A DNA stretch of 64,000 nucleotides from an uncultured Acidimicrobiales bacterium. Lineage in GTDB: Bacteria; Actinomycetota; Acidimicrobiia; Acidimicrobiales; SHLQ01. The notes below the pieces were generated by a model. It did no database searches. It was given only the letters and a program-made list of their open reading frames with translations, and was not told where the DNA came from. Within the stretch, counting starts at the first letter, position 1. Each line of letters begins with the position of its first letter. The translations under genes were made by a program, and so were the position numbers. This document shows positions 1 through 64,000 of the stretch, piece by piece. The stretch lies in the NCBI GenBank assembly GCA_937922235.1, contig CAKZVC010000027.1:11968-75967 (forward strand), written 5' to 3'.

Positions 1-1745
1 CCAATCATATTGCCGACGTAGATCGGGTCGTTGAGATCTGCGATGTCAACAAGCTGTTTCCAGTTCATGTTGTCAGGTTCCGAGAAGTCGACGAGCGGCT
101 TGTCGAGTTTCAGCTCAAAGTCAACCCGAGACGAACCTGCTTTCTCCAACAGAGCTGCGCTCGAGTTGGGACTCTGGAACTTGCTGAGCGACGCCGTCGA
201 CTTCGCCACCAATCCAGAGCCTGCTAACCCTACGGTAATCTCCGTTTCTGGCGGTTCGGGCACGAGGATCATCTTGTTGTAGAACTCGAAGAATCGCTGA
301 TCCGGGACCTCGTGGTCCCAGATGGCGTGCATGTACCAGAGGATGTTCTCCTTCACATGAATCCGCGCCTGGTCAATACGAATCTTCCAGTTCGCGTGCT
401 CGGCTGCGCCGCTCGCGAGCTCGGCCGTGGCGTTTGAGAAAGCATCCGTCGCCGCGACGAGACGGGCGGTCAGATCTTGCAGATCTGAGGAAACATATTC
501 CATCGATCGCTCGGCTGCTTCTTGCGCTGCAGCCCGGCTGGTCTCATCGTCAGTGCCTCCGAACAAGAACTCACCAACATTCTCAAAGAGTCCTTCCTTC
601 TCTCCCTTGGCAGTAATTGTCGTCGAAACCTGCTCTGTCACTTGTTCTTGAGCTTTCCGGAGCGCTTCAACCTGGAACGACAGTCGTCGAACGAGGTCGC
701 GGTGAACCTGCCAGCGATCGCGTAGGTAATCGAGAGCCACGACCTCACCGGCGTAGTCTTCCTCGAGATATTCCAGAACCTCGCCAAGGCCTGGCTCGAG
801 CAGCGCCTTCTTCAGAATCCAGGCGTGCGAGATGAGGAAGTCGACGTCTACCTCGTGTGGGGCGGGTATGTGGCGAGCAACAAAGACATACGGGATGACT
901 GAACGCAGTCGTTCGCTAATGCGGTACTGGCGCTGGAGCTCATAAAAAAGATACGTCACCGTGATCTCGTTGTTCGGGTTGCTAATGACCCCGGTCTGCG
1001 AGCGCTCCCGCGTGACCTCGGTTGTTGTCGAAACCTCCACAACCCGCTCCCGGCTGTATTCCGACGCCGCCTTCAACACTGCTTCCCGGAACGAGGACTG
1101 CGTTCTCGAAGTCTCGGTCGCAGCGCTGGTGCCGATCTTCGTACTCGCCGTCACGTCGACCACTTCGACAATCGAGAATTCGCCCGAAACCGTTGCGTCG
1201 AAAGACGAGTTGGTAGTGGCCTTCTGGAAGATCTTCTCTTCAGCTCGGGTGGTGGTCGTTCGTTCTGTCGATTGGCGGAAGTTGGTCTTGTACGAATTGC
1301 GTTCGGCTGCGGTCTGTTTCACCACTTGGCGACTTGTTATCTCGCGGCGCTCACCGGGTGCCAACGGTAGGGACGCAACGAGCTCCCCAGCCTGATACGG
1401 GCCCGGCACCCAGGTCTGTCGATGCGTGACCTTGAGCCCGAAATTGAACGAGTCAACCTCGAACACGTCAAAGGAGTAGACGTTCTTTTTTAGTCGATTT
1501 CTCAACTCTGAGACCTGCTGGCGCACCTCAGCCCAAGATGACACCGCGATAACGGCTCCCGAGCTATCGGCCGACTCTGCCCGGCGGGCTCGATCAAGCT
1601 CGGCTATCTCGGCCTCTAAGACCATCCGGGCAGAGTCCCAATCAACATTGCCTGAATAGTTAATAGAGCTGCCAAAGAGGAATTCTGTGACTTCATCGCC
1701 GATGGCGATTCCGGCCATTGCTGCGAGTGCTGGTGTGAAAATCAT
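1..1745 (-). CDS. Large uncharacterised protein, N-terminal part (at least 581 aa); CDS runs off the left edge of the window
   Basis: Absent from the ORF track because it has no stop in the window. My own minus-strand translation from ATG 1745-1743 (GGAGG at 1754-1750) reads MIFTPALAAMAGIAIGDEV... and stays open to position 1. Ser/Thr-rich middle and a segment NNEITVTYLFYELQRQYRISERL. No family recognised. Confidence 0.6.
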   Translation of the reverse strand, partial: MIFTPALAAMAGIAIGDEVTEFLFGSSINYSGNVDWDSARMVLEAEIAELDRARRAESADSSGAVIAVSSWAEVRQQVSELRNRLKKNVYSFDVFEVDSFNFGLKVTHRQTWVPGPYQAGELVASLPLAPGERREITSRQVVKQTAAERNSYKTNFRQSTERTTTTRAEEKIFQKATTNSSFDATVSGEFSIVEVVDVTASTKIGTSAATETSRTQSSFREAVLKAASEYSRERVVEVSTTTEVTRERSQTGVISNPNNEITVTYLFYELQRQYRISERLRSVIPYVFVARHIPAPHEVDVDFLISHAWILKKALLEPGLGEVLEYLEEDYAGEVVALDYLRDRWQVHRDLVRRLSFQVEALRKAQEQVTEQVSTTITAKGEKEGLFENVGEFLFGGTDDETSRAAAQEAAERSMEYVSSDLQDLTARLVAATDAFSNATAELASGAAEHANWKIRIDQARIHVKENILWYMHAIWDHEVPDQRFFEFYNKMILVPEPPETEITVGLAGSGLVAKSTASLSKFQSPNSSAALLEKAGSSRVDFELKLDKPLVDFSEPDNMNWKQLVDIADLNDPIYVGNMI

Positions 1746-1762
1746 GGTGCCTCCAAGTCGGC

Positions 1763-2398
1763 CTAGAACAGTCCTGAGAAGAAGTCGCCGACGTCTTCGA
1801 CTGCGCCTCCAACGAAGTCGATGGCGTCGTCGACAAACCCACCGGCCTCACCAAGAACGCTCTCAACCAAACCTTCCTTGTCGGCGTCTTGCGGTGCCGG
1901 GCGGCTCCGATACTCGAGACAGAAGTTAAAGAACCGTGCTCTCTCCGCTGTTCCGATCCAATTCCATAGCGCCGGAGACATTGTGGGGAAAACCGCCACG
2001 ACGAGCTCGTAGCTAGGATCCTCGACATTTTCGGCTTCGTTGGCTTCGCCTTCGATGTCGTCGAGTTGCCCTTCGAGATCCTCAACCCAGTTGACAAGTT
2101 CAGGGTCGTCAGCTTCATATCCGGCGAATCGCCGCACCCGTCCGAGGGTGGTGTGCAGGTTAGCTACGTCTCGTATGAACTCTTTATCGTAGACTTCGCT
2201 CCAAACTGATTCGAACGCGAACTCGATGTGATGAAAGTCGTGAAAGGCAGTCTGGTCTGCGGGCCCAAGGGGGGCCTCTAACCGAGAGACACGTGTCCCG
2301 ATATCCTCGATCTCTTGCCCGGGAAGCGCAGCTGCAGACTCGAGACGAGCAAGCACGGCTTCGGTTGCGGCACCAACCTGTGGATTTACCTCTGTCAT
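1763..2398 (-). CDS. Hypothetical acidic protein (211 aa)
   Basis: ORF track. Starts 2 nt after the stop of the upstream ORF and ends 17 nt before the next start. Segment FHDFHHIEFAFESVWSEVY. No family recognised. Confidence 0.55.
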   Translation of the reverse strand: MTEVNPQVGAATEAVLARLESAAALPGQEIEDIGTRVSRLEAPLGPADQTAFHDFHHIEFAFESVWSEVYDKEFIRDVANLHTTLGRVRRFAGYEADDPELVNWVEDLEGQLDDIEGEANEAENVEDPSYELVVAVFPTMSPALWNWIGTAERARFFNFCLEYRSRPAPQDADKEGLVESVLGEAGGFVDDAIDFVGGAVEDVGDFFSGLF

Positions 2399-2400
2399 GC

Positions 2401-3687
2401 CTACCCCTGTTCCTCGGTTGACTCGATGCAGTCGTTCAATCTCTCCAGCAGCGTCTTCGGCACCTCTCTTCGCCTCGGGGCGACGTGGAATCGGTCGGCG
2501 AGCTCGGCAAAGAGCTCAGCTGCCGGGACGGTGAATGTTCCGTTGCGTTCTTTGGCTCCAGGGATTTTGAGCAGATCTGCGGGATCAAATCGCAGTCGGA
2601 GATCACCTCTGCCGCCTGGCTCCAGCTTGTCGATCCCCGCCCGAACCGCATCGAGCTGAGCGAGATACCTACCCTGTTCGCGTTCGTCTGTTGACAACGT
2701 CGGATCAACGAACCTTGGATTCTCAAAGCGATACTTGGGCGACCGGCGAGACGGAGTGAACCGCTCGGCCGGCGTTCCCTTGAGAATCTTGTCTCTACGA
2801 TCGAGTTGCTCTTTAACCGCGGCTGATTCCTTCGGCTGAATCTGCAGGAACGGCTTCCTAACCAGTTCGTCTCGGAACCCGGTGATTGACGCTGCGCCTC
2901 GAGCGAACTGCTCCCCGGCCTGTGCTCCGGCTTCGACCGGATCGTTCGGCCGCTCAGGACGATCGGGCCTATTCAGTCGGGGCAGCTCGATACCTATCGA
3001 CAGTGTCTGGCCCGGCGAAAGTTTGAGCACTTCGTGGCGATAGAGCACACCTTCACTCTCCTGGCCCTCTTTCTGGGGGCCAGCGAGCACGACTCGCCCG
3101 AGCACCGAGTCCTTTATCCCAACTTCGAGAACGAAGGTCCCGTCCTTGCGCACGAACGACGAGGCGGCCACGTGCCCCTCTCCGCCTTCATCGACCCGAA
3201 ACTGAGCCGTCGCGCCGCGCCGTATTCGTCCGCTCGTTATGACGCCAAGAATGCGCCCTTTCCAGGCGTGTTCTGGGTTCGGGTGTAAAGTTTGATCGCC
3301 ATCGGAGTCGTAAGCATCGGGTTCGTCCCCCTCCCCTTGAGCCGGCCGATCCTGCCCAAGAGGAACCTCGATAACGAGCTCCTTGCCGATGTCGCCGGCG
3401 AGCACTGGTCCATAGACCTCGAGAACCCGCTGTCGGTTTGGTGTGCGAACAATGACTCCGACGTACCGATCATCGGCCACGTCTGGAAGGAGCACCTCAA
3501 AAGTCCCGTCGCGGCCGGTAACGGTTCGTCGGAGGTTCTTGCTCTTGACAAGCTCTCGCTTGGTGAGCCTCCCATCGCCAGCATCAACGATTTGCACATT
3601 GATATCTTCGAGGGGATATCTACCCTCGAAAACAATACGGCCGAAGAACTCCATAGCCACTGCCCCCGCACTTACCGCGGCCCCCAC
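2401..3687 (-). CDS. Hypothetical protein with two carboxypeptidase-regulatory-like (beta-sandwich) looking segments (428 aa)
   Basis: ORF track. Segments FGRIVFEG...TGRDGTFEVLLP and GRILGVITSG...VRKDGTFVLEV look like CarboxypepD_reg-type modules. Start may instead be the internal Met at about 3654. Confidence 0.55.
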   Translation of the reverse strand: MGAAVSAGAVAMEFFGRIVFEGRYPLEDINVQIVDAGDGRLTKRELVKSKNLRRTVTGRDGTFEVLLPDVADDRYVGVIVRTPNRQRVLEVYGPVLAGDIGKELVIEVPLGQDRPAQGEGDEPDAYDSDGDQTLHPNPEHAWKGRILGVITSGRIRRGATAQFRVDEGGEGHVAASSFVRKDGTFVLEVGIKDSVLGRVVLAGPQKEGQESEGVLYRHEVLKLSPGQTLSIGIELPRLNRPDRPERPNDPVEAGAQAGEQFARGAASITGFRDELVRKPFLQIQPKESAAVKEQLDRRDKILKGTPAERFTPSRRSPKYRFENPRFVDPTLSTDEREQGRYLAQLDAVRAGIDKLEPGGRGDLRLRFDPADLLKIPGAKERNGTFTVPAAELFAELADRFHVAPRRREVPKTLLERLNDCIESTEEQG

Positions 3688-3780
3688 CGAGCCGCTTACC
3701 CAGGTCTAGCTCGAAAGCACTAGCGCACGCAACCAGTTTTCGATCGCCTACGACTGCTCGGCATCCATTGACAGCGAGCT

Positions 3781-4380
3781 CTATGAGAACGAAGCGAGCA
3801 GCCGCTCGTAGTCTTCCCAGGTGTCTACGTCGAGGGGCACGTGCGCGTCGACCGTGGCGTGTGCCGTCGAGAATCGCCCCGACTCGAGCAGCTTCCACAC
3901 GGCCTTGTCGCCGTGGAGGTCGCCGAGCGGACCGAAGACTGACCGGGCAAACCAGAACGGGTGGCCGGTCTCGTCGGTGTAATCGATGACAGCAATCTCC
4001 GAAGTCGCCGCCACTTCCTTGAGCGCATCGACAGCGAGTTGTGGCACCTCGGGTTGATCGCCAAGGAACAGAAAGAACCCGTCGGACTCATCGTCGATCT
4101 GGTCGAGCGCCGACACGATCGAAGACGAGCAACCGTCGGTGTGATGCAGGCTGTCGACCACCTCAACTCTCGAGAGATCGACGGTGTCACGAACTTCCGG
4201 AGCCGCACCTCCGAGCGTGACGAGCGTCTGGGCAAAGCCGAAGCTGAGCACCTTGGAGATCGTGGCGTCAAGCAGCGTTGCGCCGCGGTATTCGAGCAAC
4301 TGCTTGGGTTGACCGAGCCGACGCGACGACCCTGCGGCCAAGACCAGAGCGGAGATGCGTAGTTCGGGTTCGACAGGCAT
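3781..4380 (-). CDS. MobA/MocA-like nucleotidyltransferase (molybdenum cofactor cytidylyl/guanylyl-transferase family)
   Basis: N-terminal LVLAAGSSRRLGQPKQLL motif typical of the MobA-like NTP transferase fold. Lies next to XdhC and cox maturation genes. Confidence 0.8.
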   Translation of the reverse strand: MPVEPELRISALVLAAGSSRRLGQPKQLLEYRGATLLDATISKVLSFGFAQTLVTLGGAAPEVRDTVDLSRVEVVDSLHHTDGCSSSIVSALDQIDDESDGFFLFLGDQPEVPQLAVDALKEVAATSEIAVIDYTDETGHPFWFARSVFGPLGDLHGDKAVWKLLESGRFSTAHATVDAHVPLDVDTWEDYERLLASFS

Positions 4381-4410
4381 GAAACGACTGTACCGAACTA
4401 CGGTGACGGC

Positions 4411-5283
4411 GTGTACGGGATTGCGTTGTCAGTGTCAGCTTGTCTACGTGGAGGGACCCGGGTCGACGTGGCCTGGTGCCTCGACCCCGAGCTGACGCCG
4501 GGGTTCGACCCCACCGATGCTGTGGCGATCACGCCCGGCGGAGGCCGCCTCGGGTCGCTGTTGGGCGGTGCAATCGACAGCCGCTTGATCGAGCTCTCGT
4601 TGATCGAGGCGACGGAAGGTCGCGTCGAGACCATAGAGCTTGATGAGCTCGAGGCCGGAGCCATCGGCGTCGCCCCGGGCACCACCATCCGCATCTTCTT
4701 CGGCCCGGCCAACATCTTCCCTGAGGAGCTCTGGGGCCAGCTGCTCGACCGTCAGCCGGTGACGATCGATATCGCCCTTGCCGATGGCCGCTCAAGCGAC
4801 GTGACGCTGGGTGAGCAACCGGCGAAGACCAACACCACCGTCGCCGACGATCGCGTGCTCTGCGAATGGAGCCCGACCGCGACGATGGTCGTCTTCGGAG
4901 GTGGGCCCATGGCCCAAGCGCTCGGTCAGGCCGCTCAGTTTGTCGGCCTGAACACCGAAGTCACCGGGAGCACCGAGGCAGCGGTTGCGCTCGCCACGTC
5001 GCTCTCGCCCATCGACGGGATCGTCGTCATGGGCCACAACACCGAAGACGTTGGCCGAGTGTTGCAGACTGCGCTGGTTTCCGGTGCCGGATACATCGGG
5101 TCGATCGGGCCGTCGGCGCTGCAAGAAGACCGAGGCGATTGGCTGGCCTACCGAGGCGTTACCGACACCAGCCGCGTCCACGGACCTGCCGGGTTCCCGA
5201 TCGGGGCAAGCTCTCCTGAAGAGGTGGCTCTGTCGGTCATCGTCGAGATGATCGCCGTACGAAATGGTGCCCACTCCGGCTGA
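4411..5283 (+). CDS. XdhC/CoxI family molybdoenzyme maturation protein
   Basis: 290 aa. Has the XdhC N-terminal segment and a Rossmann-like segment VVFGGGPMAQALGQAAQFVGLNTEV. GTG start. Confidence 0.8.
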   Translation: MYGIALSVSACLRGGTRVDVAWCLDPELTPGFDPTDAVAITPGGGRLGSLLGGAIDSRLIELSLIEATEGRVETIELDELEAGAIGVAPGTTIRIFFGPANIFPEELWGQLLDRQPVTIDIALADGRSSDVTLGEQPAKTNTTVADDRVLCEWSPTATMVVFGGGPMAQALGQAAQFVGLNTEVTGSTEAAVALATSLSPIDGIVVMGHNTEDVGRVLQTALVSGAGYIGSIGPSALQEDRGDWLAYRGVTDTSRVHGPAGFPIGASSPEEVALSVIVEMIAVRNGAHSG

Positions 5284-5345
5284 TTCGCTGCGGGTCTGCT
5301 GCGCTACCCTTACGAGTGGCCACCGTCACACCGAGAGGAACCTCG

Positions 5346-5680
5346 TGACCGACACCAATGAACCTGATGCCTTCACCGCTGGCAAGGTTGGCGACATTCC
5401 AAACGTCAACTACGGCACTGTGGTGAGCGAGGCCGTACTCGACAACGTCTGGAACAACGCCGAAGAGGCAAACATCGACGCTGATTGCAGCCCCACGAAG
5501 GTCTGCCGCAATGCACGCGAGTTCACGTTCGACGGTATTGCTGAAGATGGCGAAGACCTCGGCTCGTCATGGCGCAACTTGCTCGCTCGTGAGGGCAAGC
5601 TCTCGACGTCTGAAGCAGCGCCTTCGGTGCGAGACCTTTTGTTCGGTGACAGCGACACTCCCCCAGCGCCGACAGAGTGA
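5346..5680 (+). CDS. Hypothetical acidic protein (about 111 aa), translationally coupled to the coxD-like gene
   Basis: The track ORF 5264-5680 overlaps the xdhC end. GTG at 5346 preceded by GAGAGGA is the likelier start. Its stop overlaps the next start (GTGA at 5677-5680). Confidence 0.4.
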
Positions 5681-6567
5681 GCGACGCAGCGTTCGAAACG
5701 CCGGCCAGCGTCGGTGACCTGCAAGAGCAGCTCCGCGGCGTCGGCTACCTCGCCGACCGCGGCCTCGGCACAGCTGCACTGATCGCTCTGCGCCTCGGCC
5801 GTCCGCTCTTGCTCGAAGGCGAAGTAGGGGTTGGCAAGACTGAGCTCGCCAAATGCCTTGCCCAGCTGACCGGACGAGAGCTCATTCGATTGCAGTGCTA
5901 CGAAGGCATCGACACCCACCAGGCGCTCTATGAGTGGGACTATGCCCGCCAGATGCTGCACGTGCGAGCATTGTCCGAGCACGAGCTGGCTGACGCCCAA
6001 ACCATCGGCGGCCTGTACGCCGAAGAGTTCCTGCTCGAACGACCCCTTCTTCAGGCCATCCGTTCCGGCAGTAACGCGGTGCTCCTGATCGACGAGATCG
6101 ACCGTGCCGACGATGAATTCGAAGCGTTTCTGCTCGAGCTGTTGTCCGACTTCCAGATCACGATCCCCGAGGTCGGCACCGTTGCAGCAGCGGGCCGCCC
6201 GATCGTCATCCTCACGTCGAACCGAACCCGCGAGCTTCACGACGCGTTGAAGCGACGCTGTCTGTATCACTGGATTGGCTACCCAACGGCTGCCGAAGAG
6301 ACCGACATCGTTCGTGTTCGAGCACCTGAGGTAACCGAGGCCTTGGCCCAGAAGGTTGTGGCCGCTGTGCATCGTCTACGAGATATGGACTTGGCCAAGC
6401 CGCCAGGCGTGGCCGAGACCCTCGACTGGGTCGAATCGCTCGGCGCTATCGGCGCCGACGAGCTCACCGGCGAATCCGCCACCGACACCCTTGGCGCAGT
6501 CGTCAAAGATCGTGACGATCTCGAGCTCGTGTCTTCCGACATCGGCCGAGTCGTCCCCGGCGCCTAG
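5677..6567 (+). CDS. coxD: MoxR-type AAA+ ATPase (CoxD-like)
   Basis: Walker A LLEGEVGVGKTELAK and Walker B LLIDEIDRA. Size (296 aa) and synteny with a VWA CoxE-like gene fit. Confidence 0.85.
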   Translation: MSDAAFETPASVGDLQEQLRGVGYLADRGLGTAALIALRLGRPLLLEGEVGVGKTELAKCLAQLTGRELIRLQCYEGIDTHQALYEWDYARQMLHVRALSEHELADAQTIGGLYAEEFLLERPLLQAIRSGSNAVLLIDEIDRADDEFEAFLLELLSDFQITIPEVGTVAAAGRPIVILTSNRTRELHDALKRRCLYHWIGYPTAAEETDIVRVRAPEVTEALAQKVVAAVHRLRDMDLAKPPGVAETLDWVESLGAIGADELTGESATDTLGAVVKDRDDLELVSSDIGRVVPGA

Positions 6568-6573
6568 CGGCGC

Positions 6574-6872
6574 TCAGGCAACGAGCGCAGTGACTACCGC
6601 TACGACATTGAACGCCATGCCTCGCATGTACATCCGGTTGAGGTCAACCCGAAGCTGTGCCATCTCGCTTCGCAACTCGCCGCGGAGGTCTGCCATCTCG
6701 CCACGGAGTTCGGCAGCAAGCCCTGACCCGAACGTGTGCATGTCGGCTCTCGTGACCAACTCGTCTGCAGGTTGTGAAGGAAGCAGTTCCATAAGGTTCT
6801 CGGCAGGTTCGGACCCCAGTGCCTGTTCCAGATGGTTGAACAGGTTTCGGCGGTCGCGTTCGGTGATGGCCA
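6574..6872 (-). CDS. Small coiled-coil protein with C-terminal membrane anchor (about 99 aa)
   Basis: The track ORF 6574-7239 is too long because it overlaps coxE. Internal ATG at 6872 gives MAITERDRRNLFNHLEQ..., a heptad-like region and a hydrophobic C-terminus AFNVVAVVTALVA. Confidence 0.45.
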
Positions 6873-6942
6873 TGATCAGTGTCTCATTTTCAGATGTTGT
6901 TCGTCGAGGGGGAACATTCATGGCTGTCCCGCGAGCACTGCC

Positions 6943-8088
6943 ATGACAGTAGCTATGGGGTCTGACACCGGCAGCAGCATCGTCGACCGGTTGGTCGATT
7001 TCGGAGCCGCGCTGCGCGACGTGGGCTTGCCCATCGGCACTGATGATGTGCTCGCCTTCTGCGCGGCTGTGGCCGAGCTGTCGCCGTCCGATTCCGAAGA
7101 CGTCTACTGGTGCGGCCGGGCAACGCTGGTGAACCGGCGCGACCACATTCCTGTCTACGACGAGGTGTTCCGCAATTTCTTCTTGCGCCCCGCGCCGAAT
7201 GCTGAGCGCAAGAAGACGAAGGAACGCAAGGCTCCCCAAGGATCAACCGGCACGATCAACGTGCCCGATGCCGAGCCAGGCGAACGCGAAGCCGAAGAGC
7301 CACCGCTAGTGCTCGGACTGCAGGCATCGTCGCTCGAGATCGAACGCAAGAAGCGGTTCTCGGCCTGCTCCGAAGCTGAGCTCGCAGCGGTGCGGCGCAT
7401 GATTGCCAAGATCCGCGTCGACCCACCGAAGCGTCGCACCCGCCGGTACGCGCCAGACCCGTCCGGAGGTCAGCTCGATATGCGCCGCATGGCCAGGCGT
7501 GCGATGACCATGAACGACAACGCTCCCGACCTGCTCCGCATGGATCGCAAAGAGAAGGCCCGGCCGCTCATCTTGTTGCTTGACATCTCGGGGTCGATGG
7601 CCGACCACTCTCGGAACCTGCTGCAGTTCGCCTATTCGATGCGTCGAGCAGCCCAGAAGGTCGAAGTGTTCTGCTTCGGCACCAGCCTGACCCGCATTAC
7701 TCCCCTACTCGACCGCCGCAACCCCGATGCCGCAATGCGCCTAGCGTCTGAGCGGGTTCTCGACTGGGATGGCGGAACCCGCATCGGTGATTCGGTTGAG
7801 ACGTTCATCAAGGACTGGGGTCGCCGTGGTCTGAGCCGTGGCGCCACGGTGATCATCTGCTCGGATGGGCTCGACCGTGGTAGCCCGGCCACGTTGTCGG
7901 AGGCCATGGAGAAGCTCGAACGACTGTCGCATCGCATCGTGTGGATGAACCCGATGTACGACCAAGACACCGGCGCCCCACCAACCCTTGCGATGTCGGT
8001 TTGTGGGCCACACATCGACGAGTACGCGTCGGGCAACAACCTCGAGAGCCTCGAAGCATTTGCGGCGATGCTCCCAAAGATCGGATGA
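6943..8088 (+). CDS. coxE: VWA domain protein (CoxE-like)
   Basis: MIDAS-type LLLDISGSM motif. C-terminal half is typical of the CoxE/VWA_CoxE family. Start taken at MTVAMGSD (6943) instead of 6832. Confidence 0.8.
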   Translation: MTVAMGSDTGSSIVDRLVDFGAALRDVGLPIGTDDVLAFCAAVAELSPSDSEDVYWCGRATLVNRRDHIPVYDEVFRNFFLRPAPNAERKKTKERKAPQGSTGTINVPDAEPGEREAEEPPLVLGLQASSLEIERKKRFSACSEAELAAVRRMIAKIRVDPPKRRTRRYAPDPSGGQLDMRRMARRAMTMNDNAPDLLRMDRKEKARPLILLLDISGSMADHSRNLLQFAYSMRRAAQKVEVFCFGTSLTRITPLLDRRNPDAAMRLASERVLDWDGGTRIGDSVETFIKDWGRRGLSRGATVIICSDGLDRGSPATLSEAMEKLERLSHRIVWMNPMYDQDTGAPPTLAMSVCGPHIDEYASGNNLESLEAFAAMLPKIG

Positions 8089-8095
8089 TGAACCT

Positions 8096-8461
8096 ATGAC
8101 TGGGCCAATGATCCCCGAGCCCGAAGGGCGAGCAATGATCCCCGAGCCCGGAGGGCGAGCAATGTTGAAGTGGAGCGTGTCGATCAAGGCCGAAGGCGAT
8201 CGACCAATGGAGCTCGAAGAGATCGTCGAGCTCGCTGACGCAGTCGCTCCACTGGGAGGCGTGGCATCGGGTGTCGGCGCAATGAGCTACGGCGCACAGA
8301 TCGTGGTCGAGGCCGAGAGCTCCGACCAGGCCGTCGAGGTGGCGATCCCACTGTTCGAGAAGGCCGTTGTCACAGCAGGCATTCCGCCGTGGCCGGTCAC
8401 CAAGGCCGAGGTCATTGGCGAAGACGAGGGTTTCGTCGACGACGACGGCATCCCCACATGA
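8096..8461 (+). CDS. Hypothetical small protein; the 5' end contains a 27-bp in-frame tandem duplication
   Basis: ORF track frame. Candidate ATGs at 8096, 8108, 8135 and 8162. The true start may be 8162 (MLKWSVSIKAEGD...) behind GGAGGG. Confidence 0.45.
   Translation: MTGPMIPEPEGRAMIPEPGGRAMLKWSVSIKAEGDRPMELEEIVELADAVAPLGGVASGVGAMSYGAQIVVEAESSDQAVEVAIPLFEKAVVTAGIPPWPVTKAEVIGEDEGFVDDDGIPT
8108..8161. repeat. 27-bp perfect-but-one tandem duplication (2 units)
   Basis: atgatccccgagcccgaagggcgagca / atgatccccgagcccggagggcgagca read directly from the sequence. Confidence 0.9.
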
Positions 8462-8898
8462 TCCGCCTCGGCTCGCTTGCCGGCTATCCGTTCGAAGGTC
8501 CTCGCGTTCTCGGCGGGTGGCAGCCGCCCGAAACTGCCGCCGTCTACGTGATCCTCTACCGGGCTGACCCTGAAGGGAAGCCGCACGACTTTGCCGTCAT
8601 CGACGTCGATCACGCAGACAATCTGAAGGACGCAAAGCTGCCGTTTGGGCACCCGCGCTCGAAATGCTGGGAACGACGGGCCGGCACCAAGTGGGGCGTA
8701 CACATCGCCACCTACGAAGTGCCTGGCGGAACCACAGCGCACCGCGAGCAGATCGTCAAGGAGCTGCTAGCGGTCTACAAGCCCGGTTGCTCGCCGGATC
8801 AGTACGACCAGGCGTGGGATGACGACTGGATTCAGACCTACGACGCCCACAACACCACCGGCCCGCTCACCACCAACCGCGATCCGAACGAGACTTAG
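8458..8898 (+). CDS. Hypothetical protein (146 aa)
   Basis: ATGA overlap with the preceding ORF (8458-8461). MIRLGSLAGYPFEGPRVLGG... No family recognised. Confidence 0.5.
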   Translation: MIRLGSLAGYPFEGPRVLGGWQPPETAAVYVILYRADPEGKPHDFAVIDVDHADNLKDAKLPFGHPRSKCWERRAGTKWGVHIATYEVPGGTTAHREQIVKELLAVYKPGCSPDQYDQAWDDDWIQTYDAHNTTGPLTTNRDPNET

Positions 8899-9269
8899 CC
8901 GTCGAGCTCGGGCGGTGCGTGAGTGAAGAAGCCGTCGATTCGCTCGATCAGCCCAGCCTCGTTGAGCGTGGTCACGTCCATGCCCCGGACGATTACCTTG
9001 CTGCGGTACAGGATCTCCCACAGGTACCGGTGCCTCCGGTTCTGCAGGTCAAAGCCACTCGCCCGGCGATAGATGGCGTTCGGGATCTTCTCCTTAACTT
9101 CGATGGCCATGGCGACGAGCTCGGCGTGGCCGACCTTGTAGGCGTTCGGGTCGGCGAAGATCACGTCGTCGGAACAACACGTTTGGATGAGAGGCAGGAG
9201 TGCCTCGTGATCGGGCTCGTTCCACATCTTCCAGTAGGTCTCGAGCACTGAGGGGAAGTCATTCGACAT
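8895..9269 (-). CDS. NTF2-like / SnoaL-like small protein
   Basis: 124 aa. N-terminal ETYWKMWNEPD... pattern typical of SnoaL-like polyketide-cyclase fold proteins. Confidence 0.6.
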   Translation of the reverse strand: MSNDFPSVLETYWKMWNEPDHEALLPLIQTCCSDDVIFADPNAYKVGHAELVAMAIEVKEKIPNAIYRRASGFDLQNRRHRYLWEILYRSKVIVRGMDVTTLNEAGLIERIDGFFTHAPPELDG

Positions 9270-9364
9270 ACGGCGACGTTAGCCGAGGATCCGTTTTTCG
9301 ATGGCGTGGAAACCGTTGTCGCGGTAGGTTCCGGACTACCGGCCCCGCAACGAGGAGGAATCCC

Positions 9365-9688
9365 ATGCCGAAGTACATGCTGACCTATCACGGAACGATG
9401 TCTATGGAAGACATGCCAACCGACCCTGAAGCCATCGGACAGATGATGGCCGTTTGGGGCGCTTGGTACGAGAGCATGGGCGACGCCCTGGTCGACGGTG
9501 GAGCACCCACTTCGCACTCGACGGCGATCGACGCCAACGGTGCAGTCGATGCGCCGGCAAGCCTCACCGGCTACACCATCGTCGACTGTGCTGACATGGC
9601 AGCTGCGACCGCTATTGCCGAAGGCAGCCCCGTGCTCGCCGGCGGCCACACGGTGCAGATTTCCGAGTGCATCGACATGGGGATGTAG
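9365..9688 (+). CDS. YciI/DGPF-like family protein
   Basis: ATG at 9365 preceded by AGGAGGA. MPKYMLTYHG... start and ...GYTIVDCADMAAATAIAEGSP... are typical of YCII-related proteins. Confidence 0.6.
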   Translation: MPKYMLTYHGTMSMEDMPTDPEAIGQMMAVWGAWYESMGDALVDGGAPTSHSTAIDANGAVDAPASLTGYTIVDCADMAAATAIAEGSPVLAGGHTVQISECIDMGM

Positions 9689-9708
9689 CGGACCGAGGTG
9701 TAGTGCAA

Positions 9709-9794
9709 CCTGGTCCCGCGGGACCAGGGGCAAATCGTCGTGTCACACCCCACGAGTAGGCTGACTAGCGAAGCTTGCGAGCACCGTCAGCCTA
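9709..9794. repeat. 86-bp structured repeat, left (inverted) copy
   Basis: Reverse complement of 10906-10991 with 5 mismatches (hand alignment). Contains the 20-bp perfect palindrome cctggtcccgcgggaccagg (9709-9728) and a 9-bp stem TAGGCTGAC/GTCAGCCTA (9757-9794) around an AAGCTT-containing loop. Confidence 0.85.
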
Positions 9795-9830
9795 GGTCTT
9801 GGCCAATGAGTGGCTCACAAAATTCAATCT

Positions 9831-10823
9831 CTAGCTCGCTTGCTGGTGTCGGAAGCGATGGCACGTGGCGCACCGGAGTTCGAGCTCATCGACAACCGTC
9901 CGCTTGGACTCCTCGTAGTCAGGCACGTGGTCGTACTGAAGCAGTTCGCTGCTGCCGCAATCAAGGCACGTTCGGTCCCGCTCTTTCACCACACGTTTCT
10001 GCCGAGCGGTCGGATGGCGTTGCCGAGACGACGCGTTGATCGGACGGCCTTCGGCATCGTGAATGAGAGCTCGGATGAAGGACTCCCCGATCAAGCTGGC
10101 GACCGAGCTCATGGTCAGCGGGGTTCCGTCGTCGAGCGTCGATCCGTCACCCCGAACGTGGATGACGACTTCGGCCGCCACACTCGCTCCCCCATCGCCG
10201 AGCACCTCGACGAGCGCATCGGCCCGTTGCTGAGCGAGCGAGGGCCATTCGGTATCCGCCTCCTTGGGTTGATGCGCTTGACGCATGACCTGAGCGTCGA
10301 TCGCCGCAGCAAAGACGCCCGCTGCTGCCGGGCTTAGTCGACCAGCGACACTGACCATCCCATCACGCTCTGTCTGCCACCGGAGTGAGCGGGCGTCGTG
10401 ATGACGAGCATCGATGGCCTCGTCGTGTTCGTAACGCTGGAGCCACGCCGCAATCGCCTGCCCAAGCTCGCTCGCTGGCACGGTTTCCGCCAGCTCGAGG
10501 AGATCGAGCTCGTTCTCGGGAGTGGCCGACCGCGTTAGTTCCTTGGCCTTGCTGAACGAGATCCGGTGGCCACTCAACGCCTCAGCTGTCGCGGGCAGCT
10601 CTCGAAGACAACGCCCGATGCGAATCCACTCGTTCGCCGTGCGATGTGCGATCTCCAGCTTGTCAGCAATCCACCGACTTGCCGACGAGTACCCTGCGAG
10701 TGCCCACTCGGTGCTGTCTGCGAAGTCGGCCGCGAGGTGGACCACCTGTGACTGATTGTCGTTCGCTTCCCAGCCGATCTCGACCAGTTGCTCGCCGATA
10801 ACTCCCATGCCCAGAACCTTCAT
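9831..10823 (-). CDS. HNH endonuclease with DUF222-type N-terminal domain (REP13E12-like family)
   Basis: C-terminal ...RDRTCLDCGSSELLQYDHVPDYEESKRTVVDELELRCATCHRFRH (HNH). The N-terminal helical region matches the DUF222 pattern. Confidence 0.85.
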   Translation of the reverse strand: MKVLGMGVIGEQLVEIGWEANDNQSQVVHLAADFADSTEWALAGYSSASRWIADKLEIAHRTANEWIRIGRCLRELPATAEALSGHRISFSKAKELTRSATPENELDLLELAETVPASELGQAIAAWLQRYEHDEAIDARHHDARSLRWQTERDGMVSVAGRLSPAAAGVFAAAIDAQVMRQAHQPKEADTEWPSLAQQRADALVEVLGDGGASVAAEVVIHVRGDGSTLDDGTPLTMSSVASLIGESFIRALIHDAEGRPINASSRQRHPTARQKRVVKERDRTCLDCGSSELLQYDHVPDYEESKRTVVDELELRCATCHRFRHQQAS

Positions 10824-10905
10824 CTCGATGATCCGGGCGGTCTTCGTTGCGGACTGCCGACGCTGTCTTGGGGAGCATTTACCCCGTCACGAACTGCTCA
10901 ATACA

Positions 10906-10991
10906 TAGGCTGACGGTGCTCGCAAGCTTCGCTAGTCAGCCTACTGATGGGGTGTGACACGACGTTCGGCCCCTGGTCCCGCGGGACCAGG
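10906..10991. repeat. 86-bp structured repeat, right copy
   Basis: See 9709-9794. Palindrome at 10972-10991. Confidence 0.85.
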
Positions 10992-11114
10992 TGGTCACGG
11001 CGCCGCCCCCAGACAGGGGTGCACACACCCCCACCAAGATGCTCCTAGCCACCATGGTCGCTCATCGGTGGTTCCCGCAGGGTGTGTGTAACAACACCGT
11101 GAAGGGACAAGAAG

Positions 11115-12692
11115 ATGCGGGCACGACCAAGACATACTCACCGGCTTTGGATAGCCGCTTTAGCTCTTGCGCTGATGGCGACTGCCTGTGGCAGCGACGC
11201 CGCAGTGCAGGCCACAGAACAAGACAACGTCGCAATCGGGGCGCCATCGGATGGCGAATCGGGTGAAGCCCCTCCTGAGAATCCCAATCCCGTCGAGGAC
11301 AGTGACGGCAGCGAGGACTACCCCGACGTCACCGAAACCGAAGCGGTACACAGCGATACGGTCACCGACCCCGAGCCGGATGAAGAGCACGGCGACGACG
11401 GTGCCGTCGACCCCGAAGGCGACGTTCCACACGACGACTTCCTTCATGACCCTGCCGCTCCCGGAGTCTTGATGATCGCGGAGGAAGCAGTCGGCGAAGA
11501 GGTCGGCGCCACCATGGCGCTCGATGCCGATACGTCGCTACCAGTGCTCACCGTCGACTACGGAACGGCGAGCGCAGAGATCGCCTTCACCCTGCCGCAC
11601 TACGACATTGGCGGAGCGAAGCTCACGCTTGCGAATGGCGATGTCATCGACCTGAGCGAACCATCGCTCGGGTATCCGTCGACGGCCGTAACGCTCGAAG
11701 CGCCAATCCCAGGATCTGACTCGGATTGGGCACGATTCGCCACGTCTTTTCTCGCTGGCACGACCTCGTTCGATATCGACGGGAACCGTGCAATCATCAC
11801 TGGCCGAATCGGAACAAACACCATTGCGCAGATCCAACACCTTGTCGATGAACACCCTGAGGTCGACACACTGGTGCTCGCCCAGATCGATGGCGCCGTC
11901 GAAGACCACATCGAAGCCACCTTTGGGCGAGTTGATCCGTGGCGGTTCACCCAACTCGCCAGCGACCTCATCCGTGAGCACGGGTTCACAACGGTGATAC
12001 CGGTAGACGGTCGAGTAACCGATCGCGGCTTGCTTCTCTTCGCCGGCGGCGAGGAGCGCATCGTCGAAAGCACAGAAGGTGCCTTCCACGAGCAGCAAGT
12101 CGGCGAACTGAGTGTTCGGGCCGAATGTTGCGGCCTGACCGCGGACGACGCTGACTCCGACGTCTTCTACGACCAATACTCAGCCGTACACGAAGCTGAC
12201 GTTCAACGATGGTCGTCGCTGTTGGGCGAGGAAGCTGGCACGGCGCTGGCGCTCCACCTTGCACAACAGTCGATCGGCGGACCACACCAGCTCAGTCGAG
12301 TTGAGCTCGACGCGTTCAACCTGGTGACGACACCAGCCGCCCTAAGCACTGCGACCGACTTCGCTCCGATTGCCGATGACCCGGCCCTCGGCTCACTCGA
12401 CCTCAACATCACGGTCAGCCGGCCAGAAGAGCTCCTCGACGCCATCGCCAAGGCGTTCAACGCAGCGCAAGCCGACGTCGAAGAGGGACGCGAGGTCGCA
12501 ACGCCGTGGGTCGTTACCCACGGCGACACCACATTGGGCTATCTACTTATCGAGGGCGGCCTCGACGACGCCGTCCGAGGCCAACTGTCGGCCCTCGTGC
12601 TCGAGGGTGACGACAGCTTTGGTTGGGTCGCCACGGACGTGTCGAACCGCTACCTCTGCTCACGAGGCCTTAGCGACGGCCTGTGCATCTGA
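11115..12692 (+). CDS. Secreted lipoprotein, acidic N-terminal linker, function unknown (525 aa)
   Basis: Lipobox LALALMATAC|GSD after a basic N-terminus, followed by an Asp/Glu/Pro-rich linker. Confidence 0.7.
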   Translation: MRARPRHTHRLWIAALALALMATACGSDAAVQATEQDNVAIGAPSDGESGEAPPENPNPVEDSDGSEDYPDVTETEAVHSDTVTDPEPDEEHGDDGAVDPEGDVPHDDFLHDPAAPGVLMIAEEAVGEEVGATMALDADTSLPVLTVDYGTASAEIAFTLPHYDIGGAKLTLANGDVIDLSEPSLGYPSTAVTLEAPIPGSDSDWARFATSFLAGTTSFDIDGNRAIITGRIGTNTIAQIQHLVDEHPEVDTLVLAQIDGAVEDHIEATFGRVDPWRFTQLASDLIREHGFTTVIPVDGRVTDRGLLLFAGGEERIVESTEGAFHEQQVGELSVRAECCGLTADDADSDVFYDQYSAVHEADVQRWSSLLGEEAGTALALHLAQQSIGGPHQLSRVELDAFNLVTTPAALSTATDFAPIADDPALGSLDLNITVSRPEELLDAIAKAFNAAQADVEEGREVATPWVVTHGDTTLGYLLIEGGLDDAVRGQLSALVLEGDDSFGWVATDVSNRYLCSRGLSDGLCI

Positions 12693-12721
12693 TGCAATCC
12701 GTGCGGCCGCCCTCGTGGAAG

Positions 12722-12880
12722 TCAGTCGGGGTTGTAACCGACGCCTTCCATGAGGCGGCTGCGGCGGCTACCCATTGCTGGGAGGGCCGGCGGCGCTTCG
12801 TAGTCGGCTGGGCGAGGCTCGTGGGTGGCGCCGACGACGATGTCCTCAGCGAATCCATAGAGCTCCGGCGACGATGCCGC
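12722..12880 (-). pseudogene. Orphan 3'-terminal fragment (direct-repeat copy A) of the 120-aa membrane gene at 16946-17308
   Basis: 12726-12880 aligns to 16950-17115 with 9 mismatches and one 11-bp indel. It encodes ...LYGFAEDIVVGATHEPRPADYEAPPALPAMGSRRSRLMEGVGYNPD plus TGA but has no 5' part. Confidence 0.8.
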
Positions 12881-13156
12881 AGTTCACCCTCAATCCAAAA
12901 GCTGATGCGCCGTGCCGGCGCCCACTGGGGTGTGCGCCTTCCGACCAACGAGGTTCGAGACAGAAAGCGCTGACAACTGCGAACAATTGAGGAGCTCCTC
13001 GCCGTCTAAAAGCCCGGCTGCTCCCCCGAGCAGTACGACCAGTCTCGGGAAGAGGAGTGGAGCCAGACGTTCTAAGCGAGAGCTAGCCGTTCACCCTCCG
13101 TACTTGCTCATCGGGGACGGTCGTGCGTGACATTGCGCAACCAATTTGAACTCAGA

Positions 13157-15661
13157 CTATGAGTTATCTCGACCATAGGCGTGCTCCACGTGTCCGCGAA
13201 ACTCGAGGAATTCGATGAGTACCCGTTCAGGCTGCGAGCCAAGATAAGAGCCATACAGCTTGGAAATACCAGATTGTGCCCTAACGACCTCGTCCTTGTT
13301 GAGGTAGTCCCCAACGCCCGAACTGGACCAAGCTGGAATGGTTCTCGCTGCAACCTCGAATGCCGTTGCCGTATAGCCCGAAGCATATGCAGCCGCCCCG
13401 ATGAGTGAAGCACCAAGGACACTGGGTGCCTCGCTGTCAAGTATTGAATCGCGGTACCAGCGCCAAAGCTGAGAAGCATGAAATGGATCTCGCCACTGAA
13501 ACGACGCAACGAGCGCACTTGTCACTCGAAGCCAAGTTGATGCAGTTGTTGTAGCGTCGTTCACACGCGACGCAGTCATGGAAAGCACAAGTGTTGAAGA
13601 GTCTTGTGGGCCATCGTCGAATGAGATTTCGAGAGCAAGTGCGTACAGCTGAGCTGTGTGATCAGCTCGATCGGCCTCGTCGGTAAGATTCTGTAGAGCT
13701 CCCGCAAGTAAGATGGAGACTCGGTTCGTGAATTGCCGTAGTTGGCTAACTGTCGCGATTGCCTCAACGAGCAAAGCTCTTTGGCGTTCGTTTGTAGCAT
13801 CACCGAAACAGCGAACGAGCGATTGGATAGAGGATTGCAAGGCGGGTGCGACCGCGGCATCAGCCCCTGGACGGGCGCCTCGGCCACGTTCGATCCACAA
13901 CAGATGGTGGCCGATGTGATCGCGAAGATCCCTAGCCACCCTCAACGTGCGACCTCGGTTACCTCGACCTGCCTCGGCTACCAAGACTTCGATCATTGAC
14001 GAGGCGCTCTCCTCGACGGCTTCGACTGCAGCAGAGGATCGTGAGCGAAAGACCGTTCGGGCTTGTGCGACCTGCAGTTGGTCAGGCCACCGATGCGCGT
14101 TCGGAACGATACCTGCGACCTCATGACCTTCAGGGACGATGTTTCCAAGACCGCCAACAACCTCGAGCTTCAACTCACCCGTACTCCACGGCGGACGACG
14201 CCCCAGACGTTGAAGATGCCGTTTTGAGAGGGTGTGAAACCCCTGTCGTTCGGAGTGAATCACGATGCGTGAGCGCTGGCTAGCTCTGAACGAGTCGTGA
14301 GAGACGAAACGGGAGTCCAAGACAAAATTTCTTACCGCCAGCATCCTCCGCTGGAGCCAACCAAACCTAAGTCCGGCCCAGCTGACCAAGAGCTGTTGCG
14401 ACTGGCTAAAGCGGTGGACGGCAATAACGCTGTCGGTACTCCGAACGAGCGACACCAAAGACCCGGCGACTAAGGCGGTGAGACAAGTGAACCCCAACAA
14501 CTGTCCGCGCAGGAGGTGCTGTCTGGAGTCCTCGAACCATCGTTGATCAAGCAAATATGTAATAAGGAGGAGTCCTAGAAGCGTGGCGTACCCCGCACGA
14601 ACCGGTAGTGAGAACGAAGAATGACGTCCGATCGAGCCTGGCAGGCGACCTGCTGCAATCTGTGCAGAGACAAGTTGTGCTGTGATAAGGACACCTGCAA
14701 CTGCAAGCGTCTCGGAGAGTCCAATTGCGCTGTTGGGCGTGACTTGATCAAGGCCAGGTCCAAAGATCGCCGCAGTGATTAGTGCTAGGGGAATTGCTGG
14801 AACCGCACGAGCAAGGATCGCCCTTACCCCCAGCGTGCGTGCAAGTGTGTCCGGCCGACCTTCCACAGCTGCGGCGGTCCCGTGACGTGCCAGCGCCGCG
14901 CAGAAAGTCTGAATCTCTTTGGCTGTGTACTCAGAATACGCGAAGAGCCTGTTCGCCCGGGCTGAGTTGTTCTTTGTTGCAGTCGCAAACCCGATTGCGG
15001 CTGCAGATCGTGCAACACCGCTTTGATCTTCGCTCGCCAGCTTCGCCACTAACTCATCAAGCTGTGGGTGCGACGCCACGATTGACCTGGCTGCCTGGAC
15101 AGCAGCGACTTGAATCGGAGAAAAGACGTATGGGCTTTGAGGAATAACAGCGCGCTGAAGACAGTGTTCTAATAGTGCCCCGGCGTCATCAGATCGGAGC
15201 GATGCTGCGACGCGAGATATCGCGATGAGCGCGGCTACGTAGCCGTCACGAGGGAGTTCATTAGGAGACAGGCAAACGTTCTCCCAGAGTTCAACCGATC
15301 TTTGAGATGGGTCTCGTTGCTCAGCTGCAATGGAGGTGACCGACGCTGAAACTAGGCTAGGTGACATCGTCAACCGAAGCGTGTTCGCCACCGTCAACCG
15401 CGACCCCTTTGGGTTGAGACACAACAGAGCGATCTCCGGCGCCTTGAGGACGACATCGTCAAACTCTGAAACAGTGAGCCTTGCCATGCCGTCACGCACG
15501 GCTAGAGGTGGACCAGACCTATCGAATAGAAACTTGGTCAGCCTCGCGTTTCGCTTCAAGAGCGGCAAATTCTGCTTGATCACAAGGATCAAGATCCACC
15601 TGAGAGCACCGTGTAATTTCGTTACGAACGACTGGAGCACCCGCCGTCTAACTCGCGTCAT
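13157..15661 (-). CDS. Uncharacterised 834-aa protein: helical-repeat N-terminus, central cluster of about 4 TM helices, large helical C-terminal region
   Basis: Long ORF in a lower-GC islet. ATGA overlap with the upstream ORF. Hydrophobic stretches at residues about 281-406 (14444-14821). No family confidently recognised. Confidence 0.7.
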   Translation of the reverse strand: MTRVRRRVLQSFVTKLHGALRWILILVIKQNLPLLKRNARLTKFLFDRSGPPLAVRDGMARLTVSEFDDVVLKAPEIALLCLNPKGSRLTVANTLRLTMSPSLVSASVTSIAAEQRDPSQRSVELWENVCLSPNELPRDGYVAALIAISRVAASLRSDDAGALLEHCLQRAVIPQSPYVFSPIQVAAVQAARSIVASHPQLDELVAKLASEDQSGVARSAAAIGFATATKNNSARANRLFAYSEYTAKEIQTFCAALARHGTAAAVEGRPDTLARTLGVRAILARAVPAIPLALITAAIFGPGLDQVTPNSAIGLSETLAVAGVLITAQLVSAQIAAGRLPGSIGRHSSFSLPVRAGYATLLGLLLITYLLDQRWFEDSRQHLLRGQLLGFTCLTALVAGSLVSLVRSTDSVIAVHRFSQSQQLLVSWAGLRFGWLQRRMLAVRNFVLDSRFVSHDSFRASQRSRIVIHSERQGFHTLSKRHLQRLGRRPPWSTGELKLEVVGGLGNIVPEGHEVAGIVPNAHRWPDQLQVAQARTVFRSRSSAAVEAVEESASSMIEVLVAEAGRGNRGRTLRVARDLRDHIGHHLLWIERGRGARPGADAAVAPALQSSIQSLVRCFGDATNERQRALLVEAIATVSQLRQFTNRVSILLAGALQNLTDEADRADHTAQLYALALEISFDDGPQDSSTLVLSMTASRVNDATTTASTWLRVTSALVASFQWRDPFHASQLWRWYRDSILDSEAPSVLGASLIGAAAYASGYTATAFEVAARTIPAWSSSGVGDYLNKDEVVRAQSGISKLYGSYLGSQPERVLIEFLEFRGHVEHAYGRDNS

Positions 15662-16911
15662 AGGTCGACGTGAGCAGATAGGTAGAGCTCCCTCTGATCG
15701 CTCCGTCGCATACGGTCAAGAACCGGAAGCAACCGTGCCACGTCTCGATCGAGTTCGTCGACGAGGTGTTCGAACACTCCTTCCTGAGCGAGGAGCTTTG
15801 TTCTTACTGGCCCTGCTTCCACCTGATCCATATCGATCGTATTGGTAGCAGCCAGTACAAACTTTGCAGCCCGCGCCCGCGCGATCTGAGGTATCAGGGG
15901 TAAGAGAACGCTATGACCGACCCTGGTTCCGAAATACTCCAGCCCACGTTGATGAAGCACCGGATCAAGAACTTCCTCCGCTCGTCCCGATGAATTCATC
16001 ACTCGAAAGGTGTCATTCCCGGCTATCTCCACCTTTGTCGGATCCAAACAGTACGCACCAATGGGCTCTAGCTGGTTAAACGCGAGAAATCCATTTCCTC
16101 GAACGAGGGCGTCTCGCGATGCATGGGCAAAAAACCGTTCGATTTCAAGGATACTCATACTGGCTTCAAGCTCTCTTGCCATCGAAGCGGGGAGGGCCGA
16201 ACCATGTATCTTCCACGGGTTAGACGCGATCATGTTGACCGCTCCATCGACTGCACCTCTCACTACAGCGCAGGAGTTGTATGCCCAATCACACAAGGTT
16301 CCTATGCGTTCGGCCTGGGCCGGGGAGCATACGGGCTCGTCCTCAAACATGAGTTTCAGTGAGATTCCCGCCTGACTTGATCGTGATTGAACTAGTCGTG
16401 CCGCAGATCTCCACCCGTTTTGAAGCGCATCCACAGCCTCAGCGTGCGCATGTGTGTCGGCACTCCCAGCCGCAGTTTCTAGGTCGAGATAGGACGCACC
16501 ATTCGCCATTGCTGCGCCTACCATCTCACGACGGGATAGCAGCTGCATCAGCCAATCTAGAAACGCTTCAACAATCAGACTGGCTGGTCCGTTGACGACC
16601 AGGGATACGTGAACTACCCCGACTGTCCAGGCATCTGTTGGAAGCAGATCCTGTTCAAGCTCCTGCACTTGAAACAGGAATAGGTCGGGGCTCAAATAGC
16701 CCGAGCTTTCCGCCATCGAGACATAGATCGTCATTTGCCGATCTTCGTTCGACGAAATGAGCTCACCTAGCTCGGTGATTTGAGAGCGAATAGCCTCCAC
16801 ATGCCCAGGAGATGGGTTGGCCAAACGTTGCTCAAGTAGAGCAACATCGTCCATTCTGAACGCAGTAGGAAGCTCTCGCCATGCCTTTTTTGGTCGCTCC
16901 GACTGTTCCAC
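15658..16911 (-). CDS. Uncharacterised 417-aa soluble protein
   Basis: Long ORF, GTG start 34 nt downstream of the stop of gene 16946-17308. Lower GC than the surroundings. No family confidently recognised. Confidence 0.7.
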   Translation of the reverse strand: MEQSERPKKAWRELPTAFRMDDVALLEQRLANPSPGHVEAIRSQITELGELISSNEDRQMTIYVSMAESSGYLSPDLFLFQVQELEQDLLPTDAWTVGVVHVSLVVNGPASLIVEAFLDWLMQLLSRREMVGAAMANGASYLDLETAAGSADTHAHAEAVDALQNGWRSAARLVQSRSSQAGISLKLMFEDEPVCSPAQAERIGTLCDWAYNSCAVVRGAVDGAVNMIASNPWKIHGSALPASMARELEASMSILEIERFFAHASRDALVRGNGFLAFNQLEPIGAYCLDPTKVEIAGNDTFRVMNSSGRAEEVLDPVLHQRGLEYFGTRVGHSVLLPLIPQIARARAAKFVLAATNTIDMDQVEAGPVRTKLLAQEGVFEHLVDELDRDVARLLPVLDRMRRSDQRELYLSAHVDL

Positions 16912-16945
16912 ATCTTCAGGCTAATGGACCGGGATGTACCACCAT

Positions 16946-17308
16946 CTACTCGGGGTTGTAGCCGACGCCTTCCATGAGGCGGCTGCGGCGGCTGCCCATT
17001 GCTGGGAGGGCTGGCGGGTTCTCGTAGTCGGCTGGGCGAGGCTCGTGGGTGGCGCCGACGACGATGTCCTCGGCGAATCCGTAGAGCAGCGGGAGAGCTC
17101 CGGCGACGATGCCGCCGGTGGCGTTGACGCTTTGCAGCCCAGGCTCGATAGCGGCGGTGTCGCCCTTGATCTTCCACACGAGCTCAGCGCACTCTTCGAG
17201 CAGCGTCGCTACCCGACCGAGCTGGCTGCCCAGCACGTAGAGGAAGAACGCAAGCCCGGCGATGAGCAGCGTGATGGCAACAACGGAGAGAGTGACGAGT
17301 GTGCTCAT
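16946..17308 (-). CDS. Small single-pass membrane protein, paralog 5 of a tandem array, with Pro-rich C-terminal tail (120 aa)
   Basis: N-terminal TM LVTLSVVAITLLIAGLAFFLYVL. ATGA overlap with the upstream paralog. Confidence 0.6.
   Translation of the reverse strand: MSTLVTLSVVAITLLIAGLAFFLYVLGSQLGRVATLLEECAELVWKIKGDTAAIEPGLQSVNATGGIVAGALPLLYGFAEDIVVGATHEPRPADYENPPALPAMGSRRSRLMEGVGYNPE
16950..17115. repeat. Direct-repeat copy B (inside the 3' end of the intact gene 16946-17308)
   Basis: Hand alignment to 12726-12880. Confidence 0.85.
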
Positions 17309-17592
17309 GAGCGGACCTTTTCGTAGACACGGCCCAAGAACAGGTGATGGTTCAGGCCTTCGTTCAAGACACCCTCGACGCTCGTGGCGGTCGGGCCGAT
17401 CAACGACGTGTCGCCGGTGTTCGCAGCCGCTGCCTCAAGCGTGGCTTTGATCGCCGTGACTCGGGTCTCGATTGTGCTGACGAACTTGACCAGCAAGCTG
17501 AGCAACACCACGACAGCGACAATCACGATGAAGCCCAGGATGATGGCAGTCCACCAGAGCTCTTCGTTTCGTTCGGTCAATGCAAGCAGCAT
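17305..17592 (-). CDS. Small single-pass membrane protein, paralog 4 (95 aa)
   Basis: TM WWTAIILGFIVIVAVVVLLSLLV followed by an amphipathic helix. Junction TGATCATG with the upstream gene. Confidence 0.6.
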   Translation of the reverse strand: MLLALTERNEELWWTAIILGFIVIVAVVVLLSLLVKFVSTIETRVTAIKATLEAAAANTGDTSLIGPTATSVEGVLNEGLNHHLFLGRVYEKVRS

Positions 17593-17594
17593 GA

Positions 17595-17849
17595 TCAGCC
17601 CCCCAACTTTGCTCGGCCTCGGGCGAGGCCTTCGGTGATCGCGTTCGCAGACTCGATCGTTGTTTGCAGGCCGGCTAGGCCTGCAGTGTTCTTCACCGAC
17701 TGTTCAAGCGAAGCGTTGATATCGCTCGCTCGGTTTCCAATCGAATTGGCGAGAGTCAGGATCGACACGACGAGTGCAACCACCGCAAGCACGATGATGC
17801 CGCCGAGCCAGAACCCCCAGTCCCATCCAGACGCAGCAAATACGGTCAT
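17595..17849 (-). CDS. Small single-pass membrane protein, paralog 3 (84 aa)
   Basis: TM FWLGGIIVLAVVALVVSILTL. GAGGGG upstream of the ATG. Confidence 0.6.
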   Translation of the reverse strand: MTVFAASGWDWGFWLGGIIVLAVVALVVSILTLANSIGNRASDINASLEQSVKNTAGLAGLQTTIESANAITEGLARGRAKLGG

Positions 17850-17851
17850 AG

Positions 17852-18079
17852 CTAAATCCCCTCTGCGAAGTCTCGAACCGGCTTCAAGCTGGCATTTACG
17901 GACTCGACGACGGCAGGCACAGTCGAGGTCTTGTCAGCAATGACATCAACCCCACCGGTCAGCGCTTCGAGCGTCTTGTCGACTTGATACAAGTGGCCAA
18001 TGACTCGGCTGAGTCCAACGGCGGCAAAGACCACGATTAAGAGGGCGAGGAATACCGTCACCCAGGCAACAAATGGCAT
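17852..18079 (-). CDS. Small single-pass membrane protein, paralog 2 (75 aa)
   Basis: TM VAWVTVFLALLIVVFAAVGL. AGGAG upstream of the ATG. Confidence 0.6.
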   Translation of the reverse strand: MPFVAWVTVFLALLIVVFAAVGLSRVIGHLYQVDKTLEALTGGVDVIADKTSTVPAVVESVNASLKPVRDFAEGI

Positions 18080-18085
18080 GTTCTC

Positions 18086-18340
18086 CTACTCCCCTGGTAG
18101 CAACTTGGCGACCGAACCGGCGTAGCGCACAGCGCCATCGGCCACTTCGGCAACAGTCGTATCGGTCTGGGCCAGCAAGTCTGGCGTCGTGTCGAGATCG
18201 CCAATGGCAGCAACGCCGCCGGCGAGAATGTCGTCGCTTGCTTTGCGGATGCGTTCAACCGCACCGAGCAGACGGCTGAGCAACGCCACAGCCACCAGCG
18301 CTGCGACGAGCAGCAAGATGTTTCCAATCCACCACAACAT
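18086..18340 (-). CDS. Small single-pass membrane protein, paralog 1 (84 aa)
   Basis: TM WWIGNILLLVAALVAVALL. GGAGG 6 nt upstream, inside the coxG 3' end. Junction TGATCATG. Confidence 0.6.
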   Translation of the reverse strand: MLWWIGNILLLVAALVAVALLSRLLGAVERIRKASDDILAGGVAAIGDLDTTPDLLAQTDTTVAEVADGAVRYAGSVAKLLPGE

Positions 18341-18342
18341 GA

Positions 18343-18936
18343 TCAGCCTCCTACAAGAGCGGGGTCGTACGGCATAAAGAATCGACGGAACACTCGAAGC
18401 AGCGCCATCTTGGCGGCGGCGAGGCCAATGGCGAATCCGCTCGGGCTCGAAGCCGTTGCGGTCACGTCGTCGGGGTTGCGCCCCTCGGCGATGGCGTCCA
18501 TTCGGGCTTCGGCGTTGACGGCGAAATCACGGAGCAAGACCGCAGTGACATCGCCAACGAGACCACGTCCGTATTGGGCAGCAGCACCAGAGAGGTTCAG
18601 GTCCATGGACACATCGACCTTCGTGCCGCTCGATGTTGAAGCAAGCCCTGCGTCGACCATCATCTGCGCCTGGCCACGCCCCTTCTTCTCCGCACCTGCG
18701 GCATCGATCTTGAGGGTGTGGTTGTCGTGGTTGCGTTCGAGAATCTCGGCCTCGCCGCTGAACTCGAGCTTGACCGGACCGAGTCCGATCACCACGCCAC
18801 CGGCGTATTGATCGGGGCCGATCTCTTGATCGAGCTGCGTCCCGGGCAGGCACTTGGCCACACCGGGAATGTCCTCGAAGAACTCCCAGACTTTCTCGAT
18901 CGGATGATCGACTTCGAAACTGTCGGTTATGAGCAT
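18343..18936 (-). CDS. coxG: CoxG / SRPBCC family protein (CO dehydrogenase subunit G-like)
   Basis: MLITDSFEVDHPIEKVWEFFEDIPGVAKCLPG is a typical CoxG start. Start taken at the ATG 18936, which overlaps the upstream stop (TAATG). Confidence 0.8.
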   Translation of the reverse strand: MLITDSFEVDHPIEKVWEFFEDIPGVAKCLPGTQLDQEIGPDQYAGGVVIGLGPVKLEFSGEAEILERNHDNHTLKIDAAGAEKKGRGQAQMMVDAGLASTSSGTKVDVSMDLNLSGAAAQYGRGLVGDVTAVLLRDFAVNAEARMDAIAEGRNPDDVTATASSPSGFAIGLAAAKMALLRVFRRFFMPYDPALVGG

Positions 18937-19862
18937 TAGGCCCCCTGCTTGCTTTCGAACGCCGCCCGGCAACCCGGACAGCAGAAGTAATACGTTTCAT
19001 CGCCGAGCTCGAGCGGGTTGCTCGTGGGCACGGCATCGACCGTCATGCCGCAGATCGGGTCGATTGCGGTTTCTGGTTTCGGGGCGTCGATGACGACGCC
19101 GCCGGTGAATTCGCCTGCAGCTCGCCGTTGGACGAGCTCGGCCAAGATGGCCACAGCCATCTCCTTGTGGGTGGTGCTGCCGAGGTCGAGCCCGGCCGGA
19201 ATGCGGAGCGCATCGAGCTGAGATGGTTCGATCGACTGCGTTCCTAGAAAGTCTCGAATGCTGGCGCCTCGTTTGGCCGACGCCACCACACCCACATACG
19301 CCGGTGAGGCTTTGAGCGCTGCCATGAGGACGTCCTCGTCACCGTGACCTTGGGTTGCGATGACCACGATCGAGTTGGTGGACACGCGACCTTCGCTGAA
19401 GTCGGCGCCGTCGACCAGGTCGACCTGCCAGTCGAGCTGACCCGCTTGCTGGGCCAAGGTCTGCGACATCGGCGAATCGCCGACGATCACCAGGTGAGGC
19501 ATCGACATGACCGGCTCCAAGTAGATCTGCAGAGCTCCCTCTGACTGACACGACATTTCAACGGCCATGGTTCCCTCAGGCAGGTCGCCAAACCGATCGC
19601 TTGCTCCGAGTGCGAGCAAGCGGGGCTTTCCGGCTTCGAGGGTCTTGACCGCCTCACGTTTGAACACCGGCTCGGCGCATGCGCCACCGATCCACCCGTG
19701 CATCTCGCCCTCAGCGGTGTAGATCGCCCGTGAACCGTGCTGACCCGATGACGGACCTTCACGCCACACGACCGTGGCGAGCACGAACGGCTCGCCGCGG
19801 CGCGCCAGGTCGACGGCGCGCTCAAGCACACCCCAACCTTCAACGGCGCGACCTACGTCCAC
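18936..19862 (-). CDS. XdhC/CoxF-I family maturation protein fused to a C-terminal YHS/TRASH-type metal-binding domain
   Basis: XdhC N-terminal (FVLATVVWREGPSSG...GGACAEP) and Rossmann (HLVIVGDSPMSQTLAQQA) parts. C-terminal IDPICGMTVD...YYFCCPGCRAAFE. Confidence 0.8.
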   Translation of the reverse strand: MDVGRAVEGWGVLERAVDLARRGEPFVLATVVWREGPSSGQHGSRAIYTAEGEMHGWIGGACAEPVFKREAVKTLEAGKPRLLALGASDRFGDLPEGTMAVEMSCQSEGALQIYLEPVMSMPHLVIVGDSPMSQTLAQQAGQLDWQVDLVDGADFSEGRVSTNSIVVIATQGHGDEDVLMAALKASPAYVGVVASAKRGASIRDFLGTQSIEPSQLDALRIPAGLDLGSTTHKEMAVAILAELVQRRAAGEFTGGVVIDAPKPETAIDPICGMTVDAVPTSNPLELGDETYYFCCPGCRAAFESKQGA

Positions 19863-19871
19863 TCCCAGCTC

Positions 19872-22250
19872 CTAGTGGTTCTTCACCGGCGGATGGCCGG
19901 AGACGTCTTGGCCGGTCTGGATGGCTTCGTACACACGGTCTGGGAGCAGCGGCATGTCGATGTTGCGCACGCCGATGTCCTTCAGGGCATCCATGACGGC
20001 GTTCACGAACGCAGCTGGGCCGCCCACGGTGGCGCACTCGCCAATGCCCTTTGCACCAATGGGATGGTGCGGGCACGGGGTCACCACTTCGTGGAGCTCA
20101 AAGCCAGGGGTCTCCCACGCGGTTGGTAGCAGGTAGTCCATGTAGTTCGAACCAATGCAGTTGCCATCTTCGTCGAAGGTAATGAACTGCATGTTCGCCA
20201 TGGCGTACGCCTCGGTGAGGCCCCCCATGATCTGTCCTTCGACAATCATTGGGTTGATGCGAACACCGCAGTCGTCGACCGCAACCATGCGGATGACATC
20301 CCACACGCCGGTCAGCGGATCGATCTCGACGGTCGAGATGTAACAGGCGAATGGCCACGTGAGGTTCGGCGGGTCGTAGTATGCGTTGTTCTCAAGGCCA
20401 GGCTCCATGCCGTCAGGCACGTTGCTGTAGGCGGCCATTGCGCACTCTTGAATCGTGACGCCACGGTCCTGAGCTCCACGCACGTAAAAGCGACCGAGCT
20501 CCCACTCGATGTCCTCGTCAGATACCTCAAGGAGATGGGCGGCGATCTTGCGGGCCTTGGCCCGGATCTTGCGACTCACCATCGACACGGCAGCACCAGC
20601 AACCGGTGTCGAACGCGAGGCGTAGGTGCCCATGCCGAACGGTGCCGTGTCGGTGTCGCCCTCTTCGACCACGATGTCTTCGGCAGGTATGCCGAGCTCG
20701 TGGGCCACGATCTGGGCCCAAGTGGTTTCGTGGCCCTGGCCCTGGGTCTTGGCGCCGGTTCGGAGGATCGCTTTGCCGGTCATGTGAACCCGGAGCTCAG
20801 CCGAGTCGAACATCTTGATACCCAAGATGTCGTACTCACGACTGTTGCCAGCACCGAGCGGCTCGGTCATCGTCGAGATGCCCAAGCCCAACAGGCGGCC
20901 GCGCTTTGCCGCTTCGGCCTTCTGCTCTTGGAAGGTGTCGTAGTCGATAGCATCAAGGCCAATCTGTAGACACTTCTCGTACTGACCCGAATCGGTTAGG
21001 AAACCGAACGGCGTTCGCTTCGGGAAGTCGTCATCCTTCACCAAGTTGATGCGCCGGAACTCGGCCTGGTCCATGCCGAGATCGTCGGCGGCAGCCTGGA
21101 CCATTCGCTCCTGGAAGAACATCGCTTCGGTGACTCGGAACGAACATCGATACGCAACGCCACCGGGCGCCTTGTTTGTATAGACGCCCCGGTTGGTCAG
21201 GTAGGCGGTTGGAATGTCGTAGCAGGCAAAGGCTGAGTGGATAAGGCCGATCTTGAACTTCGATGGCTGGGCATCGGAGAAGAATGCGCCGTGATCGGAA
21301 ACGGTATCCATACGGACGCCGAGGATCTTGCCATCCTTTCGCATGGCGACCTTGCCCTTGAGGTACACATCGCGGCCAAAGCCCGTCGAGATCAGGTTGC
21401 CCGTCTTGTCTTCGATCCACTTGACCGGCTTCTCGAGGAGAATCGACGCAAGGATCGAGATGACATACCCCGGGTAAACCGGAACCTTGTTACCGAAACC
21501 GCCACCAAGGTCGGGGGCGATGATTCGGATCATGTGCTCAGGAATCTCGGCCACCATCGACACCGCGGCACGCACGATGTGCGGCGCCTGGCTCGTCATG
21601 TAGACGGTGAGCTTCGAGGTCGACCGGTCATAGTCGGCAATCGAGCCGCACGCTTCGATCGGGCTCGGGTGCGAGCGTGGGTAGTGCAGGTCGATCTCGG
21701 AGACGACGTCAGCCTCGGCGAAGGCACGGTCGGTTCCTTCTCGATCGCCCACCTCCCAATCGAAGATGACGTTGTTGGACTGGTTGACCTTGTCATCACG
21801 AATGAGCACGGCGTCGTCGGCCATTGCCTGGGTCGGGTTGACGATCGGCGGGAGCGGTTCGTAATCGACGACGATTGCCTCGACGCCATCACGAGCAATG
21901 TAGGGGTCGTCGGCAATAACGGCGCAGACCTCTTGCCCCTGGAAGCGAACCTTGTCAGTGGCGAGCACGGCTTGGGTGTCGTACGACAGCGTTGGCATCC
22001 ACGCGAGGTTGCGGGCGGCCATCATTTCGCCGGTCATGACCATGCGCACACCGGGGATGGCGTAGGCCGCACTGGTGTCGATCGACTTGATACGAGCGTG
22101 AGCGAGCGGGCTACGCAGGATCTCCATATGGAGCATGCCCGGCAGCACCACGTCGTCTACGTAGTTGCCCTTGCCTCGGATAAACCGGTTGTCTTCGACA
22201 CGGCGACGGCTTGCACCGAGACCGCCAATTTTGACTTCGTCGAGTGCCAT
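19872..22250 (-). CDS. coxL: Form-I aerobic CO dehydrogenase large (Mo-Cu, MCD) subunit
   Basis: 792 aa of the xanthine-oxidase family. Carries the form-I active-site loop VAYRCSFR (AYRCSFR at 21135-21155, verified on the DNA). Confidence 0.93.
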
Positions 22251-22927
22251 CAGGCGTCTCCTCCTGTGTCTTCCGCAATCGCAGATTCGTCGCTGCGCTC
22301 CTCGGACTGCTCTGCTGACTCTTCCTTAGCTTCTTCTTGTGCACCCGGTGCGGGAGCTGCAGCCTCTGGGGCTGCCCCCATGGATGCCACCGCTGCGGCT
22401 GGGTCGGCATCACCACGCATCTTTGCCGCGGCCCACAACACCGCCTTGACGATGTTCTGATAACCCGTGCAGCGGCACAGGTTGCCAGACAGCGCCCAGC
22501 GCACCTCGTCCTCGGTCGGGTTCGGGTTCTCATCGAGCAGCGCCTTTGCCGACATCATCATGCCGGGAGTGCAGAACCCACACTGCAACCCGTGCTCGTC
22601 CTTGAAGCCCTCCTGGATTGGGTGGAGTTCGCTGGCAGTTGCCATGCCCTCGACCGTCATCACCTCACGTCCGTTGGCCTGCACGGCAAACACAGTGCAG
22701 CTCTTCACCGGAGCACCGTCCATCAGCACCGTGCACGCACCACAGTTCGTGGTGTCGCAACCCGTGTGGGTACCAGTGAGGCGAAACCCATTACGGATGA
22801 GGTGGGCCAGCAACAGTCGTGGCTCGATCTGGGCAGCCTTCGACTCACCGTTGATCTTGATATCGACCCGAGTCGTCTGGATCTCATCGGTAGCCGCGGG
22901 CTGGAGTTCTTCAAAGAGGCTCGTCAT
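22250..22927 (-). CDS. coxS: CO dehydrogenase small [2Fe-2S] subunit with about 60-aa acidic Ala/Pro/Glu-rich C-terminal tail
   Basis: Cys motifs [11 protein letters not shown] and CGFCTPG...CRCTGY. Located between coxM and coxL. Confidence 0.9.
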
Positions 22928-23799
22928 TACGCAACCTGCATTTCTGATCGTTGGACATTGGCGATAATTCGGGTGACGAAGGTCGAGATGATATGGCGCT
23001 TGTAGTCGGCGCTTCCCCGGTGGTCACCTCGTGGTGACGACGCTGCGGCAGCGAGCTCGGCGGCCTTGTCGACCGAGGCCTCGTCGAGGCTCGTGCCGAT
23101 AAGGGCCTGCGCTGCCTCTTCGGCGTTAATCGTTTGCGCTCCGACACCCACGAGCCCGATGCCTGCGTTCTTGACCACGCCGCCTGACATGTCGAGTGCA
23201 ACCGCAACTGCGGCAGTGGCAAAGTCGCCGACTCGACGTTCGAGCTTGAGGTAGCCACCGGTGCGAGTGCCTTGGGCGTTCGGCACGACAGCTTCGATTG
23301 CGAGCTCGTCACGGTCGAGCACCGTGGTGAACGGCCCGGAGACGAAATCCTTCACTTCAACCGCACGCTTGCCGTTCGGACCTTGGGCGATGATCGACCC
23401 GCCGAGAGCCACCATGCAGGCAGCCCAATCGCCTTGCGGATCGGCGTGACACACCGATCCAACGAAGGTGCCTCGGGTACGCACGATTGGGTCGGCGACA
23501 AGGGGTGCAGCAGCTGCGAGTAGCGGCTGGTGCTCGGCCAGGACCGACGACTTCTCCAAGTCGGCGTGACGGCAGAGCGCACCGATCCGGAACGAGCCGT
23601 CGGCGTCTGCCCGGTGATATCCGAGGTCAGGAATGTTGTTGATGTCGACCAAAAGGGCCGGGCTCGCAAAGCGGAGCTTCATCATCGGAATAAGGCTCTG
23701 ACCGCCGGCGAGCACCTTGGCGTCGTCGTTCGCTCCAAGGAGCGCAATGGCTTCCTCGACGCTGGTTGGAGCTTCATAACGGAAGCGGGAAGGGAACAT
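22927..23799 (-). CDS. coxM: CO dehydrogenase medium FAD-binding subunit
   Basis: 290 aa. [21 protein letters not shown]...[13 protein letters not shown] is typical of the FAD_binding_5 / CO_deh_flav_C family. Confidence 0.9.
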
Positions 23800-24348
23800 G
23801 AGTACTCGGTTTCTCTTCTAGGAATGATCGACTGGGATGACTGGCGTTACTCGCCTGGGTCCGGGACGGCGCGAGGCAGCGAATCCGGATCGGGGTCGGG
23901 GCGCTTCTCCTGGTGGGGAGGCCATGGCCCCTGCACGGGCTGGCTTGCGACTTTCAGGTGATCAACAAACGCGGGCCACGCCCACACCGTCGGCCCAGGG
24001 CCTTCTTTCGGTGTTTCTTCGATGAGCTCGTACAGCCTCGGATTTCCTTGGCTCTTCCCCGTCGACTCAATCGGCACTACGCGTTCCCCCCGTATGTTGC
24101 GCCACAACCACAAATTGTGACACTCGACACCATAGGGTGACCATGGACACGCCAGCTAGTTGGATGAGGATTTCTTCCCAGTGGTCCAAGGCAGCTGCGA
24201 ACCCTGAAGCCCGCAAATCCAGCGGCGGAAGCACAGGCGAATGTGTCTGGCCATGTCGAAGCCTCGGACGAAGGAATTTCCTTGCCGGTGTAAGAAAGTT
24301 CTGCGTGCTGCGTCTGATTGGATACGACGAGGTACAGGAGGCCCGCTC

Positions 24349-25827
24349 ATGACATCCCGGCACGTGTCTGCCCTGGTGGCGCTAGCAATCGCGGTAACAG
24401 CATGCAGCTCGGTGACAAGCGAGAACGGTTCGGCCACCACATCGACAACCACCGTGGTCCAGACAACGACCATTGAACAGACAACGACGACCACCGCGAC
24501 GACTACCCCATCAACTGCTGCGAGCAACACGACAGCCACGCCGACAACGACCACACCGACCGAGGTGACCGTTGAGTGGATCGTGCAGGTGCTCAACAAC
24601 GGCGGCGAAGTGACCACGGCTGAAATCGAACAGCGGTTCAGCCCGAGCTTCCTTGCGGAGATCCCCGCCGAGCAGATCGTGGCACTCTTCCCGCAGCTCG
24701 TGTCGGGGCTCGAACTACCGGTCGCTCCTGACAGCATCGAGACCGTAGACGGCATCTGGGAAAAGACGGCACTGATCGCATCTGATGGCGCCCGCCTCCC
24801 TGTCGAACTCGCAGTCTCGCCAGGCACGCCTCCGAAGATCCTGGGCATCTTGTTCGGGCAAATCGAATTCGCCGAGAAAGCAACGATCGAATCGATCGAC
24901 GTCCGGCTAAACGAGCTCGGTCAACAATCGTCGCTTGGGGTGTACGAGGTCACCAACGGCACGTGCACTGTCGTCCACCAATTGCGAGCCGACCAACCGA
25001 TCGTGCTCGGGTCGATCTTCAAGCTTTGGGTTCTCTCCGCACTCGCCAACGAGATCGATGCAGGCAGAGCAAGCTGGAACGAAACCGTTCCGGTCACCGA
25101 CGAACTTCGCAGCAGCCCCGACGGTGAGATCTTCTTTCTGGAGACGGGCACCGAGGTCTCCCTACAAGACTTGGCCGAAGCGATGATCTCCCTTTCGGAT
25201 AACACGGCGACCGACATGCTTGTCAACCGCCTTGGCCGCTCCGCAGTCGAGGCAGTCCTCGATGACCTTGGCATCGACAACCCGACCAATCGACCAATAC
25301 TCTCGACAGGCAACCTGTTCAGCATCAAGTTCGATCCCGACGCTCCAAACTCCGATGACTATCGAGCACTAGATGAGTCCGGCAAGCGAGAGCTGTTAGA
25401 GCAGCTCGACGCGCGGGCCGTGCGGTGGGTGGCCGAGGACCTTTCACTCGATGAACTCGCAGAGCTCACCAACTCCGAAGGCGTTCCGCTCGACCAACCA
25501 CGGGACTTCGATATCGAATGGTTCGCAACCGCTGAGCAGATCTGTCGCACCTACCTTCGCCTCAACGCTCAGGCCCAAACGGACGGGCTCGAAGTCGTGG
25601 CCGACATTCTTGAAGTGAATCCGGGTGTCGACTTCGATACAGACCGTTGGCCAACCATTCGCTATAAGGGCGGATCCGAGCCTGGCGTCCTTGCCATGGC
25701 TTGGTGGATTGAAGGGAACGACGCTCGCCGCTACGTAGTCGTCGGCGGGATTACCGACGCCGACGCGGCGCTCGATGAGTTTGCTGCCACTAGCGTCCTC
25801 TCATCAGCCGTCGAGCTCGTCGAATGA
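24349..25827 (+). CDS. Lipoprotein serine hydrolase, class-A beta-lactamase-like fold, with Thr-rich linker
   Basis: Lipobox AIAVTAC|SS and a poly-Thr linker. Motifs SIFK (SxxK), SDN and KGG(S) in the correct order. AGGAGG upstream of ATG 24349. Confidence 0.75.
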   Translation: MTSRHVSALVALAIAVTACSSVTSENGSATTSTTTVVQTTTIEQTTTTTATTTPSTAASNTTATPTTTTPTEVTVEWIVQVLNNGGEVTTAEIEQRFSPSFLAEIPAEQIVALFPQLVSGLELPVAPDSIETVDGIWEKTALIASDGARLPVELAVSPGTPPKILGILFGQIEFAEKATIESIDVRLNELGQQSSLGVYEVTNGTCTVVHQLRADQPIVLGSIFKLWVLSALANEIDAGRASWNETVPVTDELRSSPDGEIFFLETGTEVSLQDLAEAMISLSDNTATDMLVNRLGRSAVEAVLDDLGIDNPTNRPILSTGNLFSIKFDPDAPNSDDYRALDESGKRELLEQLDARAVRWVAEDLSLDELAELTNSEGVPLDQPRDFDIEWFATAEQICRTYLRLNAQAQTDGLEVVADILEVNPGVDFDTDRWPTIRYKGGSEPGVLAMAWWIEGNDARRYVVVGGITDADAALDEFAATSVLSSAVELVE

Positions 25828-26315
25828 GCCGATCCGTCGACCAACAGACAGTGTTCGACAGCTGGATGACTGAGCACCGGGGCATCATCACAAAGATCGT
25901 CCGAAGCTTTACTGCACACGACTCGGATGCTGAAGACCTCACGCAAGACATCAGCTTCGCCTTATGGCGATCGATCCCGTCGTTTCGTGGCGAAGCGAAA
26001 CCGTCAACATGGATCTGGCGGATCGCACTGAACCAGGCAATCTCGTGGAAACGAACCGCCCCCGAGAGCCACGCTGATATCGATGCCGTGGGAGCGGCGG
26101 TTCGTGATGGTGCGGCCGACGGTGTGATGGTCGACCGGATCTACGAAGCCATCCGCACTCTTGTACCTATCGACAGGTCGATCATCATGCTGTCCCTTGA
26201 CGGCTTCACCTACGCCGAGATTGCCGACATCACAGGGCTGACCGAGTCGAACGTCGGCGCCCGTCTAACCCGGACTCGCACCCGACTTACCAGCCACCTG
26301 GAGGACGCTCCATGA
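25824..26315 (+). CDS. ECF-type RNA polymerase sigma factor
   Basis: Region 2 (DAEDLTQDISFALWRSIPSFRG) and region 4 (YAEIADITGLTESNVGARLTRTR). ATGA overlap with the upstream gene. Confidence 0.85.
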   Translation: MSRSVDQQTVFDSWMTEHRGIITKIVRSFTAHDSDAEDLTQDISFALWRSIPSFRGEAKPSTWIWRIALNQAISWKRTAPESHADIDAVGAAVRDGAADGVMVDRIYEAIRTLVPIDRSIIMLSLDGFTYAEIADITGLTESNVGARLTRTRTRLTSHLEDAP

Positions 26316-26923
26316 ACGAGCAGTTCAACCCCAACGACCCCTTGCAGCAAGCGTGGGCAACCCAGGACGACAGTCTGCGTCCGGCAGATGTCGCCGCTGC
26401 CAGCACATCAACGGCTGATGCTCATCGCAAGGAGCAACGCCATCTCGTGTGGCTCAACCTTCGCGAAATCATCCCTTCATTCTTTACGGCTGCGATCTTC
26501 TCCACAATTGCGCCAACGATTCAGCGCACGTTCGCGATGTACATCGCAGCAGGCCTTTTCTTGTTCATCGGCATCTACATGGCCGCCAATTCGATTCGGC
26601 ACCACCGGGCCGATGCTCGTTGGGGAGCATCGGTGCGCGAGCAGATGGAACGGCGGCTTGACCAACTCCACCACCGAGCCAACCTGTACCGGACAACTCC
26701 GATTTGGTACTTCTTGCCAGCAACCGTTGCGATGGGACTGGTGATCTATGCACTCGGAGCCGAGGATGCTGGACTATCTGCGCAGATTTTCGCTGGTCTG
26801 TTCGCGCTCACGATTCTCGCAAGCTGGCGGAAAGCCAAGAAGGAAGGCCAGGTCTATATCGATGAGATTGAGCGGCTGTCGCCGATCCTTGCCGACTTCG
26901 TCGAGCAGACTGACGACCATTAG
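26312..26923 (+). CDS. Multi-pass membrane protein, possible cognate anti-sigma factor
   Basis: ATGA overlap with the sigma gene and about 4 hydrophobic helices. No conserved anti-sigma motif recognised. Confidence 0.45.
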   Translation: MNEQFNPNDPLQQAWATQDDSLRPADVAAASTSTADAHRKEQRHLVWLNLREIIPSFFTAAIFSTIAPTIQRTFAMYIAAGLFLFIGIYMAANSIRHHRADARWGASVREQMERRLDQLHHRANLYRTTPIWYFLPATVAMGLVIYALGAEDAGLSAQIFAGLFALTILASWRKAKKEGQVYIDEIERLSPILADFVEQTDDH

Positions 26924-27019
26924 CTGTCCATACGGCATCCGAGTTGACCGCGGCTAGTTCGTCGCATGGGGGGTGACCTCCCCGGTAACGGCTGGCAACG
27001 TCGGTGTTAGGTTCCTCAC

Positions 27020-28018
27020 ATGACGCTCCGAAGACTTGCTCTCGCGGCCTCCCTTGCATGTGCCTTGGCGGGCTGTTCATTCGACTTCTCCGTTGGCGGA
27101 GGTGAGTCTGCTGCCGACACGGCTGTCCGAGTTATCGAGGAGGAGCTGGTCGATGCGATCGGGCTCGGCCCGATCGAAGCCACCTGCAACTCCCCCGCGA
27201 CCGAAGAGGTCGGCGCCACCTGGACATGCACGGGCGACGCTGGTGGCACAACCATCGACTTCGTTGCCGAGCTGGAGACCGAGACCTTCGTCAATGTGGA
27301 GACAACCAACCTGATCGTCGGCAGTCAGGTTGAGCGAGTTTCGGTCGAGGCTGGCAAGGTCATCTCCGACCTTGGAGGGTTTGAGCTTCCTGCCGATGCC
27401 GTTGACTGCGGGACAGACTCGATCGTCCTCGGAGTGGACAACACAATGCCGTGCACCGTGACCATCGACGGTGAGGCGATCGATACAACGATCGAGATAA
27501 CCGACCTCGAGAACACTTCGTTCGAGATCGACACCGACCCGCTGGCTCCAGCGCTCGCCATCCCGAGTTTGAAAGCCACGGCAGAGCAGACCATCGAAGG
27601 CGAGCTGGCCGACGTGATTGGTCTTGGACCCATCGACGCGTCGTGCGACCAACCGCCGTCCACCGACGCTGATGCTTCGTGGACCTGCACGGGTGAGGTC
27701 GGTGGCCAGACTGCCGAGTTCGTGGCGGTCACCGACGGCGATGCCAACGTAAACGTCAACACGACCAACGTGATTCTGGCCGATCAAGTGTCTGCGTTCG
27801 CCATCGCTGCGATGCAACAGCTAAATCAGTCGGTTGGCGCTTCCCTGCCCGACGAGGCCATGGACTGTGGGAGCGAGGCGATCATCATGCCGCCATCGCT
27901 CGAGTTCGTGTGTGCCCTCGACGCAGGAAGCGAAGGTGTGTATGACGCAACGATCACGGTGACCGACCCCGACACCGGAGCGTTCACGGTCGTCGTCGGC
28001 GACACGCCTCGGGGCTAG
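27020..28018 (+). CDS. Lipoprotein with two DUF4333-like repeats
   Basis: Lipobox LACALAGC|S. Internal duplication: ...LVDAIGLGPIEATCNSP...WTCTGDAGG... versus ...LADVIGLGPIDASCDQP...WTCTGEVGG... Confidence 0.65.
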   Translation: MTLRRLALAASLACALAGCSFDFSVGGGESAADTAVRVIEEELVDAIGLGPIEATCNSPATEEVGATWTCTGDAGGTTIDFVAELETETFVNVETTNLIVGSQVERVSVEAGKVISDLGGFELPADAVDCGTDSIVLGVDNTMPCTVTIDGEAIDTTIEITDLENTSFEIDTDPLAPALAIPSLKATAEQTIEGELADVIGLGPIDASCDQPPSTDADASWTCTGEVGGQTAEFVAVTDGDANVNVNTTNVILADQVSAFAIAAMQQLNQSVGASLPDEAMDCGSEAIIMPPSLEFVCALDAGSEGVYDATITVTDPDTGAFTVVVGDTPRG

Positions 28019-28025
28019 ACGCGCC

Positions 28026-28110
28026 TAGGCTTCCGGTGCTCGCAAGCTTCGCTAGGTAGCCTACTTCGGGGGTCTGACAGTGACCGACGGGCCTGGTCCC
28101 CCGGGACCAA
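28026..28110. repeat. Third, diverged solo copy of the 86-bp structured repeat (same orientation as 10906-10991)
   Basis: taggcttccggtgctcgcaagcttcgctaggtagcctac...cctggtcccccgggaccaa. Both hairpins are retained. Confidence 0.7.
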
Positions 28111-28320
28111 CCTCTGCGCTCCAGGCTCGCATTCGCTCGAGCGGGCTCACCACCACCGGAAAAACTTGGAAAAGGCGGACAATTACGTGCGCCCGCATAG
28201 CGATTTTCGCTCGCTGGAGACTACGTTGAGGTTTCCATAAGTGAACGACGGTCAGTTCGCTTCCGCCCCTCCTCCTCGTGCCCTGACGCTTTGGAAAATT
28301 CTGATCCACGGAGCAGATAA

Positions 28321-28821
28321 TTGTTCGCTGACCGGCGCCGCCGCATCATCACCTTTGTGGTCATTGTCTTTGCGCTGTCCGCAATCTGGCCGCTGACGCG
28401 AACCCCAGCAGGACGATCGGTCAGCGCCCGGATCGTCTCGACGACCACCACGACCGAACCGGTACCCACAACCACGACTCGGCCGTACGAGCCCGAGTCA
28501 GTGCTGTCGTATCCCACCGACTGTCTTGTCGGTGAGCTCGGCAAGACTCGACTTCGCTCGGTCACCTGCGACAAGCCCCACGACCTCGAGGTGTACCGCG
28601 AGGTACTCATCGAGCGATCCTTTACCGAGTTCAATGACGCGATCATCGAGTCATACGCCCGAGACGTCTGCCTGACGTCGTTCGCGGCCCAGTATCCCGA
28701 CAACGAGCGCTACGAGCTCACGTACACCCGACCAACGCAAGACTCGTGGGACGAGTCGTTTCGCGTTGTGCGGTGCATGTTGTTTGACCCAGCCGGCCCG
28801 AAAGAGGGCCGGGCGAGATAG
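28321..28821 (+). CDS. Membrane-anchored protein, septum-formation-family-like extracellular domain
   Basis: TTG start, N-terminal TM and Thr-rich linker. The C...C.KPHDLEVY...C...VRC pattern resembles the Septum_form domain. Confidence 0.5.
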   Translation: MFADRRRRIITFVVIVFALSAIWPLTRTPAGRSVSARIVSTTTTTEPVPTTTTRPYEPESVLSYPTDCLVGELGKTRLRSVTCDKPHDLEVYREVLIERSFTEFNDAIIESYARDVCLTSFAAQYPDNERYELTYTRPTQDSWDESFRVVRCMLFDPAGPKEGRAR

Positions 28822-28832
28822 GCCCCTGGCGG

Positions 28833-31052
28833 CTACGGACCGCTCCGCTCGCACGAGACAACTCGTGCCGGCTCTCCGCCGGATCGGATACATCGATCCC
28901 GCTTACCGGGCCCGCCCTTCACAACATCTCCTTCGCCAACGAGGAGCACGTCGTTGCCGTAACCACCGTTCATATCGTCGATGGCTCCCAGACCTTCGAG
29001 ACGGTCAGAGCCGGCACCCCCGCGGATCCAATCACGAGCTTCGTACCCGATCAGTAAGTCGTTCCCGATGCCGCCTTGCATACGATCCCAGCGAGTCGTT
29101 CCGTAGATACTGTCGTCTCCGGCCCCACCGAAGTAACGACCACCCGCAGTGTCACTGCGCTCGTTGGGCGCCGCACCATCGGCACCGTAGATCTCGTCCG
29201 TTCCTTGAGCTCCGTAGATGATGTCAAAGCCGGAGCCTCCGTAGATCACGTCGTCACCCTTGCCGCCGCAAAGTACGTCATCGCCTCCGAGTCCAACGAC
29301 TCGGTCGTTACCTTCAAGCGCCGCAATCACATCCGGACCGGGCGTGCCTATTAGGTGATCGTCGCCGTTGCTCCCGACGATCGTTGCACGCAGTCCGCCG
29401 CATGTGGCTGCGTCGGGCCCGACGCCGCCCAATCGAGGCTGTGGCTCGGGCCAAGCTGACAGAATTCGTTCCATCCATCGCCGATTGACCGAACCGAACA
29501 CCGGCACGAAACTTCGCATGGCGGAGTCGGCTGTTGGACGGATTGCCTCCGTGTTCTCCGCTTCTCCCGAGCAGCCGCCTTGGAAGTAGCCAACGGTGAA
29601 CCTCTCCGGGCTGACAAATTCGCCTGGTGGCAGAAGGTCGTAGCGAATGAGTTCGTCTCTCCACCGATCGAACATCGGATCCAGGTCACCAACAAGGTCG
29701 CTCCACAGACGTTCCGCAGCCACCTGGCTCGGTGCACAGTTTGGACGCCTTGTGGTCGGAACAGATCGGCCCGGAACGTCGTACTCGTCCAACAGCCCGA
29801 ACAGTGCGTGGCCTAGCTCGTGTGCAAGGACGTACCGGTCATCCAGCACCCACCAATCGTCGCCACGGTGGGGAAACGGTAGGTACACGCTCCCAAAGCC
29901 ACCTCTGCCAGGTCCGAACTCAAAGGCGCTCATCGCTGAGGTCGTAGATGCCCGAGCACCAGCGTTCGCACGGTCGATCAGCACCAACACGGTGTCTGGC
30001 CCAAGTCCTAGCGCCTCAGGATCGATATTTGACTGTGGTTGTCCAATGCCGCTGTACGGCGGGCCATGAGCAGCCATCTCGTCTTCCATAAACCAGAAGT
30101 TGAACCGTCCTACATTGTCGCGAAATGGGTCGATTGAGAATGTTCCCCAATGCAGCGCGCGAACGCTGCCACCGTTCTCGAACTCGGCCTGCAGATACTC
30201 GGGTTCGCCACTGAGACCCAGTAGACGGAGCGCCTCATCTTGAAGGCTCAGCTCGTCGATTGGCCCGAATCCGTTACCGACGAATACCAAGTTGATTCGT
30301 TCACGGCTCGGCCCGTTGTGACCCGGAACCAACGCAATAGGCGTCGGGTCCAGAATCTCGAGCAATTGGCGATGCCCTTCTCTTCGACATGTTTGAGGGT
30401 CTCGAAGGGCAACGGCGCACACCGCTACGGTCCATCGACCAGGCTCCGAAATTCGAAAGGTGAAGTTATACGAGCCAGCTTCACTCGCGACCTGCTGAAC
30501 AACCTCATCGCTTCCTTCTCGCCGCACAAGAAGGACGTGATCGGTAAACCGCTGAGGTTCGGTATACCGCTGAAGGACAATCTCGCCAGGGTAGGACTGA
30601 AGCCGGGCGGCATCGAACGGCCGGTGTACTCCATCGTCAGGATCGACGGTTATTGACGCCCGCCCCTCGACATTGGTCCCCACCGTAAGTCCGCCAATTC
30701 CAACGTCGAACTCGCCTGGTGTCCAGGCTCCAGAAATCCCGCACACCAACTCATCACCCTCGAGAAGGCACCGTTTGCTCGACAGCACCGTGCCATCCGC
30801 GAACTGTTGAATCACATAGGCGTGGTAGGGAGAGCTCGGCAGTCGATTTGCCCCGATAACCGGGAACCGGCAAGTCGCAGGTTGACCAACAACAAGGCGT
30901 TCGGGCGAGCATGTTCCTCTTCCAACTTCATTGGGTGAGTCGAGGTAGTCGACGTCGACCTCACCCTGGGCTGCCGCCTGCGAAGCCCCAACGACCGCAA
31001 ACAGCGATGCCGCTACAAGAGCGAGTACTGAGAACCTACGAGACAGGGTCAT
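28833..31052 (-). CDS. Secreted zinc metallopeptidase (M64-like motif) with C-terminal RTX-type Ca-binding repeats
   Basis: Signal peptide MTLSRRFSVLALVAASLFAVVGASQAAA. HELGHALFGLLDEY at 29781-29822 (checked on the DNA). C-terminal GGxGxD nonapeptides (GGKGDDVIYGGSGFDIIYGAQGTDEIYG). Start at 31052 overlaps the thiolase stop (ATGA). Confidence 0.7.
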   Translation of the reverse strand: MTLSRRFSVLALVAASLFAVVGASQAAAQGEVDVDYLDSPNEVGRGTCSPERLVVGQPATCRFPVIGANRLPSSPYHAYVIQQFADGTVLSSKRCLLEGDELVCGISGAWTPGEFDVGIGGLTVGTNVEGRASITVDPDDGVHRPFDAARLQSYPGEIVLQRYTEPQRFTDHVLLVRREGSDEVVQQVASEAGSYNFTFRISEPGRWTVAVCAVALRDPQTCRREGHRQLLEILDPTPIALVPGHNGPSRERINLVFVGNGFGPIDELSLQDEALRLLGLSGEPEYLQAEFENGGSVRALHWGTFSIDPFRDNVGRFNFWFMEDEMAAHGPPYSGIGQPQSNIDPEALGLGPDTVLVLIDRANAGARASTTSAMSAFEFGPGRGGFGSVYLPFPHRGDDWWVLDDRYVLAHELGHALFGLLDEYDVPGRSVPTTRRPNCAPSQVAAERLWSDLVGDLDPMFDRWRDELIRYDLLPPGEFVSPERFTVGYFQGGCSGEAENTEAIRPTADSAMRSFVPVFGSVNRRWMERILSAWPEPQPRLGGVGPDAATCGGLRATIVGSNGDDHLIGTPGPDVIAALEGNDRVVGLGGDDVLCGGKGDDVIYGGSGFDIIYGAQGTDEIYGADGAAPNERSDTAGGRYFGGAGDDSIYGTTRWDRMQGGIGNDLLIGYEARDWIRGGAGSDRLEGLGAIDDMNGGYGNDVLLVGEGDVVKGGPGKRDRCIRSGGEPARVVSCERSGP

Positions 31053-32254
31053 GCGCCAACGCTGACGATGATGGCGTCTCCCTGACCGCCACCGCCGCAC
31101 AGCCCAGCAGCACCGATGCCCCCGCCGCGACGACGAAGTTCGTGCATCAAGGCGAGCGTGATGCGGTTGCCCGACATGCCGAGAGGATGCCCAACAGCGA
31201 TCGCGCCGCCATTGACGTTGACGATGTCGGTTGAGACGCCGAGCTCGGCTGCCGATGCGATTCCGACGGCAGCGAATGCCTCGTTGATCTCATAGAGCGA
31301 TATATCAGACACGTCGACACCAGCGGTCTCGGCGGCCTTGCGAATGGCACGTGATGGCTGGTGCAGGAGCGAGCAGTTGTCCGGCCCGGCGACCATGCCG
31401 TAGCCCAGCACCGTGGCGAGCGGCTCGACGCCGAGCTCGTCTGCTCGGGCGCGACTCGTGACGATCATCGCCGATGCGCCATCTGACAGCTGCGATGCGT
31501 TCCCGGCAGTAATCGTTCCTTCGCCAACGAAGGCGGGTCGGAGCTTGCTAAGCGAAGCTGCATCGGTGCCAGCACGAACGCCCTCGTCGTCTTCGAACGC
31601 GATCGGGTCGGCCTTTCGTTGTGGCACCGACACTGTGAACGTTTCCGATCGGAGGATCCCGTCTTTGATCGCGCGGGCGGCGCGGTCGTGCGATGCCGCG
31701 GCGAACGCGTCTTGGTCGTCACGGGAGATCGCTTCGGCGCCCGCGTACAAGTCGGTGGCCTCACCCATGATGCGAGATTCGACCGCGCAGGTGAGACCGT
31801 CGTACTGCAGCGAATCGACCAGCTTGCCGTCGCCATAGCCATAGCCGGTACGGCTTTTCATGAGCAGGTGCGGACTGTTGCTCATCGACTCCATGCCACC
31901 AGCGATAACCGTCGTTGCCTGGCCGGTCATGATCTGCATGGCGGCGTAGTTGATCGCCTGCATGCCCGACAAGCACACCTTGTTGACTGTGGTGGCATCG
32001 ACCGTGAGCGGGATGCCGCCCTTCACCGCCGCGTTGCGAGCGCCCGACTGGCCTTCGCCTGCCGTGAGCACATGGCCCATCACGACCGAATCGATCGCAT
32101 CCGCGGCGACCCCAGTGCGTTCGAGGACGGCAGCGATGGCGAGACCGCCAAGGTCGGTTCCGCTGAACCCGCTGAGCGAACCGTTGAACCGGCCGATCGG
32201 CGTGCGAGCTCCGTCGAGAATGACAACGTCGTCTGGGCTTTGTGTGTGAGTCAT
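31049..32254 (-). CDS. Acetyl-CoA C-acetyltransferase (thiolase II)
   Basis: 401 aa. Has VNKVCLSGMQA (active-site Cys) and the C-terminal GGGQG motif. Confidence 0.9.
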   Translation of the reverse strand: MTHTQSPDDVVILDGARTPIGRFNGSLSGFSGTDLGGLAIAAVLERTGVAADAIDSVVMGHVLTAGEGQSGARNAAVKGGIPLTVDATTVNKVCLSGMQAINYAAMQIMTGQATTVIAGGMESMSNSPHLLMKSRTGYGYGDGKLVDSLQYDGLTCAVESRIMGEATDLYAGAEAISRDDQDAFAAASHDRAARAIKDGILRSETFTVSVPQRKADPIAFEDDEGVRAGTDAASLSKLRPAFVGEGTITAGNASQLSDGASAMIVTSRARADELGVEPLATVLGYGMVAGPDNCSLLHQPSRAIRKAAETAGVDVSDISLYEINEAFAAVGIASAAELGVSTDIVNVNGGAIAVGHPLGMSGNRITLALMHELRRRGGGIGAAGLCGGGGQGDAIIVSVGA

Positions 32255-33258
32255 GAGTGCTCCTCATCGGAGGGTTGGATAGTGGAGAGATCTGCGTTCA
32301 AGAGTAAAGCGAGCAATTCGTTGGTTGCACGAGTCGGTGCAACCTCGGCCCGTTCAGCTTTGCTGAGCCAGCCGGCGCCAGTGTCGGAGTCGAGCGCTTG
32401 CTCAGCCGCTGCCGACATGGCCTGTTCGAGGCGGGCCTTCACTTCGGTGCGCATACGGTGCTTGCGCCGGGCGTCGCGAAGGCCGGTGTCGTCGAGATGG
32501 GTGAGGTGCGCCTCAACCGCATCCCATACGTCGGCGCTTCCATCGCCGTGCAGCGCAGAGGCCATGACGATCGGTGGGCGGTATCCGGTTTCGGATTCTT
32601 GTCCGGTCATGTGGCTGAGGTCGAGCATGAGGTCGAGGTCGCGGCGCACGTCGTTTGCGCCGGGCCGGTCGGCCTTGTTGACGACAAACACGTCGGCGAC
32701 TTCGAGGAGACCCGCCTTGTTTGCCTGGACTGCGTCGCCCATGCCAGGCGTCATTACCACGACGGCAGTGTCGGCAGCACCGACCACATCGACTTCGACC
32801 TGGCCAACGCCGACCGTCTCGATGATGACCGGGTCGTACCCCACAGCATCGAACACGCGAACAGCGAGCGGCACCGCAAGCGCCAATCCGCCGGAGTGGC
32901 CTCGGGTTGCCATCGAACGGATAAACGCTTCCGATTCGCCATCCTCGATTCGAATGCGATCGCCAAGGATCGCTCCGCCGGTGAGCGGCGATGATGGGTC
33001 GACGGCCAGTACCGCGGGCTTCTTGCCGGCGGCAACGAGGTCGCTGACCAATTGACCGACAAGCGTCGACTTGCCGGCCCCGGGCGAACCAGTGATGCCC
33101 ACGATGTGTGCCGTGCCCGAATCGGGATGCGCGAGTTCGCTGATCTCGTCGGCGGTTGCGCCACCCCGCTCGACTGCGGTGAGCAAACGACCGAGGGCGC
33201 GCCGCTCCCCCGTTCGGGCGGCTTCGTAGAGCTCGGCAATCGAGCGCTTTGGGGCCAC
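32251..33258 (-). CDS. meaB: MeaB/ArgK-type G3E GTPase (B12-mutase chaperone)
   Basis: P-loop GSPGAGKST, followed by VNKAD. Adjacent to the mutase subunits. Confidence 0.9.
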   Translation of the reverse strand: MAPKRSIAELYEAARTGERRALGRLLTAVERGGATADEISELAHPDSGTAHIVGITGSPGAGKSTLVGQLVSDLVAAGKKPAVLAVDPSSPLTGGAILGDRIRIEDGESEAFIRSMATRGHSGGLALAVPLAVRVFDAVGYDPVIIETVGVGQVEVDVVGAADTAVVVMTPGMGDAVQANKAGLLEVADVFVVNKADRPGANDVRRDLDLMLDLSHMTGQESETGYRPPIVMASALHGDGSADVWDAVEAHLTHLDDTGLRDARRKHRMRTEVKARLEQAMSAAAEQALDSDTGAGWLSKAERAEVAPTRATNELLALLLNADLSTIQPSDEEHS

Positions 33259-33260
33259 TG

Positions 33261-33668
33261 CTAGGTGTTCACGGCAGCGACGGCGTCGCGAACTGACTGA
33301 GCGACTTCTTCAGCCGAGGCACCCGGGCCAAGCACGACACCAACACCCGCATCGAGCAACGGCTGCACGTCTTGATCGGGAATGATGCCGCCCACGATGA
33401 CTGGGCAATCAAGCTCGGCTTCGGCAACGGCCTTCACCATTGCGGGAGCCAGAGTCATATGGCCAGCGTTATGCATCGAGAGGCCGATTGCATCGGCATC
33501 TTCCTGCTCGGCAGCGGCGACGATGCTGTCGGTCGTCTGGCGAAGCCCGAGGTAGATGACCTCCATGCCAGCATCGCGCAGGATGCGGGCAACGACCTTC
33601 AGGCCGCGGTCGTGGCCGTCGAGGCCAAGCTTGGCCAACAAGATGCGGATCTGCGGTTCGTCGCTCAA
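33261..33668 (-). CDS. Acyl-CoA mutase small subunit, B12-binding domain (IcmB-like)
   Basis: 135 aa. DGHDRG (DxHxxG) cobalamin-binding motif. Confidence 0.85.
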   Translation of the reverse strand: MSDEPQIRILLAKLGLDGHDRGLKVVARILRDAGMEVIYLGLRQTTDSIVAAAEQEDADAIGLSMHNAGHMTLAPAMVKAVAEAELDCPVIVGGIIPDQDVQPLLDAGVGVVLGPGASAEEVAQSVRDAVAAVNT

Positions 33669-35320
33669 ATGATTGCCTTCTCTACGTAGGTGCCGAATTC
33701 GGTTTCCATGGCCATCACGACTTCTTCGAGGGTGGCGTACGCCTTGACCGCATCGAGGATCGACGGCATCAGGTTGACCGTTGGGTCTTGCGCCGCAGCG
33801 GTGACGGCGGCCAGCGTGCTGGCCACGTCAACATCGTTGCGAGCAAGCTTCACATCGGCCAGGCGTTTGAGCTGGTACTCCTCAACCTCGGCGTCGATGC
33901 GAAGCAGGTCCTTCTCGCCGTCGTCGCCATCGGTGAAGGCATTGACTCCAACGATGATGCGGTTGCCGTTGTTGACCTCACGTTCGAAGCGATAGGCCGA
34001 GTCGGCGATCTCGCCGACGAAGTAGCCGTTCTCGATGCCTTCGTAGACGCCCTCAAGAATCGAGCCCTTTCCGAGATCGTCGAGGTGGGCGAAGATCGCT
34101 TCAGCCTGACGTTCCATTTCGTCAGTCATCCACTCCACGTAGTCACTGCCACCGAGCGGGTCGGCCACGTTGGCCACGCCGGTCTCGTGGGCAACGATCT
34201 GCTGGGTACGCAGTGCGATGCGAGCAGCCTTCTCGGTCGGAAGAGCAAGGGCTTCGTCGAAGCTGTCGGTGTGAAGGCTCTGCGTTCCGCCGAGCGCCCC
34301 GGCCAACGCCTGGATGGCGACACGAGCAATGTTGATCTCGGGCTGCTGCGCGGTGAGCGACACGCCGGCCGTCTGGGTGTGGAAGCGACACAGCATCGAG
34401 CGCTCCTTCGTAGCGCCGTAGCGTTCCTTCATCCACCGAGCCCAGATGCGGCGGGCAGCACGGTACTTACCGATCTCTTCGAAGAAGTCGTTGTGGGCGT
34501 TGAAGAAGAAGCTCAGGCGGCCAGCGAACTCATCGACATCGACACCGGCCGCAGTCGCAGCCTCGACGTAGGCGAAGCCGTTCGCCAGGGTGAAAGCAAG
34601 CTCTTGGGCGGCGTTACTTCCCGCTTCACGAATGTGGTATCCGCTGATCGACACCGGATGGAAGCGAGGCATCTCGGCGCTCGTGTACTTGATCATGTCG
34701 GTCACGATCCGAACACTTGGGCGCGGCGGGTAGATGTACTCCTTCTGGGCTTGGTACTCCTTGAAGATGTCGTTCTGGATCGTGCCGGCGAGCTGGTCGG
34801 TCGACACGCCGTTCTTCTCGGCAACGGCGACGTACATGGCCAAGATGATGGCTGCCGGGCCATTGATCGTCATCGACGTCGACACACCCGAAAGGTCGAT
34901 GTCGGCGAAGAGGTCTTCCATGTCGGCGAGCGTGTCGATGGCAACGCCAGCTCGTCCAACCTCACCGAGTGCCCACGGGCTGTTCGAGTCGCGTCCCATG
35001 AGCGTGGGCATGTCGAACGCCGTCGACAGGCCGGTGCCGCCGTTGCGGAGAATGTCTTTGAAGCGAGCGTTGGTGTCTTCGGCAGTTCCAAAGCCAGCGA
35101 ACATGCGCATCGTCCACAGGCGGCTGCGATACATCGACGGATAGACACCGCGGGTGTACGGGTACTCACCTGGGTACGGGCCGGGACCGTAGACCGGTTC
35201 AACTGGCACACCTGACATCGTCTCAAACGGAACGTCACGCAGGCTGGCCGAGTCGTAGCGCTCCTTCCAAGCGGCGTACTCGGGTGAGTCTTTCCAGGCC
35301 ATCTCTTCGGACGAGCTCAT
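33665..35320 (-). CDS. Acyl-CoA mutase large (substrate-binding TIM barrel) subunit; specificity residues look isobutyryl-CoA-mutase-like
   Basis: 551 aa, methylmalonyl-CoA mutase family (LWTMRMFAGFGTAEDTN, GTIQNDIFKEY). Phe74 and Gln192 occupy the positions of MCM Tyr89 and Arg207. Confidence 0.85.
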   Translation of the reverse strand: MSSSEEMAWKDSPEYAAWKERYDSASLRDVPFETMSGVPVEPVYGPGPYPGEYPYTRGVYPSMYRSRLWTMRMFAGFGTAEDTNARFKDILRNGGTGLSTAFDMPTLMGRDSNSPWALGEVGRAGVAIDTLADMEDLFADIDLSGVSTSMTINGPAAIILAMYVAVAEKNGVSTDQLAGTIQNDIFKEYQAQKEYIYPPRPSVRIVTDMIKYTSAEMPRFHPVSISGYHIREAGSNAAQELAFTLANGFAYVEAATAAGVDVDEFAGRLSFFFNAHNDFFEEIGKYRAARRIWARWMKERYGATKERSMLCRFHTQTAGVSLTAQQPEINIARVAIQALAGALGGTQSLHTDSFDEALALPTEKAARIALRTQQIVAHETGVANVADPLGGSDYVEWMTDEMERQAEAIFAHLDDLGKGSILEGVYEGIENGYFVGEIADSAYRFEREVNNGNRIIVGVNAFTDGDDGEKDLLRIDAEVEEYQLKRLADVKLARNDVDVASTLAAVTAAAQDPTVNLMPSILDAVKAYATLEEVVMAMETEFGTYVEKAII

Positions 35321-35853
35321 CGGGTCTCCTCGGTTCGGGTCGAGCCAGACACGTTGTCACCAGCGGAGGCTCGGACGTTGGCTAGCTGTTCATTCATGTC
35401 GGCGAGCGTCGGGTCGTCGATTTCGCCCATCCCCCACCGGATGTCTTCAAGCGCCGTGGTTGCCTCTTTGTGCAACGCCCGGCCCGCTTTGGTGAGCGTT
35501 GCCAGAGTGGCCCTGCGATCGTCGGGATGGGGGCTGCGTTCGACCAAGCCGTCGCGCTCGAGCCGGTCGATCGTGCTGGTCACGCTGGTGGGGTGCACCT
35601 GCAGGCGTTCGCCCATCCGTGCCATCGCCATCGATCCGTTGCGGGCAAAGCTGAGCAGCGCCAGTGCTTCGTATCGGCTAAACGTCAGCGAGAACGGTGT
35701 GAGCGCTTGGTTGATTCGACCAAGCACCACCTGATGTGCGCGGGCGAGCGACGTCGCCGCGACCATCGCGTCCACCTCACCAAGCCCAGACTCGACCCAG
35801 TTGCGCCGCGCCTCAGCAACAAGATCCATCGAGGTCGAGCGCTCAGCAGCCAT
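35317..35853 (-). CDS. MarR family transcriptional regulator
   Basis: Winged-helix region ...MGERLQVHPTSVTSTIDRLERDGLVERSPHPDDRR. Start taken at MAAERS (35853); 35871 is also possible. Stop overlaps the mutase start. Confidence 0.8.
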   Translation of the reverse strand: MAAERSTSMDLVAEARRNWVESGLGEVDAMVAATSLARAHQVVLGRINQALTPFSLTFSRYEALALLSFARNGSMAMARMGERLQVHPTSVTSTIDRLERDGLVERSPHPDDRRATLATLTKAGRALHKEATTALEDIRWGMGEIDDPTLADMNEQLANVRASAGDNVSGSTRTEETR

Positions 35854-35926
35854 AGCACCAGAATAGCTCATGTATCCAATAGTCGGACATCCTACTATTT
35901 GGTAACTTGTTCGGACCCCCTGACGC

Positions 35927-37888
35927 CTACTCGGGCGGCACGAACTCCCATGTGTGGTCGAGGACGAGACGGTCTCCGTCGGGGTCGATGCCAACGATCT
36001 CGCCTGCTGGATTCGTCCCGATCGGAACGATCGACTGATGGATTTCGACAGTCCACTGCCCGTTTGCATCAACCGTGGTCTCGAAGGGCGCAGTTGGGAT
36101 CGGCAATCCGTCGTCGATCTCGAGAAAGAACGACTCGAACAGCTCTCCCTCGATTGCCCATCCAGCTGGTCCGGTTCCGGAGACATCCACGGTGAACCGT
36201 TCCATGTTCTCAACTGCGTCCGTCAGCGAAAGCTCGGCTATGACCAGCGACTTTGCTCCGCTGCGACCGGCCAGGTTCGCCCGAATTTCCTGTCCAACGA
36301 CGAGAACCGTTCCGAAGTCCGCTTGCCAGCCGTTCGCTCGGGTGGCGACAGCTGAGGCGACTTCGTTTCCTGCAGCATCGTGCAGCGTGACCTCAACGGA
36401 GTCGTCGAGCGCTGGAGCAGAGAGTCCAACGACGGATGAACCGAGCTCGTGGACCAAGACGGGGTTGCGAACGACTGCATCGAAGATCTCGAAGTTCCCG
36501 TACCCATTGAATCGCATCACGTCGATTTCTTCGATCGTCGACGGGAGGTCCTGCGCAGGAACCACCAACCTGCCATCAGCATCAAGAGGCAGGTGAAGAA
36601 CTCCGACAACCGCGCCGTCGGCGCCGCGAGCGACGACGGTGACTTCCTTGCCCGGCGTACCGGTGATGAGCAGCGAATCTGTTGCGGCGTCAAACGTGGC
36701 GCTCGTTAGGTGTACCTCGAGCGGGGTAGTGAACTTCGACGTTGACCCAACAACTTGCACCTCCCGTCCTTGACGCACAGCCTCAGCTGACATCTGCTTA
36801 CGGAAGGTCTGCCCAACCACGTTGTCATACTCGTTGTAGACCGGTTCAAGATCCTCCGTAAACGAACGAATCACCGGACCACCAGGCGATCGATGGAGAC
36901 GCAGCAGAACACGTGAATCATCATCCAGGTTCAGATTGCGCTCATCCCAATTGTCGACGCCTACGTGCACGAAGCCGTTCGGCACAGGGCCACCTGCCAC
37001 ATGGTGCTCAACCGTAAGCCACGGCCTCGAGCGGCCGTAGTTGAACGAAGTCGAGTCGAACCAGCTCGCAAACCACCCTTCACAGCCGATCTCGGCATAT
37101 GCGAAACCATCGGGCCCACGGCACGCATCGACACCCGGTCCACCGGCGATGCTCTTTGTGCCCTGAAAGTCAGCCGTGATCTCGTCGTCACCCGGCCCGC
37201 CTTCGAGAAGGTCATCGCCATGGCCACTGATGAGCGAGTCGTTGCCGTCCGCACCGCGAAGAATGTCGTTGTCCGAACCGCCATCGAGCTCATCGTTTTG
37301 GCTGCCACCGATGAGCGTGTCGTTTCCGCTGTCGCCGCGCAGCGTGTCGTTTCCTAGGCCGCCCCAGAGAACGTCGTTCCCCACGTCACCAACAAGTGTG
37401 TCGAAGCCTTGATTGCCCACGAGGCGATCGCTTCCGTCTCCGCCGTTGACGATGTCGTTGCCTGTGCCACCGGTGAGCCGATCAACACCGGGACCGCCAA
37501 AGAGCTGGTCCCATCCTTGTCCTCCGAGAACGACATCGTTTCCTGAACCTGCCTCTACGTAATCCTGACCTCCGCCAGCGATGATTCGGTCGTCGCCTGC
37601 ACCACCGACGAGAAAGTCGTGGCCGAAGCCGCCGTAGATAACGTCGTTGCCTCCCTGGCCGAAGATGGCATCCTGGCCTCCCTTTCCTCGGATGAGATTC
37701 CTGCCGTTGCCAGCGCAGATGAAGTCAGGCCCTGTCGTTCCTCGGATGATCGCAGCGTTCGACTGGATGAGGTTGTACCCCTCGGGCACGACGTAGCCGC
37801 ACGCCGTTCGCTGTTGAGCTCCAACCGGAGTTGTAGCCGTAGCAACAACTGCAACCGCGATGAACAGGGAAAGAAGTGACCGCCTCAT
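35927..37888 (-). CDS. Secreted RTX-repeat (hemolysin-type Ca-binding) protein, 653 aa
   Basis: Sec-type signal MRRSLLSLFIAVAVVATATTPVGA. About 20 consecutive GGxGxD-type nonapeptides in the N-terminal half, with a non-repeat C-terminal half. Confidence 0.75.
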   Translation of the reverse strand: MRRSLLSLFIAVAVVATATTPVGAQQRTACGYVVPEGYNLIQSNAAIIRGTTGPDFICAGNGRNLIRGKGGQDAIFGQGGNDVIYGGFGHDFLVGGAGDDRIIAGGGQDYVEAGSGNDVVLGGQGWDQLFGGPGVDRLTGGTGNDIVNGGDGSDRLVGNQGFDTLVGDVGNDVLWGGLGNDTLRGDSGNDTLIGGSQNDELDGGSDNDILRGADGNDSLISGHGDDLLEGGPGDDEITADFQGTKSIAGGPGVDACRGPDGFAYAEIGCEGWFASWFDSTSFNYGRSRPWLTVEHHVAGGPVPNGFVHVGVDNWDERNLNLDDDSRVLLRLHRSPGGPVIRSFTEDLEPVYNEYDNVVGQTFRKQMSAEAVRQGREVQVVGSTSKFTTPLEVHLTSATFDAATDSLLITGTPGKEVTVVARGADGAVVGVLHLPLDADGRLVVPAQDLPSTIEEIDVMRFNGYGNFEIFDAVVRNPVLVHELGSSVVGLSAPALDDSVEVTLHDAAGNEVASAVATRANGWQADFGTVLVVGQEIRANLAGRSGAKSLVIAELSLTDAVENMERFTVDVSGTGPAGWAIEGELFESFFLEIDDGLPIPTAPFETTVDANGQWTVEIHQSIVPIGTNPAGEIVGIDPDGDRLVLDHTWEFVPPE

Positions 37889-38013
37889 GCACTAAGCATC
37901 GGCGCCAAGCGGCAGCAGCTTGACCCCCGGCCGCTAACCGAGCTTCCCGAAGGGAACTTCCAGCAAATACTGACACTTGGGAACCTTCGTGGTCGTGCCG
38001 ACGTAGAAGAGAT

Positions 38014-39645
38014 ATGCGGATGGATCGAGTTGTGGCGTTTCTGGCTGCGCTGGTGGTGTGCATGGCCAGCACAGCGATCGCTCCCCCGCCAGCGAATGCC
38101 TGCTCTTGCGTCCCGTACTCCCCTGAGGAACAGCTCGAGCGCCCCGACACCTCCTTCATAGGTGTGGCTGAGGCAGTCGTCGCTGAATCCTCTAAAGCAG
38201 GAATGGCGGTTGTGAGGTTCTCGGTCATCGAGCCGATCAAGGGAGATGCTGCAGGCGAGGTGTATGGCGTCGTCGAGACCTTCGACAGCAGCTGCGGTGA
38301 GCCCGAGCTCATCCCCGGCGCTCGATACTTCGGACGCGAGGCACTGATTCAGATGTCGGACGGATTCGTTTGGGAGGCCTGCACGTCACTTGACCCATCG
38401 CAGGTCGACATCCTCCGCCCAGGTCTAGACGCACCGGTGACAGACAAGCCGGCGGTGATCATGGCCATCGGCGACAAGCGGGACACCCAGGTACGACTCC
38501 TCAACGAGGATGGGGCGGTCGTTGCCTACGTGCAGGACGCCCAACTTCACACCGCGCCCGACGGCCCTCCCGGACGAAACACGCTCTGCGAGAACGGCGA
38601 TCTGGCATCCATGGTGGTTGACGGCGACCCTGTCTTCGGCGATGTCGCGATCCGAGTACGAGACCTGTCGACCCTCGAGTACCGAGACCTGCCTGTTGAT
38701 GCGGACCCGACGTCAACAGTGCGCACGTGTACGGCCGACGGTGAACTGCTTCTCGCTACCCCTGATGACCTCGTGCTCCTCGATTCCAATGGCAACGAAA
38801 TTCGTCGCTTCCCATACGGCGAGTCAACGAGCGGATGGATCAATAGCACGGCGACCCACTTCAGCTGGTTCTCGATGTTCCAACAGATCAAGACAGTCCC
38901 GATCATCGAGGGCCCGACCACCACGATCGACATCCGCAATCACACCGGTTGGAACATCGCCACGAGCCCTGATGGGTCTCATCACGCCGTTCTCATCTGG
39001 AGTCCGATCGAGGCGACGATGACGTTGCTCATTGCTGACAACTCCGGAGAAACGGTCGAGATCGTCAGCAATTCGTTCAGCGAACCGGTGCGGTGGCTCG
39101 ATAATTCTCGAGTCGCTGCTGGGCCTGGCATCTATGACATGGCGGCGGCAACGGTTGTGGACTCCCCGTTGCAGGATCCGTACTCATCTGTGAAGGCGAT
39201 CGGACCCCGGGTACTCGAGAGACAGGATTACTCATTCGAGCTCCATGATCTCGACACCCGCGAAGCACTTCTCATCCCACTCGACGAGTCCGGCTATGCG
39301 AGGTCGATCGTTCCCTTACCGGCCGCAATTGACGTAACCGGCGAGGGGTTCACTCCCCCAGAACGCACTGCGCTGCCGATTCCCGGCGAGACACCACCGG
39401 GTTCGCTTCTCGAGCTAGAAGCGGCCCTCGAGTCAAGTGGCCGCTCATTCGATTTCACGCCGGTAGCCGTGGCTGACTCCGGACGGCCTGTGCCTGCGCC
39501 AGCAGCTTCACAGCCAGAAGAACCGGAAGCCGACAAGGTGATTTTGAGCGAACCAGATGGACCGACGTGGTGGCTCTGGGGCCTACTGATGTTCGGGGCG
39601 ATCGCAGGTCTAGCAATGGTGGGCCGAATTCGCACGCGGACCTAG
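38014..39645 (+). CDS. Secreted, C-terminally membrane-anchored protein with TIMP/NTR-like N-terminal module
   Basis: Signal peptide ending ANA|CSC. Four Cys at mature positions 1, 3, 65 and 94. C-terminal TM WWLWGLLMFGAIAGLAMVG followed by RIRTRT. Confidence 0.6.
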   Translation: MRMDRVVAFLAALVVCMASTAIAPPPANACSCVPYSPEEQLERPDTSFIGVAEAVVAESSKAGMAVVRFSVIEPIKGDAAGEVYGVVETFDSSCGEPELIPGARYFGREALIQMSDGFVWEACTSLDPSQVDILRPGLDAPVTDKPAVIMAIGDKRDTQVRLLNEDGAVVAYVQDAQLHTAPDGPPGRNTLCENGDLASMVVDGDPVFGDVAIRVRDLSTLEYRDLPVDADPTSTVRTCTADGELLLATPDDLVLLDSNGNEIRRFPYGESTSGWINSTATHFSWFSMFQQIKTVPIIEGPTTTIDIRNHTGWNIATSPDGSHHAVLIWSPIEATMTLLIADNSGETVEIVSNSFSEPVRWLDNSRVAAGPGIYDMAAATVVDSPLQDPYSSVKAIGPRVLERQDYSFELHDLDTREALLIPLDESGYARSIVPLPAAIDVTGEGFTPPERTALPIPGETPPGSLLELEAALESSGRSFDFTPVAVADSGRPVPAPAASQPEEPEADKVILSEPDGPTWWLWGLLMFGAIAGLAMVGRIRTRT

Positions 39646-39657
39646 CTGCGACTTTGT

Positions 39658-40863
39658 TTAGGCCGACAGTTCGAGCACCTTCAACCCGCGGATCACGAAG
39701 GTCGGGTGATACTCGGGCTCACTGCGCAGGCTGAGCTCGGGGAGCCGCTCGGCAAAGCCGGCCACCGATCGAGCGAGTTCGAGACGAGCGAGCGGGGCGC
39801 CGATACAGAAGTGAATGCCTCCACCGAAGCCGACGTGCGACGACTCGTTCCTCGCTACATCGAAGATGTCGGGGTTCTCGAAACGGCGCGGGTCGCGCTG
39901 GGCGCTTCCGAACAACATGGCCACCTCTTCACCCACGGCCAACGCCTGGCCGGCGATCTCGACGTCGGATTCAAGAATCCAACGCTCGAAGAGCTGCAGT
40001 GGCGGGTCCCAACGCAGTAGCTCTTCAACAGCAACTGCAGCGTCGACTTCTTTCGAGACAAGCCGTTCCCACTGGTCTCGGTGATGCATGAGGGCTCGGA
40101 AGCCGTTGCCGAGCGTGTTGACCGTGGCCTCATGACCAGCTTCGAGGAGCACCATCGTTGTCGAGACGATCTCGGCTTCGGTGAGCGTGTCGCCATCGTC
40201 CTCGACCTGCACGAGCTCGGAGACCAACAACCCGTCAGGTCGCTTGCGCTTGTGGGCGATGAGCTCCTTCGTGTAGGCGATGTACTCGGCGGCTGCGGTG
40301 TCGGCGCGCTGCTTGGTTTCTTCGCTGGCCGTGAGCTCGTACATCTTGACGATGGCGTGGCTCCAGTCGAGCAGCAGCTGAGCATCGGTGTGTGGAACGC
40401 CGAGCATCGAGCAAATGACGGCGACCGAGTACGGCTGGGCGTAGTCGGCCAGCATGTCGAAGTCGCCCTTTTCGGCACACGTGTCGAGTAGGTCGTTAGA
40501 GAACCCCTGAATAGTGGAACCGAGCTGCTTGACCGCACGGGGTGTGAACGCACGACTGATCAAACGGCGGATGCGTGTGTGATCCGGCGGCTCCAAGCTG
40601 AGGAGCGACCACTGCTCATGTTCGGCAAAGCTCGCCCACCTGGGGTCGGGTTCGGGCTGACCAAACTCGCGATGGCTGTAGCGGTGGGTATAGGCGCGAC
40701 CCAAACGCCGATCTCGCAGTGTGGTGCTGACGTCCTCGAACCGGGTGAGCATCCACTGGTTCGTTGGCTCGTTCCAGAAGATCGGGCTCTCTTCTCGAAG
40801 CGCATTCAACGTTGGATACGGGTCGATGAGGAACGCGTCGTCCTGGAAGTCGATCGATGGCAT
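39658..40863 (-). CDS. Cytochrome P450
   Basis: Heme loop FGGGIHFCIGAPLA and ExxR (EELLRW). 401 aa. Confidence 0.9.
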   Translation of the reverse strand: MPSIDFQDDAFLIDPYPTLNALREESPIFWNEPTNQWMLTRFEDVSTTLRDRRLGRAYTHRYSHREFGQPEPDPRWASFAEHEQWSLLSLEPPDHTRIRRLISRAFTPRAVKQLGSTIQGFSNDLLDTCAEKGDFDMLADYAQPYSVAVICSMLGVPHTDAQLLLDWSHAIVKMYELTASEETKQRADTAAAEYIAYTKELIAHKRKRPDGLLVSELVQVEDDGDTLTEAEIVSTTMVLLEAGHEATVNTLGNGFRALMHHRDQWERLVSKEVDAAVAVEELLRWDPPLQLFERWILESDVEIAGQALAVGEEVAMLFGSAQRDPRRFENPDIFDVARNESSHVGFGGGIHFCIGAPLARLELARSVAGFAERLPELSLRSEPEYHPTFVIRGLKVLELSA

Positions 40864-40918
40864 CCGCCGAAGATAGCAGCGTCGCTTAGCCCCACTTCTG
40901 CTGAAACGGCAGTCGCTG

Positions 40919-42080
40919 ATGTCCTACGGTTGCATGATGACCACCCAAGACGCAACGCCCTACCTAGAAGGCAACTTTGCGCCGGTTGCCGAAGAGATCA
41001 GCGCAACCGACCTCACGGTCTACGGAACAATCCCCGACCAGTTGGAGGGGCGCTTTCTCCGCAACGGGCCGAACCCGCGCGTTGCCCCCGACGCTGCTGA
41101 CTACCACTGGTTCCTTGGCGACGGCATGGTTCACGGTCTTCGGCTCGGAGGAGGCAAAGCGCAGTGGTATCGCAACCGTTACGTCAGCCCCGGCGACTTC
41201 GGTCCGAACACGAGCGTCATTGGTCATGCTGGCAAGACGCTGGCGATCGTCGAAGCCGGACCCCTCCCGATCGAGCTCGATGACGACCTCAACCACATTG
41301 GCCCGACGAACCTCGGTGGCCTGCCGTCCGACTTCACTGCGCACCCAAAGCTCGACCCGGCCACAGGCGAGCTTCATGCGGTTTGCTACCACTGGCCCGA
41401 TCAGGTCGACAGGGTGCATTACGTGGTCATCAGCCCCGAAGGTGAAGTCACCAAGCGCGTCGCCGTTGACACGCCGACCATGCCGATGATTCACGACATG
41501 GCGCTCACCCAGACCTACGCCGCAGTGTTCGACCTTCCGGTGGCTGTAAACATCGAGATGACGTGTCGTCATCGACATTTGCGAGTACGACCGGATGTTC
41601 GACCACGACCGCCACGGCCCAACCGGCGACTCTGCGCCGCGGCTTGCCCGATGGATCGTCGACCCAGCCACACGAACCACGATTCGCGAGACGCTCGACG
41701 ACACGTCGCAAGAGTTCCCTCGGGTCAACAATGGCGTCGTGGGCATGCCCTACCGCTTCGGGTATTGCTCGGGCGCAGCATCGGGATCAACCGACTGGTT
41801 CGGCAGCACCATCAAACACGACATGCAAACTGCGACATCTGAACGCCGTTTCCACGGCGACGGCAGAGAACCCGGCGAACCGGTTTTTGTCGCTCGCGAG
41901 AACGCAACCGCCGAGGATGACGGATGGCTGATGATGTTCGTCTACGACAGAACTCGAGACAGCAGTGACCTTGTCATTCTCGATGCAACCGACATCACCG
42001 GTGACGAGGTCGCTCGAATCGAACTTCCGCAGCGGGTTCCAAACGGGTTCCACGGAAACTGGATAGCGGACAAGACCTAG
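40919..42080 (+). pseudogene. Carotenoid cleavage oxygenase family gene, disrupted (frameshift plus apparent internal deletion)
   Basis: The N-terminal part (YLEGNFAPV...GDGMVHG...TAHPK...) is in frame 2 up to about 41560. The C-terminal part (VVIDICEYDRMF...EFPRV...GFHGNW) is in frame 3 from 41562. The segment normally between them (about 70 aa) is missing. Confidence 0.6.
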
Positions 42081-42493
42081 CGGACCCGTTCGGCGATCTT
42101 CGCTGCCTCGTCATCGATCGCATTATCGAGGAGAGCGTTGAGCGCAAGTTCTAGTGGCTTAGAAAGGAAGGACGTCGCCTTCGACGAGGCATCGATCATC
42201 GCCACCGAGCCGACCTCTGCCTGACGAAGCACCACCATCAAGGTGATAGCTAGCCCCTTCTGCTCACCAGTGATCGTCATGCCCGGTTTGGAGCTCTTGA
42301 CTGTGGCCTTGCCGTCGACGCGGCCCACCGCGGTGTCCATCGCGAATTTGAAGCTCTGCAAGTTGCCGTCGGCATCGTGCTTGCCATCGCGCAGGTCTTC
42401 GATGCCGGCAACACCTTCCCATGTCTCCAAGCGTTGGAGCTGCGGCCAGGCATCTTCCACCGATGCGACCAGGTCTACCGAAGTGCGAGTCAT
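42077..42493 (-). CDS. SRPBCC (CoxG/polyketide-cyclase-like) family protein
   Basis: 138 aa. ...SVEDAWPQLQRLETWEGVAG... pattern. Confidence 0.55.
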   Translation of the reverse strand: MTRTSVDLVASVEDAWPQLQRLETWEGVAGIEDLRDGKHDADGNLQSFKFAMDTAVGRVDGKATVKSSKPGMTITGEQKGLAITLMVVLRQAEVGSVAMIDASSKATSFLSKPLELALNALLDNAIDDEAAKIAERVR

Positions 42494-42513
42494 GGCGAGA
42501 CCTTAGCGAAGGG

Positions 42514-42972
42514 TCAGCTGCCGTTAGCAACGAGGTCGACGGTGATCTCGAGATGGCCAAGGTGCTGAGCCATCTCTTCGTACGCGTGGATCATGCAGGT
42601 GCCCACCGTCCACTGGGTTTCAAGTGGCGTTTGCGTTTCTGGAGGGTTGGCGATGGTTGTCGCCGCACCAAGCGCCGATCCAAGCTCGTGGAGCTTGCGC
42701 TGTGATGTGTCGAGGGCCTGCTGGGCCTCGGCCATGGTTCCAACGGCAACGAACTCACTCGGCCGGTCGCGATCGCTCAGGTGTCCGAGCACGATGTGGC
42801 TCGTCCACCAGTCGACAGCCGACACGGTGTGAATGACGAGCTGAAATGGAGAGTTCGGATCCGGCAGTTCGGGAAGCGTATTGATGGTCTCGTCATCGAG
42901 TCGTTCGAGTGCACGACGGAAGCCGTCAAAGGTGCGGTTGGCAAAGATCAAGAAGTCATCGATAGTGATCAT
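42514..42972 (-). CDS. DinB-family four-helix-bundle protein
   Basis: 152 aa. N-terminal ...FDGFRRALERLDDETIN... and the His-containing helix LVIHTVSAVDWW are typical of the DinB_2/DUF664 family. Confidence 0.55.
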   Translation of the reverse strand: MITIDDFLIFANRTFDGFRRALERLDDETINTLPELPDPNSPFQLVIHTVSAVDWWTSHIVLGHLSDRDRPSEFVAVGTMAEAQQALDTSQRKLHELGSALGAATTIANPPETQTPLETQWTVGTCMIHAYEEMAQHLGHLEITVDLVANGS

Positions 42973-43005
42973 GCTCAGACGTTAACCGTGCCCAAGCACC
43001 ACGGC

Positions 43006-43995
43006 TCAGTCTCCGCGAACGAAGAACAGCCACTCGCCCTCGGCGTTGATTCCCACTCGCCAATCGAGGTATTCGAGGTCAGGGTCGGCAAAGGCCTCGG
43101 GCCAGACCGCCATGCCATCATCGGTAATCGCTGGGTCGGTCGATAGGAGTTCGGCCATGATGCCGAGGAAGTCCTCGCCGTTCGACTCGGCCTCACGGAG
43201 AAACTCGATGGGGTCGCCGCCGCCGAACGACGTCGTGAGTTCGTTTTCACCTTCGTCTGCGAGCGCGATGAGTTCGAGATAGTCGCACGCCTGGACGGCT
43301 TCGAGCAAGCGTCCTTGCGTCGTGGAGATCGGGTTGGTGGCAGTCGGGGACGGATAGGTCAGTCCGTCGGCCGAGCAGGGCTCATCCACGTTGTCGATGA
43401 CGTGAATTCGGTAGATCTCGAGGATCAACGGATCGCCGTTCTCTAGTCCCGCGATTCGCCGGGGGTACGACAGTCCTTGGTCGTAGGTCACCGATTGAAT
43501 CGACTCGCCCTCACGATCGAGTTCTTCGGGGATCATCTCAAACAGCTCGTCTATGCTCGGCGCCTCATCGAGCTCTTCCGATGCCGAAATCGACCGGGTA
43601 ACAGCGCCAGCTCGGACCTCGACATGAGCAACCTGAATTCCGTTCTCGGCCGACGTTGCCCGGATCGAGTAGTCGTAGTTCTTCAGACCGTTCTGGAACC
43701 ATATGGCCGCCGCTTGTGCGTGTTCAGCACGCAATGTGGCGGTGTCCATTGCCTCTCCAAGAAGAATCGGAGCGCTGTCGCCGCCGACACTGTCGAACAT
43801 GGCGTCGCTGTCGCCCTCATCCATTGCATCGTCCTCATCAGAGTCCGACGATGAGATCGCCTGGGCCGACTCACCAACCGACTGACTGTCGGGGTCTTCT
43901 GCCGACACCACTTCAGTTGGATCGCTGCTGCAGGCAGAAGCCAAAAGGGTCGCGAGAACGAGGGAGATAAGCACTTTCCGCCAGGCACGTGTCAT
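43006..43995 (-). CDS. Lipoprotein, function unknown
   Basis: Start taken at MTRAWRKVLISLVLATLLASAC|SSD (lipobox) instead of the track start 44082. Confidence 0.55.
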   Translation of the reverse strand: MTRAWRKVLISLVLATLLASACSSDPTEVVSAEDPDSQSVGESAQAISSSDSDEDDAMDEGDSDAMFDSVGGDSAPILLGEAMDTATLRAEHAQAAAIWFQNGLKNYDYSIRATSAENGIQVAHVEVRAGAVTRSISASEELDEAPSIDELFEMIPEELDREGESIQSVTYDQGLSYPRRIAGLENGDPLILEIYRIHVIDNVDEPCSADGLTYPSPTATNPISTTQGRLLEAVQACDYLELIALADEGENELTTSFGGGDPIEFLREAESNGEDFLGIMAELLSTDPAITDDGMAVWPEAFADPDLEYLDWRVGINAEGEWLFFVRGD

Positions 43996-44032
43996 AGGAG
44001 AAGTATCGGCGGGAACCACCGCAGATGTAGGT

Positions 44033-44072
44033 CGCCAAAACGGGAAACGCCCGGGCGCACGGCCCGGGCGTT
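44033..44072 (-). terminator. Candidate intrinsic terminator after the enoyl-CoA hydratase gene
   Basis: On the minus strand: AACGCCCGGGC-cgtgc-GCCCGGGCGTT, a stem of 10-11 perfect bp, followed by TCCCGTTTTGG. Confidence 0.45.
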
Positions 44073-44091
44073 CTTCGCACATCTGTTGTGG

Positions 44092-44874
44092 CTACTTGCC
44101 CTGCCAGTCGGGAGCACGCTTCTCGGCGAATGCCGTGGCGCCTTCGATGGCGTCGGAGCTCTTGAAGACCGAGTCGTAATGATGCTCGGCCTGGTACGCC
44201 CAGAACTCTGCTTCGGTACGGCCTTGCATCTCGCGGATCATGTCCTTGCTCGCCTGGAGGGCAAGCGGAGCGTTTTGTGCGATCTGTTCGGCGAGCTCGA
44301 TCGCCTTGTCGAGAGCCTCACCCTTTGGCGCTATCTCGCTGACCATGCCGTAACCCAATGCATCTTCAGCGGTGATCGGCTTGGCCGTGAGCGCCATGCG
44401 CATTGCAACGGCGTACGGAAGCACACGTGGCAGGCGGAGAAGACCGCCAGCTCCAGCGAACAGGCCAACGCCTGCCTCGGGGATTCCGAACTTGGCACCC
44501 TCAGCCGACACGATTAGATCGCACGACAAGGCGAGCTCAAGACCACCAGCGAGTGCAAAACCCTCAACGGCGGCGACGAGTGGTTTCTTGGGAAGCTGCT
44601 CGGTGATTCCACCAAAGCCGCGGCCTTTGACCGTCGGGAAGCTCCCCTGAACAAACGCCTTCAGGTCCATGCCAGCGCAGAACCCTCGACCGTTGCCGGT
44701 TAGTACGCCACAAGAGATGTCGGGGTTGCCGTCCATCTCGTCGACGGCCGCGGCAAGTTGCTGCGCGAGCTCTTGGTTGACCGCGTTCATTGCGTCGGGA
44801 CGGTTGAGGGTGATCACCATCACCCGTCCACGGATCTCCGTCAGTACTTCGTTTCCTGCTGAGCTATCTGCCAT
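44092..44874 (-). CDS. Enoyl-CoA hydratase (crotonase family)
   Basis: 260 aa. VITLNRPDAMNA...GNGRGFCAGMDLK... crotonase signature. Confidence 0.85.
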   Translation of the reverse strand: MADSSAGNEVLTEIRGRVMVITLNRPDAMNAVNQELAQQLAAAVDEMDGNPDISCGVLTGNGRGFCAGMDLKAFVQGSFPTVKGRGFGGITEQLPKKPLVAAVEGFALAGGLELALSCDLIVSAEGAKFGIPEAGVGLFAGAGGLLRLPRVLPYAVAMRMALTAKPITAEDALGYGMVSEIAPKGEALDKAIELAEQIAQNAPLALQASKDMIREMQGRTEAEFWAYQAEHHYDSVFKSSDAIEGATAFAEKRAPDWQGK

Positions 44875-44887
44875 CTGCTCTTCTCCC

Positions 44888-45670
44888 CTATTTCGGTGGC
44901 AGGCGGATGCCTGCGTCGACTCGGATGGTCTCGCCGTTCATGTAACTGTTGGTGAGCAACTCGTACACCATGGTGCCGAGCTCGTCGGCAAAGCCGAGAC
45001 GCTTCGGGAAGAGTGCACTTGCACCGAGCGTGTCTTTCAGTTCCTGTGGGTCACGGCCACCGGCGACCATCTTGTCGTAGATCGGCGTGTCGAAGAGTCC
45101 CGGTGCAACCGTGTTGACCCGCACACCGATCGAGCTGAGGTCGCGGGCGATCGGCAGCGTCATGCCAGCAATGCCAGCCTTGGTTGCCGAGTAGGCAGCC
45201 TGGCCAATCTGACCATCGAATGCGGCGACGGACGCGAAGTTGACGATCGAGCCACGCTCGTTGTCGGCAAGCGGTTCGGTCTTGCTCATCTCGGCGGCAG
45301 CGAGACGAGTGCAGTTGAACGTGCCGATCAGGTTGACCCGAACAACGAACTCGAACTGTGCAAGGTCGAAGGGGTCACCGTTGCGGTTCACCGTGCGCAT
45401 GGCGTGGCCGATGCCTGCAGCGTTGACGGCTGCCCGAAGCGGACCCATCTCGCTGGCGGCGGTGAGCGCTTCGAGAATCTGCGCTTCGTCAGCAACATCA
45501 GCCTTGACGAACATGCCGCCAAACTCGGTGGCAGCAGCGTTGCCTTTTTCCTCGTCGAGGTCGGCAATCAGCACCTTGCAGCCGTTCGCAGCAAGTCGTG
45601 CAGCGCATCCGTAGCCGAGGCCCGAAGCGCCACCCGTAACCAGTGCTGACGCACCATTCAGATCCAACAT
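44888..45670 (-). CDS. Short-chain dehydrogenase, type-2 3-hydroxyacyl-CoA dehydrogenase-like
   Basis: TGGASGLG cofactor motif and YSATK catalytic motif. Start taken at MLDLNG. Confidence 0.85.
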   Translation of the reverse strand: MLDLNGASALVTGGASGLGYGCAARLAANGCKVLIADLDEEKGNAAATEFGGMFVKADVADEAQILEALTAASEMGPLRAAVNAAGIGHAMRTVNRNGDPFDLAQFEFVVRVNLIGTFNCTRLAAAEMSKTEPLADNERGSIVNFASVAAFDGQIGQAAYSATKAGIAGMTLPIARDLSSIGVRVNTVAPGLFDTPIYDKMVAGGRDPQELKDTLGASALFPKRLGFADELGTMVYELLTNSYMNGETIRVDAGIRLPPK

Positions 45671-45726
45671 ATGTGAGCAACCTTTCGTTCGGAGCAAATA
45701 CTAGGACATCCAAGTATGTTTCCGTC

Positions 45727-47061
45727 GTGCCCAGGTTCGCGATCTCTTCACTCGATCGAGAGATCGGCCGGCTTGCCATCCCGGCGCTTGGCGCGTTGGT
45801 TGCCGAGCCGCTCTACGTTCTGGCCGACACGGCGGTTGTGGGCAACCTTCTCGGCACGAACGAACTCGCTGGACTGAGCGTCGCCGGCCAGACACTGCTC
45901 ACCGTGCACGCGATCATGATTTTCCTGGCGTACGGCACGACAGCGGCGGTTTCACGCCTGCTCGGAGCGGGCGAGAAGAAGAAGGCTGCGCACCAAGCCG
46001 CCCAGGGCCTGTGGCTCGCTGCCGGCATGGGCGTGATCCTCGGGTTGGTCGTGTGGCGCTTCGCCGACCCGCTGCTGCGGTTGATCGGCGAGACCGACGA
46101 TGGCAATGCCGAGGCCGTCATCTCACAAGCGCACCGCTACCTTTCCGTCAGCCTGTGGGGCTTGCCGGCCATGCTCATCATGCTGAGCGGCGTTGGGTAT
46201 CTCCGAGGGCTGCAAGACACCACGCGACCGCTCGTAGTCGCGATCGTGACTGCCGTAATCAACCTGGTGATCGAGCTCGTGCTCATCGTTGGGCTCGATT
46301 ACAAAATTGGCGCTTCGGCCTTTGCAACCGTGGTGGCTCAGTGGCTTGGCGCGGCAGCGTACCTTTGGTGGATTGGCCGGGACGTCATCTCCCACGGCGT
46401 GCGCCTCATCCCCGACCCGGGCGAGATCGTTCGCCTCCTTCGAGTGGGCGGCACCCTATTTGTCCGCACCGTTGCCCTACGTGGATCGTTCACCGTCACG
46501 GTTGCCGCTGCCAGTCGCATCAGCACCGAAGCCCTCGCTGCCCACGAGATTGCGTTTCAGTTCTTCATCTTCACTGCGCTCATTCTCGACGCCGTGGCGA
46601 TCGCTGGTCAGTCGATGATGGGGCGTTTCCTCGGAGCCGATGATGCTGCTGGGGCAAAGGAAGCTGGACGACGGGTCCTGTGGTGGGGTGTTGCCGTAGG
46701 CGTCGTCGCGCTCGTGATCTTTGGGCTGGGGGCGCCGTTCTTGCCCGAGCTGTTCACCAACGACCCTGAGGTGGCCTCGCTGGCGGTTGTGGCCATGATT
46801 CACCTGGCACTCATGCAGCCGATCAACGGTGTGGTGTTCGCGCTCGACGGCGTTCTCATCGGCGCGGGCGATATGACGTTCCTGGCATGGGCGATGGCCG
46901 GCGCGGCCGTGGTGTTCATCCCGCTGGCGCTCCTTGTGCCGGCAATGGGCCTCGGCCTTGGCTGGCTATGGGCAAGTATCTGGGTGCTGATGGTCGTCCG
47001 AGGCGCCGGGCTCGTCTGGCGTTTCCTATCGGACAAATGGCTCGTGCTCGGCGCCCAGTAA
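45727..47061 (+). CDS. MATE family efflux transporter (DinF-like)
   Basis: 12-TM pattern. N-terminal REIGRLAIPALGALVAEPLYVLADTAVVG. GTG 45727 chosen to avoid overlap with the divergent SDR gene. Confidence 0.8.
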   Translation: MPRFAISSLDREIGRLAIPALGALVAEPLYVLADTAVVGNLLGTNELAGLSVAGQTLLTVHAIMIFLAYGTTAAVSRLLGAGEKKKAAHQAAQGLWLAAGMGVILGLVVWRFADPLLRLIGETDDGNAEAVISQAHRYLSVSLWGLPAMLIMLSGVGYLRGLQDTTRPLVVAIVTAVINLVIELVLIVGLDYKIGASAFATVVAQWLGAAAYLWWIGRDVISHGVRLIPDPGEIVRLLRVGGTLFVRTVALRGSFTVTVAAASRISTEALAAHEIAFQFFIFTALILDAVAIAGQSMMGRFLGADDAAGAKEAGRRVLWWGVAVGVVALVIFGLGAPFLPELFTNDPEVASLAVVAMIHLALMQPINGVVFALDGVLIGAGDMTFLAWAMAGAAVVFIPLALLVPAMGLGLGWLWASIWVLMVVRGAGLVWRFLSDKWLVLGAQ

Positions 47062-47071
47062 GCACCGATCA

Positions 47072-47183
47072 TCCCACTCAGCGGGATGATCAGCCCGAAT
47101 GGTGCCAGGCACAAAACGGCGCTCGCGTCCCACTCAGCGGGATAGAAGGCACAAATGGTGCCAGGTACAAAACCGGCGGTTGG
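47072..47183. repeat. Two tandem copies of a ~56-bp intergenic repeat
   Basis: tcccactcagcgggat...atggtgccagg(c/t)acaaaac repeated with period 56 (47072 and 47128). Confidence 0.6.
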
Positions 47184-47206
47184 TGCCAGGCACCAACCGG
47201 ATTTTT
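47178..47206. terminator. Candidate bidirectional intrinsic terminator between the convergent MATE and LysR genes
   Basis: Perfect 10-bp inverted repeat GGTTGGTGCC-a-GGCACCAACC followed by GGATTTTT on the plus strand. A TTTT run also follows on the minus strand. Confidence 0.5.
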
Positions 47207-48086
47207 AGGCGACGAGCGAGGTGTACACGGAGCGCTGCAGAACGAGCTCAGAACGGATCGTGTCGACGAGCGCCGCTACGGCCTCGGGGCGTTCTCCCGG
47301 GACGGTTCGAATGATCTGATGAATTTCGGGGAGCGGCTCGAGCTCGACCGGAGGTTGCCACTCGACAACGTCGCCGCCGAGGTAGCGCGAGCTCATTGCC
47401 GCAACTCCAATTCCTGCCTCGACCGCCGCACGAACGTCGATCGAGGTTGCCGCGGAGAAGACCGTTCGGAAGTCGATCCCGCCTCGCTCGAGGGTGCGGT
47501 GGGTGAAGTCGTTGTAGTAGCAGTGCGTTCCAAAGTCGAGGAACGGAACCTGTTGACCGTGAAAGTGCTCTGCAGCGGAAGTCACAAAGACGAGCTGCTC
47601 GGTCCACAACTCGATGTCGGAGACGTGCATTGCGTCTTTGATGACCTGAAAGATCGCCACATCGATCTTGCCTTCAGCGACCTTGTTCTCGACGTCGCCC
47701 GTGTGGTCGACGGAAAACTGGACGCTCGTGCCGGGATGGCGGAGCCGGAACGCTCCGAGCAGCGAAGCGATCTGGGCCATGTCGATCTCGCCGTTTGAGA
47801 CAAGCGAGATGTCTCCCGAAAGGTCGGAACACAGCAAGCGAGCCGCAGCTTGGTCGTGCAGCTCGACCATGGCCTTGGCATCGGGGAGCAGCGCCCGCCC
47901 AGCACGGGTTGGACGAAGGGTGTGTCCGTCACGGATCAGCAGCGGTTGGCCAGCCTTTTCTTCGAGTCGTTGCACCTTGCGACTGACCGCAGACTGCCCC
48001 ATGTGCAGGCGCTCGGCAGCACGGGTCATCCCGCCCGCATCGAGGACGGTAAGGAGGACTCGGAGTGATTCGATGTCGAGCTGCAT
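47205..48086 (-). CDS. LysR family transcriptional regulator
   Basis: HTH ...LRVLLTVLDAGGMTRAAERLHMGQSAVSRKVQRLEE. Start taken at MQLDIES (48086). Confidence 0.85.
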   Translation of the reverse strand: MQLDIESLRVLLTVLDAGGMTRAAERLHMGQSAVSRKVQRLEEKAGQPLLIRDGHTLRPTRAGRALLPDAKAMVELHDQAAARLLCSDLSGDISLVSNGEIDMAQIASLLGAFRLRHPGTSVQFSVDHTGDVENKVAEGKIDVAIFQVIKDAMHVSDIELWTEQLVFVTSAAEHFHGQQVPFLDFGTHCYYNDFTHRTLERGGIDFRTVFSAATSIDVRAAVEAGIGVAAMSSRYLGGDVVEWQPPVELEPLPEIHQIIRTVPGERPEAVAALVDTIRSELVLQRSVYTSLVA

Positions 48087-48555
48087 ACCAAAACTGTACA
48101 GGAGACAGTCATGACGTAATGGAATAGAATTCAGCCGATTATGTCGCTGGCGCATTCGCCTTGGCAGGCGCATGATGAATCCATGACACATCACCACGAC
48201 CCCAAACCATCCTGCAGCTTCTCGGCCAGCGCGTTTCGTGACGCAATGGGACCGGGCTACAGCATCGCCCTCTACAAAGAGGGGCGGTTACCAACCGAAC
48301 TTATATCGCCAGTTCTGACGGAGTGCTCGCTTCACGAAGCCTGAGCTGACCAACTTCGATAATGCGCCACCAGCTTTCACCTGCGGCCGAATCAAAACGG
48401 AGGCGGCGTCCAGGGCGCATGCCCGGGAGGGCGCTCACCCAAATACGACGTCGCTTCCCCGCATTCGCGACCGTGACTTCGATCTCGAGTTCCATACGGC
48501 GAACCGTAGGGGCCTTGTCACGGAGGGTGTTAATCGACAGGCGACTTTTTGACCG

Positions 48556-50025
48556 CTAGCCGTTCTTGCGCGAGTTGAGAATCTGGGCGACGACTTTGCC
48601 ATCGGCCTGACCTTTGGTCGCCTTCATGATCTGACCGGTGAAGAAGCCCGCCATCTTCTTGGCGTCGCCTTCGTCATCACCGCAGAAGCGAGCCCACTGA
48701 TCGGCGTTGTTCGCAATGAGCTCGTCGATCATGTCATCGAGCTCACCAGTGTCCATGGCCTCGAACCCCTTGGCGGAGGCGATGTCGGCTGCAGCGCCAC
48801 CGGTCTCGACCATCTCGGCCAGGACCTCCTTGGTCTGAGTCGACGACAAGTCGCCGCCGGTCTCCATGTTGATCAGGGCGGCAAACGATTCTGGCGTGAG
48901 CTTGCCCACGCCGTCAGCGAGGTTGTTGTTGAGGTGCACGACCACTCGGCCACCGTCAGCACCTGCAGCGATGGCGTCGAGCGCGAATCCCGCATCGCCA
49001 CGTTCGACGATCAGCGACGCATCGACCGTTTCAATTCCTGCGGCTTCGGCCAGCGCGGTTCGCTGTGCGCCGGGAAGGACCGGAATCGACGCGTCGATTG
49101 CCGCGAGCTCGGCCTCGGTCGGTACGAGCGGCGTGAGGTCGGGTTCAGGGAAGTAGCGGTAGTCCTCTTCGTTCTCCTTGGAACGACCCGGACGGGTCCG
49201 ACCAGCTTCTTCGTCCCAGTGGCGAGTTTCCTGAATTGGGCGTTCGCCGCTGTCGTAGAGGTCGATGTGGCGCTTTGCTTCGTGCTGGATCGCACGACCA
49301 ACCGAGCTGATCGAGTTGATGTTCTTAATCTCACACCGAGTGCGAAGCTCGTCAGAGCCGCGAGGACGGACCGACACGTTGGCGTCGACTCGCATCGAGC
49401 CCTCTTCCATCTTCGCGTCGCTCACGCCAAGGGCAAGCACGATGCCGCGGAGCTCAGACACATATGCCTTCGCTTCTTCAGCAGTTCGAATGTCGGGGCA
49501 GCTGACGATCTCGAGGAGCGGCACGCCCGCACGGTTGTAGTCGATAAGCGAGTACTGGGCAGACGAGATTCGCCCGTCGCCACCGACGTGGGTGCTCTTG
49601 CCGGTGTCTTCTTCGATGTGGGCTCGTTCGATGTTGATGCGCACACCGTCAGCAGTATCGAGCCAACCGTCATGGTTGGTGGGCTTGTCGTACTGCGACG
49701 TCTGGAAGTCCTTCGGCATATCGGGGTAGGTGTAGTTCTTCCTTGCCATCACACCTGGCGACACCGTGCAGTTGAGGGCACGGCCGAGACGCATCGCCGA
49801 TTCGATCGCTGCCGCGTTCATCACCGGAAGCGAGCCCGGGAGGCCGAGACAGGTTGGGCAGATGTTCGTGTTTGGCTCGGAACCAAATGCGTTCGCGCAG
49901 CCACAGAACAACTTGGTCTTGGTCGAGAGCTCGACGTGTACTTCAAGGCCGACGACAAGTTCCCAGTCGTCGGGGATCGATGGTTCGTGGACGTCGGGAC
50001 CACGGTCAACGGTGTAATACATCAC
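48556..50025 (-). CDS. gatB: Asp/Glu-tRNA amidotransferase subunit B
   Basis: 489 aa. WELVVGLEVHVELSTKTKLFCGC is a canonical GatB N-terminus. Confidence 0.95.
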   Translation of the reverse strand: MMYYTVDRGPDVHEPSIPDDWELVVGLEVHVELSTKTKLFCGCANAFGSEPNTNICPTCLGLPGSLPVMNAAAIESAMRLGRALNCTVSPGVMARKNYTYPDMPKDFQTSQYDKPTNHDGWLDTADGVRINIERAHIEEDTGKSTHVGGDGRISSAQYSLIDYNRAGVPLLEIVSCPDIRTAEEAKAYVSELRGIVLALGVSDAKMEEGSMRVDANVSVRPRGSDELRTRCEIKNINSISSVGRAIQHEAKRHIDLYDSGERPIQETRHWDEEAGRTRPGRSKENEEDYRYFPEPDLTPLVPTEAELAAIDASIPVLPGAQRTALAEAAGIETVDASLIVERGDAGFALDAIAAGADGGRVVVHLNNNLADGVGKLTPESFAALINMETGGDLSSTQTKEVLAEMVETGGAAADIASAKGFEAMDTGELDDMIDELIANNADQWARFCGDDEGDAKKMAGFFTGQIMKATKGQADGKVVAQILNSRKNG

Positions 50026-51509
50026 GCACCTCCGACTGACGCTGCATCGCTGGCCATTGCCTGCTCAAGGGCCGCAGCAACCTGGAACATCACAACCTCA
50101 CCCATCATCGGGGCGAGCACCTGGACGCCGATCGGAAGACCGTCGTCGCCAACGCCGAACGGCACCGACATTGCTGGGTGGCCGCTCAGGTTCGACGGGA
50201 TGGTGCACACGTCGTTCAGATACATCGTGAGCGGATCGGCTGTTTTGTCGCCGAGTGCAAAGGCCGTTGACGGCGATGCCGGCGACAGGAGCACATCGAA
50301 GCTCTCGTAGGCCCGGTCGAAGTCTTCGGTAATGCGGGTACGAATCTGCTGGGCTTTGCCGTAGAACGCATCGCGGTACCCCGCAGAAAGTGCGTACGTG
50401 CCAAGCATGATGCGACGCTTCACTTCGGCACCAAAACCGGCCGTACGAGATGCGGTGTTCATGGCTGCCGTGTTGGTGCCGTCGGCACGCAAGCCGTAGC
50501 GAACACCATCGAAGCGAGCCAGGTTCGACGACGCTTCGGCCGGCGCGACCATGTAGTAGGCCGGAAGGCCGTACACCGTCGAAGGCACCGATACTTCGTC
50601 GACCGTCGCACCCGCGGCAGCGAGCGCGTCAGCGGCAGCTCGAAGACGGGCGAGCACGTCAGCCGAGATTCCTTCGATGACATCGCCGGCCATCTCGGTG
50701 ATTATCCCGACACGCAACCCGTCAACACCGGCGCCAAGTTTGGATGACACCGGGAGCGCAGGCTGCGGGGCTGCGGTCGAGTCCATTGGGTCGTCGCCCG
50801 CAATGACCTCGTACATCAGCGCTGCGTCGGCAACCGACGTGGTGAAGGGGCCGATCTGGTCGAGGCTGCTCGCAAAGGCGATCAGGCCATAGCGAGACAC
50901 GGCTCCGTAGGTGGGCTTTACGCCAACCACGCCGCACAGCGATGCGGGCTGGCGGATCGAGCCACCGGTGTCCGAACCGAGTGACACCGGAGCAAAGCCA
51001 GCCGCAACCGCCGCTGCCGAACCGCCCGACGAACCGCCAGGCACTTTGTCGAGATCGTACGGGTTCTTCGTTGCGCCAAACGCAGAGTTCTCGGTGGACG
51101 AACCCATCGCAAACTCGTCGAGGTTCGTCTTTCCGACCGGGATTGCGCCTTCGGCGACCAGTCGATCGATGACTGTTGCGGTGTAGGGCGGCTTCCAGCC
51201 CTCAAGGATCTTCGACGAACACGTGGTAGCAACGCCACGGGTGCACATGTTGTCTTTGAGAGCGACTGGCACTCCGGCAAGACGACCCGGGGTCTCCCCT
51301 GCCGCAATCCTCTCATCGACAGCTGCGGCCGCGGCGCGAGCCTCGTCGGCCATGAGGGTGTTGAACGCATGAACAGCATCCTCGTGCTCATCGATTCGAG
51401 CGAGGTGCTCGTCTACGACGGCGCTTGCGGTGCGCTCCCCCGCAGCTACCGACGATGCGATCGCTGCGGCGTCGCCGAAAGCGGCCGGGTGTGCGACGTT
51501 CTCACTCAT
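50022..51509 (-). CDS. gatA: Asp/Glu-tRNA amidotransferase subunit A
   Basis: Amidase signature GGSSGGSAAAVAAG. Overlaps gatB and gatC. Confidence 0.95.
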   Translation of the reverse strand: MSENVAHPAAFGDAAAIASSVAAGERTASAVVDEHLARIDEHEDAVHAFNTLMADEARAAAAAVDERIAAGETPGRLAGVPVALKDNMCTRGVATTCSSKILEGWKPPYTATVIDRLVAEGAIPVGKTNLDEFAMGSSTENSAFGATKNPYDLDKVPGGSSGGSAAAVAAGFAPVSLGSDTGGSIRQPASLCGVVGVKPTYGAVSRYGLIAFASSLDQIGPFTTSVADAALMYEVIAGDDPMDSTAAPQPALPVSSKLGAGVDGLRVGIITEMAGDVIEGISADVLARLRAAADALAAAGATVDEVSVPSTVYGLPAYYMVAPAEASSNLARFDGVRYGLRADGTNTAAMNTASRTAGFGAEVKRRIMLGTYALSAGYRDAFYGKAQQIRTRITEDFDRAYESFDVLLSPASPSTAFALGDKTADPLTMYLNDVCTIPSNLSGHPAMSVPFGVGDDGLPIGVQVLAPMMGEVVMFQVAAALEQAMASDAASVGGA

Positions 51510-51820
51510 GAGTCTTCTCCCAGCGCTGGTGGCACCTTGAAGCGGTCTTCCTCGACCTCGGGAGCCTGCGACAGCACTTCGTCGCGGTCGACAGAAGGAC
51601 GCACAACATCGTCGCGGGTCACGTTCGTCAGGCCGAGCGGATGATGCGTTGCTTCGACGCCTTCGAGATCGAGGTTGTTCATGTCATGCGCGGTCTCGAT
51701 GACGCTGCCGAGCTGCACGGTGAAGAGGTCGATCTCCTCATCGGTCAGGTCGAGCAATGCCAGCTTCGCAACATGCGCAACCTCGTCGCGCGACAGCGGT
51801 TGTGGATCGGTGTCAGCCAT
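51506..51820 (-). CDS. gatC: Asp/Glu-tRNA amidotransferase subunit C
   Basis: 104 aa. ...VAHVAKLALLDLTDEEI... Immediately upstream of gatA. Confidence 0.9.
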   Translation of the reverse strand: MADTDPQPLSRDEVAHVAKLALLDLTDEEIDLFTVQLGSVIETAHDMNNLDLEGVEATHHPLGLTNVTRDDVVRPSVDRDEVLSQAPEVEEDRFKVPPALGEDS

Positions 51821-51830
51821 CTGCGAAAGG

Positions 51831-52259
51831 CTAGCTAGCAGTGATGTCGGTCAGACGTGCGGCGATCTCATTCGCAAGAGCTAATTGCTCGGGATCGGTT
51901 GGCGGAGGCGAAGACGCAAACGTCATCAGCTTCGCAACATCGCCAGTCACCAGAATCTTGCCCAGCATGAACGACTCCATCGCCTTGGCCGGGTCGCGAT
52001 CAACAAACATGGCCTTGATCGTGTCGTAATCGGTCGTGACGGTGAGCTCGGGGTCGTCAACGTGGCCTTCATCGACCATGACTGAACCGGCCGTCGTGTC
52101 GACGTGACCGTGAATCTCGTCGTCGGTGAACGGAGCATCCGTGACGATCAGGTTCGCTCGAACCTTGTCAGCAGGTTCTGGTGCTTGGGACGCGTATTCG
52201 TCACGAAGCTCGCGGGCGGCGACGATCCACTCGGGCGAAAGAAATTGGTGCTTGGTCAC
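51831..52259 (-). CDS. SCP2 sterol-carrier-like domain protein
   Basis: 142 aa. ...DYDTIKAMFVDRDPAKAMESFMLGKILVTGDVAKLM is a typical SCP2 C-terminus. Confidence 0.6.
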   Translation of the reverse strand: MTKHQFLSPEWIVAARELRDEYASQAPEPADKVRANLIVTDAPFTDDEIHGHVDTTAGSVMVDEGHVDDPELTVTTDYDTIKAMFVDRDPAKAMESFMLGKILVTGDVAKLMTFASSPPPTDPEQLALANEIAARLTDITAS

Positions 52260-52268
52260 CCTGTGAGG

Positions 52269-54212
52269 CTACTCGCCGTCGCCGCAATCGGAGAGGAAGA
52301 TCGTGATCACATTGCCTGGCTGGAGCTCAGTTCCTTGCGGTGGATCGGTGCCAACGACTGGGCAGCGAGCGTTTCCAGGCGCGCCATCGGTGGTGAGAAG
52401 CTCGCCGGCAAGGAAACCGTCCGCAGTGAGCGCATCAAGAACGTCGCCGAGCGGCTGCCCAGAGGTGGCAGGAATCGCAATCGGAACCGGACCTTGCGAG
52501 ATGACGACCGTGACAGACTCGCCCTTATCGACAGCAGTTCCCGGTGGCGGTGTCACCGACACGATCACGCCGAGTGGCACCTCGTTGTCGAACTCCTCAA
52601 CGCGGTTCACCGCCAAGCCAGCAATGTCGAAGTTGGCGAGGTACTCCTCGACGTTTGTGTCGAGTGCGAAGGCTGGGATCTCGCGCTGCGATGGGCCAAG
52701 GCTGACCACCAAGTCGACGGGCTCGCCGGTCTGCAGTTCAAGCGCTGCAGCACTCACGGAGATCACGTTTCCGGCGCCGACGTCTTCGTTGTTGACCTGC
52801 TCGACAGTACCCACCGTGAGCCCTATGGCTTCGAGCGTTTGCTCGGCCTGCTGCCGGCTGCGCCCAATCAGATCATTGTCGGGCACGCGCACGAGTGGGC
52901 GTCCGAGCGAAATCCAGTAGTCGAGGGTTTGGTCTTCTTCGAGCAGCTGACCTGCTTCAGGGGCAGTCTTGACAATATTGCCGGCAGGGATTTCGGCGTC
53001 GCGCAGGAACTTCTCGCCGAGAATCCAATCGTCGCCAAGCTCGGCGATTGCGTCTTCTGCAGTCATTCCGACAACGTCGGGGACTGGCTGGCTCAACAAC
53101 GCTGCGTTCGAGAACTCGCCGTAGGCGAAGTAGCCAATGGCTCCGAGGGCGACAAGGGAGACGAGTAGCCAAGGCCACCGTCGAACCGGCTCGTCATCGT
53201 CGTGCGGCGATGGCTCGACGATCGGGGTGCCTGCGAGTTCGGTGACTTCGGGCTGGTCCATGACGGTCACGTCGAGCTCGTCAGGAGCGTCGACGATCTC
53301 GATGTCTTCGGCCTCGAGGCCGACCAGAGGCAGTGGCTCCGGACGCGGCATGCCATCGGCTGACTTCACCAAGCCAACACCGGCTTGGTTCGACGTTGGG
53401 CGCACGTCGGGGTCGCGTTGCGTCATGGCCCGCAGTACTTCGGCCAACTTCTCCGACACATCGGGAATTGGCACGTCGCTCTCGACTCGAGCAGTGAGCG
53501 TGCCAAGCATGGTGTCGGCCGAGAACGGAACCGAACCGCTCAGTGCCTCGACCAGAATGAGGCCGAGCGAGTACACATCGGACGATGCGGCGAGCCGCAT
53601 GCCCTGTGCTTGCTCGGGCGAGGCATAGCGGGCGGTGCCGACAAGGTCCTTGCCAGGCTCGGTCCAACCGGAATCGGCCAGCGCCTTCGCCAACCCGAAG
53701 TCGGCAATGTTTAGACGACCTTCGCTGTCGAACAGCAGGTTTGCCGGGGTGATATCGCGATGCACGAGCCCTTCACTGTGGGCATAGTTGAGGCCGCGGC
53801 AGGCATCGAGGCCTACCTGGATGACCTGGCTCGGGCTCAAAACGTTGCCGTCGTCGAGCAACGACCGCATCGAACCACCATCGAGTAGTTCCATAACGAG
53901 GTACGGCATGACGATTTCGCCGGATTCGTCCTCGCCCCAGTCGTACACCGCCATCACATTGGGGTGGCTCAGTGCCGCTGCCGCACGGGCCTCGTTGCGA
54001 AAGCGATCGAGAAACGCCGGGTCGCTCGACAGCTGAGAATGCAAGACCTTGACGGCCACATTTCGCTCAAGAGAAAGGTCGGTTGCCTCAAAAACCGTGG
54101 CTGATCCGCCCTGCCCAATCTTGCGCAGGAGGCGATAACGACCGCCAAGCTCATCGCCCGGTGCAGCACCGGTTGGCGATGGGCTCGCTGAGGTTGTTGG
54201 AGTTGAGGCCAC
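52269..54212 (-). CDS. Transmembrane Ser/Thr protein kinase with extracellular PASTA repeats (PknB-like)
   Basis: Kinase motifs GQGGSATV, VAVK, HRDITPAN and DFG. One TM (WPWLLVSLVALGAIGYFAY). Four PASTA-like units (VPDVVGMTAEDA...). Confidence 0.9.
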   Translation of the reverse strand: MASTPTTSASPSPTGAAPGDELGGRYRLLRKIGQGGSATVFEATDLSLERNVAVKVLHSQLSSDPAFLDRFRNEARAAAALSHPNVMAVYDWGEDESGEIVMPYLVMELLDGGSMRSLLDDGNVLSPSQVIQVGLDACRGLNYAHSEGLVHRDITPANLLFDSEGRLNIADFGLAKALADSGWTEPGKDLVGTARYASPEQAQGMRLAASSDVYSLGLILVEALSGSVPFSADTMLGTLTARVESDVPIPDVSEKLAEVLRAMTQRDPDVRPTSNQAGVGLVKSADGMPRPEPLPLVGLEAEDIEIVDAPDELDVTVMDQPEVTELAGTPIVEPSPHDDDEPVRRWPWLLVSLVALGAIGYFAYGEFSNAALLSQPVPDVVGMTAEDAIAELGDDWILGEKFLRDAEIPAGNIVKTAPEAGQLLEEDQTLDYWISLGRPLVRVPDNDLIGRSRQQAEQTLEAIGLTVGTVEQVNNEDVGAGNVISVSAAALELQTGEPVDLVVSLGPSQREIPAFALDTNVEEYLANFDIAGLAVNRVEEFDNEVPLGVIVSVTPPPGTAVDKGESVTVVISQGPVPIAIPATSGQPLGDVLDALTADGFLAGELLTTDGAPGNARCPVVGTDPPQGTELQPGNVITIFLSDCGDGE

Positions 54213-54245
54213 GGCATCACGGTAGCTGCGACGTACGCTTTATAC

Positions 54246-54674
54246 ATGGCAAAGAAGCAGAGGATGCTCGTCTCAATGATCCTGGCGTGCGGGATTGGAA
54301 TGCTGGTTCTCGCAGCGATCAACGGTGGTGGTTCCGACCAGGACGTCACGGTTACCCAAAACCCAGCAATCGACGCCCTAATCCCGGCTCGCGAGTCCGA
54401 GATTCTGCGTGGCGACCGCATCGGTATTGACTTGGCTGATGGCTACAAAGCCGCCTTGCAGATCGAAACCAGTGATCGCCAGACCATTCAGATTCCAGCG
54501 AACCAGCTCGATCCGAACTTCCAGAACAACCTCGGTGTCTTCTCGTTCCGCCCGGGCGATGGCCAGGTGCTCGAAGTCCTGCCGCCGCAGTCGAACTGTG
54601 TAACGGCCACCTACTGGCCCCTCACCGACCCAGGCGACTCAAAAACCATCCGCTGGTGCTTCCAAGTCACGTAA
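54246..54674 (+). CDS. Membrane-anchored hypothetical protein (142 aa)
   Basis: N-terminal TM MLVSMILACGIGMLVLAAI. No family recognised. Confidence 0.5.
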   Translation: MAKKQRMLVSMILACGIGMLVLAAINGGGSDQDVTVTQNPAIDALIPARESEILRGDRIGIDLADGYKAALQIETSDRQTIQIPANQLDPNFQNNLGVFSFRPGDGQVLEVLPPQSNCVTATYWPLTDPGDSKTIRWCFQVT

Positions 54675-54862
54675 CTCGTATTTCCCGGGCTTCGCCCTCC
54701 AGGGCTCAAATCCGTCGCTGCGCTCCTCGATTTCGCGCCTGCTACGCCTGAGGCGGCGCCTGGTCGTTCGTCCCTCACTCCCGCACGCGGCTTCGCAGTC
54801 CTCCGTGCGTATAAGCGACGGGACCGGGGAACCCGACAAAGCAAAGTTCAAAGAGGTCGTGG

Positions 54863-57811
<2,949 letters not shown>

Positions 57812-57835
57812 CTAGTCAGTGACGAGGTCGATGAG

Positions 57836-58468
57836 TTAGTCGACGAGCTCGATCTTGGTCCACGCCCCGACATAGATCGGTGTTCCAGGTGTCAGGCTCA
57901 TTGGCCTGCCCGGAGTCAACGGGTCGGGGCTGTCCCCCAAGAACGTGCCGTTGGTCGAATCGAGATCGGTGATCGTCCAACCGCTGGCACCACGATGCAA
58001 GCGGCAATGGCTCGACGAAACCGCAGGGTCGAGGTCGAGATCGATCTCGGGGAACGTGCCCCGAGTGTCGCTCTGACGCCCGATCAGGATGTCGGTTGGC
58101 GGCAGCACGATCGTGACTGGTTCAGGCAGCTTCTCGGGCGGCTCGACGCCGGAGAACTTCATGCGTTCGAAGAACTCGAGATCGACCGTCACGATCGCCC
58201 GACCCGACGATCCGCCAGCAGGAACCTGAGGCACAACCTCTTCGGGCAACGTGCCCGACAAGAAGTCGTAACCACAGTTCTCACAAAAGACATCGCCAGC
58301 TGCATACGTCTCGCTGCAGTTCGGGCAACTCAGCCCCGCCTCACCTAACTCGGCTGCTTCCTCTTCAGGTTTCGGCGCCGGAGGTGTCGACCCTCCTCCA
58401 AGCGACTCGCCACAGACCGAGCAGTAATCCTCCCACTCGGAATCGTGGCCGTTCGTACAGGTCGTCAT
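57836..58468 (-). CDS. FHA domain protein with two N-terminal zinc ribbons
   Basis: CTNGH...CSVCG and CPNC...CENCG, then FHA (ILIGRQSD...SSSHCRL...WTITDLDSTNGTFL). Confidence 0.8.
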   Translation of the reverse strand: MTTCTNGHDSEWEDYCSVCGESLGGGSTPPAPKPEEEAAELGEAGLSCPNCSETYAAGDVFCENCGYDFLSGTLPEEVVPQVPAGGSSGRAIVTVDLEFFERMKFSGVEPPEKLPEPVTIVLPPTDILIGRQSDTRGTFPEIDLDLDPAVSSSHCRLHRGASGWTITDLDSTNGTFLGDSPDPLTPGRPMSLTPGTPIYVGAWTKIELVD

Positions 58469-58470
58469 AA

Positions 58471-59760
58471 CTAGCTCTTCCGCTCGACGCGAACCGTTCG
58501 GGTCGAGCGAACGTCGAGGGCCATTTCGTCTTCGGCCGCAACCGCACGCTTGAGGCGAACTGTTCCGGTCTTGGGATCATCGACATCGACGACCTTTTGC
58601 AACAGCCGAACGGTGCTGTCGTTGCCAGCTTCGTGAGCGATCTGCACGGCACGTCCGAGCTTGAGCGTGGCGCCCTTCTCGTCTCCCGCCTGACGGGCAG
58701 CAAGCCCGTCGTGAATCGCATCGGCGAGCTCGGCCTGGCCGGTGTAGTGGGCGACCTCACGGTTGATGCGGGTACTGAGCGCATCGTCGTTGGTCCAGAT
58801 CGCACGCACGAGCGCGACCGGCTCGGCCTCACCATTTACGGCGAGCATGACGCGAGCCGCCAGACGCTCATCGCCGACGCCTCCCGTCGGGATGGCGATG
58901 CGAACGTGATAGTCGCGGCTCTCTTCACCCGACCACGAACCCAACGGGTAGTCGCGTGAAAGCGCATCGACCGCTTCGCTCTTGCCGGTCATATCTTCGA
59001 GGTTCGGCGACACCTGCTTCACGAACTGGATCTCGGATCCCTTCGGTGTCCACAGACGAAGTGCCACGTTGGCGACCTGCTTCGCCATGGTCTTCTGGGT
59101 GAGCTCGCGAAATGCTTCTTCCATCTGCCCGGGGCTCGGGATGATGTCGGTTGTGCCGAGGAGAGCGTTCGAGATCTTGCGAAGCTCGTCTGGCTCCCAG
59201 CTAGTGCCGAGGCCACGACAGTCACACTCGAACAGGCCAACCGCGTCGGCGATCGCAGCATCGAGCTCCCACGGCTGTTCGTGTTCGTTGCGACCATCGG
59301 TGAGCAGAATCACGTGGGCGATCGAGTTCTGATGCCCTTGGATTAGTTGCGTTGCGCCTCGAAGCCATGAGCCAATGGCCGTGCCGCCATCTGCGTAGAT
59401 TCGACCTGCCGCTTCTTTGGCTTCGTTGATCGTGCGGGCATCGGCAACGGCAAGGCCGCCGCTGGTCGGGTAGAGCGCCCGTGCCTGGTGGTTGCCGGCG
59501 ATGACTGCGAACAGCGTGCCGGGTTCGAGCACATCGAGCGCGGCGATCGTTGCGTCACGGGCGGCCCGGATCTTCGCACCGCCGTCCTCGTTCATCGAGC
59601 CCGACACATCCACCGCAATGACCTCGACGATCGGCACGTTCGCGGCTGTCTGCACGCCGGCCTGATCTTCCGATGACGTCACGGTAACGACCGCGTCGAC
59701 GACGTTGCCGCCCTCGGGGAGGTACTCGTTCTGGAATACGTTTGCGCTGAACTGCGTCAC
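58471..59760 (-). CDS. von Willebrand factor A domain protein
   Basis: MIDAS DVSGSM...T...D pattern with a helical C-terminal extension. 429 aa. Confidence 0.8.
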   Translation of the reverse strand: MTQFSANVFQNEYLPEGGNVVDAVVTVTSSEDQAGVQTAANVPIVEVIAVDVSGSMNEDGGAKIRAARDATIAALDVLEPGTLFAVIAGNHQARALYPTSGGLAVADARTINEAKEAAGRIYADGGTAIGSWLRGATQLIQGHQNSIAHVILLTDGRNEHEQPWELDAAIADAVGLFECDCRGLGTSWEPDELRKISNALLGTTDIIPSPGQMEEAFRELTQKTMAKQVANVALRLWTPKGSEIQFVKQVSPNLEDMTGKSEAVDALSRDYPLGSWSGEESRDYHVRIAIPTGGVGDERLAARVMLAVNGEAEPVALVRAIWTNDDALSTRINREVAHYTGQAELADAIHDGLAARQAGDEKGATLKLGRAVQIAHEAGNDSTVRLLQKVVDVDDPKTGTVRLKRAVAAEDEMALDVRSTRTVRVERKS

Positions 59761-59772
59761 GTCAGGCTCCTT

Positions 59773-60846
59773 CTACTCAGGCTTTTCTGTTGGGACGATC
59801 ACGACCGTGGTGTTGTCGTGCCCTCCCTGTTCGTTTGCGAATGCGACAAGTGCTTGGGCGAGCTCGACTCCGGCGAGTCCGGGCTGCGCGCTCCGGAGAC
59901 GGTTGAGGAGCTCAGCCAGTTGGTCCTCTTCCGGCACGTACTTCCACAGCCCGTCGGAACACCCGAGAAGCTGACCGCCTGCGTCGTGTTCGACCATCGA
60001 GATGCTGGGTGTGGCGTCGGTGGCATCAGCGCCGAGCCAGCGGGTGATGCTGTTCTCGAAGACGTCATCGGTCGTGAGCTGGGTGACGGTGAGTGCGCCA
60101 TCGACTTCGTGAATCCAGTAGGCCCGGCTATCTCCGAGCCATGCGTGCCAGGTGCGCACGATCGATGGGTCGCTTGGGTCTGGGGCTAGGACCGACGCCA
60201 CGATCGTGGTGGAGGCTGGGCCGTCTGAGCCGGCTCCGGTTGGGACAGACGCCGCAGCTTCTTGAGCGGCGGCGACCGCCGTAACCAGTGCGGCTTCGAT
60301 GTCGGTGTTTCCACCGTCGAGTGTTTCTTGCAAGCTGTCGCGGGCTGCCGTAGCGGCAGCCAACGAAGCGTCTTGAGGGTCGTTGGTGGTCGATACGCCG
60401 TCGCACACGATCGAGATCACGCGGTCACCGGATTGACCAATGGCATAGGCATCTTCGTTCTGATGGTGACGAAGACCGCGATCGCTCGCGGCGGCGATGG
60501 CGCCGAGCATCTCGTTCTGATGGTCGCGTTCGCCCGGTTGCTTCCGGCCGCAGTTCCCGCAGTAGCCCTCGACAATGTCCTCATGCGCTGCGCCGCAATC
60601 GATGCAGGGAGGGCCCGATAGCGCCGCATGCTCGCCAGCGAAGTCGGCCCCACAGGCCTCGCACCACGAGGCGCCAGGAGCTCCGAGCTCACCGCAGGCA
60701 GGACAGGTTTGCGACTCGGTCACCTCAACTGTCGGCATGACGACTGCCTCGGCCACACCGCTTTCTGCTTCAAATGCTTCGGAGACAGGAATCGACTCGG
60801 ACGCTTCGCTCGGTTCGGCGGCTTCGGGGGTGGGGGTGTCAGACAT
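59773..60846 (-). CDS. PP2C-family Ser/Thr phosphatase with two N-terminal zinc ribbons
   Basis: CPACG...CEACG and CIDCG...CGNCG, then RGLRHHQNEDAY...CDGVS...GGHDNTTVVIV. Confidence 0.85.
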   Translation of the reverse strand: MSDTPTPEAAEPSEASESIPVSEAFEAESGVAEAVVMPTVEVTESQTCPACGELGAPGASWCEACGADFAGEHAALSGPPCIDCGAAHEDIVEGYCGNCGRKQPGERDHQNEMLGAIAAASDRGLRHHQNEDAYAIGQSGDRVISIVCDGVSTTNDPQDASLAAATAARDSLQETLDGGNTDIEAALVTAVAAAQEAAASVPTGAGSDGPASTTIVASVLAPDPSDPSIVRTWHAWLGDSRAYWIHEVDGALTVTQLTTDDVFENSITRWLGADATDATPSISMVEHDAGGQLLGCSDGLWKYVPEEDQLAELLNRLRSAQPGLAGVELAQALVAFANEQGGHDNTTVVIVPTEKPE

Positions 60847-60851
60847 AGGGC

Positions 60852-63431
60852 TCAGAAGAGTGACGGCACGCGGACCTGGTTGGCTTTATCAACAAGTTCG
60901 AATCGCTCTTCGGCGGTTTCAGCGATCCGAGCCAAATCTCGGTAGGTCTCTTCGAGGCTTCGGCGAAGTCCCTTTGCCGTGAGTGGATTGCCAAAGACCT
61001 GTGAATTCTCATCTTCAGGCATGGCTCCCGATTCGATGCCCCGAAGCGCTCCTTCGAGCACTTCTGCGGCGAGCTTCGCGCGGGCTGCACCGTCGATGCG
61101 GGCAGCCTCGATCGTGGCCGATGCAGCCTCTACGTCGGCGGCGTTCGGTGCGGCGTCATCGGCAGTACCAACGAGCACTCGGGCCGACGCAACCTGCGCT
61201 TCGGTGTAGGTAGCCGAGCTTGGCGGAACTGCCCGGTAGGCGTCGACGGCGCCCTTACGGTCGCCTGAGGCGGCACGGCACCGGGCCAGGCCGAATGCAG
61301 CCGATACATAGCCCGAATCGACACCGATGACTTCGGCATACAGGTCGGCGGCGCGTCCGTATTCGCCAGCCAGTTCGGCTGACAGCGCAACGCCGAGCTT
61401 CGGTGCCAGCTCACCCGGCACTTCGGTCCATACCTGACTGAACCCTTCGGCGGCTGATGAGGCCGCCTCGGGCGTCTCGTGGCGCAGCTTCTCGAGCGAT
61501 CGGTACCAGGTGACCCGCCAGTCCCAGGGGTCGAAGTGTTCGACGGCTCGAAGCACATCGTTTGGTGCGCCGCCCGAGTCGATGAGCTCGCGAGCTCGCC
61601 GAAGTCGAACCTCGACCGAGTCGGGTGCGGTTCCTGCGGTGAGACCTTCGTCGATCAGACGAATGGTCGCAGCGGGGTCGAGCTCGGGAAGGTCGTAGAG
61701 GAAGGCTGCGCCAGGATCTTCTGGCGAGACCTTTGGCGTTGGCAACGCCCGCCAGTCAGCGTCGTGGATCGTGTCGTCTTCGAGCATGATGCCGGCCAAG
61801 CGGTCGCCGCCGAAGAGCGCGCTCGTGGTTGGTCGGGGCGAGCGTTGGCTGATCGCCACGATCTCGCGAAGCACCCCGAGGAGCTGGTCGCCCATCTCGT
61901 CGGCGGACTGGAATCGGTCGTCGGGGTGGGTGGCGGTCGACTTGAGAAGGAACCGGTAGAACGATTCCCATTCGTCGAAAAGCGGTTCGTCGGCCGGAGA
62001 TGGCAGGCCGTACTGGAATTCGCCTTGATGGAACACGAAGTTGAGACAGAGGACCGCGAGCGTTCGTCCTACGGTGAACAAGTCGGACGAGATCGAGGGT
62101 CCCATCTCGGCTACCTCGGGGGCCTGGAAGCCCTGGGTGCCGAAGATTGCGGCCGAGTTGTCGTTCGCCTGCATCACGCCGCCAACGTCGATCAGCTTTA
62201 CGCCGTCGCCAACCGCCATCATGTTGGCCGGCTTCAAATCGTTGTACACCAAGCCCTGACCATGCAGGTATCCCAACGCGGGAAGGACACCGAGGATGTA
62301 CGAGATCGCTTCGGTGACGGGCAGCGGGTCTGGCCTTCCGCCGTTGGCCTTGCGTCGGTCTTTGAGCTTGGAGACGAGCGATTCGCCGCCCACGTACTCC
62401 ATGACGATGTAGCCGGCGCCGTCCCAGGTCACGAAGTTGTAGATGTTGACGATGCTTCCGTGCTCGATCTGGGCGAGGAACTGGCGCTCGGCAACCGCAG
62501 AGGCAACGGCGTCTTCGTCGTCTTCGTTGAGGAGCCCTTTGAGCACAACCCAGCGGTTCGATACCGCGGTGTCTTGTCCGAGGTAGATCCAGCCCATACC
62601 GCCGTGGGCAATCGGGCCAAGGATCTTGTACTGACCGCCAACGAGCTCACCGGCCTTGAGCTTGGGAGCGTTGGTGGTGAAGTCGAATCGGGTTCGGCAG
62701 TTGTTGCAGAAGCCTTTCACCCGCCCCTCGACGTCGTTGTGTGAGCGTCCGACTTCTTGCTGGCACGACGAGCAGAACCGTTCTTCCTCCGGCGTTTCAC
62801 CAAGGACGCTTTCGATCTTCTCTTCTGACATGACTGCCAAGGTCGGGTCGCCCGCGGTCGTGGGCGCAATGTGCACCAACCCCGCACCCAGCTCGGCGCG
62901 GCTCGAGGTGCTCCGCATCGTTCGGGTTCGTCGACTGTCGCCCCCGCCAACGACACGGGTCGCCGTTGTGGGCGAAACTGGGACGGCGATCGTTGCCGTT
63001 GCGGTTGACGACGACTCGCTCCCCTTCGACACCGGCCCAGAGGCCTTGGCCGAAGGCGGGCCCGAGGTCGTTGGCGCAGTACGAGCGGTTGGCTGCATAC
63101 CGCACGTGTCGCAGTAACCATCGCCCGCGACCGTGCCGTCGCAGCCGAGTTCGGTGCAGCTCGCTCCCGATGCCGCTGATGAGGCAGGCGCTACCTTCGC
63201 AAACGATGCTGCCGGCGGCGGTGGCGATGGCGAACCAATCCGTCCACCCTGACGCCCCGGAGGAGGAGGCATCTTGCTTTGCGTCTGCGCCCCGCGAGGT
63301 GGCGGGGGCGGGGTTGCTTGAGGCGTTGGCGTGTGCGTTGCCGGGATGTGTTTGCCCGCGTACCCGCACGTGTTGCAGTAGCCGTCGGGCGCAATGCTTC
63401 CGTCGCATCCCAATTGCGTGCACGCATTCAT
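60852..63431 (-). CDS. Ser/Thr protein kinase with N-terminal zinc ribbons, Pro-rich linkers and C-terminal TPR-like region
   Basis: Two near-identical ribbons CT(Q/E)LGCDG..A.DGYC(N/D)TCG plus CSSC...CNNC. Kinase core (GGMGWIYLG, VVLK, YNDLKPAN, DVG). Helical-repeat C-terminus. Confidence 0.85.
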   Translation of the reverse strand: MNACTQLGCDGSIAPDGYCNTCGYAGKHIPATHTPTPQATPPPPPRGAQTQSKMPPPPGRQGGRIGSPSPPPPAASFAKVAPASSAASGASCTELGCDGTVAGDGYCDTCGMQPTARTAPTTSGPPSAKASGPVSKGSESSSTATATIAVPVSPTTATRVVGGGDSRRTRTMRSTSSRAELGAGLVHIAPTTAGDPTLAVMSEEKIESVLGETPEEERFCSSCQQEVGRSHNDVEGRVKGFCNNCRTRFDFTTNAPKLKAGELVGGQYKILGPIAHGGMGWIYLGQDTAVSNRWVVLKGLLNEDDEDAVASAVAERQFLAQIEHGSIVNIYNFVTWDGAGYIVMEYVGGESLVSKLKDRRKANGGRPDPLPVTEAISYILGVLPALGYLHGQGLVYNDLKPANMMAVGDGVKLIDVGGVMQANDNSAAIFGTQGFQAPEVAEMGPSISSDLFTVGRTLAVLCLNFVFHQGEFQYGLPSPADEPLFDEWESFYRFLLKSTATHPDDRFQSADEMGDQLLGVLREIVAISQRSPRPTTSALFGGDRLAGIMLEDDTIHDADWRALPTPKVSPEDPGAAFLYDLPELDPAATIRLIDEGLTAGTAPDSVEVRLRRARELIDSGGAPNDVLRAVEHFDPWDWRVTWYRSLEKLRHETPEAASSAAEGFSQVWTEVPGELAPKLGVALSAELAGEYGRAADLYAEVIGVDSGYVSAAFGLARCRAASGDRKGAVDAYRAVPPSSATYTEAQVASARVLVGTADDAAPNAADVEAASATIEAARIDGAARAKLAAEVLEGALRGIESGAMPEDENSQVFGNPLTAKGLRRSLEETYRDLARIAETAEERFELVDKANQVRVPSLF

Positions 63432-64000
63432 GACTGCCCACCATAGGTCGCGAGCTGGGCTGCGAACTTATCGATCAGCTCCAACGCTCGCCCAAGATCG
63501 GTCGGACTCGTGTGGAGTTCGTCGTGGGCAAGCTGGCCAATTGCGGCGATTTCGGCTGGCAAGCCACCGGACATATCCGCCTTCACCCGATACGCCTGCA
63601 GGCGGCCACGCAGCTCGTTGCGTTGATGAATCGGTGACGTGTTCACGTCGAGTGCTTTGGTGAGTTGCTCGCGCAGACGGGTGGCCGAGTGATGCCACGT
63701 GTCGAGGTCGCGTCGGGCCTCTTGCCACTCGCGGGTTCCCGAGGTGGCGTCACCAACAATCTGGGCCGCACGATGAGCGAGTCCGTTCTGGCCATCGATC
63801 ACCGAGGTTCCGGGCACGCGAATGAGGCCCTTGGGCGGAATGACCTTGGCCTCAGCTTCGGAATACGCTGCCGCGGCCCGAGCTCGAAGGACTCGCAAGT
63901 CGGCAAGGACCCGATCGGTTCCTTCCAGGTCAGAGTCGAGGCTGCTGTGTGCCGATTCGAGCTTGCCAGCGGCGGCCGCGGCAGCCGCCACCAAGTCATC
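63428..64000 (-). CDS. Coiled-coil protein of unknown function, probably partial (continues beyond the right edge)
   Basis: ATGA overlap with the kinase start. The frame is still open at position 64000. The track start at 63994 is only a TTG. Confidence 0.5.
   Translation of the reverse strand, partial: DDLVAAAAAAAGKLESAHSSLDSDLEGTDRVLADLRVLRARAAAAYSEAEAKVIPPKGLIRVPGTSVIDGQNGLAHRAAQIVGDATSGTREWQEARRDLDTWHHSATRLREQLTKALDVNTSPIHQRNELRGRLQAYRVKADMSGGLPAEIAAIGQLAHDELHTSPTDLGRALELIDKFAAQLATYGGQS

Follow-up and report, generated by a model that had tools for sequence, protein, structure and literature searches.

The 13E12, or DUF222-HNH, gene family is widespread in Actinobacteria and has been known since the genome of Mycobacterium tuberculosis was sequenced. 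The cassette of this 13E12/REP13E12 (DUF222-HNH) family described here lies in a 64 000-nt stretch of DNA (hereafter the window) from an uncultured, Ilumatobacteraceae-like member of the Acidimicrobiales, and its HNH gene sits between two inverted repeats. This arrangement raises the question of what the repeats are: the ends of a self-contained mobile unit, recognised by the HNH protein, as a first-pass annotation of the DNA proposed, or two copies of a REP/MITE-like element between which an HNH gene happened to land, the alternative that it offered.

Anatomy of the inverted-repeat arms

The first-pass annotation had described an 86-nt repeat, with 9709–9794 the inverted copy of 10906–10991 at 5 mismatches, placed 36 and 82 nt from a single ORF (9831–10823) encoding a DUF222 domain and an HNH motif. 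BLAST confirmed the repeat (94.25% identity over the outermost 87 nt of the two arms, corresponding to the 5 mismatches), and the ORF and both gaps were as described. A repeat search of the surrounding 2.7 kb revealed that the arms are in fact longer, at 105 nt each with 89% complementarity. The remaining inverted repeats in the same 2.7 kb measure just 15 nt, so the arm pair is far beyond chance. The well-conserved core of the left arm spans 9708–9796, and a gap of 18–36 nt separates the inner end of this arm from the stop codon of the HNH gene. Each ‘terminal inverted repeat’ is a copy of the same module of approximately 95 nt, which has three parts in the order outer 20-bp perfect palindrome (CCGCGG core), PafBC/RecA-NDp-type promoter and hairpin. 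The palindrome at the outer end of each repeat and the 9-bp stem with its 20-nt AAGCTT loop had been noted from the start and were found again at the same positions.

The features of the locus are given below. The damage promoter within the arms, the four further copies in the genome and, among these, the copy at 28018–28112 in the window had been missed by the first-pass annotation.

9708–9812, plus strand: left (distal) arm, inverted relative to the HNH gene; covariance model 111.6 bits
9709–9728: left outer 20-bp perfect palindrome, CCTGGTCCCGCGGGACCAGG; candidate site for binding or cleavage by the protein with the ParB/Noc-like domain
9741–9762, plus strand: predicted PafBC/RecA-NDp-type promoter of the left arm, reading antisense into the HNH gene from its 3′ end
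9757–9794: hairpin 2 of the left arm, a 9-bp stem of TAGGCTGAC (9757–9765) and GTCAGCCTA (9786–9794), overlapping the −10 box
9831–10823, minus strand: DUF222-HNH (13E12-type) putative nuclease gene, 330 aa; sole long ORF between the arms
10888–10992, minus strand: right (proximal) promoter arm, upstream of the HNH gene and co-oriented with it; covariance model 113.1 bits
10906–10943: hairpin 2 of the right arm, counterpart of that in the left arm
10938–10959, minus strand: predicted PafBC/RecA-NDp-type promoter of the HNH gene (TGTCAC 10959–10954, N10, TAGGCT 10943–10938)
10972–10991: right outer 20-bp perfect palindrome, CCTGGTCCCGCGGGACCAGG, by sequence match
28018–28112, minus strand: third arm copy in the window, solo, 81% identical, palindrome core mutated to CCGGGG; covariance model 93.5 bits

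The CCTGGTCCCGCGGGACCAGG palindrome has 3 matches, a count reached in none of 100 shuffles. The genome holds 663 perfect palindromes of at least 14 nt; a CCGCGG-core palindrome as an abundant genome-wide repeat was rejected, since this core is present in only 19 of them.

The promoter element, TGTCAC-N10-TAGGCT, is found in every arm and is invariant in all six copies of the genome. The published PafBC consensus is tGTCgg(N10)tA(N3)T (PMC8635444); the arms share exactly the geometry of actinobacterial PafBC promoters (tGTCnn-N10-tAnnnT), with no −35 box. A right-arm stretch, TCGTGTCACACCCCATC, recurs letter for letter in the recA promoter of the same genome, the first 17 nt of the promoter matching (recA upstream region TCGTGTCACACCCCATCTCTACTGT, arm TCGTGTCACACCCCATCAGTAGGCT). 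An extended form of the motif occurs at approximately 22 sites genome-wide, recA and leaderless genes among them, and many of these sites have an ATG or GTG 6–8 nt past the −10 box. Transcription of the HNH gene is predicted to start approximately 7 nt past the −10 box, near 10931. C95 carries two WYL-domain genes in tandem, probably pafBC to judge from domain and arrangement. At the level of sequence, the arms thus carry a DNA-damage-inducible promoter. In contrast to ordinary PafBC promoters, it is set in a repeated, structured module, with the palindrome on one side and a −10-overlapping hairpin on the other, and its inverted and solo copies are not placed in front of genes; the other PafBC promoters of the genome have neither palindrome nor hairpin.

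Promoter motifs lie within 300 nt upstream of the HNH gene in 21 of 31 family loci, preceded by a palindrome and followed by a clade-specific hairpin. The distance from palindrome to promoter ranges from 7 to 55 nt from clade to clade, and the layout (palindrome, damage promoter, hairpin, HNH gene) recurs across protein clades within the taxonomic family, which identifies the promoter arm as the native control region of the gene. This bears directly on a chance landing of the gene between pre-existing REP/MITE-like copies. Solo copies of the repeat do exist, but the upstream arm supplies the promoter of the gene, and the same layout, built from different sequences, stands before the HNH genes of other clades. 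Moreover, an arm or palindrome pair has been kept around the HNH gene in 7 genomes at different loci, and the repeat, which is confined to genomes of this genus, lies beside an HNH gene from the same clade at 6 of 10 loci retrieved from relatives. We therefore abandon this part of the first-pass proposal as hardly credible.

The hairpins offer a further view of what is conserved. Hairpin 2 has a 20-nt loop, TAGCGAAGCTTGCGAGCACC, which includes AAGCTT and is invariant among the arms. Both hairpins are present in the minimum-energy and centroid folds of the DNA, with modest z-scores (−1.5 to −2.4). Across 19 distinct arms, 94.6% of the stem cells are paired and 9 of the 17 pairs show double changes, and the covariation score of the stems was matched by none of 500 shuffles. 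Covarying stems with an invariant loop, which would occupy roughly nucleotides +1 to +20 of the predicted transcript, could indicate that the arms encode a structured RNA (a small RNA, a leader or a guide-like partner of the nuclease) whose folding produced the covariation. However, wobble cells are divided between 10 G.U and 8 A.C, which speaks against a single constrained RNA strand; with both stems covarying and no strand bias, it is the symmetry of the DNA that appears to be constrained. The predicted start also lies inside hairpin 2, so that a transcript from the arm promoter would lack the 5′ half of the stem, the palindrome is upstream of the promoter, and a search of the region with Rfam covariance models gave only chance-level matches (E > 1). 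The RNA reading, set aside on the combined grounds of the missing wobble asymmetry and the position of the start site, strikes us as very improbable.

The HNH protein and its candidate recognition site

The protein matches DUF222 (PF02720) in Pfam with E = 8.7e-15 (55.3 bits against a cut-off of 24.4, residues 20–283), while the match to HNH (PF01844), at 21.1 bits, falls slightly below the cut-off of 21.4. A CxxC...DH...CxxCH motif is present at residues 286–326, and its key positions (C286/C289, D298-H299, C318/C321-H322 and H326) show little or no variation across 32 homologues. In the sources, homologues are named DUF222 or ‘13E12 repeat family protein’. Matches to four PHROG HNH families and weak matches to HNH proteins in the PDB were also obtained. 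The true start is likely to be the second ATG (M6), which is preceded by GAAGG. Searches of NCBIfam and of the PADLOC models of known anti-phage defence systems yielded no match for the protein. It is the sole ORF product of the cassette, in which Pfam, NCBIfam and PHROGs detected no transposase (DDE, HUH, serine or tyrosine recombinase).

A structure model of the protein was predicted with a pLDDT of 87. Foldseek returned a single coherent fold cluster for the N-terminal part, that of the ParB/Spo0J/Noc DNA-binding domain in complex with its palindrome (probabilities 0.9–0.98, with weak E-values of 0.16–0.5). The best match was 6y93_A (TM 0.75 normalised to the target, rmsd 2.7 Å over 112 columns, probability 0.98); ParB/Noc-type homology was not found at the sequence level. 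ParB and Noc bind palindromes of 14–16 bp as dimers, and the CCCGGG centre of the Noc site is comparable with the CCGCGG core of the arm palindrome. The parallel with ParB/Noc on parS/NBS, although the best that structure offers for the N-terminal part at these E-values, has its limits: no CTPase domain was identified here, and the ParB/Noc-like domain is joined to a nuclease rather than used for segregation.

The GTCCCGCGGGAC palindrome is restricted to one protein clade (support 100/99), none of 500 shuffles being as clustered, and the sister clade has a different palindrome, ACGCGTCCGCGGACGCGT. With a modelled fold that resembles ParB/Noc and a palindrome type that tracks the protein clade, it is plausible that the HNH protein recognises the ends of its own cassette, although the tracking could come from linkage alone.

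Distribution of the cassette and of solo arms

Far from being abundant and unconnected with HNH genes, the repeat is rare: the genome under study has six copies, two flanking the HNH gene and four solo, and relatives have between none and two. The solo copies carry a complete promoter and are thus full modules rather than minimal hairpins. They are placed in accessory DNA or at synteny breakpoints and are missing at the orthologous sites of the nearest relatives; that at 28018–28112 falls within a 6.9-kb segment absent from the relative G025. Of the 13 HNH-linked arms, 11 retain an unaltered palindrome core, compared with 3 of the 8 solo arms (p = 0.056), the solo changes being CCGCGG to CCGCTG or CCGGGG. 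Six of the eight solo arms, as well as the distal arm, face the 3′ ends of convergent genes, and a role for solo arms as gene promoters was rejected on this account. GC3 was of no use for separating mirror frames at 61% GC. Besides the intact DUF222-HNH gene, the genome holds a frameshifted paralogue (on C1) and an HNH fragment (on C52); relatives have up to five DUF222-HNH genes from several clades, and the present clade is represented by one copy per genome.

These copies could be taken for a dispersed family of hairpin repeats, maintained or spread in trans by the single-copy HNH protein, as in REP/RAYT systems (REPtrons), with the HNH gene itself domesticated and immobile. The likeness is that of a single-copy nuclease-type gene between inverted hairpin repeats, further copies of which lie singly in intergenic DNA. 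Yet RAYTs are HUH/Y1 transposases, whereas here an HNH nuclease carrying a ParB-like domain takes their place, and solo repeats number four in this genome and at most two in relatives, as against tens to hundreds. They contain the full promoter, and their palindromes are degraded more often than those of HNH-linked arms. We consider a REP/RAYT-like arrangement improbable.

An arm–HNH–arm or arm–HNH–palindrome unit was found in seven genomes of the genus (this genome, G000, and G025, G002, G016, G008, G003 and G018), and such units are also present in two metagenome populations, P0005 and P0019. The unit occupies at least five different loci with mostly unrelated flanks. A whole arm on the distal side is limited to four genomes or populations, the others having the palindrome alone, and many family members lack any distal repeat. 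In G002 and the P0019 population the arms enclose a passenger ORF. This ORF and the islet ORFs had no match in Pfam, NCBIfam, PADLOC or PHROGs, and a sequence search of the PDB with the passenger found nothing. Three genomes (G000, G025 and G008) have the cassette at a common locus, from which we conclude that much of its distribution is vertical; the repeats are retained at the orthologous loci of G025 and G008. Identical HNH proteins have the same neighbourhood in every sample, and recent jumps are therefore not indicated.

The ends of the cassette coincide with breaks in synteny. Homology between G000 and G025 ends within 3 nt of the left outer palindrome, and different DNA abuts each outer palindrome. 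Beyond the right one, a conserved gene (gene X) starts 8 nt away in G025, and 5.95 kb of other DNA is inserted in G000. At the tRNA-Leu locus, homology stops at the start of the palindrome. An apparent flip of the P0005 unit relative to gene X was rejected, as the adjoining 120-aa protein in that population shows no relationship to X. Empty sites, which the first-pass annotation had suggested looking for, were not encountered in clean form among 26 genus genomes or metagenome contigs, and no direct repeat abuts the arms as a target-site duplication. The same outcome, neither a clean empty site nor a target duplication, was reached by tracing the left-flank gene across the genus, by searching the joined flanks of the four solo arms across the genus and by mapping the flanks of relatives’ units onto the present genome. 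The left-flank YCII-like gene and gene X are adjacent in no genome searched. One ENA contig encoding an identical flank protein stops 69 nt past the arm, too short to inform on an empty site.

The proposal of a self-contained mobile unit thus survives in part. There is a unit, which recurs at no fewer than five loci and has once taken in a passenger, but classical transposition is not supported: the unit has no transposase, neither a target duplication nor a clean empty site was found, and this clade has a single copy per genome.

Could the repeat instead be purely regulatory? The arms would then combine a damage promoter with operator-like palindromes, and the HNH protein would be a chromosomal nuclease of the ordinary damage response, controlling its own gene by means of the ParB-like domain. 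Distal and solo copies would be antisense promoters switched on by damage, terminator-like elements or duplicated relics, and differences in location would reflect ordinary rearrangement. The promoter is certain as far as sequence goes, and in all clades the gene has the upstream arm as its native 5′ region. The single copy per genome, the locus common to three genomes, identical proteins with no sign of recent jumps, and solo and distal arms facing convergent 3′ ends, as antisense promoters or terminators would, all agree with this. However, functional promoters keep their core motifs only, yet arms at unrelated loci are 79–95% identical over approximately 90 nt, and a palindrome-to-promoter spacing as variable as that between clades is unlike a phased operator. 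Nor would a regulatory repeat be expected to be missing, as the solo arms are, from orthologous sites at synteny breaks, to form a two-armed unit at several loci able to enclose a passenger gene, or to differ from the other PafBC promoters of the genome in having palindrome and hairpin. A purely regulatory repeat is accordingly possible but rather unlikely.

Candidate mechanism and relation to known elements

The reading that we favour, with about even confidence, is that the locus is a selfish nuclease cassette, induced by damage, which carries in its palindromes the sites that its own protein binds or cleaves. The proximal arm would act as the control region that switches the nuclease on upon DNA damage, and the distal, inverted arm would close the cassette and fire antisense. 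The ParB/Noc-like N-terminal domain may bind the palindromes as a dimer, and after damage induction the HNH domain may cut at or beside them. Break repair by the host, through homologous recombination or through end-joining, which is common in Actinobacteria, could then copy, move or rearrange the cassette, and the same repair could capture or delete neighbouring DNA, leaving decaying solo arms. The locus would then be a selfish nuclease cassette that has defined ends and keeps to a low copy number, rather than a transposon in the classical sense. To our knowledge, HNH nucleases have no strand-transfer activity, which counts against a selfish cassette.

With classical TIR transposons the cassette shares inverted terminal repeats (105 nt, 89% complementary); classical insertion sequences are seen as near-identical copies, or as identical copies in differing contexts, and neither is the case here. 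Free-standing HNH homing endonuclease genes (I-HmuI-type, phage mob) are similar in joining an HNH domain to a helix-turn-helix-type DNA-binding domain in modular fashion, and in their selfish look and patchy distribution. Unlike the present cassette, they lack flanking inverted repeats and flanking copies of their own site, and the search for an intact target allele of the cassette, or for presence/absence polymorphism of the homing type, found neither.

The closest relatives in domain architecture (PF02720 with PF01844) are the REP13E12 elements of M. tuberculosis. The 13E12 genes there are induced by DNA damage, with RecA_NDp and/or LexA boxes (PMC3381160), and share the RecA_NDp promoter type with our cassette. 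Their loci are 405-fold enriched at inversion breakpoints (PMC13157036), are hotspots of gene conversion and host a prophage attachment site (PMC13061034), a genome plasticity matched by the position of the present cassette at synteny breakpoints. A 2026 preprint nonetheless states that 13E12 loci ‘lack defined biological function’. The literature surveyed describes no ends, cognate palindromes or recognition domain for the M. tuberculosis elements, whereas the cassette has modular inverted arms of approximately 95 nt, solo arms and a palindrome that tracks the clade. M. tuberculosis also has 19 DUF222 genes, compared with one copy per genome for this clade.

The locus gives the 13E12 family a concrete anatomy, with defined end modules, a candidate recognition site and domain, and a PafBC-type induction signal. 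It makes possible a binding and cleavage experiment on the palindrome, the outcome of which could explain the rearrangement hotspots. As a more tentative proposal, which we rate as possible but short of probable, DUF222-HNH genes may form a distinct, undescribed class of damage-activated selfish element, in which the ParB/Noc-like domain would bind lineage-specific terminal palindromes, the HNH domain would break DNA once PafBC senses damage, and host repair rather than a transposase would move, copy or invert the cassette and scramble neighbouring DNA. If this is true, the hotspots of inversion, gene conversion and insertion reported at REP13E12 in M. tuberculosis would arise from breaks made by the nuclease and not from the homology of paralogues alone.

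The HNH cassette and its recurrence in relatives

An HNH/DUF222 gene framed by 86-bp terminal inverted repeats had been proposed at 9709-10991 in the first-pass annotation. A repeat search recovered the repeat with its five mismatches (within the first 87 nt) and extended it to 105 nt of 89% complementarity. The 20-bp palindrome in each copy and the 9-bp stem enclosing a 20-nt loop were found exactly as first described, and DNA folding predicted both of these hairpins, with modest z-scores. The features of the locus are:

9365-9688: YCII-like gene on the left flank
9708-9812: distal arm (left), inverted with respect to the proximal arm
9831-10823, minus strand: DUF222-HNH gene, 330 aa
10888-10992: proximal arm (right)
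16946-17308, minus strand: gene X, small membrane protein

As had been claimed, the DUF222-HNH gene is the sole credible ORF between the arms. DUF222 is recognized in its product at E=8.7e-15, while the HNH motif scores slightly below the Pfam cut-off; its zinc-finger cysteines and catalytic Asp-His are kept across 32 homologues, which are named as DUF222, 13E12 repeat family or HNH endonuclease proteins.

The idea of a self-contained unit gained ground, as the two-armed arrangement recurs in seven genomes at no fewer than five loci. Full arms lie on both sides of the gene in the host genome (G000), its nearest relative G025 (HNH protein 89% identical), G002, G016 and the metagenome population P0019, while G008, G003, G018 and the population P0005 have a full proximal arm and the distal palindrome. 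The flanks are mostly unrelated between genomes; G000, G025 and G008 share a locus beside the 3′ end of gene X. Here, X is separated from the proximal palindrome by 8 nt (G025), about 1.2 kb (G008) or 5.95 kb (G000), and the YCII-like gene lies 1.7 kb from the distal palindrome in G025 versus 20 nt in G000, from which that DNA is absent. Variable DNA thus directly abuts the outer palindromes. In G002 and the P0019 population, the arms also enclose a passenger ORF of 321-322 aa, which matched nothing in Pfam, NCBIfam, PADLOC, PHROGs or PDB sequences:

L048:5155-6120 (G002) and L133:5002-5970: passenger ORF, downstream of the HNH gene on the same strand

Arm structure and the control region of the HNH gene

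The host genome, a 4.4-Mb metagenome-assembled genome of 61% G+C, contains six arm copies: two around the HNH gene, one at 28018-28112 and three on other contigs. In their alignment, both stems show compensatory changes; the 20-nt loop, TAGCGAAGCTTGCGAGCACC, is invariant, as is the motif TGTCA..TAGGCT. Across 19 distinct arms, pairing holds in 94.6% of the pair cells and double changes are seen in 9 of 17 pairs, a degree of covariation reached by none of 500 shuffles. G.U and A.C cells are equally common (10 and 8), which places the constraint on DNA dyad symmetry rather than on one RNA strand. The predicted transcription start falls within the second hairpin, so that this hairpin is unlikely to act as RNA from the arm promoter, and an Rfam search of the region gave no match. 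A covariance model matched 10 of 26 genus genomes, the host included, and none of 35 genomes from other genera; on this survey the element is confined to the genus.

The loop (9766-9785 and 10915-10934) carries the motif AGCG(R)AGCT just past the −10 box; this motif is common to the invariant loop of this clade (TAGCGAAGCTTGCG) and the hairpin of other clades (GTCGAGCGGAGCTCGAC; loci L077, L088, L092, L108 and L109). GCGAAGC, an unusually stable DNA mini-hairpin, is also present within the invariant loop.

The PafBC motif, tGTCgg(N10)tA(N3)T, consists of a −26 element and a −10 box without a −35 box (PMC8635444). The corresponding arm sequence is TGTCAC-N10-TAGGCT, and the host's own recA upstream region (TCGTGTCACACCCCATCTCTACTGT) and the proximal arm (TCGTGTCACACCCCATCAGTAGGCT) share 17 consecutive identical bases with equal spacing. 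By this resemblance, each arm holds a predicted recA-type DNA-damage promoter, in agreement with the damage induction of M. tuberculosis 13E12 genes, which have RecA_NDp and/or LexA boxes (PMC3381160). Elsewhere in the window, a further PafBC-type promoter (GTGTCAGACCCCATAGCTACTGT; 6946-6968, minus strand) is followed by a gene at about 6574-6938 (minus strand) for a small protein with ELRGEMA-type repeats.

In the taxonomic family, 31 loci that carry a DUF222-HNH homologue were examined, and the 300 nt upstream of the gene contain the promoter motif at 21 of them. The order of elements is constant across clades while their sequences differ: a CCGCGG-core palindrome (for example GGTCCCGCGGGACC in this clade, ACGCGTCCGCGGACGCGT in others), the promoter 7-55 nt further on, and a hairpin that begins in or just past the −10 box, with stems TAGGCTGAC/GTCAGCCTA, GCTGGCTATC/GATAGCCAGC, GGCTGTCGATG/CATCGACAGCC and GTCGAGC/GCTCGAC. 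The proximal arm is therefore the native control region of the HNH gene, and this shared layout rules out the alternative first suggested, in which the gene landed between two pre-existing REP/MITE-like copies. Outside the window (G000 C1:148044-149409), the genome has a second DUF222-HNH gene, a frameshifted paralogue from a different clade; its reading frame holds the palindrome GCGTCCGCGGACGC twice, 64 nt apart.

Solo arms and neighbouring segments

Arms also occur singly. At a tRNA-Leu locus, homology with three relatives stops exactly at the start of the palindrome, just past the tRNA terminator, and none of the three carries an arm at this site. The solo arm on contig C25 (33609-33703) follows a conserved vWA-type gene; four relatives have different DNA here and no arm. 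One of the four, G022 (L118, on its contig C11), lacks about 2.9 kb, in a deletion that begins where the arm lies in G000 and stops within a bile-acid:sodium-symporter-like gene. The third arm of the window lies within a 6.9-kb segment (24140-31058) missing from G025, whose contig is collinear with the window at 16948-24139 and from 31059 onward. Genes for an ECF sigma factor and for lipoproteins also lie in this segment.

Six of eight solo arms point at the 3′ end of a convergent gene, as does the unit's distal arm, and so are not protein-gene promoters. HNH-linked arms keep an intact palindrome core in 11 of 13 cases, solo arms in three of eight (p=0.056), a hint that solo arms are decaying. 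The convergent gene downstream of the G017 solo arm (L032) and the window gene at about 6574-6938 are homologues, with ELRGEMA-type repeats in both.

Positions 10993-16947 are entirely absent from G025. Two 143-nt direct repeats, 92% identical (12726-12868 and 16950-17092), duplicate the 3′ end of gene X; the 4.2-kb segment between them carries two ORFs of 834 and 417 aa. Neither ORF matched NCBIfam, PADLOC or PHROGs, nor did the 834-aa ORF match Pfam. The segment resembles an islet that, on integration, rebuilt the 3′ end of its target.

The HNH protein, a possible mechanism and a candidate damage regulon

An AlphaFold model of the HNH protein built on 32 sequences was confident (pLDDT 87). 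Its sole coherent structural neighbours in Foldseek were small HNH nucleases and the DNA-binding domains of ParB/Spo0J/Noc in complex with their palindromic sites; probabilities were 0.9-0.98 but E-values weak, and a PDB sequence search gave no relative besides weak HNH matches. The GTCCCGCGGGAC palindrome is limited to one clade of the protein tree (support 100/99), a clustering equalled in none of 500 shuffles. This fits recognition by the protein; such clustering would equally be expected from physical linkage by itself.

Beyond the anatomy, promoter identity, covariation, unit recurrence and breakpoints observed here, we infer palindrome binding, cutting and a repair route. DNA damage would activate PafBC and fire the proximal arm promoter; the DUF222-HNH protein would bind the flanking palindromes via its ParB/Noc-like domain and cut there; and host repair of the breaks would maintain, move or rearrange the cassette, the same repair capturing or deleting adjacent DNA and leaving solo arms. 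We consider this whole chain about evenly balanced between true and false. The main rival, in which the module has a regulatory role only and owes its distribution to ordinary rearrangement, seems to us rather unlikely. No empty site, target duplication or recent jump of the unit was found in the relatives' genomes and populations compared.

Domain architecture and promoter type place the cassette in the 13E12/REP13E12 family. Unlike a classical insertion sequence it has no transposase, and no target duplication was found beside it; from REP/RAYT systems it differs in having no HUH enzyme and few copies; PADLOC found no match to known defence systems. REP13E12 loci are inversion hotspots (PMC13157036) and gene-conversion hotspots without a defined function (PMC13061034). 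The REP13E12 literature searched up to 2026 describes no modular inverted arms, cognate palindromes or ParB-like domain.

The extended motif GTGTCAnA-N9-TAnnnT occurs at about 22 sites in the host genome, recA included. Many have an ATG or GTG 6-8 nt past the −10 box, in the style of leaderless genes, which validates the promoter class, and the genome has a tandem WYL-domain gene pair in a pafBC-like arrangement. Together, these sites already outline a candidate DNA-damage regulon in an uncultured lineage of the Acidimicrobiales.

Follow-up and report, generated by a model that had tools for sequence, protein, structure and literature searches.

The window analysed here, a stretch of 64,000 nt from an uncultured Acidimicrobiales bacterium, harbors a CO-dehydrogenase operon (coxMSL-xdhC-coxG-small-protein) whose last gene, sm120, is followed by an islet of two long ORFs, ORF417 and ORF834 (Table 1). 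These are the only long ORFs in the 4.1-kb interval between two direct repeats; both lie on the minus strand and overlap by 4 nt (15658-15661). The GTG start of ORF417 at position 16911 is supported, because the residues L14-P15 are invariant in the family yet precede the ATG chosen as the start in the 398-aa database call. Orthologues of sm120 were found in 80 loci, with 50-93% identity.

Table 1. Features of the region between gene X and the end of the cox operon (positions counted from the first letter of the window)
Feature	Position	Strand	Remark
Gene X	8389..8898	+	Conserved 169-aa gene; coxE upstream; source family of the X' fragment
124-aa ORF	8895..9269	-	First gene of the variable region; absent from relatives
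DUF222 + HNH endonuclease element	9708..10992	-	Gene at 9831-10823; inside the hot spot
lipo525	11115..12692	+	Predicted lipoprotein, no family match; GC3 genome-typical; missing from all 80 relatives
S' (repeat copy A)	12722..12880	-	Orphaned sm120 3' end, running from codon ~66 to a TGA stop; 11-nt deletion
X'	12881..13068	+	Decayed remnant of the gene X 3' part, joined directly to copy A
Spacer between X' and the ORF834 stop	13069..13156	.	No homology detectable
ORF834	13157..15661	-	834 aa
ORF417	15658..16911	-	417 aa, GTG start
Gap from sm120 stop to ORF417 start	16912..16945	-	34 nt
sm120	16946..17308	-	Intact 120-aa small membrane protein (ORF and translation); 3' part 16950-17115 is repeat copy B

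A repeat search of the window matched 12726-12868 to 16950-17092 with 92% identity, and blastn aligned 12726-12880 with 16950-17115 at 88.0% over 166 columns with one 11-nt gap. When the gap is left out, 147 of 158 positions are identical, and an exact 22-mer is common to both copies (12859-12880 and 17094-17115); the copies are 7-12% diverged. Copy B forms the final ~56 codons and the stop of sm120, while copy A lacks the 5' part and terminates in GYNPD-TGA. In these respects, the first-pass annotation of this DNA was correct: it had described the two direct repeats with a single 11-bp indel, recognised copy B as the 3' end of an intact gene and copy A as a fragment keeping its own TGA without a 5' part, and noted the two long ORFs of 417 and 834 aa with their short overlap. 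Homology to relatives that lack the islet stops at 16946/7, and neither a terminator-like nor a promoter-like site was found in the 34-nt gap before ORF417. It is therefore possible, from the gene arrangement, that ORF417 and ORF834 are transcribed by read-through from the cox operon.

The interval between the repeats had also been described as AT-richer, with windowed GC and codon statistics proposed as a check, and both measures agreed with this description. The windowed GC is 0.54-0.58 in the interval and 0.61-0.65 outside. The GC3 values of ORF417 and ORF834 are 0.53 and 0.55, compared with 0.72 +/- 0.046 in the rest of the window (53 other genes, each of at least 100 codons), giving z-scores of -4.2 and -3.7, the two lowest in the window. 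An assembly artefact is ruled out for the repeat and islet structure, since an independent contig with 99.4% identity (L081) runs across the islet and the copy-A junction, as do two Logan contigs. Two strains that are 48 SNPs apart in the cox operon show no SNPs across 12527-17232; this tract could reflect a consensus assembly of mixed strains instead of a recent transfer.

Comparison with the relatives revealed the empty site. In about 30 of them, ranging from Acidimicrobiales to Pseudonocardia, the sm120 stop is followed by 35-70 nt and then by the convergent gene X, with a single copy of the repeat. Relative to this arrangement, the inserted DNA extends over 8 kb (8904-16945), and none of the 80 sm120-bearing loci has the ORF417-ORF834 pair. 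The same site is filled in other genomes by DUF1883-TIR genes, by DUF4041-T5orf172 together with rve, or by a DUF222-HNH gene. The gap between sm120 and gene X is thus a demonstrated insertion hot spot, and lipo525 is older cargo of it. The DUF222-HNH gene, 2 kb from the islet and also present in two other loci (L001 and L004), is flanked here by 94-nt inverted repeats (9708-9801 and 10899-10992). The DNA of the pair is horizontally acquired, because an empty site exists in about 30 relatives, its composition is atypical and the pair is missing from the 80 related loci. Horizontal acquisition had been proposed at first pass and is upheld on these three grounds. The extent needs revision: an insertion did occur behind the cox operon, but it comprises the whole 8 kb and not only the ~4 kb at 12881-16945. 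Likewise, the empty site was expected to carry a single repeat copy, as it does, but with the lipoprotein gene as the convergent neighbour, which is in fact gene X.

The X' fragment shares about 75-80% identity with gene X, with several indels and the last ~60 nt gone; blastn aligned 12990-13068 with 8759-8837 at 79.7%, and gene X of another locus (L009) matches 12908-13067. The joint between S' and X' at 12880/12881 is sharp, has a possible 4-nt GCCG microhomology, and was seen again in independent assemblies. The locus shows the features of a displacement insertion, namely a conserved anchor formed by sm120 and the cox operon on one side, a novel non-homologous joint on the other, and S' shifted downstream with the older cargo. 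Another MAG (L002/L016) has undergone an independent duplication in the same place with other cargo, which starts at codon 40 of sm95 as compared with codon 66 of sm120.

These observations bear on the first-pass suggestion that site-specific integration left the duplicated gene end as its scar, with the 3' end of sm120 as the target of the islet, the ~155-bp repeats as attL and attR, and the recombinase lost or acting in trans. It is true that direct repeats bracket low-GC DNA, that the target gene is regenerated, and that the pair elsewhere sometimes lies in integrase-bearing elements. However, an att crossover could not produce the fusion of copy A to a gene X fragment, and the presence of this second duplicated segment (12881-13068) means that the repeats are not the only duplicated sequence. 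Moreover, the copies are diverged and carry an 11-nt indel where an identical core would be expected, the boundaries differ in the L002/L016 duplication, and the true empty site is an intergenic gap and not a position within sm120. Pfam scans of the ORFs found no integrase or recombinase in or beside the interval, where the annotated neighbours are the lipoprotein gene, the DUF222-HNH gene and the cox genes. We consider site-specific integration to be very unlikely, and the first-pass interpretation of the repeats is not sustained.

An intragenomic origin of the repeats was also considered, in which a segment of ~450 bp (the 3' end of gene X, the gap and the 3' end of sm120) was duplicated in tandem and each gap copy then received an insertion. 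Such a duplication would give precisely the observed order, X .. S' | X' .. S, and the gap is a hot spot already. On the other hand, three events are needed instead of one, and a joint duplication followed by neutral decay would be expected to leave similar identities in both segments, whereas X/X' stand at about 80% and S/S' at 93%. We regard the tandem duplication as unlikely for this locus.

The insertion looks like a homology-anchored one into the hot spot, and the route of arrival is largely shown. Starting from an ancestral site with a 35-70-nt gap between sm120 and gene X, the incoming fragment would have come from another lineage and carried the 3' part of sm120, ORF417, ORF834 and a part of gene X, with sm120 serving as the homologous anchor. 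The fragment could have been circularised and integrated by a single crossover, or it could have entered by homology-facilitated illegitimate recombination. Copy A, the 3' end that belonged to the sm120 of the recipient, would have been displaced downstream with the older cargo (the lipoprotein gene and the HNH element), and the joint of X' and S' would have been newly made; a site-specific recombinase would not be required. The donor arrangement sm120-ORF417-ORF834-gene X was not found in the 80 sm120 loci, which are species representatives. The different identities of S/S' and X/X' also mean that a single simple event is insufficient unless gene conversion occurred or a crossover fell within the repeat.

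ORF417 encodes a soluble protein, and its AF2 model reached a mean pLDDT of 92.8. Among the best 50 Foldseek matches listed in PDB and in BFVD, nearly all were portal or portal-containing proteins, leaving aside the unnamed BFVD entries, with a probability of ~1.0, TM-scores of 0.25-0.36 and E-values of 1e-5 to 1e-3. The match to PF04860 (Phage_portal) scored 16.7 bits (E = 0.0044), below the gathering score of 39.1, and aligned residues 217-349 with profile positions 3-146 of 321. The same weak match was found in 16 of 70 family members, the best with E = 1.8e-6. The distant homologues of ORF417 fall into 101 clusters. R127, Y211, D222, R266, D267, G272 and P291 are invariant in the family, which has the motif RDxxVxGNG. 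A protein from a viral contig has 37% identity to ORF417 over 70 aa, across the invariant motif, and has YNxxxxVRxAVD...RDxxVxGNG in common with it; this same protein weakly matches a solved portal. The structural comparison of the predicted model confidently points to a portal fold (wing/stem architecture) for ORF417, although the protein may retain only part of that architecture. We take it to be a cytoplasmic descendant of the portal protein of a tailed phage. No terminase or capsid gene lies beside it in the window, where the neighbours are the cox genes, the lipoprotein gene and the HNH gene.

ORF834 is a polytopic membrane protein by hydropathy, with three strong hydrophobic segments and one weaker segment between about 280 and 406 and with an invariant loop, AxRLPGxxxR. 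Its AF2 model, based on 11 sequences, was of moderate quality (mean pLDDT 74, pTM 0.54). The protein further comprises a helical N-terminal domain (1-260), a small beta domain (453-541) and a helical-repeat C-terminal domain. Foldseek gave generic HEAT/importin matches only, and no family for ORF834 was found in Pfam, NCBIfam, PADLOC or PHROGs. We conclude that ORF834 is an inner-membrane protein with 3-4 transmembrane helices, whose two large helical domains and RLPG loop would face the cytoplasm.

With regard to these two proteins, the first-pass annotation was right that one member of the pair is membrane-embedded. Its statement that neither belonged to a recognisable family is overturned for ORF417, and the description as orphans does not hold, as ORF417 has ~100 distant homologues and a homologue of ORF834 follows wherever downstream DNA is available. 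Its finding of no integrase, transposase, tRNA or phage gene nearby stands for the first three (Pfam scans of the ORFs; no tRNA in the 64-kb window), but "no phage gene" was not quite right because ORF417 is portal-like.

In other genomes, the ORF834 homologue directly follows the ORF417 homologue in 11 of 11 loci with downstream sequence, in several of them with a 4-nt overlap, and no third gene is conserved across the loci. The two proteins diverge in step, and both are under purifying selection (dN/dS 0.11-0.19 for ORF417 and 0.13-0.21 for ORF834). Translation of the two genes is coupled, and they are always found as a pair in this order. In each host, the GC3 of the pair is lower than that of its neighbours. 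The pair appears to be widespread yet rare in the high-GC, apparently actinobacterial contigs examined. Searches of 2.9 million IMG/VR contigs, 50,697 phage records and 72,556 plasmids did not detect it. Neither protein had a match in PADLOC-DB v2 at E <= 0.1; apart from the sub-threshold portal match, no model in PADLOC, PHROGs, Pfam or NCBIfam matched the pair, and no enzymatic or toxin domain was recognisable in either protein. It could be argued from the portal-like ORF417 that the islet is a decaying prophage remnant with a left-over portal gene and an unrelated ORF. This is extremely unlikely and already contradicted, as both ORFs are intact and selected, the pair is conserved in at least 11 loci with differing neighbourhoods, and no other phage gene was recognised among the islet neighbours in the window.

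The neighbours of the pair elsewhere include Type III R-M; SIR2; a PycC-like (Pycsar-like) cyclase with DUF2510, deaminase, AAA_16 and baeRF genes; and methylase, PDC-M45C/DUF488, DuOB and integrase genes. This survey corroborated the first-pass expectation that the coupled pair would recur in other genomes in defence islands or integrative elements, for which a search had been proposed. By simple count, such neighbours occur in 5-6 distinct contexts, and about 6-7 contexts are informative for a defence role; in the window itself no known defence gene adjoins the pair. Its recurrence beside antiviral genes elsewhere among bacteria makes the pair a good candidate for a defence system that is yet to be described.

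Some contexts would rather fit a mobile element or phage satellite that uses the pair in its own life cycle, for example with a satellite portal that redirects the packaging of a helper phage. In L103/L104, the element that contains the pair also has Terminase_6N, AAA_25 and HTH_17 genes; in L101 the pair is next to an integrase and an HTH/M78 (ImmA/IrrE-type) regulator, and in L100 next to Replic_Relax. However, no capsid, terminase or replication gene accompanies the pair in the window, L098/L102 or L091, a satellite would not need the obligatory membrane partner for packaging, and the absence of a conserved third gene and of the pair from the viral and plasmid collections also speaks against such a role, which we judge decidedly unlikely. 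Portal proteins form DNA-conducting rings, and the pair might alternatively be a cellular membrane complex without a part in conflict. It could be a channel that derives from a portal and translocates DNA or protein, or it could have an envelope function, with its patchiness incidental. The membrane-embedded partner and the lack of a recognisable toxin or nuclease domain are consistent with this, but the pair includes no ATPase or motor, its distribution is strongly patchy with a foreign composition in every host, and defence genes repeatedly adjoin it. A cellular complex of this kind is quite unlikely.

We suggest that the pair is an undescribed two-gene conflict module, probably anti-phage and built on an exapted portal, with a defence role that is indicated by the gene neighbourhood alone. 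The portal-like subunit might recognise, mimic or co-assemble with the head-assembly and DNA-packaging parts of a phage (portal, terminase, scaffold), and the membrane subunit might be the anchor or the effector, for example by membrane permeabilisation or exclusion. The effector step is conjecture because no enzymatic or toxin domain was recognised. Taken together, a horizontally acquired, self-contained two-gene cassette that was inserted by homology anchoring and probably acts in anti-phage or inter-element conflict is a reading to which we give an even chance. A more specific and tentative idea, which we presume to be wrong rather than right, is that a phage portal has been domesticated as an immune component, a membrane-tethered host mimic assembling into or onto a ring. 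Such a mimic could be a decoy for the phage terminase or scaffold, or its co-assembly with incoming phage portals could switch the polytopic partner to a membrane-disrupting or excluding state. If true, this would be the first defence system in which a mimic of a virion structure, and not a sensor for such a structure, is the building block.

The arrangement of the locus resembles the displacement arrays at Rhs and T6SS effector-immunity loci. Homology-facilitated illegitimate recombination has been given as the cause of those arrays (Kirchberger et al. 2017, PMC5361080, and Jackson et al. 2009, cited in that paper). In both cases, there is a conserved upstream anchor gene with new cargo beside it, older cargo and an orphaned 3' fragment downstream, and no integrase. 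In the present locus, however, the anchor is a small membrane-protein gene ending a cox operon instead of a toxin gene, no effector-immunity pair makes up the cargo, and the joint also holds a fragment of the far-side gene.

With tailed-phage portals (PF04860; lambda, HK97, T7/PhiV-1, Mu, T4), ORF417 shares the predicted fold and a weak Pfam match, and the motif in common with the viral-contig protein extends this likeness. It differs in lying far below the Pfam threshold (16.7 vs 39.1 bits) with TM-scores of ~0.3, in having an N-terminal part that is ~140 aa longer than that of the viral-contig protein, and in being chromosomal, outside prophages, with no terminase, capsid or tail genes near and with an obligatory membrane partner. 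Encapsulins and gene transfer agents are host exaptations of virion proteins, and they likewise represent a virion structural fold kept by cells under purifying selection, but here it is a single portal-derived gene with a membrane partner and not a capsid shell or a head-tail set. Kiwa (KwaA/KwaB) is a small operon of one polytopic membrane protein and one soluble protein found in defence islands. The pair has the same combination, but no homology (no PADLOC match), different sizes and domains, and the soluble protein encoded first.

The immune proteins Avs4, RAZR and Rip1 sense phage portal rings, and Rip1 couples the recognition of the ring to membrane damage (review, PMC13434031). The Avs4-portal complex 8dgf was among the PDB matches of ORF417 in Foldseek. 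The pair has no sequence or family relationship to these proteins (PADLOC), and the likeness is that the phage portal or packaging ring is the focus of the immune mechanism. Avs4, RAZR and Rip1 bind the phage portal without having a portal-like domain, whereas here the host itself encodes the portal-like protein.

The region, from an Acidimicrobiales MAG, is a CO-dehydrogenase-type cluster whose minus strand encodes an FAD subunit, a 2Fe-2S subunit, CoxL, an XdhC/CoxF-like protein, CoxG and five small membrane proteins, the last being the 120-aa sm120. At least the 84-, 95- and 120-aa small genes are kept in many related loci, together with coxE and gene X, which is convergent with sm120. No Pfam family was found for the five small predicted membrane proteins, whose genes are an uncharacterised but conserved appendage of form-I-like cox clusters.

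In about 30 related loci, from Acidimicrobiales through to Nanopelagicales and Pseudonocardia, 35-70 nt separate the stop of sm120 from that of gene X. The homology of the window to these empty-site relatives ends at 16946/7 and picks up again at 8903, and therefore the intervening ~8 kb is inserted DNA (Table). In plus-strand order, the insert carries a 124-aa ORF, a DUF222 and HNH gene, a 525-aa lipoprotein gene, an orphan 3' fragment of sm120 (copy A, or S') and the two-gene islet of ORF834 and ORF417. In the closest relative (L001; CoxL 98.5% identical), the same gap holds the HNH element only. Other loci carry a DUF1883-TIR protein (L002), a cyclase-family protein (L010), or a DUF4041-T5orf172 protein, a 419-aa unknown and an rve-family transposase (L008) there, and ORF417, ORF834 and the 525-aa lipoprotein were absent from all 80 related loci compared. 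The varied cargo and the empty sites therefore mark the sm120/gene X junction as an insertion hot spot, which tends to gather defence-type and mobile genes.

A repeat of ~94 nt, containing a 20-nt perfect palindrome (CCTGGTCCCGCGGGACCAGG), occurs in three copies in the window. Two of them flank the DUF222 and HNH gene in inverted orientation, as they also do in L001. Paralogy of the HNH gene with the gene beside the third copy was considered, and none was found. The repeat resembles either a REP/MITE-like element or the termini of a mobile unit associated with the HNH gene.

Coordinates of the features of the insertion locus and of the loci compared with it
Feature	Sequence	Position	Strand	Description
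Gene X	window	8389-8898		169 aa; coxE upstream
Inserted DNA	window	8904-16945		~8 kb
~94-nt repeat, three copies	window	9708-9801, 10899-10992, 28024-28109		first two inverted
DUF222 and HNH gene	window	9831-10823		
Copy A, main block	window	12726-12868		
Copy A, exact 22-mer	window	12859-12880		
X'	window	begins 12881		decayed gene X 3' fragment
ORF834	window	13157-15661	minus	4-nt overlap with ORF417
ORF417	window	15658-16911	minus	417-aa ORF
sm120	window	16946-17308	minus	120 aa; last ~56 codons are copy B
Copy B, main block	window	16950-17092		
Copy B, exact 22-mer	window	17094-17115		
Five small membrane-protein genes after coxG	window	16946-18340	minus	84, 75, 84, 95 and 120 aa
Cargo in gap after sm120	L008	10638-14621		
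Independent duplication (with L016)	L002	1-6600		full sm120; secreted/lipoprotein genes (580, 344 aa); partial sm95 (codons 40-94); second full sm120; DUF1883-TIR protein; 506-aa protein
Compact element adjoining pair	L103	12954-21643		Type III R-M, 253-aa Terminase_6N, AAA_25, HTH_17/HTH_3
Compact element adjoining pair	L104	4281-13594		as in L103
PycC-like (Pycsar-type) cyclase and small DUF2510 gene	L098	13795-15337		overlapping; directly downstream of pair
PycC-like (Pycsar-type) cyclase and small DUF2510 gene	L102	12488-13964		as in L098

The islet lies between direct repeats whose main blocks are 92% identical in a repeat search, and an exact 22-mer is offset from the main block by an 11-nt indel. 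By blastn, copy A and copy B (S, the intact 3' part of sm120) form a single 166-column match at 88%, with 147 of 158 positions identical when the gap is excluded. Copy A terminates in ...GYNPD-TGA and has no 5' part. The GC content by window is 0.54-0.58 inside the islet and 0.61-0.65 outside. In a comparison based on a simple GC3-based gene call, the GC3 of the two islet ORFs was 0.53 and 0.55 (z = -4.2 and -3.7), the two lowest values of the window; the other 53 genes with 100 codons or more gave 0.72 ± 0.046. No tRNA was found within the window. The first-pass annotation had described direct repeats around a lower-GC two-ORF islet, and the repeat search, blastn, the ORFs and the atypical windowed GC and GC3 bear this out.

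An assembly chimera was ruled out, as three independent contigs span the joints. One of them (L081, 8.4 kb, 99.4% identical) extends from coxL across the islet and copy A into the lipoprotein gene; the other two are Logan contigs of separate runs, which also span the copy-A joint. The window and L081 (compared over 12527-20890) differ at 48 positions, every one of them at or beyond 17233, at ~12 per kb, and there are none in the 4.7 kb of 12527-17232, which comprises the islet, both repeat copies and the end of the lipoprotein gene. Either strains may have exchanged this tract recently, with the breakpoint inside sm120, or the assembly may be a consensus of mixed strains, in which the islet region comes from one strain and the flanks are the consensus of several. 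The 3' part of sm120 (16946-17115) is 91% identical to L001 and the 5' part (17116-17308) 84%, while in every other relative it is the 3' part that is conserved less well. This contrast hints weakly at recombination with a breakpoint near codon 66.

The repeats had been read as the scar of a site-specific integration, and this reading is not supported. Immediately beside copy A begins a decayed 3' fragment of gene X (X'): 12990-13068 matches 8759-8837 at 80% (blastn), and gene X of another locus (L009) matches 12908-13067. In the multiple alignment, the homology of X' starts within a few bases of 12880, with several indels and the last ~60 nt gone. The plus-strand order is thus gene X, older cargo, S'/X', ORF834, ORF417 and S. 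At the empty site, X and S converge on the gap from its two sides. The window instead has S' fused to X', back to back, a joint that a site-specific crossover inside sm120 cannot produce. An independent duplication with the same topology and different cargo was found at the same hot spot in the MAG CAZFBD01 (L016 and L002). Its downstream partial copy starts at sm95 codon 40, compared with sm120 codon 66 in the window, and these differing endpoints argue against an att site.

It is strongly supported that the cassette was placed beside a conserved anchor without a site-specific recombinase. We propose that a donor fragment from another lineage, comprising the sm120 3' part, the cassette and part of gene X, would have circularised and entered by a single homologous crossover in sm120; otherwise homology-facilitated illegitimate recombination, anchored on sm120 and the operon, would have captured it. 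The joint may carry a 4-nt microhomology (GCCG), which is within chance. S and S' are 93% identical and X and X' only ~80%, which misfits a single clean event; gene conversion between the repeats would explain the difference, as would a crossover inside the repeat. In the weaker alternative, the segment would have been duplicated in tandem within the genome and would then have received two insertions. The topology of the locus, for which we prefer the donor fragment, fits the 'displacement' model put forward for effector-immunity arrays of Rhs and T6SS (PMC5361080). The locus is an example of accessory cassettes stacking at a conserved convergent-gene junction without a recombinase, and its gene-end repeats resemble att sites but are not, which bears on island calling from flanking repeats.

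No family had been recognised for ORF417 in the first-pass annotation; an exhaustive HMMER search found homologues, and Foldseek places its predicted fold with the phage portals. Word-indexed protein searches, whether the query was ORF417, ORF834 or the family profile, returned only self or one homologue. The exhaustive HMMER search recovered 101 clusters (the ~100 clusters being defined at 50% identity) of ~400-aa proteins with 23-34% identity. The AlphaFold2 model from a 70-sequence alignment has a pLDDT of 92.8 and a pTM of 0.90. The 50 PDB matches listed by Foldseek were phage portals or portal-containing assemblies (PhiV-1/T7, lambda, HK97, Mu, T4, HFTV1 and others); among the 50 listed from BFVD, the named matches were almost all portals, a minority being unnamed and a few labelled otherwise, e.g. 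capsid assembly protein. The portal matches had a probability of ~1.0 and E-values of 1e-5 to 1e-3, with modest TM-scores (0.25-0.36). Pfam Phage_portal matched residues 217-349 weakly (16.7 bits vs a 39.1 cut-off), and matched 16 of 70 family members.

The invariant motif of the family, Y211-N212 ... R218 ... D222 ... R266-D267-x-x-V-x-G-N-G, recurs in a protein encoded by an IMG/VR viral contig (L087; 37% over 70 aa), which itself weakly matches a solved portal in the PDB (E = 0.084) and has no INPHARED match. The gene upstream of it had no PDB match and is therefore not claimed as a terminase. ORF417 had no match in PADLOC, PHROGs or NCBIfam, nor by tblastn in plasmid and phage collections, and PDB profile searches with the ORF417 and ORF834 families were empty or gave chance-level matches only. 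Taken together, the data strongly support that ORF417 is a portal-derived, soluble protein, which falls outside the curated portal family by score and has no phage gene context.

ORF834 matched no NCBIfam, PADLOC or PHROGs model and no Pfam model, even across 11 members. Its hydropathy profile has three strong segments and one weaker at conserved positions ~280-406, and alignments show an invariant loop, AxRLPGxxxR...S, between the second and third. ORF834 is thus well supported as a polytopic membrane protein. Four transmembrane helices and the positive-inside distribution would place both large domains and the RLPG loop in the cytoplasm. The AlphaFold2 model is moderate (pLDDT 74, pTM 0.54), with a helical N-terminal domain followed by the membrane helices and a long helix, then a small beta domain (453-541) and a C-terminal domain of helical repeats. 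Foldseek returned generic HEAT/importin solenoids only (TM <= 0.2), which is uninformative.

The two genes recur as a pair, which answers the question of their co-occurrence raised in the first-pass annotation: an ORF834 homologue directly follows the ORF417 homologue in 11 of 11 loci with downstream sequence, with a 4-nt overlap in several, and no third gene is conserved across the pair loci. The two proteins diverge in step, as their amino-acid identities show in three comparisons (97%/97%, 90%/92% and 75%/75%), dN/dS of 0.11-0.21 indicates purifying selection on both genes, and the GC3 of the pair is below that of its neighbours in each host. These results strongly support a foreign two-gene unit. 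Purifying selection, together with the conservation of the pair, ruled out a prophage remnant. Neither IMG/VR, the INPHARED phages nor the PLSDB plasmids yielded the pair, and motif scans of IMG/VR gave only one genuine viral protein.

The neighbourhoods of the pair vary. In L090, L103 and L104, Type III restriction-modification genes lie directly downstream, followed by Terminase_6N, AAA_25 and HTH_17 genes, and L091 and L092 have the same cassette with a SIR2 protein beside it instead. The compact element of L103 and L104 looks like a satellite or integrative element carrying defence cargo. L098 and L102 have a nucleotide deaminase upstream and, downstream, a PycC-like cyclase with a DUF2510 protein, an AAA_16 ATPase and a baeRF-family protein; together, the cyclase and the DUF2510 protein may form a Pycsar variant in which DUF2510 is the effector. 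Beside the pair, L099 has a DNA methylase, PDC-M45C (DUF488), DuOB and a tyrosine recombinase. Replic_Relax lies near the pair in L100, and a tyrosine integrase, an HTH/M78 regulator and a weak BilD_N match do so in L101. This is the pattern of defence-island cargo, an association and not proof. The acquired accessory system suggested earlier is thus supported and much more sharply defined: its acquisition is upheld by the empty site and composition, and its putative defence role is argued from neighbourhood association.

The pair is a candidate system whose putative function is read from its context, and it falls into no described family or system. We give roughly even odds that it acts in conflict with, or defence against, phages or other mobile elements. 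In this reading, its portal-like subunit might recognise, mimic or co-assemble with phage head-assembly or packaging proteins, with ORF834 as anchor or effector; portal mimicry in particular we regard as rather unlikely. No terminator-like site was found in the 34-nt gap between sm120 and ORF417, and read-through from the cox operon into the pair is possible. The pair is an uncharted family pair and another case of virus-to-host exaptation, and as a two-gene construct it is directly testable for a role in immunity. Literature searches did not find a host-encoded portal-like defence protein. Avs4, RAZR and Rip1 are recently described immune proteins that detect the phage portal ring (PMC13434031). 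They make the portal ring a favoured immune target, but none encodes a portal-like protein, unlike the ORF417 system, which, if the mimicry model is true, would be the mirror image of portal sensing, an immunity that mimics a part of the virion.

Follow-up and report, generated by a model that had tools for sequence, protein, structure and literature searches.

The five minus-strand genes at positions 57836-64000 of the window (the whole stretch of DNA analysed, 64,000 nucleotides) are probably an extended PknG signalling locus in its Acidimicrobiales version. Because they constitute a version of the PknG pathway with four conserved partner proteins, the locus looks like core signalling, not an anti-phage conflict system. 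PknG is a known regulator of central metabolism. In the literature we found no paper linking it to helical protein, PP2C, vWA or ribbon-FHA partners. The five ORFs were confirmed; their features are listed below in order of transcription.

63428..64000 (-): helical protein CC407, 3' part in the window (ORF; first gene of the operon)
60852..63431 (-): PknG-family Ser/Thr kinase, 859 aa (Pfam and PDB matches)
63363..63422 (-): kinase zinc ribbon 1, residues 4-23, CTQLGCDGSIAPDGYCNTCG, 'DGYCxxCG' type
63099..63158 (-): kinase zinc ribbon 2, residues 92-111, CTELGCDGTVAGDGYCDTCG
62676..62903 (-): PknG rubredoxin-like module, residues 177-252 (CSSC...CNNC; PF16919, E=2.6e-16)
60867..61751 (-): PknG-type TPR domain, residues 561-855 (PF16918, E=2.7e-69; aligned with the 2pzi TPR)
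59773..60846 (-): PP2C phosphatase, 357 aa (PP2C_2 and DZR)
60547-60705 (-): two Cys4 ribbons of the PP2C, residues 48-100
58471..59760 (-): ArnB-like vWA protein, 429 aa (VWA_3 and VWA_3_C)
57836..58468 (-): ArnA-like FHA protein, 210 aa (FHA and zinc-ribbon models)
58271-58459 (-): two ribbons of the FHA protein, residues 4-66

The first junction is an ATGA overlap, and the next three genes follow after 5, 12 and 2 nt; an AGGAG motif lies ahead of the vWA gene start, and no terminator-like site was found on the minus strand within the operon. ORFs and junctions thus bear out the first-pass annotation, which had described five tightly packed genes.

The kinase contains the Pfam domains PknG_rubred, Pkinase and PknG_TPR, and its residues 181-859 matched PknG (PDB 2pzi; E=1.6e-129) in an alignment that pairs the catalytic Lys, Asp and DxG. 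Two zinc ribbons at the N-terminus are followed by a Ser/Thr/Arg-rich linker, the rubredoxin module, then the kinase and PknG TPR domains; the C-terminal TPR-like repeats noted earlier proved to be PknG_TPR (E=2.7e-69). The rubredoxin CSSC...CNNC (residues 220-245) is a third metal module and is kept in every PknG orthologue, in the cluster or outside it. There is one PknG_TPR gene in the source genome, as in genomes of other Acidimicrobiia and of Actinoplanes, and two in Nocardia. By sequence comparison, the source genome has no PknG orthologue other than this kinase.

Genes for a GlnX-family sensor, a solute-binding lipoprotein and a PLP decarboxylase lie just past the window end, divergent from the operon. 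The sensor has four TM segments, matched GlnX-family models (NF058618, E=4.2e-66; NF041460, E=4.9e-28), and also matched the gene upstream of a cluster-free mycobacterial-type pknG locus, i.e., in the glnX position. The solute-binding protein is PotD/PotF-like (SBP_bac_8), with a TAT signal and a lipobox, and is an orphan: the loci with gene calls showed no ABC permease gene. A GarA-like FHA protein with an N-terminal ribbon is encoded elsewhere in the genome in gcvH-garA-merR synteny, and scored 142 bits (OdhI cut-off, 200). This set resembles the GlnH-GlnX-PknG-GarA/OdhI nutrient-sensing pathway of Mycobacterium and Corynebacterium (PMC6069109, PMC9769921) in its rubredoxin-kinase-TPR protein, the sole family member in the genome, in the sensor and orphan lipoprotein encoded alongside, and in the GarA-like protein with its synteny. 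It differs from that pathway in several respects. The operon adds four conserved genes (helical, PP2C, vWA and ribbon-FHA), the kinase has two additional N-terminal zinc ribbons, the sensor genes are divergent and not co-transcribed with the kinase, and the GarA-like protein bears a ribbon and lacks the ETTS acceptor motif. The binding protein in Acidimicrobiia, whose gene is followed by that of the PLP decarboxylase, is PotD/PotF-type and not GlnH-type (SBP_bac_3), so the input differs from that of the studied PknG pathway; given the PotD/PotF likeness, the protein may bind a polyamine or diamine and not Asp/Glu. The GarA ribbon does not track the cluster, being absent from the GarA of Actinoplanes and Nocardia. 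Some loci (L006, L007 and L078) have the five-gene core without an adjacent sensor or binding protein.

Rightward extension of the contig, proposed earlier, recovered the whole first gene: CC407 is 407 aa long and its gene ends at window-equivalent position 64651 (L002 6396-7619). The AlphaFold2 model (pLDDT 91.8) consists almost entirely of long helices with a small beta insert, so the previous label "coiled-coil" was fair. No TM segment was found; CC407 is a cytoplasmic, all-helical protein. It had no match in Pfam, NCBIfam or PADLOC and no significant match among PDB folds (top match EzrA, E=0.24), and relatives of known function were not recognisable. The family is nevertheless large (2140 representative clusters at E<=1e-3), and homologues of 24% identity are still encoded directly upstream of a PknG-type gene.

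The phosphatase has its double zinc ribbon (DZR) N-terminal to the PP2C_2 catalytic domain; it gave a Stp1/IreP-type match, and PDB PP2C matches including 2j82 and PstP. The vWA protein matched PDB 4fx5 over residues 4-427 (E=4.3e-116) and, on this sequence match, is an orthologue of 4FX5. It is made up of a vWA domain, a beta-sandwich and a C-terminal helical domain, a tripartite fold that 4FX5 has in common with ArnB/vWA2 (PMC6509490). The MIDAS motifs DxSGS, GGTA and LLTDG are invariant among 21 vWA orthologues, confirming the intact MIDAS described before, and two Thr motifs at the C-terminal end, TGTVRL and RSTxTVRV, are also invariant. In the FHA protein, the FHA domain (residues 125-207) follows a variable Pro/Ala/Glu linker; the pThr-binding residues G130, S151, H154 and N173 are invariant among 11 orthologues, and R131 is nearly so. 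The profile of these orthologues matched ArnA (8s05_C, E=3.4e-11; 5a8i, 7.3e-11), with GarA/OdhI ranking behind.

The vWA and zinc-ribbon-FHA pair matches, in domain architecture, the ArnB/ArnA phospho-switch of the archaeon Sulfolobus acidocaldarius (PDB 5A8I, 8S05; PMC6509490, PMC12852372). In both cases, adjacent genes encode a vWA/beta-sandwich/helical protein with intact MIDAS and a protein with N-terminal ribbon and C-terminal FHA domain, linked to Hanks-type kinases, a Ser/Thr phosphatase and nutrient status. Sequence similarity of the FHA protein to ArnA is modest. Identity of the vWA protein to ArnB is marginal (about 20% has been reported between the vWA-domain segment of 4FX5 and the ArnB paralogue vWA2), and this likeness is at fold level only, by way of 4FX5. 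Unlike the archaeal system, the bacterial operon itself encodes the kinase and phosphatase, both ribbon-bearing; the phosphatase is PP2C instead of PP2A, the FHA protein has two ribbons, and there is no archaellum.

Zinc ribbons were found at the N-termini of the kinase, PP2C and FHA protein, as previously reported, and the two kinase ribbons are indeed near-duplicates (CTQLGCDGSIAPDGYCNTCG and CTELGCDGTVAGDGYCDTCG). Of the two FHA-protein ribbons, one is C-x3-H...CxxC and the other Cys4. The kinase ribbon is present in one to three copies in all 21 cluster-linked orthologues, the PP2C ribbon cysteines are conserved in 21/21, and the ribbon Cys/His of the FHA protein are invariant among 11. 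Loss of these cysteines in orthologues would have spoken against a shared docking function; orthologues from Acidimicrobiia, Streptomyces-like genomes, Actinoplanes and Nocardia all keep them unchanged. Where PknG lies outside the cluster, with no vWA, PP2C or FHA neighbours, it lacks the N-terminal ribbons, and so does the partner-less PknG paralogue in the same Nocardia genomes. In PDB 8S05, the ArnA zinc finger is docked on the vWA protein ArnB, and this docking is followed by a phospho-dependent FHA clamp (PMC12852372). The docked zinc finger and the ribbon-free PknG copies make it plausible that the ribbon serves as a common docking handle.

Three classes of Actinomycetota share the conserved helical protein-PknG-PP2C-vWA-FHA core, which was found in Acidimicrobiia, Solirubrobacterales, Streptomyces-like genomes, Actinoplanes and Nocardia. 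The complete set recurs among Acidimicrobiia loci long enough to reveal it, and most Acidimicrobiia loci examined adjoin ligA. Most loci of Actinoplanes and Streptomyces-like genomes have the sensor, helical protein, PknG, PP2C, vWA and FHA genes in colinear order; Nocardia has a sensor-like membrane protein, a GlnH-type binding protein and a helical protein in the equivalent positions. In 80 further loci, PknG was present in 70/70 with enough flank and PP2C in 76/77. A sample of 401 genomes across the phylum contained 12 with both VWA_3_C and PknG_TPR, 9 with PknG only and none with vWA only; VWA_3_C was always accompanied by PknG_TPR ~3 kb upstream. The vWA identity follows that of the adjacent ligA, with conservation about equal to that of LigA, and the cluster appears to be vertically inherited. 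Mycobacteriales have PknG without the PP2C, vWA and FHA partners. In the PknG tree, cluster-free copies take a nested position, with the cluster-linked copy of Nocardia as their sister. The three-gene glnX-glnH-pknG operon found in Mycobacterium and Corynebacterium seems to be derived by reduction; because the tree is unrooted, the ancestral state rests on parsimony only.

By analogy with these systems, an extracytoplasmic ligand, possibly a polyamine or diamine, would bind the PotD/PotF-like protein, and GlnX would relay the signal through the membrane to the PknG TPR domain, with the helical protein perhaps acting as adaptor or scaffold. Active PknG would phosphorylate Thr in two places, its own N-terminal Ser/Thr/Arg-rich linker and the vWA protein's C-terminal domain; in the latter, the invariant TGTVRL and RSTxTVRV are candidate sites, each with pT-x-x-V/L. 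The FHA protein, pre-tethered to the vWA hub by its zinc ribbon as in ArnA-ArnB, may then clamp the phosphothreonines and convert a loose complex to a tight one, and ribbon-tagged PP2C may be recruited to the hub and reset it. The output probably includes the GarA/OdhI-like ribbon-FHA protein encoded elsewhere, which would control the 2-oxoglutarate node.

It is unlikely that the operon houses two systems, PknG/GlnX working as in mycobacteria and PP2C-vWA-FHA forming an independent ArnAB-like switch with a separate output (e.g., development or envelope), for which PknG would be one of several kinases or unused. The Sulfolobus ArnA/ArnB kinases are encoded elsewhere (PMC6509490), Mycobacteriales use PknG without these partners, and a Deinococcus vWA-kinase-FHA-PP2C operon has an unrelated kinase. 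However, the genes keep their order and their tight or overlapping junctions from class to class, no genome of the 401 has the vWA protein without PknG, and the kinase ribbons co-occur with the partners and are lost in the partner-less Nocardia paralogue. The Deinococcus radiodurans operon, DRA0331-DRA0334, likewise encodes vWA, Ser/Thr kinase, FHA and PP2C proteins, and push-pull control via FHA docking was proposed for it (bioRxiv 10.64898/2026.01.23.701218). According to the abstract, its phosphatase carries a KI-FHA domain instead of zinc ribbons; a PknG-type kinase, a GlnX sensor and a helical partner go unmentioned there.

A "ternary" conflict-type system, as the cluster had first been interpreted, was not supported: the kinase is PknG-type, there is no effector gene, and the cluster adjoins ligA in most of the Acidimicrobiia loci examined. 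Kaur et al. 2020 described as ternary the MoxR-vWA-VMAP systems with variable effectors (PMC7159879), and none of these parts is present here. The first-pass annotation was probably referring to the TerY-P triad (Anantharaman et al. 2012), which, in the summary given by PMC11090510, consists of a TerY-like vWA protein, PP2C and a kinase with C-terminal zinc ribbon or OB fold. A TerY-P-like or other module in which such a phospho-switch triggers anti-phage defence is very improbable here. It would account for the ribbon-associated vWA, PP2C and Ser/Thr kinase trio with FHA, the same source cites reports of anti-phage activity for TerY-P-like modules, and a CHAT protease gene adjoins the cluster at one distant locus. 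However, unlike the triad as described there, the kinase ends in the PknG TPR domain, and the locus is stable, beside ligA in most Acidimicrobiia loci examined. No Ter, effector, restriction, mobile-element or defence genes are present at or near the cluster. The vWA, FHA and helical proteins had no PADLOC match, and the kinase and PP2C matched only PADLOC models aligned over catalytic domains. The cluster is present in one copy, in strict linkage with the PknG orthologue of the genome and a GlnX sensor. Its position is largely that of a conserved, syntenic gene set of known core function, anchored by PknG, which argues against the conflict reading. A cell-division or cell-wall module of the FhaA/FhaB-PstP-PknA/B kind is hardly credible: the top NCBIfam match of the FHA protein is FhaB/FipA (41.7 bits; cut-off 125), the PP2C is similar to Stp1/PstP and a PASTA kinase gene lies 3.6 kb off (52269-54212), but these scores are far under the family cut-offs, the operon lacks rodA, pbpA and pknA/B, its kinase is soluble PknG-type and not a PASTA kinase, and ligA and other genes stand between the PASTA kinase gene and the operon.

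Five ORFs were confirmed on the minus strand at the positions claimed in the first-pass annotation (window 57836-64000), and extension of the contig past the window, a check proposed in the same annotation, completed the first gene at 407 aa. The window occupies positions 11968-75967 of contig C27 in genome G000. The first gene encodes a helical protein and is followed by genes for a kinase (859 aa), a PP2C phosphatase, a vWA protein, and an FHA protein. The junctions were an ATGA overlap (helical protein/kinase) and then gaps of 5, 12, and 2 nt. AGGAG, a Shine-Dalgarno-like sequence, precedes the vWA start; no minus-strand terminator-like sites were found inside the operon, and a promoter scan revealed nothing. 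There was no further gene upstream of the first on the same strand; the operon therefore comprises five genes. Pfam analysis assigned PknG_rubred, Pkinase, and PknG_TPR to the kinase, DZR and PP2C_2 to the phosphatase, VWA_3 and VWA_3_C to the vWA protein, and zinc-ribbon models plus FHA to the last protein. Features around the operon, and one elsewhere in the genome, were as follows.

Window 52269-54212, minus strand: PknB-like Ser/Thr kinase, 647 aa, with a TM segment and a C-terminal region that is PASTA-type by eye.
Window 54863-56893, minus strand: ligA, in synteny with the cluster at most Acidimicrobiia loci.
Window 56885-57811, plus strand: 308-aa multi-TM protein with no family match, convergent with the operon and overlapping the ligA start.
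Window 63428-64000 and extended locus L002 6396-7619, minus strand: helical protein, ORF with the 407-aa frame.
L002 7476-8945, divergent from the operon: GlnX-family sensor (NF058618, NF041460; four TM segments).
L002 8952-10091, divergent from the operon: PotD/PotF-type TAT lipoprotein (SBP_bac_8).
L002 10133-11395, divergent from the operon: DABA-decarboxylase-like PLP enzyme (NCBIfam).
Contig C16 50936-51259 of the same genome G000 (fetched as locus L072, 1489-1980), minus strand: GarA/OdhI-like FHA protein, 163 aa, outside the window.

PknG, a bacterial Ser/Thr kinase that has been studied in depth, controls central metabolism in Corynebacterium and is a virulence factor in M. tuberculosis. 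The operon kinase matched the solved PknG structure (PDB 2pzi) over residues 181-859 (E=1.6e-129), a span reaching from the rubredoxin module to the C-terminal end, and its catalytic Lys, catalytic Asp, and DxG motif were all aligned. PF16919, PF00069, and PF16918 (E=2.7e-69) place a rubredoxin-like module, a Hanks kinase, and a PknG-type TPR in one soluble protein; the C-terminal TPR-like repeats noted earlier correspond to the PknG TPR domain. PF16918 had only one match in this genome, and was likewise single-copy in other Acidimicrobiia and Actinoplanes genomes; Nocardia had two copies. Mycobacterium and Corynebacterium encode PknG together with GlnX and GlnH; acting via GarA/OdhI, the kinase there controls the 2-oxoglutarate node (PMC6069109, PMC9769921). 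These findings indicate an extended PknG signalling operon at this locus, in which the sensor has a different binding protein, a swap specific to Acidimicrobiia. Full-text searches, which covered literature outside subscription journals, returned no relevant paper joining PknG with vWA, PP2C, and FHA partners.

The sensor, binding protein, and decarboxylase span window-equivalent positions of about 64508-68427. The sensor matched NF058618 with E=4.2e-66 and 223.8 bits (cut-off 250), and NF041460, the PknG-activating GlnX equivalog, with E=4.9e-28. It has four TM segments and two loops of ~140 aa, and matches the gene upstream of mycobacterial-type pknG, which is the glnX position. The GlnX-GlnH-PknG pathway has GlnH, a family-3 Asp/Glu-binding lipoprotein; the binding protein here is instead a PotD/PotF-like TAT-signal lipoprotein of the SBP_bac_8 family. 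The loci with gene calls showed no ABC permease gene, so the binding protein looks like a sensor partner, as is GlnH. In the loci examined from Nocardia and Streptomyces-like genomes, its place was taken by a GlnH-type SBP_bac_3 protein, and this difference suggests that the ligand sensed in Acidimicrobiia is not the one sensed in those groups. The decarboxylase is a group-II PLP enzyme whose top NCBIfam match was L-2,4-diaminobutyrate decarboxylase, far under the cut-off. The trio was syntenic in the Acidimicrobiia loci of sufficient length.

The GarA-like protein scored 141.7-141.9 bits, below the cut-off of 200. Its gene is flanked by gcvH and a MerR-type gene, as garA is in M. tuberculosis. 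GarA/OdhI of the studied pathway has an N-terminal ETTS acceptor motif, whereas this sub-cut-off protein lacks ETTS and begins with a Cys4 zinc ribbon (CPACNHRNDLGANFCSSCG). The ribbon without ETTS was also found in GarA-like proteins of other Acidimicrobiia and related MAGs. Those of Streptomyces-like genomes had both elements, those of Nocardia and Mycobacteriaceae-like genomes had ETTS and no ribbon, and in Actinoplanes the ribbon was absent.

The vWA protein matched PDB 4fx5 (Caci_2163 of Catenulispora) over its full length with E=4.3e-116, and its MIDAS was invariant among orthologues. [quoted passage not shown] ArnA combines a zinc finger with an FHA domain; the operon's FHA protein likewise has N-terminal ribbons and a C-terminal FHA domain with pThr-binding residues, and the CxxC-x10-CxxC spacing of its ribbon 2 is identical to that of ArnA C21/C24/C35/C38. 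When a profile of 11 orthologues was searched against the PDB, ArnA entries 8s05_C (E=3.4e-11) and 5a8i (E=7.3e-11) took ranks 2 and 3, above GarA/OdhI. The single sequence reached only E of about 0.1 for ArnA; significance was obtained only with the orthologue profile. Judged by sequence and domain build, the vWA/FHA pair is ArnB/ArnA-like. In the ArnAB co-crystal 8S05 (2026), the ArnA zinc finger lies in the groove between beta-sandwich and C-terminal domain of unphosphorylated ArnB; once ArnC has phosphorylated ArnB, the FHA domain clamps phosphothreonines of its C-terminal domain (PMC12852372). In two Streptomyces-like loci (L067, where the gene is at 13480-15246, and L070), the FHA protein has 588 aa and a long Pro/Gly-rich linker between ribbons and FHA domain. 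Linker length is evidently very free, and the ribbons and FHA domain are fixed.

All the ribbons described earlier were present: two near-duplicates in the kinase, two in PP2C, and two in the FHA protein, where ribbon 1 is C-x3-H...CxxC and ribbon 2 is Cys4. Their cysteines were invariant across all orthologues examined. Two types were distinguished by eye. 'CPxC...[FW]CExCG' was found in PP2C ribbon 1, FHA ribbon 2, and the GarA-like protein; '...DGYCxxCG' was found in the kinase (one to three copies), PP2C ribbon 2, and FHA ribbon 1 (with His). Small positional differences between kinase ribbons 1 and 2 (GSIA vs G[ST]VA) were common to several orthologues; the duplication is therefore probably old, with the similarity held by constraint. 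Cluster-free PknG kept the rubredoxin module and was missing the N-terminal ribbons, even in Nocardia genomes with both paralogues. In view of this co-occurrence of ribbons and cluster and of the ArnA precedent, the earlier proposal that the ribbons are docking handles is plausible by analogy, the vWA protein being the likely hub. Typical FHA ligands have Thr with a hydrophobic residue at +3. Two motifs at the vWA C-terminus, TGTVRL and RSTxTVRV, were invariant among orthologues and each contains Thr with a hydrophobic residue at that position. These Thr-x-x-V/L motifs are candidate phospho-sites that the FHA domain may bind. The linker before the LGxGLV motif was Ser/Thr/Arg-rich in every cluster-linked kinase having that motif. 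In the studied pathway, binding of the FHA substrate is stabilised by phosphothreonines of the N-terminal region of PknG (PMC9769921).

The operon had been read in the first-pass annotation as a 'ternary' conflict-type system. This reading was not upheld: no effector gene was found at the locus, the locus is stable and highly conserved, and the operon falls outside the published definitions of both MoxR-vWA-VMAP and TerY-P systems. As in the TerY-P triad, vWA, PP2C, and a Ser/Thr kinase are encoded together. The TerY-P kinase is required to have a C-terminal zinc ribbon or OB fold (PMC11090510), whereas the operon kinase ends in the PknG TPR and carries its ribbons at the N-terminus. PADLOC models matched only the catalytic domains of the kinase and PP2C, and did not match the vWA, FHA, or helical proteins. 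TerY-P or defence membership was rejected on the PADLOC result and the published definition. The genomic context was not mobile or defence-linked; ligA synteny was stable and the cluster was conserved across classes. The 'ternary systems' of Kaur et al. 2020 consist of a MoxR AAA+ ATPase, a VMAP protein, and a vWA protein with variable effector domains fused (PMC7159879), and AAA+, VMAP, and effector domains are all absent from the five proteins. The same paper mentions an actinobacterial kinase/PP2C/vWA theme in passing only, tied to GAP1-N2 GTPases (PMC7159879).

Acidimicrobiia synteny was analysed by tblastn with the window proteins. Loci of sufficient length contained the complete set, the five operon genes lying to one side and those for GlnX, binding protein, and decarboxylase to the other; in most of the Acidimicrobiia loci examined, ligA and the gene of the 308-aa membrane protein came next after the operon. 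vWA identity (74-93%) paralleled LigA identity (76-89%). Most Actinoplanes and Streptomyces-like loci had sensor, helical protein, PknG, PP2C, vWA, and FHA colinear on one strand. In Nocardia, the same positions were taken by a sensor-like membrane protein, a GlnH-type binding protein, and a helical protein. Helical-protein homologues at only 24% identity were still directly upstream of PknG-PP2C-vWA-FHA. A pattern scan revealed a vWA orthologue in at least 589 species, including Streptomyces, Streptacidiphilus, Streptosporangiaceae, Pseudonocardiaceae, Actinocrinis, Solirubrobacterales, and Acidimicrobiia. Among the 80 loci kept, PknG was present in 70/70 and PP2C in 76/77 where the flank suffices. 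In an even sample of 401 genomes across the phylum, VWA_3_C occurred in 12, always ~3 kb downstream of PknG_TPR on the same strand; PknG without vWA occurred in 9, all of one Mycobacteriaceae-like family, and vWA without PknG in none. Thus, the cluster is patchy in the phylum and strictly linked to PknG.

A maximum-likelihood tree of PknG (rubredoxin-to-C-terminus region, unrooted, outgroup-free) grouped the cluster-free copies with the Nocardia cluster-linked copy as their sister (100/98 support). The two together joined the Streptomyces-like cluster copies, with Actinoplanes and Acidimicrobiia on the other side, so that mycobacterial-type PknG was nested among cluster-linked PknGs in the unrooted tree. 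With the root placed where the class Acidimicrobiia separates from the other copies, the tree fits, by parsimony, vertical descent with a duplication in Mycobacteriales, one copy then losing its partners. Two Nocardia genomes had two PknG paralogues (L056/L057 vs L065/L066). One paralogue had the full sensor-binding protein-helical protein-PknG-PP2C-vWA-FHA cluster; cluster partners of the other were undetected within the short locus fetched. Such a pair is a natural test of what the partners add.

On a wider reading, the zinc ribbons would dock kinase, phosphatase, and FHA reader onto the vWA protein, and in this organism the GarA-like substrate as well. In its ancestral state, the PknG pathway would be a scaffolded ArnAB-type complex of writer, eraser, and reader, of which the much-studied three-gene pathway of mycobacteria would be a stripped-down remnant. 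The Acidimicrobiia input may have shifted from Asp/Glu to a polyamine or diamine via the PotD/PotF-type binding protein paired with the decarboxylase. Taken jointly, with ribbons as addressing tags, scaffolded ancestor, mycobacterial remnant, and rewired input all holding at once, this account is tentative and on the whole unlikely to be right in every part. Should PknG in its ancestral, most widespread form work from an operon that also encodes a dedicated phosphatase, a vWA protein as hub, an FHA reader bearing ribbons, and a helical adaptor, the PknG pathway has unstudied core parts open to dissection in harmless Streptomyces strains, the archaeal ArnA/ArnB switch has a bacterial equivalent complete with cognate kinase, and the structural-genomics protein 4FX5 acquires a functional context. 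In that case the binding-protein swap in Acidimicrobiia also suggests that one transduction chain can be re-aimed at other ligands.

The public gene call of the helical protein (P0001, 367 aa) begins 40 codons later than the 407-aa frame. The first 40 residues of the longer frame were conserved among orthologues; this GTG-start frame is therefore probably correct, and the listed TTG start of the GlnX ORF (L002 7476) would then be too early. The helical protein and 37 family members gave only coiled-coil noise against Pfam and NCBIfam, and a Foldseek search of the PDB with the helical protein gave no significant match. A TelA-like relation was considered, and the Pfam matches included no TelA model. 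The PknB-like kinase at window 52269-54212 is a separate gene outside the operon. One contig labelled as a Verrucomicrobiales MAG (L013, JBLIMK010000044.1) had the cluster at 79% vWA identity with Acidimicrobiia synteny including ligA, and is probably mis-binned. At two distant loci (L078 34-1941 and the contig of gene call P0068) the cluster was flanked by other signalling genes: a CHAT protease at one, and BTAD/AAA regulators, one of them with an FHA domain, at the other.
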